Source: Heptranchias perlo
Lineage: Eukaryota
Direction of reading: 5' to 3'
DNA length: 64,000 nt
NCBI RefSeq assembly: GCF_035084215.1
Contig: NC_090333.1
Coordinates: 58,652,001 to 58,716,000 of the forward strand
Part shown: in pieces, positions 1-64,000 of the stretch
Layout of the letters: each line of letters begins with the position of its first letter
Position numbering within the stretch: position 1 is the first letter of the stretch
Made by a program: the position numbers and the translations under genes
Notes under the pieces: generated by a model
Told to the model about the DNA's origin: nothing
Database searches by the model: none
The model's input: only the letters and a program-made list of their open reading frames with translations

Positions 1-629
1 CGCCAGCAGCTTTCAAAGCACTATGCATTTATCAACATTAAAGGCAAGTTAAGAAACTAAAAGCTTCCAATACTTGAGTTAAAAAGAGACGTTTGGTTTG
101 CTAAGGCATCTAAATACTATATAACTGTAGAGTATAAGGAATTTAATTACTTGTAAAGAATATCTGTTCTTTACAAATTAGATGGGAAAAACAGGTGGAT
201 CGGATGGTGATTAGATTATGGTCTGAAATCAGGTGGCCGCAAATGAGGCGGACTAGTGCCCAAAAAATAAGCAAGGGAGTCCCAGTTGCCCTATTTATTG
301 GGTGAAAGACCCAAAAATCATGTCTTAAACACTCCATGAACAGTGAAAGAAAATGAAGATCAGATAAAGAAAAAAAATGGCACATGGACCTGGATAACTC
401 ACACCACAGGGCTACCAGTGGTGGGAAGCCTGCAACTACAGCATGACAGGCACATAGGCTTTTCCTGTTATAAAAAGGTTTACATTCCTTTCATTACTTT
501 TCCTATTAGAAATGTTTATTTACCAAATTACATGATAAATGTTGACATAAAAAGTATTACTCAAAAATTGTGATAATGAAGTAAAGTTTGTGCAGAGGAA
601 GTATGCACCCTAATGTCTTGTGTATGGAG

Positions 630-1448
630 CATAGAATCATAGAATCATAGAAGTTACAACATGGAAACAGGCCCTTCGGCCCAACATGTCCATGTCGCCC
701 AGTTTATACCACTAAGCTAGTCCCAATTGCCTGCACTTGGCCCATATCCCTCTATACCCATCTTACCCATGTAACTGTCCAAATGCTTTTTAAAAGACAA
801 AATTGTACCCGCCTCTACTACTGCCTCTGGCAGCTCGTTCCAGACACTCACCACCCTTTGAGTGAAAAAATTGCCCCTCTGGACCCTTTTGTATCTCTCC
901 CCTCTCACCTTAAATCTATGCCCCCTCGTTATAGACTCCCCTACCTTTGGGAAAAGATTTTGACTATCGACCTTATCTATGCCCCTCATTATTTTATAGA
1001 CTTCTATAAGATCACCCCTTAACCTCCTACTCTCCAGGGAAAAAAGTCCCAGTCTGTCTAACCTCTCCCTGTAAGTCAAACCATCAAGTCCCGGTAGCAT
1101 CCTAGTAAATCTTTTCTGCACTCTTTCTAGTTTAATAATATCCTTTCTATAATAGGGTGACCAGAACTGTACACAGTACTCCAAGTGTGGCCTCACCAAT
1201 GCCCTGTACAACTTCAACAAGACATCCCAACTCCTGCATTCAATGTTCTGACCAATGAAACCAAGCATGCCGAATGCCTTCTTCACCACCCTATCCACCT
1301 GTGACTCCACTTTCAAGGAGCTATGAATCTGTACTCCTAGATCTCTTTGTTCTATAACTCTCCCCAACGCCCTACCATTAACGGAGTAGGTCCTGGCCCG
1401 ATTCGATCTACCAAAATGCATCACCTCACATTTATCTAAATTAAACTT
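630..1448 (-). mobile_element. CR1-clade LINE 3' fragment (RT C-terminus and (TTCTATGA)n tail)
   Basis: ORF 717..1613 contains CR1 motifs KCEVMHFG, LVRPHLEYCVQFWSP and RRLRGDLIEVYK, uninterrupted from ~1446 to 717. The tail repeat catagaat lies at 630-652. Confidence 0.93.
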
Positions 1449-1923
1449 CCTCTGCAAAGAACAATTCCAAACATGTTCCATTTTTTTATATGTATAGATA
1501 GTAGTCCTGTGGCGTGAGTTATGCAGGTTCATCTGCTGTGTATATCTGATGTATACATAAAAAGTAGAACATGCTTGGAATTGTTTTCTGTACAGCACTG
1601 TAGTACTCCCCATTCATTCAGAAGTTTTCAAAAATGATGGAGGTTGGTAATGTTGATCCGGACAATTTTTTCATGCTGATGAATGTTTCAAAAACTAAGG
1701 GACATCAATTAAAAATTCGGAGTAAGGAAGGAGGGCATGTAGAACTGTTTCCCATGAAGGATAACAGACAAATGAAGGAAGGCCATTGAAGCAAATTATA
1801 CAAATAGCTTCAGAAGATAACTGAATATGATTCGAGTAAGAGGGCTTAGATGGTTATGGTGAGGTGATTAAAAAAAAAGCAAGTATCAGTGCATATTCAA
1901 AAATAAATCACAAATTAAATTAC

Positions 1924-1954
1924 CTTGAAATTGTAAATCATCTGCAGCTGCCAT
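1924..1954 (-). CDS. YIPF1: YIPF1 first coding exon (MAAADDLQFQ..., 31 coding nt). Exon spans 1924-2004; the rest of the gene lies left of the window
   Basis: Minus strand reads ATG GCA GCT GCA GAT GAT TTA CAA TTT CAA G|GTA, matching the vertebrate YIPF1 N-terminus (MAAVDDLQF). Acceptor ttttgcAG is at 2005-2006. The gene is head-to-head with DIO1, as in other vertebrates. Confidence 0.85.
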
Positions 1955-2389
1955 TTACTTGATTGTTAGAAATATCAAATAATCAACAAAAAGATCTTTT
2001 GTCTCTGCAAAATAAAAATACTGCGTTACATAGTGTTTCAGCCCAGGGAGGTGACAACTCACTCAGACTACTATAAAACTTCTGCTTAACCCAAAGCATG
2101 AAATTTTTTCCTGATATAAAATATCCCATGCAAAAATATGTATAAAAATATCCAAAAGAAACATCACAAAAGTTAATATAAAAATTATCTGTTACACAAA
2201 TTGGCAATAAAAGACTCACAGGTTCACATTTCAACAAATTGTTCCTATACTGTGTGCAAGCTAAAATTCTTTTTAGCTGATCAGGAGCTTTTATAAAGAA
2301 TGCATTACATTGCTGTCCTTGATAACATGTTAGACTAAGCAGGCATGTACTATAGTTAAGCACGCAACACACCATCTGCAGATGATTTT

Positions 2390-2800
2390 CAGTATTGGCT
2401 CCCCAATGTCAATTAAGGCTGTGCCATTCAGATCAGAAAAGTCACAGATTCGATCCCTGCTCTGTGTTGTTATCCAATCTTAGTTGGGCAGCAGAGGGGT
2501 GCTATGATTGGCTTCAGCATCCCTAGTTTGGGGAAGGGAAAATGCCAGGGTTTCCACTTCTAATCTTTAAACCAGTGACCCTTGCTGGAACTGCACATTT
2601 GTAGGACATTAGTTGAGGACAAGATTCAGCTCAGCTGTGATGCGCTCACTGTCAAATAGCTTGCCAATGCTCACTATCATGCACGAAGAGCAGCCACTTG
2701 GATAAGTAAATGGAGTGCAAGTGGCACCAGTGGGGTGGTACCCTGGCAAAGGAGTCATTGCCCTCATAGGAGAGAAAATTGACAAAAATAAAATAATTCA
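2390..2800 (+). mobile_element. Decayed tRNA-derived SINE (LmeSINE1-like from recalled consensus). Further copies at ~6015-6170(-), 6920-7270, 7500-7770, 24990-25240, 31300-31760(-), 36090-36350(-), 45170-45345 plus 46690-46750, 50810-51090 and 63310-63610(-)
   Basis: The blocks gatccctg..tctgtg, ttggcctcagc..ccct, ccagtgacccctgctggaa and ctcagctgtgatgc recur in many diverged copies in this window. Confidence 0.6.
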
Positions 2801-3559
2801 ATATAACAAGCCACCAGTATCTACCTAACCTAAGTTGAATAATTTTATTGGACTTTTTGAAGGCACTAACCCTGGTTGGTCCTACAGCAATGGCAGAATG
2901 ACTGCAGGATCTCGAAGCATAGCCTAGATTTTTACGAGAAAAAAACTTAAGGCAAATAAGACCTTCAGCCTAGTAAAACCAGTTAATTACAAGTGGTCAG
3001 AATTGTTGATGGCCAATTCGTGTGACTGGTGTTGTTACTCTTGTAACTGGAAGACTCCACTAGTCTTCCACGAGGGAACCTATTCTTTAAAGGTGCTAAG
3101 TCTAATCATGAATTCCAAGCAGACTTGATTTGAAGGTTAGGAATTGAACCCGTTTGTCAAACTACTTGAGGCATTACTACAGACAACACAGAGATGATAA
3201 ATCAGTAGTGAACCCAATAGAAAGGGCCTTTAGCAATCGCAGACAGAACAAGTTCCCATTCTCCCCTCCTTCTCCTTACGGGGACCAGTGAGCTTCATGC
3301 GGCCCATCTTATTAATTCCCAGTTGAATCATCGGATAGTGATATTGCCTTTGGACAGACTGTCTGTTAATGGTGTCCTTATCCTGGGGAGGAGGAGGGGG
3401 TACGTTGCCCAGAACCACTAATCGCCACCATGTACACAAGGGCCATGTAGTCTCAGGGCCGTTGGAGGGGATACTTGGGGGGGGGGGGGGGGGTCGGTTA
3501 CCATGGTGATCATTAAAGCCCCCCCCTCTTTATTACTATGGAAAAGGTCACGTTGGCAT

Positions 3560-4259
3560 GGAAACAGGCCGAGGCCTCCCTCACCGCGGGCTCGGAGCAG
3601 GTCCCTCCGGGCGGCGGCCCGTGTTTATATCCGCCTGACGCGGATGTAACCCGCTACCTTTCGATCCGCCCATTACACCCGGAATCGAGAGGGCGGGTCG
3701 GGAGAATGGCTACCTGCTGGAGCCGGAGCCGCCGGGATCCGAAGCCCAGGAGCGGGGAGCGGGGGTCGAACCACAGCGACACGTCAACGTCAGCCCAGCG
3801 CCCGCACTTAAAGGGATTGTCACTCAGGGAGGGCCCGGCGGATTTTAATACGCCGACAGATATATTGCCGGACCTTCTTGAGTGTTACGTTAAATAGCAC
3901 ACCCTGCACTTGGTCAGCTAGCCTGTGCCGCACACGTTACTTACTCGGGTAATTTTGTATTGACTTTGGCAGTAACAAGTTTGAGACAGCTAACGACACA
4001 ATTATTTACTTTGGACTCTACAGTTTTACTCACTTCAATTATTCTCCTCTACAGATGCGGAGAAAGCGGCCAGTTTATCTGCATTAAATTAATTCCAGTT
4101 TGCACCTCTTACTATCTGAGATTCCGACCAACGCTTCCGCCGAATTAGGTCCCACGGAAATGATGTAGTTTCAGTAGCAATTGAAATGTGAGCACTTCGG
4201 GTGTATTACACACAAGCTTCCTGAACACAGTAGTGAGCGACTAGTAGCCTTTCGTGGAC
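3560..4259. promoter_or_regulatory. CpG-rich bidirectional promoter region of YIPF1/DIO1, with candidate non-coding YIPF1 exon 1 donors at 3713 or 3944
   Basis: Locally high CpG content, GC boxes (gggcgg) and ETS-like cttccg/cggaa motifs between divergent genes. Minus-strand GTAAGT lies at 3944-3939. Confidence 0.55.
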
Positions 4260-4590
4260 ATGGGGAAATTGGCTGTGTACATGCAGACTCTGGTCATGCT
4301 AGTCTGTATTTGTGTGCAGTATTTAATAGGCAAAATTATGATGTTTGTCTTTCCTGAAGCTGTGAAGAAGTTCATGCTAAAAGTTGGGTTGAAAACCACC
4401 ATGACTCAAAACCCAAAGTTCAAGTACGAAGACTGGGGACCAACATTCTTCAATTTGCGCGTTGTGAAGATAATGATTAATCATACACTAATGAATTGCA
4501 CAGATGAAGCTTTTGTGGGTTCCTCTGCTCCCAATGCACGGGTCATTGACTTGGAGAATAAAGAATATAAAGTACTTGATTTCTTGAAAG
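4260..4590 (+). CDS. DIO1: Type I iodothyronine deiodinase, exon 1
   Basis: ATG at 4260. Encodes an N-terminal TM segment, MTQNPKFKYEDWGPTFF and APN...LDFLKG. Donor G|GTATGT at 4591 (phase 1). Confidence 0.95.
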
Positions 4591-4689
4591 GTATGTATGA
4601 ATTAAACGTAAGCCATGTGGTAACAATAGGAATTCTTCTGAAAACTGTAACATGCTCAAGGTTATGTGTTTTTCGAGTTCAGCAAATGC

Positions 4690-4880
4690 ACTGCCTCTCT
4701 TCCACGGCTTTGTCTGCACCCGGGTAGCCCTGGAGAGCTGGTACGCTGGAGACCTTCCGCGACCGGTGGGCACCGCAGTGACTGGAGTGCTTGGTTGATA
4801 CAGGACATATGTTAAGTTTCTTTTTGTCTTTTGTATAATTTGGGTGATATTAGTTCTGCTCCTCCTAAAAGGAGCACTTT
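4690..4880 (+). mobile_element. Tx1-like LINE 3' fragment in DIO1 intron 1
   Basis: Homologous to 51320-51540 (ctgcctctct...cgggtagccctggagag...ttccgcgac.ggtgggcaccgcag.gactggagtgc). Confidence 0.7.
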
Positions 4881-5419
4881 TGACAGACTTTTTAGTTGAT
4901 TTACGGGTTCACCAAAAGAGGCAATTGCATTTAACCTATTGTGTAATCCGTGGTTTAAAAATGTAACCGGATCCCTTGATGGTAAAAGCACAACATGATT
5001 GCGGGAATGAGCCATACAGTTCGGAAAGGTGCTGGGATAGATCTGTACTGAGTTAGCCGGGTCAGCATTTGTAACATTCTTCTATTTAAGATTAGGGTAA
5101 ACGAATTCAATCTTGTGTGGACTCTACATAAATAACTTATGTAGGTGTGCCCCACCCTAGGTTCTGTATATTATGCAATGAAGTGCAGGGGAGCTGAGGA
5201 ATTTTATCTGTAATCTGCAATCACTCAATGTCTCTAATGCAATTCAGGCAAATACACCCATACTCATATTTCTAAACAAGCCACACCTCACTGGTGTTTA
5301 AGCAACCAAGCATGCAAGGCAGAACTTTTATGGGAGCGAGATAGTGTTATCACCCAGAGCTGAGGTTCTGTTCATGTATCCCTAGTCTTGAGTGTTACAC
5401 TAATGAGTACAATAATGGA

Positions 5420-5647
5420 TGATTGTAAACAATTTTACAACACCAAGTTATAGTCCAACAATTTTATTTTTAATCCCACAAGCTTTCGGAGGCTTCCTCC
5501 TTCCTCAGGTGACCGTTCACCTGAGGAAGGAGGAAGCCTCCGAAAGCTTGTGGGATTAAAAATAAAATTGTTGGACTATAACTTGGTGTTGTAAAATTGT
5601 TTACAATTGTCAACCCCAGTCCATCACCGGCATCTCCACATCATGGC
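5420..5647 (+). mobile_element. Palindromic Penelope-like pseudo-LTR insertion, copy A
   Basis: Perfect ~91-bp inverted arms (5422-5512 and 5517-5607), a unique tail at 5608-5643, and a 12-bp TSD TACAATAATGGA (5408-5419, 5648-5659). Confidence 0.85.
5517..5552 (+). ncRNA. Minimal type I hammerhead ribozyme motif, mirrored on the minus strand at 5477-5512
   Basis: CAC-CTGAGGA-A-GGAGG-aag-CCTCC-GAAA-GC-TT-GTG gives the CUGANGA/GAAA/UH core, stem I CAC/GTG, a 5-bp stem II and a palindromic minimal stem III. Confidence 0.7.
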
Positions 5648-6680
5648 TACAATAATGGAGTTATAGACTATGTGTTCCTGTAGGTTGCTTTTCAATTACA
5701 ATATTATGCGTTTGGTACTTGGATTCCTATTCAAAGCTGATGCTGGCTTTTTACCAAGAGATTAAGTTGGTCTATGTTGTGTTGAAATAGGCCAGCATGC
5801 ATATAGCTGAAAGCTCTCCGGTAGCTTAGTGGGTAAATGCACTGTGATACAAAGCCTTACTCGCCCCTTAAATTGTTTCAATACCAATATATGAGATATG
5901 CTCAGTACCTCACCCAACATTCTTCAAGTGTATGTTGGTGAGCTATTTAACCCATAGAGGTCATTGAAGCCAAGTCCAAGCCTGACCGTGCAAATACGCT
6001 TTCCAGAAGAGGTCACTTGATGTCAAAGGAATGGGCACTTTGGGTATATTTCCCAACCCTAGCCTGGGGCACTGAGGCCAATTGCAGCACCTCAACTGCT
6101 GAGGTCGGCGAACTGAAAACAGAACCTGGGATCTTATGGTCTGTATGGCTCGTCGCCACATACTGTGTAAATCAGCGTTTCCCAAACTATTTTGGCTCCG
6201 ACCCCACAGTAGTGAAGGCGAGCATTCTCATGCCCCTTATAAATGTAAACATTAGATATTTGTTAATAACTTACAAAATATAAAACAAAGTTCAATAAAT
6301 CACAGTATAAAAATAAAATATACTGTTTTCCTAATGGTGCTGGCTCCTCCCCTCCTGTAAGGCAGCTTTTCCCAAACTGTGGGGCGTGCCTCCTGGTGTG
6401 GAGAGGTCAGAAAAATAAAATATTTGCAGAAAAAACGACATTGAGGTGAATCCTAAAGTGAACACTTTTGCCGTCCTCCTTACACTTTACACGTAGCGGT
6501 TTGGGACACTGCCTTAGATTGGTAAATCCCTTTTATTGTTCAGTTGCAGTGTCTTATCATTCATTATTTTCATGGTGTATAGCTTACCTGATTTGGTATG
6601 GCAGGTAATGTATGTTTAAGAGTTGCATGCAGGATCCTCTGGCAGCTAACTCTCAGATTGACATTTTTTTTTCTTTCTAG

Positions 6681-6824
6681 GTAACAGACCACTTGTGTTG
6701 AATTTTGGAAGCTGCACTTGACCCCCGTTTCTTTTCAAGTTTGATGAGTTCAAACAGCTTGTCAAAGACTTTACTTCTGTAGCTGATTTCCTCATTATCT
6801 ACATTCAAGAGGCACATGCCACAG
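6681..6824 (+). CDS. DIO1: DIO1 exon 2 with selenocysteine codon TGA at 6719-6721
   Basis: ttctAG| then [48 protein letters not shown], ending G|GT. 144 nt, phase 1/1. Confidence 0.97.
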
Positions 6825-7299
6825 GTACAAAAAGATTTCTAGAAAAGAGCCTTTTGATTTTGCTAATCTTCCTCGCACTGTTTTAAAACTGTATCTTCAA
6901 TGTGCACCAAAGGCTTGGTGGTAGATGGCTTGCTCAGTATGGTACTGAGTATATATACCAGGAAGATCCAGTCTGCTGGTTAGCTGATCCAAGCTGGAGC
7001 TGGTTAGTACATGTCAGTTAGCTAAGCAGGAGAGAAATCCTCCAGGATTCCCCTACTGATCACTAGCCAATGAACCAAGTTGGAAATTGCATGTGTGTAT
7101 TAATGTTAGATGAGTGTGATTCCCTTCATGGTTAAATACCTCACCAACACTTGTTTAGGCTCAGTCATGAAGGATTGTCACTTGGGCAAAGTACCAAAGG
7201 ACAGCTGACTACTATGAAAGTGTGCACTTCGTGGGTCTGTGTCTTCAGGAGGGAAAAAATTAGGGGGAAGAGATTACATCCTTTAAGTGTAATTAAAAC

Positions 7300-7476
7300 T
7301 TTTTTTTTTATTATTCGTTAATGGGATGTGGGCGTTGCTGCCAGGGCCGGCATTTATTGCCCATCCCTAACTGCCCTTGAGAAGGTGGTGAACAACTGAG
7401 TGGCTTGCTAGGCCATTTCGGAGGGCGATTAAGAACCACCCACATTTCTGTGGGTCTGGAGTCACATTTCGGCCAG
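7300..7476 (-). mobile_element. 3' part of a bipartite SINE (LINE 5' segment joined to LINE 3' tail)
   Basis: Minus strand reads gtgactccagacccacag...gcctagcaagccactcagttgt joined to caccaccttctcaagggca.ttagggatgggcaataaatg. The first part matches ~54510-54594 and the second matches 14475-14559. Confidence 0.8.
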
Positions 7477-8086
7477 TTAATTGGCTTTAACACCCCTGAA
7501 TTACAGAAGGGGAAAATTGGCCAAAATTCCCTCTCCTGACCATTACACAGTGACTCCTATTGGAAGTGCATGTGCATGGAAACAGGTGAAGACTAGATTG
7601 GGTTCGGCTGTAGTATCCTCCACAGTCAGCTAGCCTGCAGGCATATATTGTCGTGGCTCACAAAAACAAATAATGGACATTTGGACAAGGGATTTGATTG
7701 TGGCTGCTACCCCTGGAACTGTACCCTAGTGAAGGAGTTAATGTCCTTTCAATAGGGGAAGAAATATAAAACCAAGCTTAGTATCCTCTAACCACTACTG
7801 TGATTTGTTTCATCTTCTCCTACATTTACCAATCCTGGTGGTGTCCTAAACAATGCATTTAGACCTTTAACCTAGGTTTCTTATCAAATTAAAAATTCAC
7901 CAGTTAGGCTTTCTTCTGTACAAAAGTGGAGTTTGAAGTGTTTCAGTTCCTGACAAGTTTGACCAGTTCTACACACTCCTAAGTTAAGAAATCATTTGTT
8001 TTCCATATCATCTACAGCAAAATTACATAAGCAAATACTGTAAAGATTACACAATACTTATTTAATTTTTTTGTTCTTTGTTCCAG

Positions 8087-8286
8087 ATGGCTGGGCTTTC
8101 AGAAACAACGTGGATGTCAAACAACATCAAACATTAAGCAATCGTTTCAACGCGGCAAGGCTGTTGCTAAATGAAGAACCACCTTGTCCCGTGGTAGTGG
8201 ACACTATGGACAATGTGACTAGTGCCAAATATGCAGCTATGCCAGAGAGACTATATGTGGTGCTTAATGGCAAAATCATTTACAAG
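8087..8286 (+). CDS. DIO1: DIO1 exon 3
   Basis: ttccAG| then [15 protein letters not shown]...[11 protein letters not shown]...[19 protein letters not shown]|GTAA. 200 nt. Confidence 0.96.
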
Positions 8287-8732
8287 GTAACAAGTACTCT
8301 GACACGCAAAGATTACTTTGCAGGTTAAATCCATCCTCATGATGAAACCGATGCCCATTTATTTAATGGTTTTACTACTAGATTTTGAGTTGATATTTTG
8401 TTTCTGCCCAAGCCAAGGAGCACGGGCTAATAAATTTGATTTCCACACCCGCACCCCCCCCCCCCCCCCCCCACAACCCCCTGCCTTTTCCTGAAGGAGC
8501 CGATTCATGCTGGGTTGCAATTCCATAGGTGTCTGCAGCCATCTAGTAATCCAGTCCAAAGCTGCTATGGTTTGATTGCTGAACAATTGTCCTTCTGCCC
8601 TGCTTGTTGTCTTGCTATGCTTTCTGTCTCTAACTCAACCATGCTGTTCAAAAATGAGTAAAGAGCAGCAACATGCTCACAGCGTTAATTATTTTTATTC
8701 CCATACTCTAAGAAGAAAATAGCTGTACACGA

Positions 8733-9905
8733 TAGAATCATAGAAAGTTATGGCACAGAAGGAGGCCATTCGGCCCATCATATGGGTGCCGGCCGAGAAA
8801 GAGCTATCCAATTTAATCCCACTTTCCGGCCCTTGGTCCGTAGCCCTGTAGGTTATGGCACTTCAAGTACTTTTTAAATGAGTGGAGGGTTTCTGCCTCA
8901 ACTCCCGTTCAGGCAGTGAGTCCCAGACCCCCACCATCCTCTGGGTGAAAAAACTGCTCCTTAGCTCCCCTCTAATCCTTCTACCAATTACTTTAAATCT
9001 ATGCCCCCTGGTCATTGACCCCTCTGCCAAGGGAAATAGGTCCTCCCTATCCACTCCTGTCATAATTTTAGATACCTCAATTAAATCTCCCCTCAGCCTC
9101 CTTCGTTCGAAAGAAAACATCCCCAGCCTATCCAATCTTTTCTCATAGCTAAAATTCTCCAGCCCTGGCAACATCCTCATAAATCTCCTCTGTACCCTCT
9201 CTAGTGCAATCACATCTTTCTTGTAATGTGGTGACCAGAACTGTATGCAGTACTCAAGCTGTGGCCTAACCAATGTTTTATCCAGTTCTAGCATAACCTC
9301 CCTGCTCTTATATTCTGTGCCTCAGCTAATAAAGGAAAGTATCCTGTATGCCTTTTTAACCACCTTATCTACCCATCCTGCTACATTCAGGGATCTGTGG
9401 ACATGCACTCCAAGGTCCCTCTGTTCCTCTACACCTCTCAGTATCCTCCCATTTATTGTGTACTCCCTTGCCTTGTTTGCCCTCCCCAAACGCATTACCT
9501 CACACTTCTCTGGATTGAATTCCATTTGGCACTTTTCTGCCCACCTGACCAGTCCATTGATATCTTCCTGCAGTCTACAACTTTCCACCTCATTACCAAC
9601 CACATGGCTAATTTTTGTATCATCTGCAAACTTCTTGATCAAGCCCCCCACATTCAAGTCCAAATCATTAATATAAACAATTATCATTAACAAAAAGCAA
9701 GGGACCTAGTACCGAGCCTTGCAGAACCCCACTGGAAACAGCCTTCCAGTCACAAAAACACCCGTCAACCATTACCCTTTGCTTCCTACCACTGAGCCAA
9801 TTTTGGATCCAACTAGCCAGTTTCCCTTAGATCCCTTGAGCTTTTACTTTTTTGACCAGTCTGCCATGTGGGACCTTATCAAAAGCCTTGCTAAAATCCA
9901 TGTAC
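8733..9905 (-). mobile_element. CR1 LINE fragment (frameshifted RT) in DIO1 intron 3
   Basis: ORFs 9322..9693 (YINDLD...KFADDTK) and 8863..9294 (LVRPQLEYCIQFWSP). tagaatcatag tail at 8733. Confidence 0.92.
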
Positions 9906-10304
9906 ACTACACTATAAAATGTTTAAATTTCTATATACTGTATTAGGACTAACTGAGTATATTGCTAATGTTAATTATAGAAGGATGTGTTTATACCATT
10001 TTTATTTAGGATTTTATTAAACTTATAAAAAAAATGTTTTAAAAGGCAGTAATACCAATCTTATATAGTGTTGTATACTGGGGACAGATTTGTGGGTGCA
10101 GCAGGATAATCACCATCAGTACAATGTCATGAATGAGAAAGGTAGAATAAGGTAGGTATTTGTTCTGGGAGAGGAGAGTCCCTCAAATTTGTTGGCTCAC
10201 AGACAAGGCAGGTCAATGAATCATCAATCTCTGGCAGAGATGAAGAAACAAAAAAGGGTGTTTAAATCATCTGTATAACTTATTGTTTTCGTTTTGTTTT
10301 TCAG

Positions 10305-10370
10305 GGTGAAAGGGGACCATGGGGATATAAACTAGAAGAAGTACGATTAGTTTTGCAAAACCTAAGTTAA
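10305..10370 (+). CDS. DIO1: DIO1 exon 4 (last coding exon)
   Basis: tttcAG| then GERGPWGYKLEEVRLVLQNLS*. The four exons sum to 741 nt (246 aa plus stop). Confidence 0.95.
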   Translation, partial: GERGPWGYKLEEVRLVLQNLS

Positions 10371-10487
10371 ACCACTAGGTGACAGAACCACTACCACCAG
10401 GAAGCACTGGTGCAATCTGAAGAGAAAGCTTTCAGACGCACTCATATGAACAAATGAAACAATACATATAAACAAATCAAAGTAGTT

Positions 10488-10563
10488 TTCTTTTCCATAT
10501 TAATGATTTTCTCAGTTTTAAATTGCTACGATTGGGATTTGATAATTTGAATATGGAAGAAAG
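10488..10563 (+). promoter_or_regulatory. SECIS element (form 1) in the DIO1 3'UTR
   Basis: Helix I TCCATATT/AATATGGA, core ATGAT (10503) / TGAT (10540), helix II TCTCAGTT/GATTGGGA and apical AAA at 10520-10522. Spacing matches the mammalian DIO1 SECIS as I recall it. Confidence 0.85.
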
Positions 10564-11501
10564 ACCACTTTGGTTAATGTTTATTTTATGCTTTAAAAAA
10601 ATATATAAAAATCACTAAGGTTTAGCCTGTGAAAACTAGAACAGCAAATCATGATACATCAACAATTTACAACAGTTGTGATTATAAAATATTCAGTATT
10701 GGCAATACTAATATGAAACCTGATGAAAAAGACAAAATTATCCCAAAATAAACAAGATTCATGCATCCTTGCAAGTTTCATCGCTAACCTCAAGTACTGT
10801 TCTTGTTTTCATTATCCTAGACAAGCAATGGTTAAAATGGGCTGGAACATTCACAAGGGGCATTCTTGCCCTTATGCAACCCAAGTCACGATCTGACCTC
10901 TTGCCCCTGTTCCAGTCTCCCTATTCAGGCTAATCAAAATTATTAAGATATTATTATAGTTAGAAGTGCACATAGCAAGCATATGAATTGCAAAAACATG
11001 GCTCCATCCTTATAATGCAACGATTTCACAAACTTACAAGTGTATCAGAAATGTTAGAAAAGGGAGAAATGTTTCTTAAACCCTGGTTCTGTGCACTTGA
11101 AATGTTTACAAATCATATCACTGCTTCCAAAATGGATGTGGATATTGTATTTGTTAGACTATGCCAGTGTGTACTAAAAATATAACAAGTATCAAAGAAT
11201 TGTTTTACGCAATGTATGTTATGAAATGCATTTAATATGTAACCACACACATTGTATAAATCATATGTCTGTATCAACCACACTTATTTTAGGTAGCTAC
11301 ATTTATTCAGTAAATACACATTGTCCAAGCTAACTACTTTAATATAAAATCCACAGTTCACACTTTGTTTGAGTTTCATAGACATAAGAATGTAGTTTGT
11401 CTAGGAAAGGGTGGGCTGCATTCCCCAAAAGAGATAAGGGTAACATTAACTGTCTTGCCATTGTCTAGAACACATTACAGTTACCAGCCCAATCTCATCA
11501 A

Positions 11502-11760
11502 GATGTGGAGATGCCGGTGATGGACTGGGGTTGACAATTGTAAACAATTTTACAACACCAAGTTATAGTCCGGCAATCTTATTTTAAATTCACAAGCTTT
11601 CGGAGACTACCTCCTTCCTCAGGTGAACGAGGAAGGAGGTAGCCTCCTTGGAAAACATTTTCCACATCGTTCACCTGAGGAAGGAGGTAGCCTCCGAAAG
11701 CTTGTGAATTTAAAATAAAATTGCTGGACTATAACTTGGTGTTGTAAAATTGTTTACAAT
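11502..11760 (-). mobile_element. Palindromic Penelope-like insertion, copy B, with hammerhead cores at 11670-11708(+) and 11589-11627(-)
   Basis: Same tail and arms as copy A. TSD CAATCTCATCAA (11490-11501, 11757-11768). Stem I extends to TTCAC/GTGAA. Confidence 0.85.
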
Positions 11761-12916
11761 CTCATCAAAATTGATGAGGTTAAGTCTGGCCCCCTCAGCA
11801 AGGTGATAATGTCAGGTCGGCGCTCAGCCGGGATCTTTTCAGCCAGTTGATGAGGCCTTATGATCAATTTTGATGTTAAGTCAGCGTACCACATGATCTT
11901 CAGCTAACTGTATAAATATACAGCTCAAACAAAGGTTCAGGGTGGAGGTGCAGACTAGATTTGTCCAGGCAGATGTAAATGCTGGCAGAAGCCTAACGTC
12001 TGTGTAGTCGGAAGAAGTCTGCAGAAGACAGGATCCAAGGGGGTGAGGACCTTGAGAGGCCCAGGCACAAGCTCTGTCCATCGTGGAAGTGCTTAATATC
12101 ACCAGTTTCCATTCTGTAAACTGCTGCTTAAATACACAATGAATTAAACTGTTCTTTGCAATAAAGTACTTGCCACTGTAACCAATTGGTGTCAACTCAA
12201 ATCTTTCAAAACTGGGAAGTAGCAGAGCAGGGGCTCCCTAAGCGGTGTTAGACTGTATATTCCTAATATATTCTACATTCATGAAAATATATTATACTCT
12301 AAGGAATCAATTAATCTCACTTTTAATGTTATAGCTTTAAGTGTGCTGTTCTGATTGACTTTAATCACTGTACAATATTCCTTCAATAAATGTAACCACT
12401 ACTATATGATACAATCATTTTGAGAGCTGTGTACTTTTATCTACATACAATAACATCTTTTTTCTTAACTCCACCAATTCAATTGTGCTTGCCATTTTTA
12501 TGTAGATACAGTATTTGTGATTTTATCAGTCTGCTATTTGAGCTATTTAAATCAACACCTTTATAGAACCAATAAAGAAGAGCCACATTAAATAGAAATT
12601 AGATCAAGTACTGAAAGAGGCTTTTGGAAAATATAAATATCAAGAAAAGCAAAGATTCCCCTCCCCCCCACCAAACGCAAACCATATGAGGGAATCAAAA
12701 CTTAGATAAGTAATAAAAACAGCATAGTAAAGGGCTTCAGAAAATCAATGAATTTGACAAACCCTATACAGTTCAAAAAGGCAACAACTTCATAATTGAA
12801 ATTATTATGGGGGGAAAACAATCGAATGATTCTACTTACTTATTTGAATTGATACAACTTTTTGTTGTCTGACAAGTGATCCAATTCCAAACTAAATTGC
12901 TGAAATGCAACTACTA

Positions 12917-14559
12917 TCTCGGCCTCCTCCCGATATCCCCACCATCACAGAAGCCAGTCTTCAGCCAATTCGATTCACTCCATGTGACATCAAGAAACGG
13001 CTGAGTGCACTGGATACAGCAAAGGCCATGGGCCCTGACAACATCCCGGTTGTAGTGCTGAAGACTTGTGCTCCAGAACTAGCTGTGCCTCTAGCCAAGC
13101 TGTTCCAGTACAGCTACAACACTGGCATCTACCCGACAATGTGGAAAATTGCCCAGGTATGTCCTGTCCACAAAAAGCAGGACAAATCCAATCCCGCCAA
13201 TTACCACCCCATCAGTCTACTCTCAATCATCAGCAAAGTGATGGAAGGTGTCGTCGACAGTGCTATCAAGCAGTACTTACTCACCAATAACCTGCTCACC
13301 GGTGCTCAGTTTGGGTTCCGCCAGGACCACTCGGCTCCAGACCTCATTACAGCCTTGGTCCAAACATGGACACAAGAGCTGAATTCCAGAGGTGAGGTGA
13401 GAGTGACTGCCCTTGACATCAAGGCAGCATTTGACTGAGTGTGGCACCAAGGAGCCCCAGTAAAATTGAAGTCAATGGGAATCAGGGGGCAAACTCTCCA
13501 GTGGCTGGAGTCATACCTAGCACAAAGGAAGATGGTTGTGGTTGTTGGAGGCCAATCATCTCAGCCCCAGGGCATTGCTGCAGGAGTTCCCCAGGGCAGT
13601 GTCCTCGGCCCAACCATCTTCAGCTGCTTCATCAATGACCTTCCCTCCATCATAAGGTCAGAAATGGGGATGTTCGCTGATGATTGCAGTGTTCAGTTCC
13701 ATTCGCAACCCCTCAAATAATGAAGCAGTCCGAGCCCGCAAGCAGCAAGACCTGGACAACATCCAAGCTTGGGCTCATAAGTGGCAATTAACATTTGCGC
13801 CAGGCAATGATCTTCTCCAACAAGAGAGAGTCTAACCACCTCCCCTTGACATTCAACGGCATTACCATCACCGAATCCCCCACCATCAACATCCTGGGGG
13901 TCACCATTGACCAGAAGCTTAACTGGACCAGCCATATACTGTGGCTACAAAAGCAGGTCAGAGGCTGGGTATTCTGCACCAAGTGACTCACCTCCTGACT
14001 CCCCAAAGCCTTTCCACCATCTACAAGGCACAAGTCAGGAGTGTGATTGAATACTCTCCACTTGCCTGGATGAGTACAGCTCAAACAACACTCAAGAAGC
14101 TCGACACCATCCAGGACAAAGCAGCCCGCTTGACTGGCACCCCATTCACCACCCTAAACATTCACTCCCTTCACCACCGGCGCAGTGGCTGCAGTGTGTA
14201 CCATCCAAAGGATGCACTGCAGCAACTCGCCAAGGCTTCTTCGACAGCACCTCCCAAACCCGCGACCTCTCCCACCTAGAAGGACAAGAGTAGCAGGTAC
14301 ATGGGAACACCACCACCTGCACGTTCCCCCTCCAAGTCACACACCATCCCGACTTGGAAATATATCGTAGTTCCTTCATCGTCGCTGGGTCAAAATCCTG
14401 GAACTCCCTTCCTAACAGCACTGTGGGAGAACCTTCACCACACGGACTGCAGCGGTTCAAGAAGGCGGCTCACCACCACCTTCTCAAGGGCAATTAGGGA
14501 TGGGCAATAAATGCTGGCCTCGCCAGTGACGCCCACATCCCATGAACGAATAAAAAAAA
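12917..14559 (+). mobile_element. 5'-truncated LINE (CR1/L2-supergroup RT, family 2) with complete 3' tail
   Basis: RT motifs GPDNIP, YHPISLLSIISKVME, DIKAAFD, GVPQGSVLGP and MFADD, broken by stops and frameshifts. Ends ...gcccacatcccatgaacgaataaaaaaaa. Confidence 0.92.
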
Positions 14560-15251
14560 TGGATCGTAAAAGGCTTCTAATGTGGCCAGGAATTAAACCA
14601 GGTGAACTACTTAGTTACATTTATCACCATACCACTATTGCAGACAGGACTGAATACCCACCCCCTTAAATTTTGCTTTAGCCACTACAGTAAAGACTGT
14701 TTTCTGTGGTATGAAAGAGAAGTATTACCAATCTTGCCCTGCAGAAGTGGACCTTCTGTTGGCTGCTATGTTGTTTGTGAAGCTTACAGATAAAACCTGA
14801 GAAACCTATGGTCTGATGTTCTGAAATGTAGCTGGGAGCATTCTAATCAGTGGAATTAAGTTTTATATTCTGTGCTATTAAATAATTACTATTCCAACAG
14901 ATGTTTTGGACATTTTGATTGTATTAAGTTGAACAGACCATTTACCCTAAAGGGAGTGGAATATTTTATCCCCTAAATTGTTTTAAATATAAAACCTATC
15001 CAATCTTTGACAGCTGTAAGCAAATTTGGAATAAAATGTCTTCAATTCAAAATGTTGTGATACACTGTTCACATTTTGATCAAAAAATACTGCGACAGTG
15101 TTGCAAAACAAATTTATTCACAAAGATACCAATTCAATAATTAATGCTTTCTAACAAATACACTGCAAAAAATATTTACACTAGTAACATTGTACAGCCT
15201 CAGTGTTTCACGCTTTAAAGTCTGGTTTTGTAACAGTTGTGCTCTGTAGAC

Positions 15252-15359
15252 TCAAGCGTTTTCCTCTGTACCTTCCACTGTCACTTTGTGTACTGACACA
15301 AAATGGTCGAAACCAGATTTGATGACAAATCGTAAGTGTGTAGCTCTGGTCCCATCCTG
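15252..15359 (-). CDS. IFT25: IFT25/HSPB11 last coding exon
   Basis: tgCAG|CAG then QDGTRATHLRFVIKSGFDHFVSVHKVTVEGTEENA*. Minus-strand AATAAA at 15113-15118. Confidence 0.93.
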   Translation of the reverse strand, partial: QDGTRATHLRFVIKSGFDHFVSVHKVTVEGTEENA

Positions 15360-15929
15360 CTGCACAAACACACTTTGTCATTTCACATTCCATTATTTTA
15401 AAAAAAGTTACAGGTGATTGCAACTCGTGTAAAAGAGGGGCACTACAATTGGCTTTGGTGTCTGAGATAGGAAAAAGCAGCCTGTCCAATGAACTCTGCT
15501 GGAAAATACATGCATAGGACATGAACAGAACAGGTCTCTGCTTTGTATAAAGAGTGTCTATTCAGGCTCAGTACTAGAGGCTGCTGGTACCCAGCAAGAC
15601 TCAGCCCTTTCAGGAGAGGAGGGAAAGAAACAGACCTGGGGGGTGGGGTGGGGTGGGGTAGGGAGGGATTAATGAAATGGCACCATTTCTATTGCACAAG
15701 TCACAATACCATTTTCACATGTGTAAAATTGTATTTACCAATACTTGAGATGTATATCTTTGTTTTATTTCATTCCCCAACTTTGTGAGCAGTGCACCTT
15801 GCAATCCCAACATATTCAATATTACTTTAAACTAGCTGTTCAAAGGCCTATTTTGCACCTGGTTTGACACCGCATTGGAAATGTGTAATAGGTACAACAT
15901 TCTGTGAATTTCCCCCACTTTTCCATCAG

Positions 15930-17440
15930 CAGGAAGGTGCTGGCCCTTCACTCAGATGTTTGCCGCAACAATACATCTGGTTCGGGGGGGGGGGGGGGGG
16001 GGGGGGCCGGGACGTGCACCAAAAACTGGGAGGAACGTATTGCTAAAGTAAAGCAGAAACTGGGACTGTGGGATCGACGATCCCTCTCGATCATGGGCAA
16101 GAACCTGGTCATCAGGTGCGAGGTGCTCTCGTTGTTGCTGTACGTGGCGCATACCTCGCTCCTGTGCTGTGACAGTCACCCGAGCCATTTTCCACTTTAT
16201 CTGGAGATCAAAAATGGACCGAGTCCACAGGGACACGGTGTACAAATCTCCAGAGAAAGAGGGTAAAGGCGTGCTCAACGTGGCCCTCATCCTGATGGCC
16301 ACCTTTGTGTGCGGCTGCATCAAGCTGTGCGTAGACCCCCGGTACGCAAACACAAAGTGTCACTACGTGCTGAGGTTCTACCTGTCCCCGGTGTTGAGAA
16401 GGATGGGCCTGGCCACGCTGCCATGGAACGTTCCATCCAGTTGGACTGTTCCGACCCACCTGTCGAAAAGTTTGTGCAGAAAAACACTTTTGACCACAAG
16501 GCGGTCAGCAAGTGGTCTGCACATAACGTCCTTGAGACCCTGCGGGAAAAGGAGATGGTGGATCCTGTTGGTTGGTTCCCCGAGCAGACTGTCAGTGTCA
16601 TTTGGCAGAACGCCTCATCGCCAGAGCTTTCAAACAAGCACCAAGACCGAGCTTGGCTGGTGGTGAGAAGGGCCCTTCTCGTCAGATCCATCATGCACTC
16701 CCGGAGTCTCAGCGCCACCACGCGCTGTCCCCGAGGAGGCTGCAGTGGAGACGAGACCGTCACCCATCTCCTTCTGGAATGTGTCTTTGCAAAGAAGGTC
16801 TGAAGAGAGATGCAGTGGTATATGTCCAGGTTCATCCCAAGCAATTCCGTAACACAAGACTCTGTGCTCTACGGGCTGTTCCCGGGGACGCACACCAAGA
16901 CTGATATCAACCGCTGCTGGAAGACCATCAACTCGGTGAAAGACGCCCTTTGGTCTGCCCAAAACTTGCTGGTCTTCCAGTGCAAGGAGCTGTCCTTGAC
17001 TGAGTGGTGCAGACTGGCACATTCCAAGGTCCAGGACTACGTGCTCAGGGACGCACTGAAGCTGGGTGCGGCCGCCGCAAAGGCTCTGTGGGGAAAGGTA
17101 ACCATTTAGAGCCTTCCTGCCATTGTATACTAAGGGGCTGTAATCAGGGAAAAAAAACCCTCGGGCAGAATGTAAAATTCAAATTGATGTAATGTACCTG
17201 TAATGAATCTGTAATGTACCTGTAATGAATCTGTAATCAATAATCTGTATTGAGTGTAATGCAATGAGGCACCCTAGAGTGTCATGAACCGTAATTATGC
17301 ACAATGTGTTCATTGAAATGTACTTGATATAACCTGAAAATTGTATAATCTGTATTGTGTACGTTTGGAATGTGATACGACAACTGTATTGTATGTATTG
17401 CTGCAAATTTTATGAATAAAGTATATTTTTTTGAAAAAAA
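15930..17440 (+). mobile_element. Tx1-clade (L1 group) LINE 3' portion in IFT25 intron 4
   Basis: Encodes WEERIAKVKQKLGLW..RSLSIMGKNLVI, IFHFIW and the CCHC finger CPRGGC...ETVTHLLLEC. Has a TGTAAT-repeat 3'UTR, AATAAA at 17416 and an A-tail. Confidence 0.88.
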
Positions 17441-17585
17441 ACACCATAGAGATCAAGAACTTCAGCGGCATGAGGGAAATTAAGCTGTTGTGGCACTGCT
17501 CATTGGTGCTCAGGTGAGCTGCCTACCAACTAAGCATTTCATACAGAATATATTACCTAAGTTTTAAAAGATAAAATGTACTTAC

Positions 17586-17629
17586 TGTAAATTCCTCTGT
17601 TTGAAGCTGTTCCTCAGAGCGCTCAAGTT
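17586..17629 (-). CDS. IFT25: IFT25 exon 4
   Basis: taccAG| then ELERSEEQLQTEEFT|GTAAG. 44 nt, phase 1/0. Confidence 0.9.
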
Positions 17630-17762
17630 CTGGTAAAAAGACAGCACCACAACATGAAATATACCAAAAGAATTGGAACAGAGTATTTTTTTTTCCACAG
17701 TGGCCCTAGTGATTTCATTAATGTTTGTATGTAAGTTAAGTAATGTAAGTTAATACACTTAC

Positions 17763-17831
17763 CGCTCTTAGTGAAAGGTTCAAAGTCTACAGGATCACTT
17801 GCCACACTTTTCTCAATACTAAGACTGCGCA
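17763..17831 (-). CDS. IFT25: IFT25 exon 3
   Basis: ttccAG| then VRSLSIEKSVASDPVDFEPFTKS, ending G|GTAAGT. 69 nt. Confidence 0.93.
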
Positions 17832-18173
17832 CTGGAACAGTGAATCAAGTAGAAATGTATTACTTTTGGAAGATCTGGAATTATTTTAAGTTCCCAGTGT
17901 CTTGTTGCATTCTAATCAATGTTAGCAAGACAGTTACATGTTTACTCACATTCATTTACACTGAAATTTACCTAGTAATATACCCATCTCTCTGAATATT
18001 TATTCACCAGGCCAAATGGATGAAATTCAGTTAAAGTTTATTAATAATTAAAGTATTTCTGGTCATTGCACTTTTTTCTTTTGTACATGTACATAATTAG
18101 GTAAAATAGCCCTTTTCATCACAGTAAATCCTTACTTTATTCAGATACAGTGATTAATGATTAAAGATCTTAC

Positions 18174-18280
18174 CATTATAACAGTGAATTTTCATGAAGC
18201 TAATTTGTATAAGATTTGCAAAACTTATGATAAATTCTTGCGGAAACATTCCTGTTGTGATCCAAAATGTTTCCATGTTC
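18174..18280 (-). CDS. IFT25: IFT25 exon 2
   Basis: acacAG| then NMETFWITTGMFPQEFIISFANLIQISFMKIHCYN, ending G|GTAAG. 107 nt. Confidence 0.95.
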
Positions 18281-18679
18281 CTGTGTGCAAAAGTGTGATA
18301 AATGTTAGAAATTCCAGAGAATTGGCATTTTCGTTTTTACAATTTTCATCCCTCCTTTCTGATTCTTTGCTGATTCATGGATTACAGTTTCACAGGTATC
18401 AGCCACCCTTCGGTACTTTGCCGAAGAGGCCATTTTTCATGTCTAAACCTAGACAGTTAGGAGGAGGAAAGGAAATCAACCAGAGTTTCTGTTTCAACTT
18501 CCAGGTTACGATCTTGCAATTATTGCTAGAAAATGTGCACGCCCGCTTGGACAAGGTTTATCATATTTATTTTTCATTTGGGGGTAAAGTCTTTTTATTT
18601 AGTCAGGGTAGCTAAGAGGACGGGTGGGTAACCTGCATCCAGGTGTCTGCCATTATCATTCAGAAGCACTGACCAGGGT

Positions 18680-19405
18680 ACATAAGAACATAAGAAATAG
18701 GAGTAGGAGTAGGCCAATCGGCCCCTCGAGCCTGTTCCGCCACTCAATAAGATCATGGCTGATCTGATCCTAACCTCAAATCTAAATTCATGTCCAATTT
18801 CCTGCCCACTCCCCGTAACCCCTAATTCCTTTTACTTCTAGGAAACTGTCGATTTCTGTTTTAAATTTATTTAATGATGTAGCTTCCACAGCTTCCTGGG
18901 GCAGCAAATTCCACAGACCTACTACCCTCTGAGTGAAGAAGTTTCTCCTCATCTCAGTTTTGAAAGAGCAGCCCCTTATTCTAAGATTATGCCCCCTAGT
19001 ACTAGTTTCACCCATCCTTGGGAACATCCTTACCGCATCCATCCGATCAAGCCCCTTCACAATCTTATATGTTTCAATAAGATCGCCTCTCATTCTTCTG
19101 AACTCCAATGAGTAGAGTCCCAATCTACTCAACCTCTCCTCATATGTTCGCCCCCTCATCCCCGGGATTAACCGAGTGAACCTTCTTTGTACTGCCTCGA
19201 GAGCAAGTATGTCTTTTCTTAAGTATGAACACCAAAACTGTATGCAGTATTCCAGGTGCGGTCTCACCAATACCTTATATAACTGCAGCAATACCTCCCT
19301 GTTTCTATATTCTATCCCCCAGCAATAAAAGCCAACAGTCCGTTGGCCTTCTTGATCACCTGCTGCACCTGCACACTAACTTTTTGATTTTCTTGCACTA
19401 GCACC
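18680..19405 (-). mobile_element. CR1 LINE 3' fragment
   Basis: ORF 18788..19291 contains LVRPHLEYCIQFW and RRMRGDLIETYK. cataagaacataagaa tail. Confidence 0.92.
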
Positions 19406-19857
19406 CCCAATAACTCGTTTTTCTTCTCCCCGAGAATGGCCAGTGGCTCTGGAACTGTGCTCAGTTCCAGTGCCTTCAGAAGAGGAGGAAGAAAAAATTG
19501 GTGCAAAAATAAAATGGGAAAATTCTGCAATGGATTAATGAGCCGCAAAACTTGCTGGAGATTATCTCGTCCTTGGTCTAAAAGTACCAGGACAAAGATA
19601 GTAAAAAAAAAAAATCCCAGATGAAGCTACAATGTATGGCGGGACTGCGGGCGGAGTTCCTGATCTCAGCCGTGTTGCTGTGGGGAGGAAGCACTGAGCA
19701 GCGGCCGGACAAACCATCTGCTGGCGACCGGCTCACCAGCATCGTCAGCCGGGGGAGGTGGGGCACGGGACGGTTGCAGAACACGGGGCAAACTGAGGTG
19801 AGGGAACCATCACACCGTTCAATAGATTCCCAACCTGGGCACTCCCTGGAGTCTGTA

Positions 19858-19958
19858 CCCCGCACCCGGGGGGACACCCGCACCCGGGGGGACACCCGCA
19901 CCCGGGGGCCCGCCCTCTCCCCGGGGGACACCCGCACCCGGGGGCCCGCCCTCTCCCG
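19858..19958. repeat. GC-rich short tandem repeat (cccgcacccggggg gaca) in IFT25 intron 1
   Basis: Four to five imperfect 18-nt and 39-nt units are directly visible. Confidence 0.8.
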
Positions 19959-19988
19959 GATCCACAGAGTTCTCCACCACTTCCTTAC

Positions 19989-20083
19989 CCATCGATGATG
20001 TTCTCCGGCGGATGTTTCTCATCTGCTGATGCCGCTAACACAAGCCGCGTCCCCGCAACGGCCAAACCAAAGTCCCGCTTCAT
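19989..20083 (-). CDS. IFT25: IFT25 exon 1
   Basis: ATG at 20083, then MKRDFGLAVAGTRLVLAASADEKHPPENIIDG|GTAAG. The five exons sum to 423 nt (140 aa). Confidence 0.95.
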
Positions 20084-20295
20084 GTCGGCCTCCCCGTTAC
20101 CACAACAACCCGTCACTTCCGGGCCTCCGCACAACCCTCCCCCCACCCTCGTGGGTCCGATTTAAGGTTCCGGTCCCACGAATTGTAGGAGCGGAGCGGA
20201 GGGAAATAGCCGCGTTTTACAGCTTGTCGGGGAAATCTTGATCGCTGCTCGGCCCGGGACCGCGGGCTGACGGTAGCCTGAAAGTGAGAGTAAGT
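20084..20295. promoter_or_regulatory. Compact CpG bidirectional promoter of IFT25/LRRC42, with candidate non-coding LRRC42 exon 1 (donor GTAAGT at 20290)
   Basis: CpG-rich, with ETS motif CACTTCCGG at 20114-20122. The genes diverge head-to-head. Confidence 0.65.
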
Positions 20296-20334
20296 GTGGG
20301 ACTCTGGGAAGATTGGAGAGAAGGAAATGCCCCC

Positions 20335-21575
20335 TCCCCCCGGGGGTCTCCTTCACTTCACTTCACTCCACTCCCCCCTCCCCCCGGGGGTCTCCTTCAC
20401 TCCACTCCCCCCACCCCCCGGGGGTCTCCTTCACTTCACTTCACTCCACTCCCCCCTCCCCCTCCCCCTCCCACCGGGGGTCTCCTTCACTCCACTCCCC
20501 CCACCCCCCGGGGGTCTCCTTCACTTCACTCCACTCCCCCCTCCCCCCGGGGGTCTCCTTCACTTCACTTCACTCCACTCCCCCCTCCCCCCGGGGGTCT
20601 CCTTCACTCCCCCCCCCCCTCCCACCGGGGGTCTCCTTCACTCCACTCCCCCCACCCCCCGGGGGTCTCCTTCACTTAACTCCACTCCCCCCTCCCCCCG
20701 GGGGTCTCCTTCACTTAACTCCACTCCCCCCTCCCCCCGGGGGTCTCCTTCACTTAACTCCACTCCCCCCTCCCCCCGGGGGTCTCCTTCACTCCCCCCC
20801 CCCCCCCCCTCCCACCGGGGGTCTCCTTCACTCCACTCCCCCCACCCCCCGGGGGTCTCCTTCACTTAACTCCACTCCCCCCTCCCCCCGGGGGTCTCCT
20901 TCACTTAACTCCACTCCCCCCTCCCCCCGGGGGTCTCCTTCACTTAACTCCACTCCCCCCTCCCCCCGGGGGTCTCCTTCACTCCACTCCCCCCTCCCAC
21001 CGGGGGTCTCCTTCACTTCACTACACCCCCCCCCTCCCCCCGGGGGTCTCCTTCACTCCACTCCAACCCCCTCCCCCCGGGGGTCTCCTTCACTTCACTC
21101 CACTCCAACCCCCTCCCCCCGGGGGTCTCCTTCACTCCACTCCACCCCTCCCTCCCCCCGGGGGTCTCCTTCACCTCCCCCCCGGGGGTCTCCTTCACCT
21201 CCCCCCCGGGGGTCTCCTTCACCTCCCCCCCGGGGGTCTCCTTCACCTCCCCCCCGGGGGTCTCCTTCACCTCCCCCCCGGGGGTCTCCTTCACCTCCCC
21301 CCCGGGGGTCTCCTTCACCTCCCCCCCGGGGGTCTCCTTCACCTCCCCCCCGGGGGTCTCCTTCACCTCCCCCCCGGGGGTCTCCTTCACCTCCCCCCCG
21401 GGGGTCTCCTTCACCTCCCCCCCGGGGGTCTCCTTCACCTCCCCCCCGGGGGTCTCCTTCACCTCCCCCCCGGGGGTCTCCTTCACCTCCCCCCCGGGGG
21501 TCTCCTTCACCTCCCCCCCGGGGGTCTCCTTCACCTCCCCCCCGGGGGTCTCCTTCACCTCCCCCCCCCCCCCCG
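20335..21575. repeat. Minisatellite with core CCCCGGGGGTCTCCTTCAC. Variable longer units grade into a perfect 24-bp array (~17 copies, ~21160-21560)
   Basis: Direct tandem periodicity, which translates as (KETPGGEV)n and (PPPRGSPS)n in the ORF track. Confidence 0.95.
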
Positions 21576-21759
21576 GTGGGTTTCATGTACGCAGAGCACT
21601 GGAATTAGTTTTGGGACGGGAGGAGTGGACTCTACGTGAACTAAAATGTTGCCATTCTCTTGGCACCCAGAACAGATAAAGTAGTGGGTGTGAGTTTAAA
21701 CTAGTCAGCTCAGGGGGCTGCATTGGAGTGTGTCCTTTGGATCTGTGCTAGGATTAGTT

Positions 21760-23960
21760 TTGTGTTCCATTTACGCAAATTATTTGAACATGGGAACAAG
21801 AGGAATGATGTAGAAGTTGGCACAGAAAAATGTGTTGTACAGTTCTTAACAGTGGAAGAACAGAGTGCAGGATGCAGGTGCATAGATCTTTAAAGGTGGG
21901 AGTGCAGGTAGTAAAAGGCTTAAGAAGGCTAATGGGAATCTGAGTATTATAGATTTATATATTGAATATGAAAGCAAGGAAATTATGCTAAATTTGTACA
22001 TGACTTAGTTGGAATTTTGTGAGCAGTTCTGGGCACCCCATGACAGTAAAGAGTAAAGCAAATATTTAGTACAGTAATATCAGAATGAGGTTATATTTTT
22101 GAAGAAAGACTTTGAAATTGGGCCTTTTTTCATTAGAACAGAGAAGCTCAAGGAGGGTTCCATTAGTCATTTTCAAAATAGTGAGATTGTTTCCAATTAT
22201 TCCAGTGAATCAGTAGCAAGGGAGCATAAACTCAGGGTTATCATTAGTGGGAAAGTTAGAACAAATGTTTTCACACAGTGAGTTATTAGAATATGGAATG
22301 CTTTACCTCAAGTGGCTGTGGAGACAGACCTGAATTTCAGCTCCACCAGCAGAAGCATAGCAATGTAGGTGGCTGTGGATACTGAATCAAATTGCATAGT
22401 TGGGACAAATTGTGACACCATGGAGCCCTAGTAAAATTGAAGTCATTGGGAATCAGGGGGTAAACTCTCCAGTGGCTGGAGTCATACCTAGCACAAAGGA
22501 AGATGGTAGTGGTTGTTGAAGGCCAATCATCTCAGCCCCAGGACATTGCTGCAGGAGTTTCTCAGGGCAGTGTCCTAGGCCCAACTATCTTCAGCTGCTT
22601 CATCAATGACCTTCCCTCCATCATAAGGTCAGAAATGGGGATGATTGCACAGTGTTCAGTTCCATTCACAACCCCTCAGATAATGAAGGTAGCCTGAAAG
22701 TGAGCAGGAGGCTTGCGTGAGGAAGTGAGAGTAAATGTGGGACTCTGGGAAGATTGGAGAGAAGAAAATGCTCCCTCCCCCGGGGGTCTCCATCACCCCG
22801 CCCCCTCCCCCCCCCTCACTGTGCCCGCATGCAGCAAGACCTGGACAACATCCAGGCTTGGGCTGATAAGTGGCAAGTAACATTCAAGCCAGATAAGTGC
22901 CAGGCAATGACCATCTCCAACAAGAGAGAGTCTAACCACCTCCCCTTGACATTCAACGGCATTACCATCAGCGAATCCCCCACCATCAACATCCTGGGGG
23001 TCACCATTGACCAGAAACTTAACTGGACCAGCCACATAAATACTGTGGCTACAACGGCAGGTCAGAGGCTGGGTATTCTGCGGCGAGTGACTCACCTCCT
23101 GACTCCACAAAGCCTTTCCACCATCTACAAGGCACAAGTCAGGAGTGTGATAGAATACTCTCCACTTGCCTGGATGAGTGCAGCTCCAACAACACTCAAG
23201 AAGCTCGACACCATCCAGGACAAAGCAGCCCGCTTGATTGGCACCCCATCCACCACCCTAAACATTCACCACACGGACTGCAGCGGTTGAAGAAGACAGC
23301 TCACCACCACCTTCTCGAGGGCAATTAGGGATGGGCAATAAATGCTGGTCTTGCCAGTGACGTCCACATCCAATGAACAAATTTTAAAAATAAGACAGCT
23401 GCACCTCTGTTGCTGTATTAATGGCACTTGCGATCTACCGGCAGAGAGTGGATCAGCCCAGAGCCTCCCTCCTCGGGAGACCCCAAAGCCAAGGCCATTG
23501 TCATTCCCCGGATGAAGTTAAAATGAAGTAAAAGCTTCTTCAGCTCCTAAGGGAGCTAGCTGGCGAGCATTCCGTTGAAGCCTTTTAAGGGCATATTGCA
23601 TGGAATTTTCTGGGTAACCCAGGAACTCCCCCAGACGTCTGTTTAATGTAGTGAGGGAGGGTGGAAGACCTACTTGCTCGCTTTCCCCCACCCCTCCAAT
23701 CCCCTGGCCCCCACCAGAATTTAGGGTAGGTCTTGGAATGAGGCAGAACTAGGTTTCTCCACAAATAAAGATCCCCCAGTCTACAAATCCGCCATTGGGT
23801 TCGATTGGAACTTCAGACCTAGAGATTATAAACATAATTTAAAAGGAAATTGGATAAGTATTTGAAAAGCAAGAATATAAAGGGATATGGGGAAATGGCA
23901 GGAAAATAGGATTACAGTTGTTAACTCCACATGGGCCTCCTCTGTTGTAATATCTGTGAT
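21760..23960 (+). mobile_element. Nested cluster: old CR1 (21760-22325 and 23820-23960) split by a MITE-like element, which is split by a family-2 LINE fragment (22415-23390)
   Basis: The CR1 3' sequence resumes at 23820. LINE RT ORFs are 22503..22697 and 22754..23290, with the tail at 23300-23390. Short TIR-like ends lie at ~22325 and ~23807. Confidence 0.7.
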
Positions 23961-24346
23961 TTTATAACTCTCCTACAGCATCTATTTTTGTCCTCTGTAA
24001 AGCACCTTGGAATGTTTTTACTATATGTAATGTGCAAGCTGCTGCTATACCTGACCTGGTTGTCCTTTATTAGGCAGTGTAGTTTAATCTGCATCATGCC
24101 TTTGCTGTACCTAGTCTAGAGGAGCTTGATGCTAACACTGGGTGACCAATGTTTGATCTCCAGCACTGGCAGCTTTCACCTACATGGATAACATAAATTC
24201 ACCAGAGAGCATAATTTTTAAAAACATGCCTTGAATTTTGGGAATCAAGTTTTTAGATTTTTGTTGCTTAAGTTCTAAATGTTTAATAAGTTTAGAAATA
24301 TCCAATAAATTTTTTTTAAATTATGTATTTTTCAGATTGTCTTCCA

Positions 24347-24813
24347 ATGTCTTCGCACATCAATACATGTCCTGCATTTGAATTTGGGCCTATCTATGTG
24401 CGTGAACAGGGACAACTGCACCTGTTAAATGGTGCTTCAAACTTAAAGGCGAACACTGGAAAACCCAAGTCACTGCGACTGTTTCAAAAGGGCTTCACTG
24501 TTAAACTGTGTATTGAAGATGGAGACAAGCCAAGCACTTGCAGGACTGATCACATTGTTTTCACTTACACAAAGGATGGGAATCTTCGCTATTCTCCCAA
24601 GTCGCTTTTTGATGTGGTGCTTTCTTTTATAGCTGACAACATACAGCACGTTGACTCATTAATTGGCTTCCCAGAGCAGATTGCTGAAAAACTTTTCACT
24701 GCAGTAGAAGCAAGAAAGAAATTTATTGATCCCAGCACATGCACCAAGGCTCTATTTATATTCAGTGAGGCCTATGGAAGCCTTGTGCTCCAGTCCCTGT
24801 GTTTACGAGAAAG
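24347..24813 (+). CDS. LRRC42: LRRC42 first coding exon (exon starts at 24336)
   Basis: MSSH...GPIYVREQGQLH...TDHIVFTYTKDGNLRYSPKSLF...DSLIGFPEQIAEKLF...LCLRE, ending AG|GTAC. Confidence 0.96.
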
Positions 24814-24869
24814 GTACAGTCTCTCCTAACTGATCTGATGTGGCAGTATTGAGAATTCAAGACCCTGCG

Positions 24870-24985
24870 TGTCAGCATCTGTGGAGTTCAGAAAGGGCCT
24901 GCACCTGAAACGTTAACATGTCTGTTCTTTCCATGGATGTTGACCGACCTGCTGTGTGCTTCCAGCATTTTCTCTTTTTGTTTCG
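24870..24985 (+). mobile_element. Decayed second Penelope-type pseudo-LTR; another remnant at ~29000-29100
   Basis: gaaagggcc..cacctgaaacgttaac...gacctgctgtg..ttccagcattttct resembles fish and shark PLE termini. The hammerhead core is degenerate. Confidence 0.45.
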
Positions 24986-25787
24986 GCTATGATTGCAGTG
25001 GTGACTACAATTGGTCTCAGCGCCCCTAAGTTAGGGAAGGGGAAAAATGGACCACCAGTCCTATCCCTCCTTGCTGTCTAGTGATTGCTCCTGGAAGGTG
25101 CACGGGTGGACAACAGCTGAGAACAAGGTTGGACTTGGCTGTAATATGCTTCCCCCAACCCCAGTCAAATAGCCTGATGACACACAATGTCTCGCACACG
25201 AATGGTCACTTGGGAAAGGCACTTGAGAGCTCTCAATATTCCCTAGGGTGAGACTGCACGTTTTTAAGTGGGGTTAAAATTGCTTGGAGCAAAATGTAAG
25301 TTGTTTCCTTGTTATACAATACAACTGCTTCATTTCATACTGTAAGTGTCCAATGCTTATTATGCAATGAATTGAGTTTGGTAATTTAGTGACCTTTCAA
25401 TAAGGGTTTGAAATCTTTCCCTTTTCTCTTGTCCACACCATTTTCTTTTCCCTTTTTCTGCTCTCATCAGACCAGGGACCTCCCATGGCTGAGAGGGCAG
25501 CTGGATGATCTGCCTCCAAGCCTCTGCCAATTGCTGCTGTACACCTGGCTGTTAGGACTTGCGTGCAAATGTCCAGGTGGCTACTCTCCCTCTGATCTCA
25601 CTGCTGAGATGCGATATGCAGGGCAGGCATCTCCTCACCATGGTACAGCTAAGATCAAAGATCCAGTGGAGTAAAGCAATCAAACCTACATCTCCCTGCT
25701 CTGTGGCACCATTCCAGTTTGGTTACCATTACTGGAATGAATGAGATGTAAGCTACATCACTATTCTGACAAAATCATTACAGTTCA

Positions 25788-26165
25788 GGGACTGGATGAT
25801 GTAGTGTTAGACACTGATGTTTCACCTCTGGGACCAGGGTCTGAATCCTGCCCTGACTAATTTGATGAACGTCGCCCCTGTTTTCTGACTCTAAGAGCCC
25901 TGCATGAAATGAGCTTGGGCAGTCTCAATTCACTTGCTACTGGACAGGGGCCTACAACACAAAACTGCCCCTAATTTGGTACTAATTGACTGTTGCTCAG
26001 AGAGGCCACTGATGGCTGGTATGGAGAATGGTAAAGGGTTACGCTGAAGCACATTGTTGAGGCAGAGGAGAAGGAACTTTACTCAGCACCTAACCGAGTT
26101 GTGCCTGACCTGAGAGCGCTGGGTGACCAAATCAGAAAGTGTTCCATTCCTCAGTACTAACACCC
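25788..26165 (+). mobile_element. LF-SINE-like element; second copy at ~32180-32430
   Basis: The blocks tttcacctct, gaaatgag...gtctca, tggacagg, cacaaaac, ttggyactaatt, cagagaggcca and gcacattg occur in the order I recall for the LF-SINE consensus. Confidence 0.6.
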
Positions 26166-26573
26166 AAACAACTAACGAAAGTAATATCCAATTTTTTTTT
26201 TTGAAATCATGAAATTAAAACCATCACGATCAGTTGATTTTTAATTTCAAACCGGAACTAGGGATGAATAATTGATGGAACAGCTTTTTGGTGAATCTTG
26301 GTGCTCATCAAGATGAAGAATGTCAGCTAAACTGGGGCCAAAGTACACTTATCCAATCTTTGCCCCTAGTTCAATCATCAAGCTGGGTCTAAGTAGAGAA
26401 ATCTTGGTTTGTATCAAACCTATGCTGTAGCTGACCTGGGAGTGCATGATGCTGACCGTGAAGGCAAAGAGCAGAAAAGTGGTACCTTTTTTTTTGAAGG
26501 CATGGATGTCTCTCACCTCAATGGGCACCAAATCCACTCCAGCATTTCACAAAGGTGCCTTCTATTTTTGCAG

Positions 26574-26705
26574 ATTCCTGATGGTGTCAGAAAAGTTGAA
26601 AGAAATCCAGTCTTTTCGTGGTTTAACGTGCCTGGATCTGTCGAGCTGTAAGCTGGGGGATGAACATGAGCTCCTAATGCACTTGACAGCTGAAGCCCTA
26701 GTGAG
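26574..26705 (+). CDS. LRRC42: LRRC42 coding exon 2
   Basis: tgcAG| then RFLMVSEKLKEIQSFRGLTCLDLSSCKLGDEHELLMHLTAEALV, ending AG|GTAC. 132 nt. Confidence 0.95.
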
Positions 26706-28756
26706 GTACAGTAAGTGTTAGCGTTTCTGTTGTATTCACTATGAGAAATGTTCAGCAATTCCATGCAAAAGAAATCCTTCATGGCATTGTGCCACACCCT
26801 GAGCGGATTCAACACTTTAGCGGTGTACTTGACTGGTACCCGACTTCTTAAATGACTTGACGGTTTAAGATCAGCCTCCGGGGCAAAAGAAGGGCTCAAT
26901 ACCCATTGAGTTAACACAAGTACTAGCTGAGCGAACATGTTGCTGGACATAATCTGAGTCTAAATGAGGGTCTGTAACATTACCAGAAATGACTCCTCAG
27001 TGTTGGTAATGATTTCTCTTAATAGAAATTAAACAACTGAGGCATAAAACGATGAAAGCCTGAAACTGACTCTTGTATATTTCATGCCAGTATCAGATTC
27101 TTGTTCTGATGCGATTCATGTGTAGTCAATTTGACTCTGATCAATTGTTCAAGACTGACACCATAATGGTTAATAGCCATATGACTTTATTTAGCACAAG
27201 CAAGAATTAATACATTACCGTATTTAAGCACTAGTTAATAAAGCACTATTGAGAATTATATTACCCCTGTGTCCTTTGGGAAGAAGCTGTGACCTCATTC
27301 CCCATTCATTCATTCACGTGCTCTCATTCTCATTTACCCACCTGGTACTTTCTTTTCTGTCCTCTACACTAACAAAGTCTCAGACCCCCCTCCACCCCCC
27401 CCCCCCCACCCCCGGCCCAAGTTACATCCCCAAAAAAAGGGAACTGTGGCAAAATACGTCCAATCAAGTATTTACCCAAATACTCCCATTAATTTACCCA
27501 ATCATATAGACAACGTGTACTTGTCCAGAAGAGACAGTGATTGTGGCCCCCCTTATCTCGCCTTATTCTCAATAACAAGATTCTTAGCACAGTGTGACCC
27601 TGCAGTTGATGAATCCCTACAGGCCTTGAAGGTAACGGGAGTACTAGCTAGCTTCAGTATTCCAGTATGTCTGAAGGAGTGGGGGTACCATTATGTCCCT
27701 CCCTTAGTTTGCAATAACAAGATTCCCATGGCTGTTAGTGCCTACAGCTGCTGTAGTTTAATTTAAAAACAGTCTATGTTATGGTACAGTAGTTTCAGCT
27801 AAAGCCTCAACTATTTAACCCTTTTGAGCCTGGTTCCCCTAAAACACCTTCCAAACCTATATTTTCTTATGTTATATTAAATATTTAACAAAGCATTTCT
27901 ACCTCTTTGTTCTCTAAATGTATCTAAAATGTCACTTTCTGCAGCGACATGTAAATCTAGTGGGTCCAGCCTGTAATATCCTTCAACAAACAGCGCTGTC
28001 TGAAACTATATAGCAAAAAAGTATTTTCATATTTAAATTCAATCCTGATTGACCTGCCCAATACTCTGTTAGACTTCCGCAGTGTCCTCTCTAGCGGGAT
28101 ATCCAAACTGCAGCCCATGGTTTCATTTCTGGCTCTCGAATCCTTTCAATCCAGCCCACAAAGCCCAGACTACGCTGTTCCATTTGTGCTTGCATTTCTT
28201 GCTGGTTTGTCCTGTTGAAAAAGGACTGTTCTTAATACTGGTTTCATCAGTGGTTAAATCCTAAATCAGAGCACCAAGACCTGTAGTATCTGCAGCGTGA
28301 GAGATATATGCAAATTAATGGAAGCATCGATTTAAATTTTATCTGTAGCCCCCAAGAATTCATAGTATGGATTTAAGAAATAAAGCCTGGACAGTCCTGC
28401 TGCACAGAGTTAGCCCATAATATTGGGTGAACATTTACACATCCATATTGTGCAATTCTGGTTGGTGGGAGGGGGGGTAGAAATGATACAAAATTCAAGG
28501 AACTACTGGTACAGAACTCACCAACTCTATAAAATGTTGTGACACAACCTTCCTCTCCTCCCTCAGCTTAATGGCCCATCTTCATCAAATAGTATTTTTA
28601 ATTTATGTCCTCTATAAACTCTTAATTGTTTTAATTCTTGTTTGTGATGAGGGTCACTGCGTTGGACGATAATAAAATGGTTGTGACAAAGTTTTGGTTT
28701 TTTTTTCTCACTCTTTCTCCGCACTAATCTTCATTGTTCCCATTTCTTTTTCCCAG

Positions 28757-28875
28757 TCTCATTTGCTTATACCTTGGGGATAACAGTCTGTCAGACTGTG
28801 GTCTGCAGAAAATGACTGCGCCCGTCCGAGTGATAAAGAAGGGTTTGGGGAATTTGGAAGTGCTGGATCTGTCTG
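28757..28875 (+). CDS. LRRC42: LRRC42 coding exon 3
   Basis: cccAG| then SLICLYLGDNSLSDCGLQKMTAPVRVIKKGLGNLEVLDLS, ending G|GTAG. 119 nt. Confidence 0.95.
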
Positions 28876-29494
28876 GTAGGTTTATTGGCGTTCCAGATAA
28901 TTCCGGTTTACTTTTTGCAGTGATGCAAATTTTAAAAAAAAAGACTTTCTTTGCAAAATAAAGCTAGAAAATCTTGGACACGTACAACAAAAAATGGGTT
29001 AATATCCACTGGAGACGGTAGCCTGTCTTTCTCTTTTTAAGATGCTGACTGGCCTGTTGTGCATTTCCAACATTCCTGGTTTTTCTATCTTTAGACTTTG
29101 TGTGGGTTTAACTGCAGTATGTTCAGTATTTGCGCTGGCCTTACTTTGGATCTCATTATACTGTATCATAGAACAAACTAAGTGCACACATTTTGTAATG
29201 GCTGTACTTGCGTCTTGACATATCCTAAACACACACTCTCTTGTCCTTTTTATGTTGTGGATTACAGTCAGTCCATACAGGTTTATTAAAGTGCAAATGG
29301 TTTTTGAGTATATCAGCTGCAGATGATGTGCAAATTCTACTGGAATTAAAATAATTTGTGATGCCATCATTGAAATTTTGTTACCTGCTCCCAAACTTGT
29401 AATGTTTCCCCTTCATTTTAGAATAAATTAGCTTAATTTTGACTTCACCACATCACCATTCAATCAAACAGTGAACTACGTAAAACAGCATGTA

Positions 29495-29930
29495 AGTGAA
29501 AGAACTTTTATTTGTAAAGTGCATTTCCCAAAGCACTTCAAAGCCAATGAAGTACTTTTGAAGTGTAGTCATTGCTGCTATGTAGGGAAACACAGCAGCG
29601 AATTTACACGTATCAAGATCCTACAAACAGATAATGAGTAGTTACACTTTTTTTGGTATTGGTTGAGGGATAAATGTTGGCCAGGCCACCGGGAGAACTC
29701 CCCTGCACCTCCTCGAGTAGTGCCGTGGGATCTTTTACATCCATCTAGAGGGCCGATTTGAGCCAGTTGTTTTAATGTCTCATCCAAAAGACGGCACCTC
29801 CAACAATTTAGCTCTCCCTCAGTATTGTACTGAAATGTCAGCCTAAACTAAGTGCTCAAGTCTCTGGAGTGGGGCTTGAACTCACAATCTTCTGACTGAG
29901 AGTGCTACCACTGAGCCAAGGCTGGCACTT
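29495..29930 (-). mobile_element. DeuSINE-type tRNA SINE (SacSINE1/AmnSINE1-like); partial copies at 33810-34070(-) and 53920-54020(+)
   Basis: Minus strand has a tRNA-like head (ttggctcagtggtagcactct, gagttcaagccccactccagagacttgagcac) followed by the Deu-like block gaggtgccgtcttttggatgagac. Confidence 0.7.
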
Positions 29931-30279
29931 CAGTGCAGGTTGAGATAGTTATTTCTGGTTACATTCGTCACAAAAAGGGGAATCAATATTGTGTGAATTA
30001 ACCATTCGATTACAGTGATGAGACTTTGTGGATGGTTCAGTGGGCAAGTGCACTGTCCACAATGGTATTGAATAATACAAACCAGAAGTTCCCAGGTTTG
30101 ATCCCTGGCCTATGCTGAAATTACTGTAATGTTAGGGATTGCTTGTACTTTGCAATAATTCAGGAAATATGATGTCTTGAGGGACTGAAACTTCAACATA
30201 CACTAAATATGGAGGTCATTACTGTATCCATGCTCTGTATAAACTACACTGTAAAGTGACGGTATTACATTAAGTTGAG

Positions 30280-30580
30280 TATGGTAGTGTAGTATGGACT
30301 AGCAATCCAAAGATCAGAGTTCACATCTGACCGTGGCAAGTTGTGAAATTGGATTCAATAGATCTGGTAACTTGTGAGCTGACACCAGAAAAAATTACTA
30401 TAAAGCTGCTATATTGTAAAAACCCAACTGCTTCACAGTCCCACACTGTGGTTGACTCTTAAGTTACTCAGCTGTGAAAACTTCTCAAGATGAAGGCCCA
30501 CTATCGCCTTCTCAGAGAAAATAGGGATGGGCAATAAATGCCAGGGTCACCCACATCCTGAGAACAAAAACAAAAAATAA
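30280..30580 (+). mobile_element. Bipartite tRNA-headed SINE; another copy at 32855-33160
   Basis: Head tggtagtgtagt..ggactagcaatcca..gagttcacatc, a body shared with 54300-54590, and tail ttctc...tagggatgggcaataaatg shared with the family-2 LINE 3' end. Confidence 0.75.
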
Positions 30581-30769
30581 AAGTTCCTCCCCCTAAATGC
30601 CTGTCACAAAATATGGAATAAAGTAAAATCAACATTCTGGGATATTGTCAATTAACTTTAAAAATACAAACATCTCCCAGAGCAACAGTAGATTTGTTCA
30701 GAGTTCCTGCAATAGGATCCTTAAAACAGAAACCAATTATTACCTGCACTGTTGTTTCTTCTGCACTAG

Positions 30770-30858
30770 GTAACCCCAGAATCAGTGAGCGTGGCCTGCG
30801 GTTTCTGTGCTGCTTTTCAAAGCTGAGGGCTCTGGATATCTCAGGAACTGGTGTTTCG
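30770..30858 (+). CDS. LRRC42: LRRC42 coding exon 4
   Basis: actAG| then GNPRISERGLRFLCCFSKLRALDISGTGVS|GTGAG. 89 nt. Confidence 0.94.
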
Positions 30859-31502
30859 GTGAGGATAGATGATAAGTTTACATTTAGTATACTCTTATCT
30901 CGGTGGTGTCCGAACTGAAACTGATTCCCTTTTATAACGTATATTAGATAGAGAATTTCTTAAAAATCAGCCACAGATTTTTTAAACCTTAAAGATGTCT
31001 TTCTTGTTAATTCTCCATCGCATGTCTGGAATAGAGAACAATTGGAGAGTTGGCAAAAAAAATGTATAAAACTGAATTAAACTCCCATGTCAACTGAAAC
31101 AGTAAATATTATAAAACAGAAACCAAAGTGATTTCAGATTGTAATTTAATCTCTTGGTTTGGATGACCATTAAACTGCTCAAGCTTTGCTCCTTAGGGTT
31201 TCTGATCTGACCCCCTCTGTTGGATCACTACCCTGTAATTTGCTTCTATGTAGTCCTTATTCTGATTTCGTGCTACTGTTTTTAAGTGTACCCTGCCCTT
31301 GTTGTCTTATTTTTCCTCCCTCTCCAGAAGGCACTGATTCTTGCAATCCGGTTCCATGTGCACCAACTACCTTATGGTACCCTGTGGTACCTTTACCAAG
31401 TAGCCATTTTTCTTGTCTTAAGTTCAGTAAATGTTGGTAGTCCAGTCTATTGATCAGTGGGGGGGCAGCACAGCCAAACCTGATTCTGTCCTCATTCGCT
31501 AT

Positions 31503-31504
<2 letters not shown>

Positions 31505-31540
<36 letters not shown>
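31505..31540. repeat. (CA)n microsatellite
   Basis: About 18 CA units. Confidence 0.95.
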
Positions 31541-31542
<2 letters not shown>

Positions 31543-31983
31543 GCAATTTCCAGTGGGGTTTGTTAGATGTTGATCAAGAGCAGGAAGTTTGGCTGATTTT
31601 TTTTTTTCTTCCTTTTCTCCCCCTCTCCCACTGTCCAAGGGTGCTGAGACCTAATGTAATGCCTCAGCTGCTGCCCTAGCAGAAATCAGCTAACTCAGTG
31701 CAAACCTGGTCTGTGTAACATTGAATGGTGCATTTACCAATCGAGCCATCAGGGGAGCAAGCCGTTGTCATGTTACAATCTTTGGTGCCATTTTCTTCCA
31801 TTAACCTGACGTATGCACCTCCTGCTACCATGAGGATAGGACAGGCAGCTGCTCCCCAAGGTCACCACCAATCTACCCAGATAACTGTCAGGAGTAAAGA
31901 CTCCCCATCTGATTTTCCCAATTATAGAAAGTTAATGGTGTAATTTAAGTTTTTCACTAGTTTTAATTTTCCTTTTGTAATAG

Positions 31984-32097
31984 CCCAAGTGCTCATCAAT
32001 CCAAATGATTCGGAGCAAATTGTCGCTGTTTCCTGCTGGGGATCCACTGGAGGAGTTTGAGCACTCGTGCTGCAGGACAGAAGGCTGGGCAGAGCAG
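31984..32097 (+). CDS. LRRC42: LRRC42 coding exon 5
   Basis: aatAG| then PKCSSIQMIRSKLSL...EEFEHSCCRTEGWAEQ|GTAC. 114 nt. Confidence 0.93.
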
Positions 32098-33286
32098 GTA
32101 CTGACTGGTAGAAGTGTTCCAGTTTTCCAACATGATTTTGACAAACATGAGCTGGTTTTAAAAACTGCAGTTTGGAGACTTGAGTGTTTCAGTGGTTCAG
32201 TTCGGAGACCTGATTTCAATCCTGTCCCGATTAATAGGTTGAAATATTCCTTTTACTGCTGCCCGAACAGGTCCCATGTGAAATGAGGTCTTCCTGGCCG
32301 TTGGCCCACAGCATAATATTACTGCTAAATTGGCACTAATTTGACAATCTCAGAAAAGCCACATAACTTATGGGTTTTCTTCTGGGGTTGATGTTAGGAC
32401 ACATTGTTTGGGCAGAGGAGAGGGAGCTGGATGTATCCAAAACCTCTAAGTATTATTGGCTCAGTGGCTCCATCAATAGTGCAGAGGGGTCATTGCTTTC
32501 AATCGCTCCCATGACATTTGAACTTGTCTTAATTGGATGAGTTTCAGGCATTTGCAGATGAAATTCTCACAGCAGAGGACTTTTTGTCTCAGATCGGGGT
32601 GAGGAGGGAGGGAAGTTGGAACAATTTCACTCTACAGAGTTGCATTTCCTGTCAACCCAATATAGAGTCTGGGATCTTGTGCATGATGATTGTGCTAAAA
32701 CTTGCCCTTTTTAAAACCTGTATGTCAAAGAAAATATATCCATGCTTTAGTGTTTTCACCTCCAGAATATAAGTTTAAATAAGTTCCTGGTTCCACTTGT
32801 TTGGTATTGCGTCTTTGTTTCTGTGCAAAACCCCTCTCCCTATAAAGAATACGATAATGCAGTAGTTATGGTACTGGAGTAGCAACTCTGAGGTCATAAG
32901 TTAAGATCCCACCATGTTAAGTTGTGAAATGCAATTCAGTAAACTTAGTAATTTGTGGGCTGGCACTGGAAAGATATCCATGAAAGTTGCTGGATTGTTG
33001 TAAAAACCCAACTGGTTCATTAATGTCCTTCAGGGAAGGGAATATGCCACCCCTGTCCAGACTGGCCTACATTTGACTCTGTCCCATGCACATGATTGAT
33101 TCTTCATGCCCTCCAAAGTGACCCAGCAAGCCACACAGTTGTTAAAATACAAAAAAAAGTGTCGTTTTTTCATCAAGATATAGTGACATTTCTGTTTCTC
33201 CAGAAAATAAATGGTACAGTTTTTAAAATTAAAGTTTATTTTTCATACCCTTGGAATTTTTAATTTAAGTTTTTTTTTCACTTCAG

Positions 33287-33362
33287 GTGGTTTATCAGTG
33301 GGAACGCATGTCTGTCAGACGACGCGAGAACGCTAGTGGCAGAACAGTGGCACAGCGATTCT
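33287..33362 (+). CDS. LRRC42: LRRC42 coding exon 6
   Basis: ttcAG| then VVYQWERMSVRRRENASGRTVAQRF, ending T|GTAAGT. 76 nt. Confidence 0.93.
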
Positions 33363-34957
33363 GTAAGTAGCTCGGAGGGAGTGTTTGACACAGTTACTGC
33401 TTTCATCTATGAGCATTATGAAACCAGCATAGCCCTGATTTTCAACTAGATCCAAATGTTCTGAAACTAAAGATCCTGTCAAATTGGAACCTGTTTATAT
33501 GACTCCAATATACAACAGTATAAATTGTAAAGATCTCTGTTTTCACATTACAGTTGGAACATTCTAATTTTTGGGAACAAGTTATGGCCAGCAAGCTTAT
33601 CCCTCTTTGATAGATTAATCCCACCAACACATCTTCTCACTATATATCTCAATCCTTTCTCTCTCCAGAAAAATATCTAATCGTCTACACAACTCATTAA
33701 TACTGTCTGCTTCAATGATCACCACCACTCCATTACCCTTTGCGTACAATTTTTTTTAAAAAATGCCTTAGTTCCCTTCTTCAAATATCCTATGTTCCCT
33801 GGTAAGAGAGAGAAAGAACGGACTTCCACCTGTGCACATCCTCAGGACTTAACAATCATTGAGATGCTTTTGCGGTGTAGTCACTGTAGTTTTGTAGGCA
33901 AACACAGCACTCAGTTTCACACAGCAAAGTCCCAACTATCAGTTTTTGGTGATGTTTGTTGAGGGACACTGGGAGAACTCCCTGTTCTTCAAATAATGCC
34001 ACGAGAGCCATTACGTCCACCTGAACAGGCAGACAGGTCCTCGGTTTAACATCTCAACTAAAACACAGTATTTGAATCCTTCACCATAATGAACAATCCA
34101 TTTGGGTCATTGTTGTCAATTGGCTTCATAATCATGAAACTTCAGTCAAGATCACTTTTCCAGAGAAAATTAGTCCAACTTCCTTAATTTTTTCCATATC
34201 TTAAATTCCTGATATCTTAAGAGTTACAAAAATGAACAACGAAGAGTGATAATTTTCTCTCCCTGAATAGTAAACAGAACAACATACAACTCCAGATGGG
34301 ATTGTTCAATACTTTTTACAAGAAGAATACATCCCATCTGATTTGTATTCTGCAGTCCTATCTTACTTTTTGCTGAAGTTAAGATTATGGTTTCATAGAT
34401 TTATCTGTTATTAACCCAGATCAGCAAGATGCACACTATCCCATTTGACAAATACTCTCTTTTGCTGCTTTGCTCCAATACTAATTATTTTATGCTTATC
34501 TGCCTTGAATTGCATTTGCTATCAGTTGGCCCAATTACCTAAAAGATCTAAATGTTTCTGGATCTGGTTGCATTGTTTCTCATTATTTGCCCTACCTCCT
34601 ACTTTGGTACCATTTTCAAACTGGGAGATTTTGCTTATGATTTCCTTATCTAAGTCATTGCCTTATTATAAATAGCAAGGATCCCAAGACTGACCCCTGG
34701 GATACACCACTCATAGCCTCTTTCCACTTGAAATGCTACAGTTTATTTTTTCTGTTTCTAAGCTAACTTTATGCTGTGTCATACTTTACCTCTTATTCAA
34801 TGACTCCCCACCTTAGCCATTAATTGCTAGTTGGAACTTTCTCCGAAGCTTTGAGAGTCCAAATATATATTAATTGCAATTTCACTGTCAGTAATGTGTT
34901 TGGAATAACTCCAGCTAAATGTGACCTCCATTTCCTGAATCCATACTGATTGCTCTT

Positions 34958-35687
34958 TAACATAGAAACATAGAAAATAGGAGCAGGAGTAGGCCATTCG
35001 GCCCTTCGAGCATGCTCCGCCATTCAAAATGATCGTGGCTGATCCTCAATCTCAATACCATATTCCCACTCTCCCCCCATACCCATTGATGCCTTTTGTG
35101 TCTAGAAATCTATCGAGCTCCATCTTAAATATATTCAGTGACTTGGCCTCCACAGCCTTCTGTGGTAGAGAATTCCACAGGTTCACTACCCTCTGAGTGA
35201 AGAAATTTCTCCTCATCTCAGTCCTAAATGTCCTACCCTATATCCTGAGACTGTGACCCCTCGTTCTGGAACTCCCAGCCAGGGGAAACATCCTCCCTGC
35301 ATCCAGTCTGTCTAGCCCTGTCAGAATTTTATATATTTCAATGAGATCCCCTCTCATTCTTCTAAACTCGAGTGAATACAGGCCAAGTCGACCCAATCTC
35401 TCCTCATATGACAGTCCTGCCATCCCAGGAATCAGTCTGGTGAACCTTTGCTGCACTCCCTCTATGGCAAGTATATCCTTTCTTGGGTAAGGAGACCAAA
35501 ATTGCACACAATACTCCAGGTTTGGTCTCACCAAGGCCCTGTATAACTGCAGTAAGACATCCTTGCTCCTGTACTCAAATCCTCTTGCAATGAAGGCCAT
35601 CATACCATTTGCCTTCCTAACTACTTGCTGCACCTGCATATTTGCTTTCAGTGACTGGTGTACAAGGACACCCAGGTCCCTTTGTAC
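34958..35687 (-). mobile_element. CR1 LINE 3' fragment (same subfamily as 48775-50048)
   Basis: ORF 35238..35639 and an aacatagaaacatagaaa tail. Confidence 0.92.
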
Positions 35688-35802
35688 TCCGTGTTCTCCT
35701 TTTCCAAATGTTCATCCACCATATCATTTCTAAGACTTTCCTTCTAATTGATGTTAAACATATTTTCTGTTTATGGGGTCGATATTATGCATTAGCACAA
35801 AT

Positions 35803-35970
35803 TGGCATAGAGCTTCACACAATGGAAGCACATATTGGGAATTCGGGAACGTATGGGGCATTGACCTTCAATTTTCTATCAATTTTTGTGGACGGAAAGT
35901 TACATGAAGCACAGTAGCCTCTACGCCTGAATTCCCGATATGCACTCCTGTCACACACCGCTCTGTGCCG
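35803..35970. repeat. Imperfect inverted repeat (MITE-like hairpin)
   Basis: ggcatagagc...catattgggaattcggg..cgta pairs with tacg.cctgaattcccgatatg...gctctgtgcc. Confidence 0.6.
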
Positions 35971-36357
35971 GGAGACAATTATTCATAAAATCTACCTCTG
36001 TGTCTCACATCCATATATATTGTATTCAGTGTCAAGAAACTGTTTTCTGTCAGTCTATCAACTGCAATCAATTAAAACAAGTGTGCTTTTTTTGTTTGCC
36101 TGTTTTCTCTCCTCCTCTCCTGAAGGTACAGGTTCTTGTTGAGACACAATTCCACAGTTATTTACTACCCTCCAGAACCTCCTCCAATAGCCATTCTTCA
36201 CATGTAAACCTAGGCGATGAGTGTCAACCGGCTGCTTGACTGTGAGTGGGCACTACATCCAAATACATCTACCATCCAGTTATCACTACATGGCCATCGA
36301 GTGTGGGAATCCTGGCTGATCTGTTTTTTCTCTCTTTCCCCCTGCTCCTTTCCCATT

Positions 36358-36562
36358 ATGTGGAGATGCCGGTGATGGACTGGGGTGGACAAATGTAAGG
36401 AATCTTACAACACCAGGTTATAGTCCAACAGTTTTATTTGAAAATCACAAGCTTTCGGAGGCTTTCTCCTTCGTCAGGTGAGACGAAGGAGAAAGCCTCC
36501 GAAAGCTTGTGATTTTCAAATAAAACTGTTGGACTATAACCTGGTGTTGTAAGATTCCTTAC
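36358..36562 (-). mobile_element. Palindromic Penelope-like insertion, copy C (subfamily 2), with hammerhead core at 36446-36480(-)
   Basis: TSD CCTTTCCCATT (36347-36357, 36562-36572). Minus strand reads CAC-CTGACGA-AGGAGAAAGCCTCC-GAAA-GCTT-GTG. Confidence 0.85.
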
Positions 36563-36739
36563 CTTTCCCATTGGCATGGCATTTACTATGTTAGGAATGG
36601 TTAGAATGTCCAGCTCCCATTCCAGCGCCACACTGTCTCGTACAATATTCTATCGTAATTTGTGAAATAACTTGCAATTCTCTTTTTCTCTGCTTTTATA
36701 ATATTTACATAAATATGATCAAATTCATTTATTTCCTAG

Positions 36740-36993
36740 ATGGGGCAAACAGACTGATCAATGTAGGAGCTGATGGACTTTCAAATGCTGCGCAAATCAA
36801 GGACCCAATTAGGATGCAGTTTCACAGAAAAGCCAATCAGGATCTCCGTGTAGAAACCCCTGTGGCCTCCACATTAGGGAACAGCAAGAGAGGCGGTGAC
36901 CGAGCTGAAGTGACCGGTTGTTCCTCCCCTCTTGTGAAACGCAAGCATGCTGAGTTGACCTTGGATGACTGGGACGTGCTGAACTGTTACTGA
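36740..36993 (+). CDS. LRRC42: LRRC42 last exon
   Basis: cctAG| then YGANR...MQFHRK...LTLDDWDVLNCY*, matching the conserved C-terminus DWDLLNSY. AATAAA at 37245. Total CDS 1251 nt. Confidence 0.93.
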
Positions 36994-38054
36994 GGAGGAA
37001 TCTGTCACCCTAAAAGAGTTATTCCGCACACATGCTGCGTGACAAGGATTTTAAACGATTCCCTGGTTAACTGGGCCCGGGTGACTGATTCAGGCCGTAA
37101 TTAAAGATTTCAACATTCAGCCTTCGCCTGACTATAACAGAAGCGTTGTCGATCAGTTTACAGTGTTTCAGATTACACGTATTTCTTATCTTAGTTTCTG
37201 GACTTAAATTGCTTTTTGAGTTGTATGGATAACTGAAATCAAGTAATAAATCTTTTTAGGTTGTACAAGTTCAATCGCCTCATACTCCCTGAACTGTAAA
37301 TCTTCACTTATTTTTAGTGTGTCTGTGCCTCTCTTTTCTCTTATTTATTTTCATTTTGTATAAATGAAAATGACTCACTTGAGGAGAAGTGTCCAACAGA
37401 AGCCCAGGGATGACAGGTCCTTTGATTTTTATAATGCCTGTGGACAGATACCCGACCTCTGTGCAGTACTTCTCCAGAGTGATACAGCTAAGATCAGGAG
37501 GTCCGGGGCGGGGGAGGTGGAGGAAGGAATTGAACCTCTATTCCAACACGGCTGTGGCACTAGGTGTTGATGTTCTTTTGAGCATTTAGTCCATTGGAAG
37601 GATTTTCTTGCATGGAAGTGTTTGCAATAGGATTTTATCTTGTGGTCCTTGCCTGTCTGTACAAGTAAGGGTAACTCTGGTACTAGACCTTAGGAAGATT
37701 TATCTAGTTTAGAGAAGGGTCCGGGACCGAGCCCAGCTAATGATTTGAAGCCCTTTACTTAACCTGGACACCACTGTCAGAAAACTCACTGAGCCTATTT
37801 CCATTCTGCCTTGTCACTGACCAGTGGAATAAAGGCATTTGTAAATAAAGCATGACCTAGTAGCACTTGGACATTTGCAGATGTGTCTGGGTAGATGTGC
37901 GGTCTTATAATAAAGCAATTGGTGACTCAAGTTCAAGCTGATAGTTGTTAAAGTTTGATGCCCTGGAGGATATTTTCATTTTGTATAAATGGCTCCTATT
38001 TTGGAATAAATGCCAATTAAACCGTGGTGAAATTTGTTGTAAATATTTCAGGAA

Positions 38055-38520
38055 TGGTCTAGGAACAGGAATAGGCTGTTCAGCCTGTTCTGCTATTCAA
38101 TGAGATCATGGCTGATCTGTACCCTGACTTCATTTAACCACCTTGGCTTCATATCCCTGAACACCCTTGGCTAGCAAAAAATCTATCAATCTCAGATTTA
38201 AAATGATTAATTGAGCTAGCAGCTACAGCTTTGTATTGGAGAGAGTTCCACACTTCTACTACCTTATGTGTGAAGAAGTGTTTCCTAACTTCTCTCCTGA
38301 ATGATCAGGCTCTGATTTTAAGGTTATGCCCCCTTGTCCTAGACTTACCCCACCAGTGGAAAAAGTTTCTCCTATATCAATTCCTTTCAAATTCCTAAAA
38401 ACCTCAATCAAATCACCCCATAATCTTCTATATTCCAGGGAATAGAAGCCTAGTTTTATGTAATCTCTGCTCATAATTTAACCCATGGAGCCCTGGTAAC
38501 ATTCTGGTGAATCTGCACTG
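38055..38520 (-). mobile_element. Decayed CR1 3' fragment; further old CR1 remnants at 34040-34760(-) and 39350-39920(-)
   Basis: ORF 38259..38474 contains LGFYSLEYRRLWGDLIEVF. ORF 39460..39651 contains DFRKAFDKVPH. Confidence 0.8.
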
Positions 38521-40653
38521 CAAGGCCACAATGGACACTCTTTCACCTACTGTAGCTCTGTCCTTTTTAAATCCACCTACCGTGCCACCTTTATTCCTCA
38601 TTTCAAAAGCCTACTAAAGACTTTGCTCTTTAATTACTTTTTCAGTCCTGTGTGTCTATTTTTCCTCTCTCTCTCTCTCTCTCTAAAACACCCGGAGACA
38701 TCTGAGGAGCATTATAAAAATGCAAGTAGTTGTTCTATTTGTTCATTGGTAAGTTCTCTATTCAGATGTGAATTGTTGCTGTTTTATGAATGTTTCAACC
38801 AACCTGATGCAAGTGTGGCAGCATTTGCATGGAGGACACTTTCAAATGTGACGTATGTACTAGACTTCTAAAATATTACGAGAGCTGGGAACAGGCCAGG
38901 GGTAGGTCAGGATGAAGGCAGGGGGAACTGATGAACAGGAATGGGTTAGATGGCATGGTAGTTAGTATGGGCCATAAACACTCTTCTCTTGTTCTCTCTC
39001 CCACTCTCTTTCAAACCTTGTAATCGGTTAGAAAAATTCTAAAACTTTCCTCGGATAACAGAGTATTCATTTGACTGAAGTAAAAATAAAGGGGAGAGGA
39101 GCTTTCTACTGAGAAAAATAAATTAATTGCTTTGGCTTTGTAAGAATAAATGACAGGACAGCTGCTGCTTCTCTGGATTTCCCTGAGGTAAAATTTAAGC
39201 AGTTTGATTCGGCAACGAATAATATTTAAAATGCACACACCTGATAAAAAGGACTAAAAATTTGTTGTATGTTTTGGAGTCATGTGGAAGAAAGAATCAA
39301 ATCCTGTGAAAGGACAAACTGCCTTAACTTGAATTTACACAGTGAACAGAAGTCACCCCAAAATTGAACCCTGTGGGACACCACTACCCACTTACAACTG
39401 CTGTGAAAGATTGCCCTTAGCACCTACTCTCTGTTTTCCCCTTCAAACCAATTTTTAATTCAGTTTGCTATGCTGCCCATAATTCCATACCCTTTAATGT
39501 TCTCTAGTAATTTTTCATGTGGTACCTTATCAAAGGCTTTCCTAAAGTCCACATCCACTACATTTCTCCCATCTACAATGTCTGCTACCTCCTCAAAGAA
39601 TTCAAGAGGTTTGTCAAGTACAATTGTCCCTTTTGAAATCTGTGCTGGCAACTTCTATTTTCTCTTTATCTAGATACATGGTCATTTAATTCTGAAAGAC
39701 TCTAAAAAATTTTCCCTACCATAAATGTTATGCCAACTGTCCTGTAATTACCCAGATTAGCTCTGGCCCAATTTTTAAAAATGAGTTCTACATTGGGACA
39801 CATCCCCACTCCGGAGTCCTAAAATGTAATTTCTAGTGCCTTGTCAATTTCCTCCTTCATCTCCCTCAGGATCCTAGGATGTATCCCGTCGGGCCCTGGC
39901 ACTTTGTTTTCCTTTAGTCTAACTAACTTCTCTACAATTTTCCTTTGTCCATCACAGTATCGGCCATCTCTCAACCATTTCAGGATTCACCTCCTCTCCA
40001 ATTTCTGTCTCTTTTGAGAATGGCTTAGGGCTTCACATAAAAGGTACTCTAACACATAAAATGCAATTTTATGGGTAAGTTTAATTTGAAATATGTACTT
40101 TTCATGTTTCATTATGTTTAAAACCTCATTTTAGACTTTTTTTTAATTAAGAAAAATGGCAGATGAAAGGACTTGAAGTTTTTGATGATTGACTTTATTG
40201 GTTCACTTGACTATCATTCTGTTGTCTAATGAGTTAAGGTATTACTGAATTCAAATAAATAAATTTTCATACAAGACAGCTTGTAGAAATGTAAAGGGCT
40301 GGGAGTCATTCACATGGGAAGAATGAGCCAGATGATTTGATGGTTGATAAGGACAGATTTATACCATGCAATCCAAAATGTATTATTCTGCTGCCAAGGT
40401 GGAGATGTAACCGTTTAAGGCCACAAAATTTAATTACTGATCAATTGGAATTTAATTATTTGATGAGGGAACTGCAGGTTGTGGCCAATAAGGATTTAAT
40501 TCCACTTCAGGCTACAAATCTGAGCCCAGAATGAAATGAATGTTTTTTTTCTTGTTTCTTTGAGTATAATTGCTAAGATTATTTTTACATCACCAGCTAT
40601 AGACATTCTGATTTCTGTGTTCCACTCAGATTCCTGTATTACACTCAGATTCC

Positions 40654-42085
40654 CGTACCAGAGGACTGGAGAATTGCAAATGTTACAACCTTGTTCAAAA
40701 AAGGATGTAAGGATAAACCCAGCAACTATAGGCCAGTCAGTTTAACCTCGATGGTGGAGAAACTTTTAGAAACAATAATCCGGGACAGAATTAGCAGTCA
40801 CTTGGACAAGTGTGGATTGATTAGGGAAAGCCAGCACAGATTTGTTTCACTAACTTGACAGTTTTTTGATGAGGTAACAGAGAGGGTCGATGAGGGCAAT
40901 GCGGTTGGTGTGGTGTATATGGACTTTCAAAAGGCGTTTCATAAAGTGCTGCATAATAGGCTTGTCATCAAGATTGAAGATCATGGAATAAAAGGGGCAG
41001 TAGCAGCATGGATACAAAATTGGCTAAGTAACAGGAAACAGAGAGTAGTGGTGAACGGTTGTTTTTCAAAGGGAGGTGTATAGTGGTGTTCCCCAGGGCT
41101 TGGTACTAGGACCACTGCATTTCTTGATATATTTTAATGACTTGGACTTGGGTGTATAAGGCACAATTTCAAAATTTGCAGATGACACAAAACTTGAAAG
41201 TGTAGTGAACAGTGAGGAGGATAGTGATAGACTTCAAGAGGACATAGACAGGCTGGTAGAATGGGCGGACACGTGGCAGATGAAATTTAACACAGAAAAA
41301 TGTGAAGTGATACATTTCAGTAGGAAGAACGAGGAGAGGCAATATAAACTAGAGGGCACAATTCTAAAAGGGGTACAGGAACAGAGATCTGGGGGTATAC
41401 GTGCACAAATCATTAGAAGGTGGCAGGGCAGGTTGAGAAAGCGTTTAAAAAAGCATACGGGATCCTGGGCTTTATAATAGAGGCATAGGGTACAAAAGCA
41501 AGGAAGTCATGATGAACCTTTATAAAACACTGGTTCAGCCACAACTGGAGTATTGGGCTTAGTTCCGGGCTTTAGGAAAGATGTGAAGGCCTTAGAGAGG
41601 GTGCAGAAAAGAATTACTAGAATGATTCCAGGGATGAGGGACTTCAGTTCCGTGGATAGACTGGAGAAGCTGGGGTTGTTTTCCTTGGAACAGAGACGGT
41701 TGTGAGGAGATTTGATAGAGGTATTCAAAATCATGAAGGGTCTAGACAGAGTAGATAGAGAGAAACTCTTCCCATTGGTGGAAGGGTCAAGAACCAGAGG
41801 ACAGAGATTTAAAGTGATTGGTAAAAGAACCAAAGGTGACATGCGGATAAACTGTTTTACACAGCAAGTGGTTAGGATCTGGAATGCACTGCCCGAGGGG
41901 AGTGGTGGAGGCAGATTCAATCATGGTTTTCAAAAGGGAACTGGATAAGTACTTGAAAGGAAAAAATTTCCAGGGCTACGGGGATAGGGTGGGGGAGTGG
42001 GACTAGCTGGATTGCTCTTGCATAGACCCAGCACGGATTGGATGGGCCAAATGGCTTCCTTCTGTGCTGTAACCTTTCTATGATT
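40654..42085 (+). mobile_element. CR1 LINE fragment inserted in a short ttacactcagattcctgt tandem repeat
   Basis: Contains RT motifs (NYRPVSLT, DFQKAF, KFADDTK) and the tail ttctatgatt. Flanked by the direct repeat ATTACACTCAGATTCC (40638-40653, 42083-42098). Confidence 0.9.
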
Positions 42086-43057
42086 ACACTCAGATTCCTG
42101 TGTTACACTCAGTTTCCTGTCTTAGTAAGGTATTTTCTGTTATTGGAGGAGTTTCTCTGCACATTTGAAATTATTTTTTTTAAATGTTGAATTACCTGCA
42201 ATAAAGTTGCTCAGAGTAAATTTGCCTACAGTTATGTGTAAAAGATGTGGGACACAGGAAATATTATGTGACAAGCAGGAAATGCACACACGCATACCAT
42301 TTTCATTATAGATTCAGACTTTTCAGCACTTTATTCAATTTCACTATTTGAAAGTAAACTGGAACTAATGTTTCATTTCACAGTGCTTCAGTGAGAAGCC
42401 AGAATATTTCATTTGATTATTTATTTGGAAAACCTTCCCTGCCCAGTCCCAAGAAAACAAATATAAAACCAAATCTTCATTCAGCTGAAAGTGTTTTAAG
42501 TGCATGTAAATACGGTTTTATTTTCTAACTTGTGCATCTAATATTTTTAATATGTTTCCCACCAAGAGTTAAATATCCATTACATGCAGCAAACACTTAC
42601 TTTATTTCAAGGAAGCATGACATAATGCAGCAAAAATCAGTTTACAGCATGTAATTGTGGACTAACTGAAACCTAGTAACAGTAAACAAGACGACAGAGA
42701 AAACACTGGCACGAACCAATGGAATTTGACCAACACTGGTTACTGTTAAAATGTTAATCAGCACTTCAAACACTCTTCTGTGTACAATAATGATATTGAA
42801 CAATCTGATCAGAAGCCAACATCAGGGAGACTTGCAAATGTGTAAATCTGGACTCCATGACAGCTTAAAAACATTTACTGTTTTGCGTGCAGTGAGATGC
42901 TGCATTTTCAAAAGCCATCTGCAGAACAAAGATGCATTACTTGGATAAAAGAACCACGAAATAGAAAAGTCTGAGGTCCTGGTTTATTAATATGGTGTTA
43001 TTGTTACTTGGTCTGTTGTTCCCATTTGTGTGATGTCATTACTGTCCACTTCTTGCG

Positions 43058-43206
43058 TCAATTTACAGGACAGATGTACTCATCCGACCAATCTGCACAG
43101 TCCTGCACACCATTCCTGCACAGTAGTCTGGGAATGCAGTTACAATACTGAAAGAAGACAGACTCACAGCCCCAATAGCACGGCCCACATGGAGGACAGT
43201 CAGACA
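43058..43206 (-). CDS. LDLRAD1: LDLRAD1 last exon (third LDL-A-like module)
   Basis: tttcAG| then LSDCPPCGPCYWGCESVFFQYCNCIPRLLCRNGVQDCADWSDEYICPVN*. Minus-strand AATAAA at 42983-42988. Confidence 0.94.
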
Positions 43207-45344
43207 CTGAAAACAAACAATAGTAACAATTGTTTGGCACTGTCCTTTTTTAAATCAGTGCATGTTATGGAATCACTATTAGGGATTAGGGCTGGGAACA
43301 GAATACTTTCTGCTTTGGGCAACAAGCATCAGTATCAAACACTCCTGTTCAGGTACAGCATGGTTATATACACCATAAAGCTCCCTCTGCTCTACCCCAA
43401 AACAGGAGTCAGCCCCAACCTCAGAAGAGTGCCCTACTGCATCACTCTCACACTTCTCTGTTTCCCACACCAGACTCTATGGTCTTTGGCGGGTGAGATT
43501 CACTTTGCCCTTTTTAATTTTTTCCCCTGTGCATTGCGTCTTTTCTGTAGCCAGTATCAAATCCTAAGTTGTTATTGTGACTTCTGTTCTATAATTATTA
43601 CAAGTATATCTTAGTTATTTCTGTACATGTCCTGGAGAAGACTAGTCACATTCTTTATCCTATATCCATGAAAAGGTAAACTGTCAACACAAGTAATGTG
43701 TTTTTGGTCATCTTTGGAGTTTGCAAAATGTGTTCAAACATTAGGCTGTAGGTTCCTGACAAATGACTTTGTGGCTCTTCCCTAATAAACAGTAAATCAT
43801 ATTCCTCTGGGTTTGTTTGGGTAAGAATATTCAAATGAGATAATCTGATCTTGACTGAGAGATGCTGGTTAGAGGTCAGGTGCTTCGCCTGAAGAGGGTG
43901 AGTCTTGCCCAGCTTTAGGGGCCAGTGAAATAGTGGCATTCATTGATGCCTATCTTCTTGGCGCACCTTGAGGCCCGAGGAGAATGTAAGCAGGAAAGAA
44001 AAAAAGTTACTCCGATCGTCACTAAAGGTTGTTTTACTCAGGGCTAACTTCCTACATTACAAGAGTGAGTACGCTTCAAAAAGTACGTCATTAGCTTCAA
44101 AGTGCTTTGGGACGTCCTGTGGTTGTGAAAGGCACTATATAAATGCAAGTTCTTTCCTTTCTAGGAATTACAGTTGTATAATGTAATCTTATTTTTTTCT
44201 CATTGTTTATTGTAAACACTTTCATGAATACATTTCAAACAGATTCTAATCTTTGTATTTGTAAAATTCATTAAATTGTTATAACAAGATACACACCTTA
44301 GAACACCATAGGAGTTCATTAAAATTCTTGAAGTGGTAGACAAAATGGTGAGACTATGTAATGAAAGAAAAAGCAAAGGAAGAATTGAAGTAGGAGAGCA
44401 GTGAAGAGGAGATACTGATGAGTGGTGAAGCAGTCAGTGAAATTAATAAAAGAGGGCAGGGCAAAAACAATGTTTGAAAGCAGTCTTAGCAATGGCACCT
44501 AAGGTTTGTATATCTCTGCATCTGGGGTAAATACAGTTATCCAACCAATGTCATACATTTGAAAAAGAGACCAATAAAAAGTCATCGGTGAGTTAATCAT
44601 AGTGTGTAAGTCAGGTTACAATGCTGCCTCCAGAGGCTCGAGACAAACCAAAACAACGGGCAGCTCCAGACACAGCACCGCCCTAAGGACAATGTAAACA
44701 TCGCAGGCAGAGGCAGATATGTTTCCCAGCTGCTGGTGGGTTGACTAGCTGAGCCTATCCTTAAGGGTCAATCATGTGGTTTTATTGTCACTGGCCCATA
44801 TGCACCTTCCTCAGCCAAGATGCAGTGACCAGAAACAATGGATCAAGACTTAATAAACAACTGCAAAGTGCACTGTTGTTCTCCCTTTCCAGTTGCTGTG
44901 GAACCGGTAATATAAAAAGGGACAGTTTCCAATGCACCAGAAATCTGAAGCAATATTGTAGAACTGCTTCGCAACATAAACACAAAGGCTAACCAGCTGT
45001 TCCAGCTTACATGGACGATCATCATTACCTGCAGAAAGGGGCTTTCTGATACAGTATCCTTGTAGTTAACAACCTCTTAGTAATGTTCATCAAAATGTAC
45101 TCTGGCCTCTTCTTATAATCACTCCTGGCTGAAAGATTGCTACAGACCATCACATTTAATAATAGGCTTGCCATTGATGGTGTAGTAGGTAAGTGCACTG
45201 CATGGTGTGATGTGTACTGAGCTATAGAAGGCCCCAGTTTGTGCTCGGTTAACTGTGCCAGGGTAGCAGTTGGAATATCACAGCTGGAACATTGCTCCCC
45301 TGTTTAGAGAGAGGGAAAAAAAGCTGCCACGGTTCCTGCTCCTG

Positions 45345-46695
45345 CTTAACATTGGTGGTGGGGGTAGTTTTAGAGACAATAATCCGGGACAAAAGTAATT
45401 GGCACTTGGAAAAGTATGGGCTAATAAATGAAAGTCAGCACAGATTTATTAGCGGAAAATCGTGTTTGACTAACTTGACAGTTCTTTGATGAAGTAACAG
45501 AGAGGGTTGATGAGGGTAGTGCGGTTGATACTATGTATATGGACTTTCAAAAGGCATTTGATAAAGTACCACATAATCGACTTGTTAGCAAAATTAAAGC
45601 CCATGGAATTAAAGGGACAGTGGCAGCCTGGATACAAAATTGGCTAAGGGACAGAAAGCAGAGAGTAGTGTGAACGATTGTTTTTCAGACTGGAGGAAAG
45701 TATATAGTAGTGTTCCCCAGTATTAGGACCACTGCTCTTTTTGATATACATTAATGACCTGGTGTTGGGTATAGAGTGTATAATTTCAATGTTTGCAGAT
45801 GACACGAAACTCGGAACTGTAGTGAACAATGTGGAGGATAGTAACAGTCTTCAGGAGGACATAGACGGGTGAAATGGGCAGACACATTGCAGATGAAATT
45901 TAACGCAGAGAAGCATGAAATTATACATTTCGGTAGGAAGAATGAGGAGAGGCAATATAAACTAAATGGTACAATTTTAAAGGGGGTGCAGGAACAGAGA
46001 GTCCTGGGGTGCACATACACAAATCTTTGAAGGTGGCAGGACAAGTTAAGAAGGCTGTTAAAAAAACATGGGATTCAGGGCTTTATTAATAGAGGCATAG
46101 AGTACAAAAACAAGGAAGTTATGCTAAACCTTTATAAAACACTGGTTCGGCCTCGGTTGGAGTATTGTGTTCAATTCTGGGCACCACACTTTAGGAAGGA
46201 TGTCAAGACCTTACAGAGGGTGCAGAAGAGATTTACTAGAATGGTGCCAGGGTTGAGGGACTTTAGTTATGTGGAGAGACTGGAGAAGCTGGGGTGTTCT
46301 CCTTAGAAAAGAGAAGGTTAAGGGGAGATTTGATAGAGCTGTTCAAAATCATGAACAGTTTCGACAGTAAATAAGGAGAAACTGTTTCCAGTGACAGAAG
46401 AGTCGGTAACTAGAGGACACAGATTTAAGGCAATCGGCAAAAGAACCAGAGGCGACATGAGGAAACATTTTTTTACGCAACGAGCTGTAATGATCTGGAA
46501 TGCACTTCCTGAAAGGGTGATTTAATAGTAACTTTCAAAAGGGAATTAGATAAATACTTGAAGGGAAAACATTTACAGGGCTATGGGGAAAGAGCAGGGG
46601 AACGGGACTAATTGGATAGCTCTTTCAAAGAGCCAGCACAGGCACTTTGGGCTGAATGGCCTCCTCCTGTGCTGTACCTACTATGATGCTATGAT
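45345..46695 (+). mobile_element. CR1 LINE fragment splitting an LmeSINE-like SINE
   Basis: RT motifs in ORF 46121..46306. The SINE sequence resumes at ~46696. Confidence 0.88.
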
Positions 46696-46751
46696 TGTTA
46701 TCTGGTGACTCCTACTAAAAAGCTTGTGTGAATGGATGTCAAGTGAGGATA

Positions 46752-49700
46752 TCATAGAAATATAGAATCTTACAGCACAGAAAGAGGCCTTTTGGCCCAT
46801 CGTGCCTCTGCCGGCTCTTTGAAAGAGCTATCTGATTTAGTCCCACACCCTAGCTTTTTCCCCATAACCCTGCAAATTAGTCAACTTCAAGAACATGTCC
46901 AATTGCCTTTTGAAAGTTCCTATGGAATCTGCTTCCATCAACCTTTCAGGTAGTGCTTTACAGGTTTTAACAACCCTCTGTGTGAAAAAAAATCTCCTTA
47001 TTTCCCCTCTAGTTCTTTTGGCAATTATTTTAAAACAATGACCTCTGGTTACTAACCCACTTACCAAAGGAAACAGTTTCTCCCTAATATCTCCTCATTA
47101 TTTTGAATACTGCTATTAGGTCTCCCTTTAACCTTCTCTGCTCTAAGGAGAACAATCCCCCAGCTTCTCCAATCTCTCCACATAACTGAAGTCCCTCATC
47201 CCTGGTATCATCCTGGTAAACCTCCTCTATATCTCTCATCTCCAAATCCTTGACATTCTTTCATAAGTGTGCTGCCCAGAATTGTACACAATACTCCAGC
47301 TGAGGCCTAAACAGTGATTTGTGAAGGTTTAGCATGACTTCCTTTTTTTTTGTATTCAATGCCCCTGTTTACAAAACCAAGTATCCCATATGCTTTCTTA
47401 ACTGCCTTATCAACTTGCCCTGCCACCTTCAAAGATTTGTGAATATGCACCCCCAGGTCCCTCTGCTCTTGCACCCCTCTCAAAATAGTCCAACTTAGAT
47501 TATACTGCCTCTCCATGTTGTTTCTACCTAGGTGCATTATTTCACACTTATCTGCATTAAATTGCATCTGCCATGTGTCTGCCCATTTCACCAGTCTGTC
47601 TATCTCCTCCTGAAGTCTGCTACTATCATCCTCACTATCTACCACATTGCCAAGGTTTGAATCAACGGTAAACTTCAAAATTGTACTCCATATACTCAAG
47701 TCCAGGTCATTTATATATAACAAGAAAAGCAATGGTCCTAATACCGATCACTGGGGGGACCCCACTGCATACTTCTCTCCAGTCAGAAGAACATCCAACC
47801 GACTATTCTCTGCCTCCTGTCCCTTAGCCAATTATGTACCCAAGTTGCCACTGTCCCTTTAAACCCATGTGCTTCTATTTTCTGAATAAGTATTTCATCA
47901 AAAGCCTTTTTAAAGTTCAGATATACAACACCTACTGCACTATCTTCTGTTACTTCATCAAAGAACTCAATCAGGTTAGTCAGACACAATTTGCCTTTAA
48001 CAAATCCGAGCTGGCTGTCCCTTATTAACCCATGCTTCTCCAATGAGAATGGTCTCTAATAGTTTTCCCACCACTAACATTAGACTGACTGGCCTGTACT
48101 TATAGGTTTATTCCTCTCCCCTTTTTTGATGTGGAGATGCCGGTGATGGACTTGGGTGGACAAATGTAAGGAATCTTACAACACCAGGATATAGTCCAAC
48201 AGTTTTATTGGAAAATCACAAGCTTTCGGAGGAGAAATGCCTCCGAAAGCTTGTGATTTTCAAATAAAACTGTTGGACTATAACCTGGTGTTGTAAGATT
48301 CCTTACATTTGTCCCCTTTTTTGAACAGAGATGTAACACTTGCAATCCTCCAGTCCTCTGGCACCATTCCCATATCCAAGGAGGATTGAAAGATTGTAGT
48401 CAGAGCTTCTGCTATCCCCACCCTCAGCAATCTATGATGCATCCCATCTGGACCGGGTAACTTGTTGACTTTGAGTGATACCAACCTATTTAGCACCTCC
48501 TTTCAATCTATTTTTATCCTATTCAATATCTCTACTCCCTCTTCCTCTACTGCGACATTAACTTCATCCTCTTCTTTTGTGAAGACAGATGCAAAATACT
48601 CATTCAGTAACTCAATGCCCTCTGCCTCCACAAGAAGATTTCCTTTTTTGTTTCTAATCGGCCCCACCATTCCTTTAACTGTCCTTTTACTTTTTATATG
48701 TTTATAAAAGATTTATGGGTTCCCTTTTATGTTACCCACTAATCTTTTCTCATAATCTCTCTTTGCCCTTCTTAACATAGAAACATAGAAAATAGGAGGA
48801 GGAGTAGGCCATTCGGCCCTTCGAGCCTGCTCCGCCATTCAATATGATCATGGCTGATCCTCTATCTCAATACCATATTCCCGCTCTCTCCTCATTCCCC
48901 TTGATGCCTTTTGTGTCTAGAAGTCTATCTGGCTCCATCTTAAATATATTCAGTGACTTGGCCTCCACAGCCTTCTGTGGTAGAGAATTTCACAGGTTCA
49001 CTACCCTCTGAGTGAAGAAATTTCTCCTCATCTCAGTCCTAAATGTCCTACCCCGTATCCTGAGACTGAGAGGGTTCCAGAACCCCTCGTTCTGGAACCC
49101 TCAGCCAGGGGAAACATCCTCCCTGCATCCAGTCTGTCTAGCCCTGTCAGAATTTTATATGTTTCAATGAGATCCCCTCTCATTCTTCTAAAGTCAAGTG
49201 AATACAGGCCGAATCGACCCAATCTCTCCTCATACGACAGTCCTGCCATCCCAGGAATCAGTCTGGTGAATCTTCGCTGCACTCCCTCTATGGCAAGTAT
49301 ATCTTTTCTTAGGTAAGGAGACCAAAACTGCACACAATACTCCAGGTGTGGTCTCACCAAGGCCCTGTATAACTGCAGTAAGACATCCTTGCTCCTGTAC
49401 TCAAATCCTCTTGCAATGAAGGCCAACATACCATTTGCCTTCCTAATTGCTTGCTGCACCTGCATGTTTGCTTTCAGTGACTAGTGTACAAGGACACCCA
49501 AGTCCCTTTGTACATCAACATTTCCCAATCTATCACCATTTAAATAATACTTTGCCTTTCTCTTTTTCCTTCCGAAGTGGATAACTTCACATTTATCCAC
49601 ATTATACTGCATCTGCCATGTATTTGCCCACTCACTCAACTTGTCTAAAACACCTTGAAGTCTCTGCATCCTCCTCATAACTCACGATCCCACCTAGTTT

Positions 49701-50150
49701 TGTGTTGTCAGCAAACTTGGAAATATTACATTTGGTTCCCTCATCCAAATCATTGATATATATTGTGAATAGCTGGGGCCCAAGCACTGATCGCTGCGGT
49801 ACCCCACTAGTCACTGCCTGCCACCCCGAAAAAGACCCATTTATTCCTACTCTCTGTTTCCTGTCTGTTAACCAATTTTCAATCCATGCCAGTATATTAC
49901 CCCCCAATCCCATATGCTTTAATTTTGCACATTAACCTCTTATGTGGGACTTTATCAAAGACCTTCTGAAAATCCAAATAAACCACATCCACTGGTTCTC
50001 CCTTATCGATTCTACCAGTTACATCCTCAAGAAACTCCAATAGGTTTCCCTTCTGTCCTTTTTCAATTTCCTGCTGCACTCTCTGTATTCTGCCTGGTTT
50101 TCTATTGTATTCTGTACCTGACATTTGTATAAACCTCCTTTTTCTGATCA
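46752..50150 (-). mobile_element. Nested CR1s: an older copy (46752-48773, resuming 50048-50150) interrupted by Penelope copy D and by a second CR1 (48775-50047)
   Basis: ORFs 46837, 47307, 47783 and 48278 (older copy) and 49028, 49481 and 49632 (second copy). Direct repeat CCCTTCT at 48766 and 50048. Confidence 0.88.
48128..48311 (-). mobile_element. Palindromic Penelope-like insertion, copy D (CUGA core lost at the centre)
   Basis: TSD TCCCCTTTTTTGA (48117-48129, 48312-48324). Arms match copy C. Confidence 0.85.
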
Positions 50151-50302
50151 GATATGATCAAGCTTAGCTATGACAGTGAACACTCACTAAGCTCGTGTAC
50201 GTGAGGTGCTGGAGGTCTCCCTAAAACCGTAGGGTGGAGGGAGAGAAATGTAAAAGTCTAATGGTGTTGATCTACTAGGAACTGGTATGGATTCATACTC
50301 AC

Positions 50303-50431
50303 AGGGTCCAGTTTCATCCGAACAGTCTCCACAGTTGTTGAACCCGTTACACACTTTATCAATGTAAACCGACGAGCTAGGATCTCCACATCTGAACACG
50401 AGATAGCTCGGTAGATTGTGTGGCAAATCAC
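50303..50431 (-). CDS. LDLRAD1: LDLRAD1 exon 5
   Basis: gccAG| then SDLPHNLPSYLVFRCGDPSSSVYIDKVCNGFNNCGDCSDETGP, ending T|GTGAGT. 129 nt. Confidence 0.95.
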
Positions 50432-50515
50432 CTGGCAGGACATAGCAGGACATCAGCACAAGCCACTTAAAATGAAATTTAAATACAAAAAAACCCTACG
50501 ATAAAGATTACCTAC

Positions 50516-50653
50516 TGCACATTGCAGGATCCTCATCCGCACCATCCAAACAGCCCTCGATCCTGTTACAAACTTGAGAAGATTGCAAACAGCTGACCCT
50601 GTCATCACACAGGAATCCTGAACGATTGTTTGCAGTTATGCAAAATCTGCTCT
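50516..50653 (-). CDS. LDLRAD1: LDLRAD1 exon 4 (LDL-A module)
   Basis: ttccAG| then ESRFCITANNRSGFLCDDRVSC...CLDGADEDPAMC, ending A|GTAGGT. 138 nt. Confidence 0.95.
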
Positions 50654-51177
50654 CTGGAAAATATATATTTTGAGTTTTAACATTGTTTGCTCTTCCTCCC
50701 TCCTCCTCATCCTGCACTACAAACAGGTGGGATTTGCTTTGGTAGTTTTTCACAATTTTCAAAAAAAGAAAAAATTACCAAAAACTGTCTAACAAAACAA
50801 AGGCTAAGTGTGGGGAAGATCCTTAATTTGATGCCCAGTCTGCGCTGAGTTAGCTGATGTCATAGAAGGTAACAGTTGGGAAGCTACATTTGGCCTCAGC
50901 AGGCCAAGAAAGGGGAGGGGGAGAAAGGGTTCTGATCAATGCCTTTTTACTCCTGCTGGAAAGTGCACAAGGAAGTTGGGTGAGGGCGGGATTAGACTTG
51001 TCTGTGATGCAGCAGACAGTAGCATAGCCACTTGAGTGGCATAGGGAAAGGCTGTCCCTGCCTTTGGGACGGGACCATAGCAGCTCAGGAGAGGAAGGTG
51101 TAAACTATAGGGAAAGAAAAGATTATATAAACATCTGCTCATTTTAGCACATTTGGATAAAACGAGGTGGTGAAAGC

Positions 51178-51559
51178 CGACGCTCCTGATCTTTGGCCGC
51201 CCGGTGGGGGCGGCGGGCAGGCCGGTGGACGTCCTCGTGGGTCTGCTCCTGGGCCTGTCCAAGGTGGCTATCCACAGGTCCAGGTTAGACGCAGCCCGTG
51301 GGGGCGGTCGCTCCGACTGTCTGCCTCTCTTGCGCGGCATTCTCCGCGCTCGGGTGGCCCTGGAGAGGGAGCACAACGGTGTCTGCCGGTACGCTTGAGG
51401 CTTTCCGCGACTGGTGGGCACCGCAGGGACTGGAGTGCATCCTGGACCGATATAATAAAATTATTATTTGACACTTATTTTGGGTTTATTGATTTACTGC
51501 ACATAAAACCAACTGCACCCTAATCCTTATAAAAGGGGGGCCTAAAACACAAAAAAAAA
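51178..51559 (+). mobile_element. Tx1-like LINE 3' end with A-tail
   Basis: Encodes a LLIFG...LVGLLLGLSKVAIHRSR...RARVALE C-terminus. TSD GGTGAAAGC (51169-51177, 51560-51568). Confidence 0.78.
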
Positions 51560-52387
51560 GGTGAAAGCAAATTAGGCTGAGTAGGGGACATGAGGGCGAA
51601 GGCTTGTGTTCTGTGAGGGGGATGATTGTGTGTGTTCATAGGCACTGGGGCATGAAGTTTCTGTTAGGGCCGCAATCGGCATAAGGCACCCAGAATATGC
51701 CCGACACTGCACCAGTTTTGCCGAGGTGAAGTTACGCCCATTTTTCCGTGCAAATTCATTAGCATAAACCCGAACTTAAAATCTCCCGTGAATCGGTGCA
51801 ATCAAGCAGCGGAATCGATCGTAATCAATTTGTGAGTGGAACAGGGCATTCTCCAGCAATCACAAATAGGAGTGGGATTACCAGGAAATGAGCCATTCTT
51901 CAAATGACTGATTTAATGCTCTTGGTCTTAGTTTTTAACTGGCTTCAATTGACTGCTTTCATCTGCCCTTGGTACACAAGACCTGTGACCAGCAGGCAAT
52001 TGAAGACACACAGGTGTGTCCTGCTCTGCTGTAAATTATTAAATTTGAACTAATTTAAACTAATTACAGCAGCAGCAACAGGGAAAAAAAACAGGGTCAG
52101 GATTCAATTGGTCTCTGCAGATACAGGTTATTAACGCTCCAGAAATAGGCGCCATGCAATGAAACCCCCGAACGGGTGCAATCTGTAGAAACTCACCATG
52201 CCGACCTGGGGTGGGGACTGCTTCGGGCCAAAAGACTTTTGAATCAGGTAAAAAGATCGTGGATAGTCGGGCGTAAAGTGGTTATGGGCATCCCGCTATC
52301 GTTAACACTATTTCATCCCATTCCACCCAGATTCCGCTGATATCTGAGCGTAAATCATGCGGAAACTCCAAGCCATGTGTATCTTAC

Positions 52388-52534
52388 CTGGAGTACGTGC
52401 CGAGAGGCCAAAGAGGACAGCACACACCAGGGCAGCGACAATAACTCCCAGTATCAGCATCACAACCGCAGAGACCCAACAGCACTGCCTGGGACAACAG
52501 CAGCGAGAGTCTCTCCGGCTGCAATCGCAACAAT
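52388..52534 (-). CDS. LDLRAD1: LDLRAD1 exon 3 (Cys-rich stretch and transmembrane helix)
   Basis: ctcAG| then DCCDCSRRDSRCCCPRQCCWVSAVVMLILGVIVAALVCAVLFGLSARTP, ending G|GTAAG. 147 nt. Confidence 0.93.
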
Positions 52535-52619
52535 CTGAGGGGAGGAGGAAGAAAAACACATCAATTTACATTCTGATACAAAAACCAGCCTTCAATGAAG
52601 TGCCCGGCACATCTAAAAG

Positions 52620-52785
52620 GATGTGGAGATGCCGGTGATGGACTGGGGTTGACAATTGTAAACAATTTTACAACACCAAGTTATTTTCCACACCGTTCAC
52701 CTGAGGAAGGAGGAAGCCTCCGAAAGCTTGTGGAATTTAAAATAAATTTGTTGGACTATAACTTGGTGTTGTAAAATTGTTTACA
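52620..52785 (-). mobile_element. Penelope-like insertion, copy E (asymmetric arms), with hammerhead core at 52696-52733(+)
   Basis: TSD ACATCTAAAAGGA (52609-52621, 52783-52795). Lies in LDLRAD1 intron 2. Confidence 0.85.
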
Positions 52786-52827
52786 TCTAAAAGGAAGCAG
52801 CGTGAATTTCCCACTCGCCACCTTTAC

Positions 52828-52891
52828 CGCTCTTGCTGCTGTTCGATACCATGGACATTGTTGAACCAAAAGAAGTCACATCAAAACTTGG
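52828..52891 (-). CDS. LDLRAD1: LDLRAD1 exon 2
   Basis: tgtAG| then PSFDVTSFGSTMSMVSNSSKS, ending G|GTAAA. 64 nt; phase 0/1 fits the flanking exons. Confidence 0.75.
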
Positions 52892-52989
52892 CTACATTTT
52901 GAAGGGAAAAAGTAGGGAATGTTCGTAATAAGTTTAACCCCGCGTTGAACAGTTCAGTACTAGTGTAGGGGATCGATTGGCTCCGGTAC

Positions 52990-53028
52990 CGTGCTGATAT
53001 TTTCTGGGTAAGTTTTATTGGATCTCAT
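52990..53028 (-). CDS. LDLRAD1: LDLRAD1 exon 1
   Basis: MRSNKTYPENIST|GTAC (compare human MNKVFPQ), phase 0. The six exons sum to 666 nt (221 aa). Confidence 0.72.
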
Positions 53029-54294
53029 TCCCTTCGGTTCCTGTCGCACGACCCGAGTCTTTATTGCTGGGGAGACTTTGGTTCGCAACTGCAATCCAGC
53101 GATTTCTGTGCTTTTAATGCTAATCCGTCACTTAGTTACTAAGTAAAACACAGATAAAGAAAAATAGACGGATGTCGATTGTGTTAGGACTTCACCAATG
53201 CAAATATTGTAAATATTATCCAGCACAAATCATGAGCCTCCCGAGCCTGGCAAAAACTCCCCAGCTTTCAATCGAAATGGAACGAATTTAAATTCTCAGC
53301 AAGATTTAAACTATGATAGTGCAGAAACTGAAAGAAGCGGAATACAAATTGGTTACAGGGTAAATGTCTTTTTTTTAAAAACCTGATTTTTCATCTCATA
53401 TTTCTGTCCACTAGTTTCGTTTGGAGGCTTAAATTTAGGTTCCAAAAAGATAAAGGACTTCCCTGGGCCGGAGCATCAAGAAATGTAGTTGTAGGTCTTC
53501 CATTAGATGCGGGGAGTCTGTAGATTTCACTGAATCTACCAAGAATTTGAACTGGTTTCTGGCGAGGATCACAGTGGAGGTTACAGTCTGAATGGTCTGA
53601 TCTAGATATTTTGGATTGATTTCATGGCGACTGTTTTTATATCGACCAAACCTTCGATCACAATCATTTGTATAGTCATCCGGCCTTCAACATCTGCGGT
53701 TTGCCTAACGACCAAAGAAAGAAACAAACTTGACATTTATAAAGCCCTTTCATCTGGGGATTTCTAAATGAAGAGGAGGGAGATGATTTATTAACTACAT
53801 TATACCGGAGGGTTTATTTTACCACGACAACCGTACAATGTAACAGATACCTTGCAGTGTTAAAATGCTCCGTCTCTTCGTAGCCCAACCCTCCTCACCC
53901 CCAATTCGCGGCAGGACCACAGTCTCATTGTTTGCAATCTGGTTGTGGGTTTAAGTCCCACTGCGGAGACTTGAGCACAAAATCTAGGCGAACACTTCAG
54001 TGAAGCACTGAGGATTCACTGAAGTATACCCTTCACTTCAGTGTGGCAATACCTTGTCATCCAGAGGAATTGTAGGCTGAAAATGGTCACCAAATAATGA
54101 TTGGAAATTAACATTATTAGGATATTGCGGCTTAAATTTATTATATAATCTAGAACGGGAGAGTACATCATAAGTGTCTTGCTGTTTAAAACGTTTATAA
54201 TGCAAAGTCGAAGATTTTCTGGACAAGTGTACTTACCACTGAAGACAATGGAGTTTTATTCTGGTAGTCTGATCATTTTGAAATCAGAGAATTT

Positions 54295-57012
54295 GGTGAG
54301 GCAGCATGAGGCCTGGACTAATAATCTGGAGTCATGAGTTCAAAGCCGCCAGGGCAACTGGGAATTTAAATTCAATTAATTAAATTAAAAATCTGGAATA
54401 AAAAAAACTAGTATCAGTAGTGGTGGTCATGAAACTACTGGATTGTTGTAAAAACCCATCTGGTTCACTAATGTCCTTTAGGGAAGGAAACCTGCTGTCC
54501 TTACCCGGTCTGGCCTATGCTGTGGGTCTGGAGTCACATAATGTGGTTGATTCTTAATCGTCCTCTGAAATGGCCTAGCAAGCCACTCATTTGTACAATC
54601 CCGCTACAGAAAGTCACAAGAAGAATAAAACCGGCTAGACCACCTGGCGTCGGACCATTAGGCCCTGGATACGACAAAGGCAAACCCGGTCCAGTCGACC
54701 CTGCAAAGTCCTCCTTGCTAACATCTGGGGACTTGTGCCAAAATTGGGAGAGCTGTCCCACAGACTAGTCAAGCAATAGCCTGACATAGCCATACTCACA
54801 GAATCATACCTTTCAGCCAACATCCCAGACTCTTCCATCACCATCCCTGGGGATGTCCTGTCCCACCAGCAGGACAGACCCACCAGAGGTGGCAGTACAG
54901 TGATATACAGTCAGGAGGGAGTGGCCCTGGGAGTCCTCAACATTGGCTCTGGACCCCATGAAATCTCATGGCATCAGGTCAAACACGGGCAAGGAAACCT
55001 CCTGCTGATTACCACATACTGCCCTCCCTCAGCTGATTAATCAGTACTCCTCCATGTTGAGCACCACTTGGAGGAAGCAGTGAGGGTAGCAAGGGCACAG
55101 AATGTACTCTGGGTGGGGGACTTCAATATCCATCACCAAGAGTGGCTCAGTAGCACCACTATTGACCGAGCTGGACGAGTCCAGAAGGACATAGCTGCCA
55201 GACTGGGCCTATGGCAGGTGGTGAGCGAACCAACATGAGGGGAAAACCTACTTAAACTCGTCCTCACCAATCTACCTTTTGCAGATGCAGCTGTCCATGA
55301 CAGTATTGGTGGGAGTGACCACTGCACAGTCCTTGTGGAGACTAAGTCCCATCTTCACACTGAGGACACCATCCAACATGTTGTGTGGCACTACCACCGT
55401 GCTAAATGGAACAAATTCAGAACAGATCTAGCAGCTCTAAACTGGGCATCCATGAGGTGCTGTTGGCCATCAGCAGCAGCAGAATTGTATTCCAGCACAA
55501 TCTGTAACCTCATGGCCCGGCATATTCCTCACTCAACCATTACCAACAAGCCAGGGGATGAACCCTGGTTCAATGAGGAGTGTAGAAGAGCATGTCAGGA
55601 GCAGCACCGGGCGTACCTAAAAATGAGGTGCCAACCTGGTGAAGCTACAACACAGGACTACATGCATACTAAACAGTGGAAGCAGCATGCTATAGACAGA
55701 GCTAAGCAATTCCACAACCAACGGATCAGTCCTGCCACCTCCAGTCGTGAATGGTGGTAGACAATTAAACAACTAATGGGAGGAGGAGGCTCCATGAACA
55801 TCCCCATCCTCAATGATGGCAGAGTCCAGTACGAGTGCAAAAGACAAGCCTGAAGCATTTGCAACCATCTTCAGCCAGAAGTGCCGAGTGGATGATCCAT
55901 CTCTGCCTCCTACCGATAGCCCCACCATCACAGAAGCCAGGCTTCAGCCATTTCGATTCACTCCACGTGATATCAAGAAACGGCTGAGTGTACTGGATAC
56001 AGCAAAGGCTATGGGCCCTGACAACATCCCAGCTGTGGTGCTGAAGACTTGTGCTCCAGAACTAGCTGCGCCTCTAGCCAAGCTGTTCCAGTACAGCTAC
56101 AACACTGGCATCTACCCGACAATGTGGAAAATTGGCAAGCTATGTCCTGTCCACAAAAAAGCAGGACAGATCCAATCCGGCCAATTACCGCCCCATCAGT
56201 CTACTCTCAATCATCAGCAAAGTGATGGAAAGTGTCGTCGACAGTGCTATCAAGTGGCACTTACTCTCCAAAAACCTGCTCACCATTGCTCGGTTTGGGT
56301 TCCACCAGGACCACTCGGCTCCAGGCCTCATTACAGCCTTGGTCCAAACATGGACAACAGAGCTGAATTCCAGAGGTGAGGTGAGAGTGACTGCCCATGA
56401 CATCAAGGCAGTACTTGACCGAGTGTGGCACTAAGGAACCCCAGTAAAATTGAAGTCAATGAGAATCGAGGGGAAAACTCTCCAGTGGCTGGAGTCATAC
56501 CTAACACAAAGGAAGATGGTAACGGTTGTTGGAAGTCAATCATCTCAGCCCCAGGACATTGCTGCAGGAGTTCCTCGAGGCAGTGTCCTAGGTCCAACCA
56601 TCTTCAGCTGCTTCATCAATGACCCTCCCTCCATCATAAGGTCAGAAGTGGGGATGTTCGCTGATGATTGCACAGTGTTCAGTTCCATTCGCAACCCCTC
56701 GGATAATGAAGCAGTGCGTGCCCGCATGCAGCAAGACCTGGACGGCATCCAGGCTTGCGCTGATAAGTGGAAAGTAACATTCGTGCCAGGCAATGACCAT
56801 CTCCAACAAGAGAGAGAGTCTAACCACTTCCCCTTGACATTCAATGGTGTTACCATTGCCGAATCCCCCACCATCAACATCCTGGGGGTCACCATTGACC
56901 AGAAACTTAACTGGACCAGCCATCTAAGTACTGTGGCTACAAGAGCAGGTCAGAGGCTGGATATTCTGCGGCAAGTGACTCACCTCCTGACTCCCCAAAG
57001 CCTTTCCACCAT
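54295..57012 (+). mobile_element. Family-2 LINE: tRNA-like head, APE endonuclease and RT, 3'-truncated and degenerate, with no ORF1
   Basis: EN motifs from ~54715: NIWGL, ILTES, YCPP, VGDFN and SDH. RT ORFs at 55813, 56132 and 56450. The 5' 300 bp matches the SINEs at 30280 and 32855. Confidence 0.88.
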
Positions 57013-57167
57013 TATCTATCCTTTTGAAACTTCTGGTCTAGTTCATAATGTACACTTTTTTTTGTCAATTTTTTTCATTGGTCATCTTGCCTATGTTATC
57101 TCTGGAACTATGTTCTTCAATCCTGGCAATTTATTTGTCTTGGACCTCACCAAAGCCTTCAACATGG

Positions 57168-57774
57168 TGTCGAAACTTACACTATACCAATGCATTAACA
57201 CCCAAACCAGTAGTACAAAGAGAAACTTTATTGAGCCCAACTTGTATACAAGTGGAAGAGCACCTCAAAACAATGGTTGAAGGTACAACTTCCTCAAGTC
57301 AGCGAAACAGCTCATGTTTATACAATTCAGTAAAGAACGCCCATCTGTTACAGAATATGGGCGTACACATACATTCTTTATTGGCTCAGGTAGTTGGTCA
57401 ATCAAGTAGTGAGCCTGCCCCCTGAACATCCATAGCCATCTTATTACTTTTGCACGTAGGCCTGAGCATTCCCTTCCTCCCTACATTCCTGTCCTTGTTA
57501 TCAGTAGGGCTGAAGCTAGTCTCAAGGCCACATGGCTGTTCAAGAAACTGTATTCTTATTCTTTAGTCAGCTACACCCTTATCTTGAGGCCAGGCTATAC
57601 TAAGCACCTGTTCAACTAACTTAATTATCAACATACCAAGGCTTAAACGTAATTACACAATTGTGCTTCTATGTGTGCTGTAGCTAAACCCTATTATGTG
57701 AGTTAATATGGTCAAGTATCCCTTCATGCACTTCCACATTAATATGGTCAAGTATCCCTTCATGCACTTCCACA
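57168..57774 (-). repeat. ERV 3' LTR, with a 36-bp tandem duplication of its U3 start
   Basis: Direct repeat of 61308-61876. Minus-strand AATAAA at 57227-57232. Confidence 0.95.
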
Positions 57775-57776
57775 TT

Positions 57777-57786
57777 CCCCCCTTTT
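57777..57786 (-). other. Polypurine tract
   Basis: AAAAGGGGGG followed by AA and then TGTGG (LTR start). Confidence 0.9.
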
Positions 57787-57808
57787 GTCCTTCATAAAGG
57801 ACAATATC

Positions 57809-59201
57809 CTAGTAGAGCATTACCTTAGCTAGGCGTTCAAATTCTTCCTGCACCTCGTCTCCTCCCGTCTCTACTTGTACCATTAAATTAGTGAGCGCTA
57901 TATTTGTACCCAAATTAGACATCATAGCACAGCAACATTTAAGTAAGCAATAAGCTATAAGAATTATAACAACGAATATGACTAAACCTTGAACTAGAGA
58001 AGTCCCAATAGAACCCAGCCATCCTGTCGCCCAGCCCCAAAGAGTGAACGAAGGGGGCTGCTTAAGTTTCTCAATTTGCTTTTGGATGTGATCGGCCAAA
58101 TTAGTAATCTCTTCTGAACTATCAGGTATGTAGGTACAACATTCAGACCCAATTAGTGCGCCTGTCCCCCCTTTTTCTGCCAATAGGTAATCAAGGGCCA
58201 TACGGTTCTGTAAAGTGACCGTTCGAATGGCTAGCATCTCTGCGCTCATTTTCTTTAAGGCTTCTGCCGTATCGTTAGCAATCTCTTCCAAGATTTTGGC
58301 CATATTAATGATTTCTCTGGTGACCTTACCCATTCCCCACCAAGGGAAAGCAATGGCCCAGAACCGGTCGGTGTCAGTAATTACCCTTTTTACTCGTTGC
58401 CAGGTGGGACGTTGGGGCAGGGACAATGAGTGTCGGACAAATGGTATTACATATCCCAAGTAACATGATCCTGACCAATTTTGGGGCAACCATGGATATG
58501 CCTTGTGGCCACAAATAAAGTAAGTGCCATTGTACGCAGTCATTTCAGGAAAACTTTCTTCATGTATGAGGTCCATGGAATGTTGGCCGTCTGTGCAATG
58601 TTCCCATGTGATGCGGCTACCGTCGTTGTTTGTGGTCATATTCGCATACTGAGTGCAATTACTCCATCCTACCGTATCTCCTTCTGTAGAGTTCTTACTC
58701 AAACATATTGTTCCATTAGGTCTTGATGTATTTGTGAGGATTAAAAATGGGGATTTATGGATCCGATTATAATTGGGTTGGTACCACCCCTGAAATTGGG
58801 TTTCGCGTTTTGTTTGTATACTCCTTCCACTTTCCTCTCGTATGTACCTGATATGATCCTCCAGTAGTGCTCGCCCCCTTCCTGTATCCGTCCTTGTCAG
58901 TTCCATTTTGATTTAATACCCATTCTGCCATTTCTGGGGAAGTTAAGGGGACTGGTTTGAGGGGAATGCCTCCCTTGGAATGGATGGGGATATGAGAGCA
59001 CACCCAGCAACTGGAGATATTTAGGCGTTTTGCATAAATATACGACATATATAAGAAAGCATTTACGTGTAATTCCCTTGAAGTGCGACTGGTCCTACTT
59101 GCAGCGGGGGTTGTAGCAGGTCCTACGTTAATTCCCACCCATAGGATCAGGCATGCAAAGCCAATCATTCCCAAATGATTTAACAGCTTAGGACATGCCA
59201 T
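57809..59201 (-). pseudogene. env: ERV env with a single frameshift (~58790-58900)
   Basis: Signal peptide and CWVC in ORF 58767..59201. Furin site RVKR, fusion peptide, ISD LQNRMALDYLLAEKGGT, (G)X6CC and TM anchor in ORF 57809..58906. Confidence 0.93.
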
Positions 59202-59229
59202 GGTGCAACAGTCTCTTATGATGGTTTAA

Positions 59230-60570
59230 TTAATCAGTCTTTTCCTTCAGTTCGGCTGGTTTGCCGCCGCTGGGTTCCTTGTATGGGGACTTCTTGCAGT
59301 GGGACGTGTGTATCCACGTAAGTCGTTCCTTCACTTTCACGGCGGTGCTCGTTGTGAGGAGCACTTGATAGGGTCCTTCAAACCGGGGCTGGAGTCCGTT
59401 CTTTCACTTAAAGATGTTTATGTAGACAGTATCTCCTGGCTCGATACTGTGACAGTTCTCTCCTGTGGGTTCAAGCTGTGCTTATTTGACCTGTCGGTGA
59501 AAACTAGAAATACAGTTAGTTAACGTGACACAATACTGTAGCATGTCCTCCTCCATTGTGTGTATATCCATCTGTTTTACAGACAGGGGTGCTGAGAACA
59601 GCAGACGTTGTGGCCGTCCCATCACAATCTTATATGGTGACAATCCTGTCACCCTGCTGGTTGAGGACCTCATGACCATGAGGGCTAAGGGTAGTGCATC
59701 TACCCACTTAAGCCCTGTTTCCTCACAAAGTTTAGACATGCCGTTGTATCGCTCAACTGTACCTGATGACTGTGGGTGATAACTACAGTGAAAGTGTTGA
59801 TCAATCTGTAGTCCTTTACACAGTTCCTTTACAACAATCCCTGTAAAATGTGCCCTGTTGTCGCTTGACAACTTATGGGGTATAACTTCTCTAAGCAAAC
59901 ATTTAGCAACAGCTGCAGTATCATTCTTTCTACAAGGAAAAGCTTCAATCCATCTAGAAAACATATCAATTATTACTAATACATATTTATATCCCATACA
60001 TGGGGATAATTCAATAAAATCCATTTGCAAGTGTGTAAAGGGTCCTTCAGGACCTGGATACACAGAACGTACTGTCTTTTCAGTTTTACCAGGATTCAGA
60101 TGGTATGATGGTCGCTAATTTGTGTGGGAGCCTTGGTTAGACCTGGCGCAAACCATGTTTGATTCACATAGTCGGCCATTCCGGTCTTACCAGCATGCGT
60201 AAAAGTATGAACACATCTAGTGAGCCAGGGTAAAAGTTGGCGAGGGGCCACCATGCGGCTGTCGTGGTGGACCCACAAACCCTCCCGGTTCTTTGTACAG
60301 CTATGATTAACCCATTCCACCACTTTGTTTTCCTCTGCCCTGGACTGATGTTCAATGACATCTTTTCATGATGGGGGTACCGATTCTGGATCTTTCTCTC
60401 TGGAAACCATAAGGGAGACCAGAGGTCCTGTGTCAGAAAGTGCTGCTTGTTTTGCTGCTAGATCAGCTCTTTCATTGCCCAGAGAGACTTGGTCTCGTCC
60501 TCCGTTATGGGCTTTACATTTTACCACAGCCACCAAAACGGGTTCCATTAGTGCTAGCAAAAGATGGCGC
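59230..60570 (-). pseudogene. pol: ERV pol remnant: RNase H C-terminus and integrase
   Basis: Motifs VAVVKCKAH..GNERADLAAK, HTFTH, FTHLQMDFIEL, SSDN, YHPQSSGTVERYNG and [21 protein letters not shown], with several stops and frameshifts. Confidence 0.93.
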
Positions 60571-61283
60571 CCATGTCTTATAGTCTATACACTGAAATGA
60601 CACAATAATCAAGGCCTATCTTAACTCTATCGCAATTCTATACTGGATAATTCAGCTGATCGGACAAGACGTCATGTGTTCTCTACACCTACTTTAGGGT
60701 CCTGGCCTTCATGTGGGGTTAAAACCCTCTAAATAACCAGCTCAGGCTAGGTCTGAGAGAAACATCTGCAATTGGTTGGATCAGCTGACTTACACAAGAT
60801 TCTTGTATATTTTAATTCTACGCGACATTAACACCAGTCTGCGTTTGTCGCCACTACAGACTTGTTCAAATTACAATCTCACTCAGTTCCGAATATTAAT
60901 TTTACTCTAAACGTCTGTAACTTTGTTACCTTTTCTCTGGTGCCTCTCTAGCAGTGCCCATCTGTTGGCTCTATACAGCAGCCTCAACGTCACTAGTTAC
61001 TTTACCGGTTTCACAGATCTACTTCGCTATTGTTCTCTCAGCCCGTTACTACAACACCGCAGCTGACAATATCGAGTAATCTGACAAGTTCCTTTTTCCC
61101 CTTAGTTTTCTCGTCTATACGAAACACATTTCCTATGATCACCTTCCAATTCCTAAAGGCAAACAGAAGAATTAGTCACGTCAGTTAATGTATATGTTTA
61201 CTAATCGCAGTGCGTCCGCGGCTTGCACAGAACACCTAGTTGTAATAACAACCTATGTCCGTACTTACTGGGGATCACAAGCG

Positions 61284-61301
61284 ATCTCGGTGGAACCTCC
61301 A
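61284..61301 (-). other. Primer binding site for tRNA-Gln
   Basis: TGGAGGTTCCACCGAGAT is complementary to the 3' 18 nt of vertebrate tRNA-Gln (ATCTCGGTGGAACCTCCA). A splice donor GTAAGT follows at 61268-61263. Confidence 0.9.
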
Positions 61302-61307
61302 AGAAAC

Positions 61308-61876
61308 TGTCGAAACTTACACTATACCAATGCATTAACACCCAAACCAGTAGTACAAAGAGAAACTTTATTGAGCCCAACTTGTATACAAGTAGAAGAG
61401 CACCTCAAAACAATGGTTGACGGTACAACTTCCTCAAGTTAGTGAAACAGCTCATGTTTATACAATTCAATAAAGAACGCCCATCTGTTACAGAATATGT
61501 ACACATACATTCTTTATTGGCTCAGGTAGCTGGTCAATCAAGTAGTGAGCCTGTCCCCCGAACATCCATAGCAATCTTATTACTTTTGCACATAGGCCTG
61601 AGCATTCCCTTCCTCCCTACATTCCTGTCTCTTATCAGTAGGGCTGAAGCTAGTCTCAAGGCCACATGGCCATTCAAGAAACTGTATTCTTATTATATTC
61701 TGTAGTCAGCTACACCCTTATCGCGAGAGGCCAGGCTGTACTAAGCACCTGTTCAACTAACTTAATTATCAACATACCAAGGCTTAAACATAATTACACA
61801 ATTGTGCTTCTATGTGTGCTGTAGCTAAACCTATAGTGAGTTAATATGGTCAAGTATCCCTTCATGCACTTCCACA
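61308..61876 (-). repeat. ERV 5' LTR
   Basis: 569 bp with TG..CA ends. By eye it has about 18 substitutions and 5 small indels relative to the 3' LTR. Confidence 0.95.
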
Positions 61877-64000
61877 ATGGCCTAGCATTGTACACATCAA
61901 AACTAGTTACCATATGGTCACCTATCAAACTTTTGTTTAAGGCTATTCATTTTCCCCTCAACTCAACTGGAGGATTCCCTAGGGCTTTGTTTTCTTCACT
62001 CATCAACAATTTCCATTCTCATTCAATTCTATCCACTCTCTTGCTGACAACACCACTTTCCATTATCCTTCAGGTCACACTGCCTTAGCGCTGACAATTT
62101 CCATTTCAGTGCAATGGTTAAAATCACCTGATCTTGTCCATACTCTCCATTGGAGCAATGAAAAGATAGTTTCTTTCAGTTCTTCAGTCTAACAAGTCCC
62201 ACTAAAAGTGATCACCTCTTGCCCTTGATAGCCCCACCCTTAACCTTCCTTCATCCATTGATATTATTCGCCTCAGTATTTTTTGATCTTTCTATGCTAA
62301 AGCTACCTCCAAGAAGTTGTTTTGTTTGTCAAACACTTTTATCCATAACAACTCAAACCTATAAATGCAAAGTCCACCCCAGAGTCCAACCTTATTAAAA
62401 ACTCCAGAAATTGCTAAATTTGATGCATCTGGAAACGTCATTAAATGTTTTTGAGACTTCCGCAAGCAAAGTCATTCTCTCGGACCTGTTCTAGTTCTCA
62501 TCACCTCAGGGTTTTGTTTTGAAAACTACAAATGTTCCTTACTTACCCTTTTCCAGGAATGGGTAACCCAGCCTATTATTGGATGTCAAGTATGTTCAAA
62601 GTTTGGCCCAGTGCAAATCTCTCATGGTTTTAAGTGAAGACAATTTGGAACCACATGAGAACATCCAGTGCTCTCTACACCAATTCTGCCATCTTTATTG
62701 GACTAAACTAATGCTGCACTCCTCCTTGAACTTGAGTTCTTATGGAGTATATTTCCCATTTCAGCCATTCAAATCATTGAATAATTGTTTTGTTAATGCA
62801 ACCACAGTCTATACCATTTATATCCGCATCTCCCCTCGAATGGAAGTTGGGCAACTCCAGCTTGGCATACAACCATAGCATGTGTCTCTACTCTACTGTT
62901 TTTAATGAAAACCAGTATAGATGTTTTTTTTAAAGTTTTTTTGTGAATATGTCATCAAGGTGAGTGAGAAATGAAACTCCTCCCACTTTGGACATCCAGT
63001 GTCAGTTCTAAACACCCCATGTAAACTATAGCACAGATTAGATGCAGAGTGAAGCTTCTTCTACTCTGCCCCAACAATGTGCCATAGCCCCAGAAGAGCA
63101 CCCTCTGTTGCACCTTTGGTGATTTCCCCTACACTCCCTCCCAAAGAGTTGAAATGCCAGTGCCTAACTCACTGCACCACCCAAGTCCCCTTCAGTTCTT
63201 TCATAGTTCTGCAGTACTATTGCATGCTGGCAATAACAGGGCACACAAATATCTGTTGAGAACACAAGCTAACATTTCCAGCTCTGTGATTAAAGCAATT
63301 TCAGCATCAGAAGTTGTCAAAATAATTCAGTAGAAATGCTGTAAACATCCCTGCCCTCCAATTTTTTCTCTCCTCTCCTGAAAGTGCAAATTCATGTGGG
63401 AGCCTAATTCCACAGGCACTAACTGCCTCTTGCGTGCAAACCCAGACAGGACTTTTTGACTTGGCGGGGAGGAAGACCACAGCCAGGCCTGTCAGCCAAC
63501 ATCCACACATGCAATGCTTTCTAGCAAGAGTCACTGGATAGTGATCAAAGGCTCTAGCTCATTTCCCCCTCTACTCCAGGAGCACTGAGATCAGCAAATT
63601 CTGCTGGATGTTGAAGAATAGGTCCAAACATTTTAATGTACTTTAAAAAAACAGTAGAATAAGCAGTGCTGAAACAACTGATGAGGTGATCAAACCAATA
63701 TTTATTTTATGATTCCTTGAGCAAAAGAAAAAAATCATCTTGTCCACAAAATCCATGTCAGGAAATATTACATTTGGATCAAAAACTACAAACACAAAAG
63801 CTAGAAAGTTTGATTATAATAAAGTAAACATTTTACAGCAACTCAGAACAAAAATATTTTAACTTGGAGAGGAAAAAAGGAAATGCACTAAAAGAAAACT
63901 CAGCCAAGATGTAAAATAAGAGCCACAAGAGGTTTATTACCAATGAACTACTGACAAATGAACACTTTAAACTGTGTTCGCTGAGGTTACTGTGGCTTAA

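What the first reader, a model, noticed from the sequence alone, without database searches (positions are those of the whole stretch)
5420..5659. Family of tiny fold-back Penelope-type insertions carrying hammerhead ribozyme cores (5 copies in 64 kb)
Seen: five 165-260 bp elements (5420, 11502, 36358, 48128, 52620), each with inverted arms, a constant ~35-nt one-sided tail (caaccccagtccatcaccggcatctccacatc) and an 11-13 bp TSD. They form two subfamilies, A/B/E and C/D. Four contain CAC-CTGANGA-A-stemII-GAAA-GCTT-GTG. Established: Penelope-like element pseudo-LTRs encode minimal type I hammerheads with a palindromic stem III thought to act as dimers, and PLE insertions often form inverted pLTR pairs with a tail. 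Inference: this is an abundant, recently active, non-coding PLE derivative whose inversion point falls at or next to the ribozyme, which hints that self-cleavage defines the 5' end of the retrotransposed RNA. Caveats: there is an extra A after the CUGANGA box and the CUU cleavage triplet is weak.
Basis: partly seen in the sequence, partly recalled or inferred. Interest (0 to 1): 0.8.

Follow-up and report, generated by a model that had tools for sequence, protein, structure and literature searches.

The report
Tiny double-primed Penelope insertions in shark
Five short palindromic repeats in a shark genome are cut-short insertions of a Penelope-type jumping gene carrying its known small ribozyme; their ends suggest that both sides of the DNA cut copied the RNA separately.

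Summary
There are exactly five elements, 161-255 bp between exact 11-13 bp TSDs, with head-to-head arms and a 32-40 nt tail on one side. Six arms in four copies match the published Penelope-like element (PLE) minimal hammerhead consensus (0 hits in 300 shuffles). The extra A and the GCUU end are normal for that class. The host is a shark (LRRC42 exon 99% identical to Heptranchias perlo). Every junction differs. In 3 of 5 copies neither arm contains the other, so one arm is not a fold-back copy of the other. Target ends match the template beyond chance (18 nt over 9 ends; 3.1 expected). Best reading: dead-end, 5'-truncated PLE insertions in which both 3' overhangs of a staggered cut primed on uncleaved (or religated) sense RNA, one at each of two internal start sites, and the two cDNAs were then joined head to head. 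No RT/GIY-YIG ORF could be linked and cleavage is untested. A new member of a known kind, with a testable mechanistic hint.

The parts
5408..5419 (.). Copy A left TSD (12 bp)
5420..5512 (-). Copy A tail-less arm, template -33..+58 relative to the scissile bond, plus 2 non-matching nt at 5420-5421; hammerhead C3 at 5508, predicted cut 5480/5479
5512..5647 (+). Copy A tail-bearing arm, template -38..+98; shares 1 nt (5512) with the other arm
5516..5554 (+). Minimal type I hammerhead: helix I 5 bp, CUGAGGA-A, helix II 5 bp with 3-nt loop, GAAA-GC-UU; predicted cut 5549/5550
   Evidence: consensus
5561..5566 (+). AATAAA just 3' of the ribozyme, candidate polyadenylation signal (inference)
   Evidence: sequence
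5590..5605 (+). Small hairpin carrying the proximal RT start; one A-U to G-C double change between subfamilies
5608..5647 (+). Tail, the stretch between the two inferred RT start sites; ATG at 5643-5645 may be the ORF start (inference)
   Evidence: tail meaning
5648..5659 (.). Copy A right TSD
11490..11768 (.). Copy B with 12-bp TSDs (11490-11501, 11757-11768): tail arm on minus strand 11502-11630 (-37..+93), patchwork junction 11629-11656, tail-less arm on plus strand 11657-11756 (-47..+54); hammerheads C3 at 11622(-) and 11675(+)
36347..36572 (.). Copy C with 11-bp TSDs (36347-36357, 36562-36572): tail arm on minus strand 36358-36481 (-33..+92, hammerhead C3 at 36477), tail-less arm on plus strand 36482-36561 (-27..+53, lacks C3-U4); lies in the last LRRC42 coding intron
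48117..48324 (.). Copy D with 13-bp TSDs (48117-48129, 48312-48324): tail arm on minus strand 48130-48232 (-13..+91), tail-less arm on plus strand 48230-48311 (-22..+59); junction inside helix II with 3-nt overlap; no CUGANGA box
52609..52795 (.). Copy E with 13-bp TSDs (52609-52621, 52783-52795): tail arm on minus strand 52622-52684 (+29..+91), tail-less arm on plus strand 52683-52782 (-47..+53, hammerhead C3 at 52701); 2-nt overlap at the junction

Best explanation
These are dead-end, extremely 5'-truncated insertions of a shark endonuclease-bearing Penelope-like element; what remains is its pLTR end. (1) Inferred from PLE biology: a GIY-YIG/RT protein encoded elsewhere cuts both target strands 11-13 nt apart, leaving two 3' overhangs (TSD shown). 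(2) Shown by sequence, interpreted by inference: each overhang pairs by 0-4 nt with sense-strand RNA and primes cDNA, one at a proximal site (+53..+59 from the scissile bond, on a small hairpin) and one at a distal site (+91..+98). The stretch between the sites is the one-sided tail. (3) Shown: the cDNAs usually read through an intact hammerhead, so the template was uncleaved, or cleaved and religated, at that site. Of 10 arms, 9 stop 13-47 nt upstream of the cut. (4) Inferred: the two cDNA ends are joined head to head by 0-3 nt microhomology or by template switches (up to four pieces in B), giving a palindrome. The ribozyme is cargo of the pLTR here. The two copies in one insertion lie on opposite strands and cannot dimerise in cis, and in read-through RNA the long hairpin replaces the ribozyme fold.
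For: Exact TSDs of 11-13 bp in 5 of 5. Target ends match the template continuation by 18 nt over 9 ends against 3.08 expected (P 4e-6); counting A's short end as 0 gives 16 nt, P 3e-5. Both classes of end show it: short ends of B-E 11 nt over 4 ends (P 5e-5), tail ends 5 nt over 4 ends (P 0.03; 12 of 20 first-five matches, P 0.001). All 5 insertions pair one proximal with one distal start (P 0.031 if independent at 50:50), with offsets of 40, 39, 39, 32 and 38 nt. In B, D and E each arm holds template sequence that the other lacks. All five junctions differ. In vitro, the anole PLE protein cleaves and extends both strands, starts at two internal sites that bound the tail, is predicted to be a dimer, and inserts equally well with a dead hammerhead (PMC11167929). 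Helix I/II pair probabilities are 0.0 in whole-element RNA for A, B and C.
Against: No RT+GIY-YIG ORF was linked. None of 290 ORFs of >=62 aa scanned had a GIY-YIG hit, and the open frame through the arm found nothing. Only five copies were available, and the rest of the genome was not. The tail-end template continuation comes from copy A alone, and A's own tail end could not be scored. Two of four scored tail ends have 0 exact microhomology. D's extra 5' stretch is only 8 matching nt followed by a 1-nt insertion, so non-containment is firm for B and E and weaker for D. The 5-of-5 pairing is only P 0.03. The two-primer joining step has not been shown in any paper I read. In E the asymmetric arms leave the hammerhead foldable (helix I 0.89, helix II 0.99), so 'silenced by its own hairpin' does not hold for every copy.
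Confidence: 0.7

Rival explanations
1. One reading: hammerhead self-cleavage makes the 5' end of the RNA, and the inversion forms where RT runs off that end.
For: Nine of 10 arm ends lie within 47 nt upstream of the cut, and arm lengths are far more uniform than memoryless termination would give (CV 0.23; P 1e-4 to 5e-3 depending on the detection floor).
Against: A type I hammerhead leaves its core on the 5' product, so run-off copies would start at +1 and lack the core. Instead 9 of 10 arms contain sequence upstream of the bond and none ends within 3 nt of it. In the anole element, hammerhead mutants did not change insertion and no RNA-seq reads began or ended at the cut.
Confidence: 0.05
2. 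The ribozyme does cut, but the RNA is religated into a circle (or RT jumps precisely across the cut), so cDNA reads through a restored site. This is compatible with double priming and changes only the template.
For: Proposed for PLEs by Cervera & de la Pena 2014. The core is invariant in 6 of 6 motifs except at N7, and helix changes are one-sided or at helix ends.
Against: There is no positive sign of a circle: no head-to-tail unit and no permuted junction in the five copies. Unprocessed RNA was the dominant substrate in vitro.
Confidence: 0.2
3. One TPRT event followed by self-priming (fold-back) at a palindromic junction, possibly on an antisense template, as proposed for rotifer PLEs.
For: Proposed by Arkhipova et al. 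2013 to explain head-to-head inversions. In A and C the short arm is contained in the tail arm. Within each copy the arms share copy-specific variants. B's junction includes a 5-nt switch at helix II and a 7-nt inverted piece.
Against: In B, D and E neither arm can be copied from the other. Junction overlaps are only 0-3 nt in A, C, D and E. Target/template matches at both outer ends point to two primers.
Confidence: 0.12
4. The template is a dedicated short non-autonomous RNA (SINE-like or retrozyme-like master of about 150 nt with a 5' end near -47), not the mRNA of an autonomous PLE. This concerns the template and is compatible with double priming.
For: No arm passes -47 (or -54 if B's inverted piece is native). 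The B and E tail-less arms start at the same base, -47. Arm lengths are uniform. Non-autonomous PLE derivatives are described.
Against: An autonomous transcript also carries the start sites near its 5' end, and priming there would give the same short copies. Long palindromes may also be purged from the genome (inference). There is no tandem unit in the window. The -47 coincidence rests on two arms, and E's start is also a 2-nt microhomology.
Confidence: 0.3
5. A MITE or other small DNA transposon with long terminal inverted repeats.
For: Near-perfect inverted arms, small size, TSDs and high density.
Against: Ends vary by up to 7 nt, one end carries a tail outside the inverted repeat, TSD length varies, and every centre is different. 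The arms carry a PLE-type hammerhead.
Confidence: 0.02

Closest known systems
Endonuclease-bearing Penelope-like elements (Penelope/Poseidon, Neptune, Nematis, Naiad); insertion structure in Craig et al. 2021 (PMC8557442, passages) and Arkhipova et al. 2013 (PMC3846280, passages and Discussion)
   Same: Strong 5' truncation, an inverted head-to-head copy, a 30-40 bp tail at one end, and TSDs (8-10 bp in the rotifer examples).
   Different: Here the whole insertion is two truncated pLTR ends with no ORF between them; TSDs are 11-13 bp; no partial tandem is seen; the clade cannot be assigned without the protein.
PAc, Poseidon of Anolis carolinensis (Frangieh et al. 2024, PMC11167929; main text read)
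   Same: Hammerhead upstream of two internal RT start sites that bound the tail; AC-containing start region with a stem-loop; RNA copied through an uncut ribozyme.
   Different: In PAc the ORF starts at helix II. Here no ATG lies there; the only ATG in copy A's sense arm is at the tail end. The paper's model leaves the steps after initiation open and does not describe joining of two cDNAs.
PLE minimal type I hammerheads (Cervera & de la Pena 2014, PMC4209133; results, discussion, supplement parts 1-2 of 3)
   Same: CUGANGAH box, G10.1-C11.1 pair, palindromic 15.2-16.2 pair, short helix I, U-rich 5' and AU-rich 3' flanks; opposite-strand pairs 100-700 bp apart were noted in Schistosoma.
   Different: No cartilaginous fish is in their 56-motif alignment. 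Helix II here is 4-5 bp with a 3-5 nt loop. Activity was not tested here.
Animal non-LTR retrozymes (Li et al. 2026, bioRxiv 10.64898/2026.07.22.740005; part 1 of 5 and passages)
   Same: Short non-coding repeats with type I hammerheads, linked to PLE pLTRs and found in one chondrichthyan.
   Different: They are defined by head-to-tail tandems with same-strand ribozymes; these copies are dispersed, head-to-head and TSD-flanked.
L1 twin priming (recalled, no call)
   Same: Two target 3' ends prime on sense RNA and are joined by microhomology, giving an inversion.
   Different: L1 twin priming gives non-overlapping pieces and a poly(A) end. Here both arms copy the same interval from starts 32-40 nt apart, giving a palindrome.

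Membership tests
EN+ Penelope-like element | ORF with telomerase-like RT and GIY-YIG endonuclease linked to this terminus | tested here: inconclusive
   No GIY-YIG hit in 290 window ORFs of >=62 aa; no protein hit for the arm frame. The copies are too short to hold an ORF and the host genome was not available.
EN+ Penelope-like element | Hammerhead motif in the pLTR | tested here: met
   6 motifs in 4 of 5 copies; 0 in 300 shuffles
EN+ Penelope-like element | Inverted 5'-truncated copy, head to head | tested here: met
   5 of 5 copies
EN+ Penelope-like element | 30-40 bp tail at one end | tested here: met
   40, 39, 39, 32 and 38 nt
EN+ Penelope-like element | Short TSD of variable length | tested here: met
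   12, 12, 11, 13 and 13 bp
EN+ Penelope-like element | Partial tandem (direct pLTR-ORF-pLTR) master copy | not testable with these tools
   None in the window; no eukaryotic genome collection was searchable
EN+ Penelope-like element | Clade (Poseidon, Neptune, Nematis) by RT phylogeny and linker motif | not testable with these tools
   No protein sequence linked
PLE minimal hammerhead | CUGANGAH and GAAA-N-N'-UH core with palindromic 15.2-16.2 and G10.1-C11.1 | tested here: met
   against the consensus
PLE minimal hammerhead | Helix I and helix II can form | tested here: met
   Helix I 4-6 bp, helix II 4-5 bp; 96% of cells paired against 24-52% when slid. Predicted folding in single arms varies: helix I 0.03-1.0.
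PLE minimal hammerhead | Compensatory covariation in helices I and II | tested here: inconclusive
   0 of 10 pairs with a two-sided change, 3 with one-sided changes; no better than shuffles (267 of 500); only 5 near-identical sequences
PLE minimal hammerhead | Mg2+-dependent self-cleavage as dimer or with protein | not testable with these tools
   Needs the bench
Rfam hammerhead families | Score against a curated hammerhead model | tested here: not met
   No hammerhead hit at E<=10; the motif lacks a helix III
Non-LTR retrozyme | At least two head-to-tail units, each with a hammerhead | tested here: not met
   All five copies are head-to-head; definition
MITE | Fixed terminal inverted repeats at both ends, fixed TSD length, shared internal sequence (recalled) | tested here: not met

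The most novel reading that the evidence does not exclude
The standard PLE integration event is two-ended. One dimeric RNP primes both 3' overhangs on sense RNA with coupled site choice, one subunit at the proximal start and the other at the distal start, probably on the same RNA molecule, since both arms of a copy share its private variants. The two cDNAs are then joined head to head. This single step would explain the inverted pLTR, the one-sided tail and the TSD together, without antisense templates or ribozyme cleavage. The 5' limit near -47 may mark the RNA's true start. Sharks, at roughly 78 copies per Mb if this window is typical, would supply a very large natural data set to test it.
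Probability: 0.45. Interest if true: 0.65.

Novelty: new member of a known kind. Interest (0 to 1): 0.38.

Why it matters
The element class, its ribozyme, the inverted arms and the tail are all published, so the family itself is an addition to a catalogue. The value lies in the junctions. How PLEs make tandem and inverted structures is called undefined in Craig et al. 2021. The explanation I found in print is antisense self-priming, and the 2024 in vitro work stops at initiation. These ORF-less copies keep both outer ends and the central joint within 260 bp, so each one records a whole integration event. If the pattern holds genome-wide it discriminates between those models with a simple computation. 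The copies also cover 1.6% of this window, and three lie between exons of host genes, where they would form 70-90 bp RNA hairpins in pre-mRNA (inference).

Tried and rejected
Rfam scan: no hammerhead model hit; the miRNA-family hits are generic hairpin matches below gathering score. PLE ORF in the window: 290 stop-free frames of >=62 aa were scanned with Pfam, leaving out the repeat array at 19.5-21.75 kb and shorter frames. There was no GIY-YIG hit; the RVT_1 hits fall in the long interspersed repeats, which I read as CR1/Tx1-type LINE fragments from recalled motifs. Idea that the open frame through the hammerhead arm is the C-terminus of a PLE ORF: 4 candidates and none at E<=10, 0 hits among 1.84 billion representatives, no Atlas hit; unsupported, though queries of 30-40 aa are weak. 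Scan of bacterial and archaeal genomes for stray host contigs: 2 matches to a 21-nt motif, neither extending beyond 21-23 nt, judged chance. Covariation in hammerhead helices: no two-sided change. Fold of the +11..+93 region: z -1.56 and -0.97, not better than shuffles, so only the single compensatory pair supports the start-site hairpin. My first value for E's tail-arm end (+23) was a chance extension of a local alignment; the exact parse gives +29 and the statistics were redone. Dating: arm-to-arm divergence is 5 of 357 nt (1.4%, 95% CI 0.5-3.2%; A, C and E have 0 differences). At the epaulette shark rate of 7e-10 per generation (PMC10587355, abstract) that would be about 1e7 generations, and RT errors or gene conversion could bias it either way, so 'recent' is not established. 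Lunse et al. on dimer cleavage was not held; I saw only its title and a review's summary.

Full report
Observation. The five elements are real. blastn of copy A's sense arm and tail against the window gave ten strong matches, two per locus, and nothing else better than E 0.28. The tail motif occurs 5 times, with 0.00 expected. Each element sits between exact direct repeats of 12, 12, 11, 13 and 13 bp; 39 of 2000 random boundary pairs reached 11 bp or more. Lengths between TSDs are 228, 255, 204, 182 and 161 bp. A/B/E and C/D are two subfamilies, 84-91% identical to each other. All five have the same layout once A is flipped: TSD, antisense arm with tail, junction, sense arm without tail, TSD.

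Host and setting. An exon at 24347-24817 is 99% identical to LRRC42 of the shark Heptranchias perlo, with other sharks and rays at 87-94% and other vertebrates at 55-68%. The window is therefore from a shark close to that species. Pfam places deiodinase exons at the left and LDLRAD1-like exons on the minus strand at 43-51 kb. Copy A lies between deiodinase exons, C in the last LRRC42 coding intron and D between LDLRAD1-like exons; I did not place B and E. The density is 78 per Mb (95% CI 25-182) and 1.6% of the window. Penelope is listed among whale shark repeats (PMC8455134, one passage).

Ribozyme. A descriptor written from the published PLE minimal hammerhead consensus finds six motifs, in A (2), B (2), C (1) and E (1), and none in 300 shuffles. 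D's arms stop inside helix II. Cervera & de la Pena list a nucleotide between 9 and 10.1, the G10.1-C11.1 pair and a palindromic 15.2-16.2 as consistent traits. Their alignment includes G-C-U-U ends in Philodina and Chrysemys. Among the six motifs the only core change is at N7, the free position. Against this, there is no two-sided covariation in 10 helix pairs across 5 near-identical sequences, Rfam has no hammerhead hit, and activity is untested. The published metazoan motifs cleave weakly and only as dimers or with protein.

Where the arms end. Numbering from the predicted scissile bond, the tail arms span -38..+98 (A), -37..+93 (B), -33..+92 (C), -13..+91 (D) and +29..+91 (E). The tail-less arms span -33..+58, -47..+54, -27..+53, -22..+59 and -47..+53 (plus or minus 1 between subfamilies). 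Nine of ten arms cross the bond and the nearest end is 13 nt away. A cleaved linear RNA would begin at +1 and lack the core, so self-cleavage does not set the inversion point. This agrees with the anole element, where ribozyme mutants inserted normally and no reads ended at the cut. A cleaved and religated circle is not excluded. The ends are still not random: arm lengths have CV 0.23 (P 1e-4 to 5e-3 under memoryless stopping), and two arms begin at the same base, -47. A true RNA 5' end, an RT stall at the ribozyme or bound protein, or loss of longer palindromes could each produce this, and five copies cannot separate them.

How the palindrome forms. All five junctions differ. Overlaps are 1 nt (A), 0-2 nt (C), 3 nt (D) and 2 nt (E). 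B is a patchwork of an antisense-to-sense switch, a 5-nt switch at helix II and a 7-nt inverted piece. So the palindromes were not copied from one another, and a MITE is excluded. In B, D and E the tail arm has the tail that the other arm lacks, while the other arm has 5' sequence that the tail arm lacks. Neither arm can be a fold-back copy of the other; this is firm for B and E and weaker for D. In A and C fold-back remains possible. At the outer ends the target continues the template by 18 nt over 9 scorable ends against 3.08 expected (P 4e-6), or 16 nt if A's end with two mismatched bases is counted as zero (P 3e-5). A's tail end could not be scored, and two of four tail ends have no exact match, though 12 of 20 first-five bases match. 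With these bases counted as target the TSDs are 11-13 bp; without them B-E would be 8, 10, 7 and 8. Every insertion has one proximal and one distal end, 32-40 nt apart (P 0.031 if independent). The proximal end sits on a 6-bp hairpin with one A-U to G-C double change between subfamilies, although the region as a whole folds no better than shuffles.

Mechanism. The simplest reading joins these observations to the in vitro result that the anole PLE protein cleaves and extends both target strands from two internal starts that bound the tail, and is predicted to be a dimer (PMC11167929). A staggered cut gives two 3' overhangs. Each pairs briefly with sense RNA, one at each start. Both cDNAs run towards the 5' end, usually through the uncut ribozyme, stop within 63-136 nt, and are joined head to head. 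Shown: TSDs, end positions, microhomology, non-containment, read-through of the bond. Inferred: the enzyme, the coupling, and the joining step. The arms of each copy share its private variants, which fits one RNA or one source locus but also later gene conversion. In the inserted state the two ribozymes are on opposite strands. In whole-element RNA their helices have pair probability 0.0 for A, B and C, but 0.89-0.99 for E.

What could not be shown. No PLE protein was linked, and the bacterial genome scan gave two chance matches. PLE membership therefore rests on the ribozyme and the insertion structure, not on the ORF. Whether the template is an autonomous mRNA or a short non-autonomous RNA is open. 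Age is open too: arms differ at 5 of 357 sites, and shark mutation rates are low.

Comparison with print. Inverted truncated copies and the 30-40 bp one-sided tail are standard PLE features (PMC8557442 passages; PMC3846280 passages and Discussion; PMC8969392 passages). A 34-bp repeat at the ORF start is described for Drosophila Penelope (PMC2377424 passages). Opposite-strand pairs of minimal hammerheads were noted in Schistosoma. Non-LTR retrozymes are head-to-tail and do not match. Nine searches of the open library showed no description of this shark family and no explicit two-primer joining model for PLEs. I judged most hits from listings and abstracts only. Subscription papers, Repbase and Dfam were not searchable, so the family may already be deposited there. 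The supplementary figures of PMC11167929 gave only scattered text and its GenBank file could not be read; they bear on the exact position of the second start site.

Verdict. This is a new member of a known kind. Interest 0.38.

Noticed in passing
window 57156-61518: Endogenous retrovirus-like remnant on the minus strand: env (57812-58912, TLV_coat), integrase core (59485-60114) and RNase H (60369-60584) in separate frames, flanked by 223-nt direct repeats at 57156-57378 and 61296-61518 (92%), possibly LTR parts.
   Followed up: no
window 4248-8325, 24347-36990, 43061-50774: Host genes: iodothyronine deiodinase exons, LRRC42 (7 coding exons by tblastn) and LDLRAD1-like exons on the minus strand.
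   Followed up: partly
window 45720-47891: Large inverted pair of LINE-like fragments (arms about 45720-46611 and 46837-47744, 72-85% complementary), between LDLRAD1-like exons and next to copy D.
   Followed up: no
window 19841-21663: C-rich tandem arrays with 18-nt, 34-39-nt and 24-nt units; the central 24-nt copies are 100% identical.
   Followed up: no
window 11657-11668 and 52683-52694: The tail-less arms of B and E start at the same template base (-47), in a pyrimidine-rich stretch resembling an initiator (consensus recalled). In B an 8-nt stretch there is identical to the tail end.
   Followed up: partly
window 5561-5566 and 5643-5645: AATAAA follows the ribozyme in most arms, and the only ATG in copy A's sense arm lies at the tail end. 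This differs from the anole element, whose ORF starts at helix II.
   Followed up: partly
window 11650-11715, 52685-52771: One frame through the hammerhead is open for 22-29 codons, and the two differences between B and E upstream of the cut are synonymous in it; protein searches found nothing.
   Followed up: yes
window 12896-14276, 22464-23325, 55041-57277 and 15892-17106: Three related RT-bearing LINE fragments (91-95% identical in shared parts) and one fragment with a zf-RVT domain; several other LINE 3' fragments of another family.
   Followed up: no
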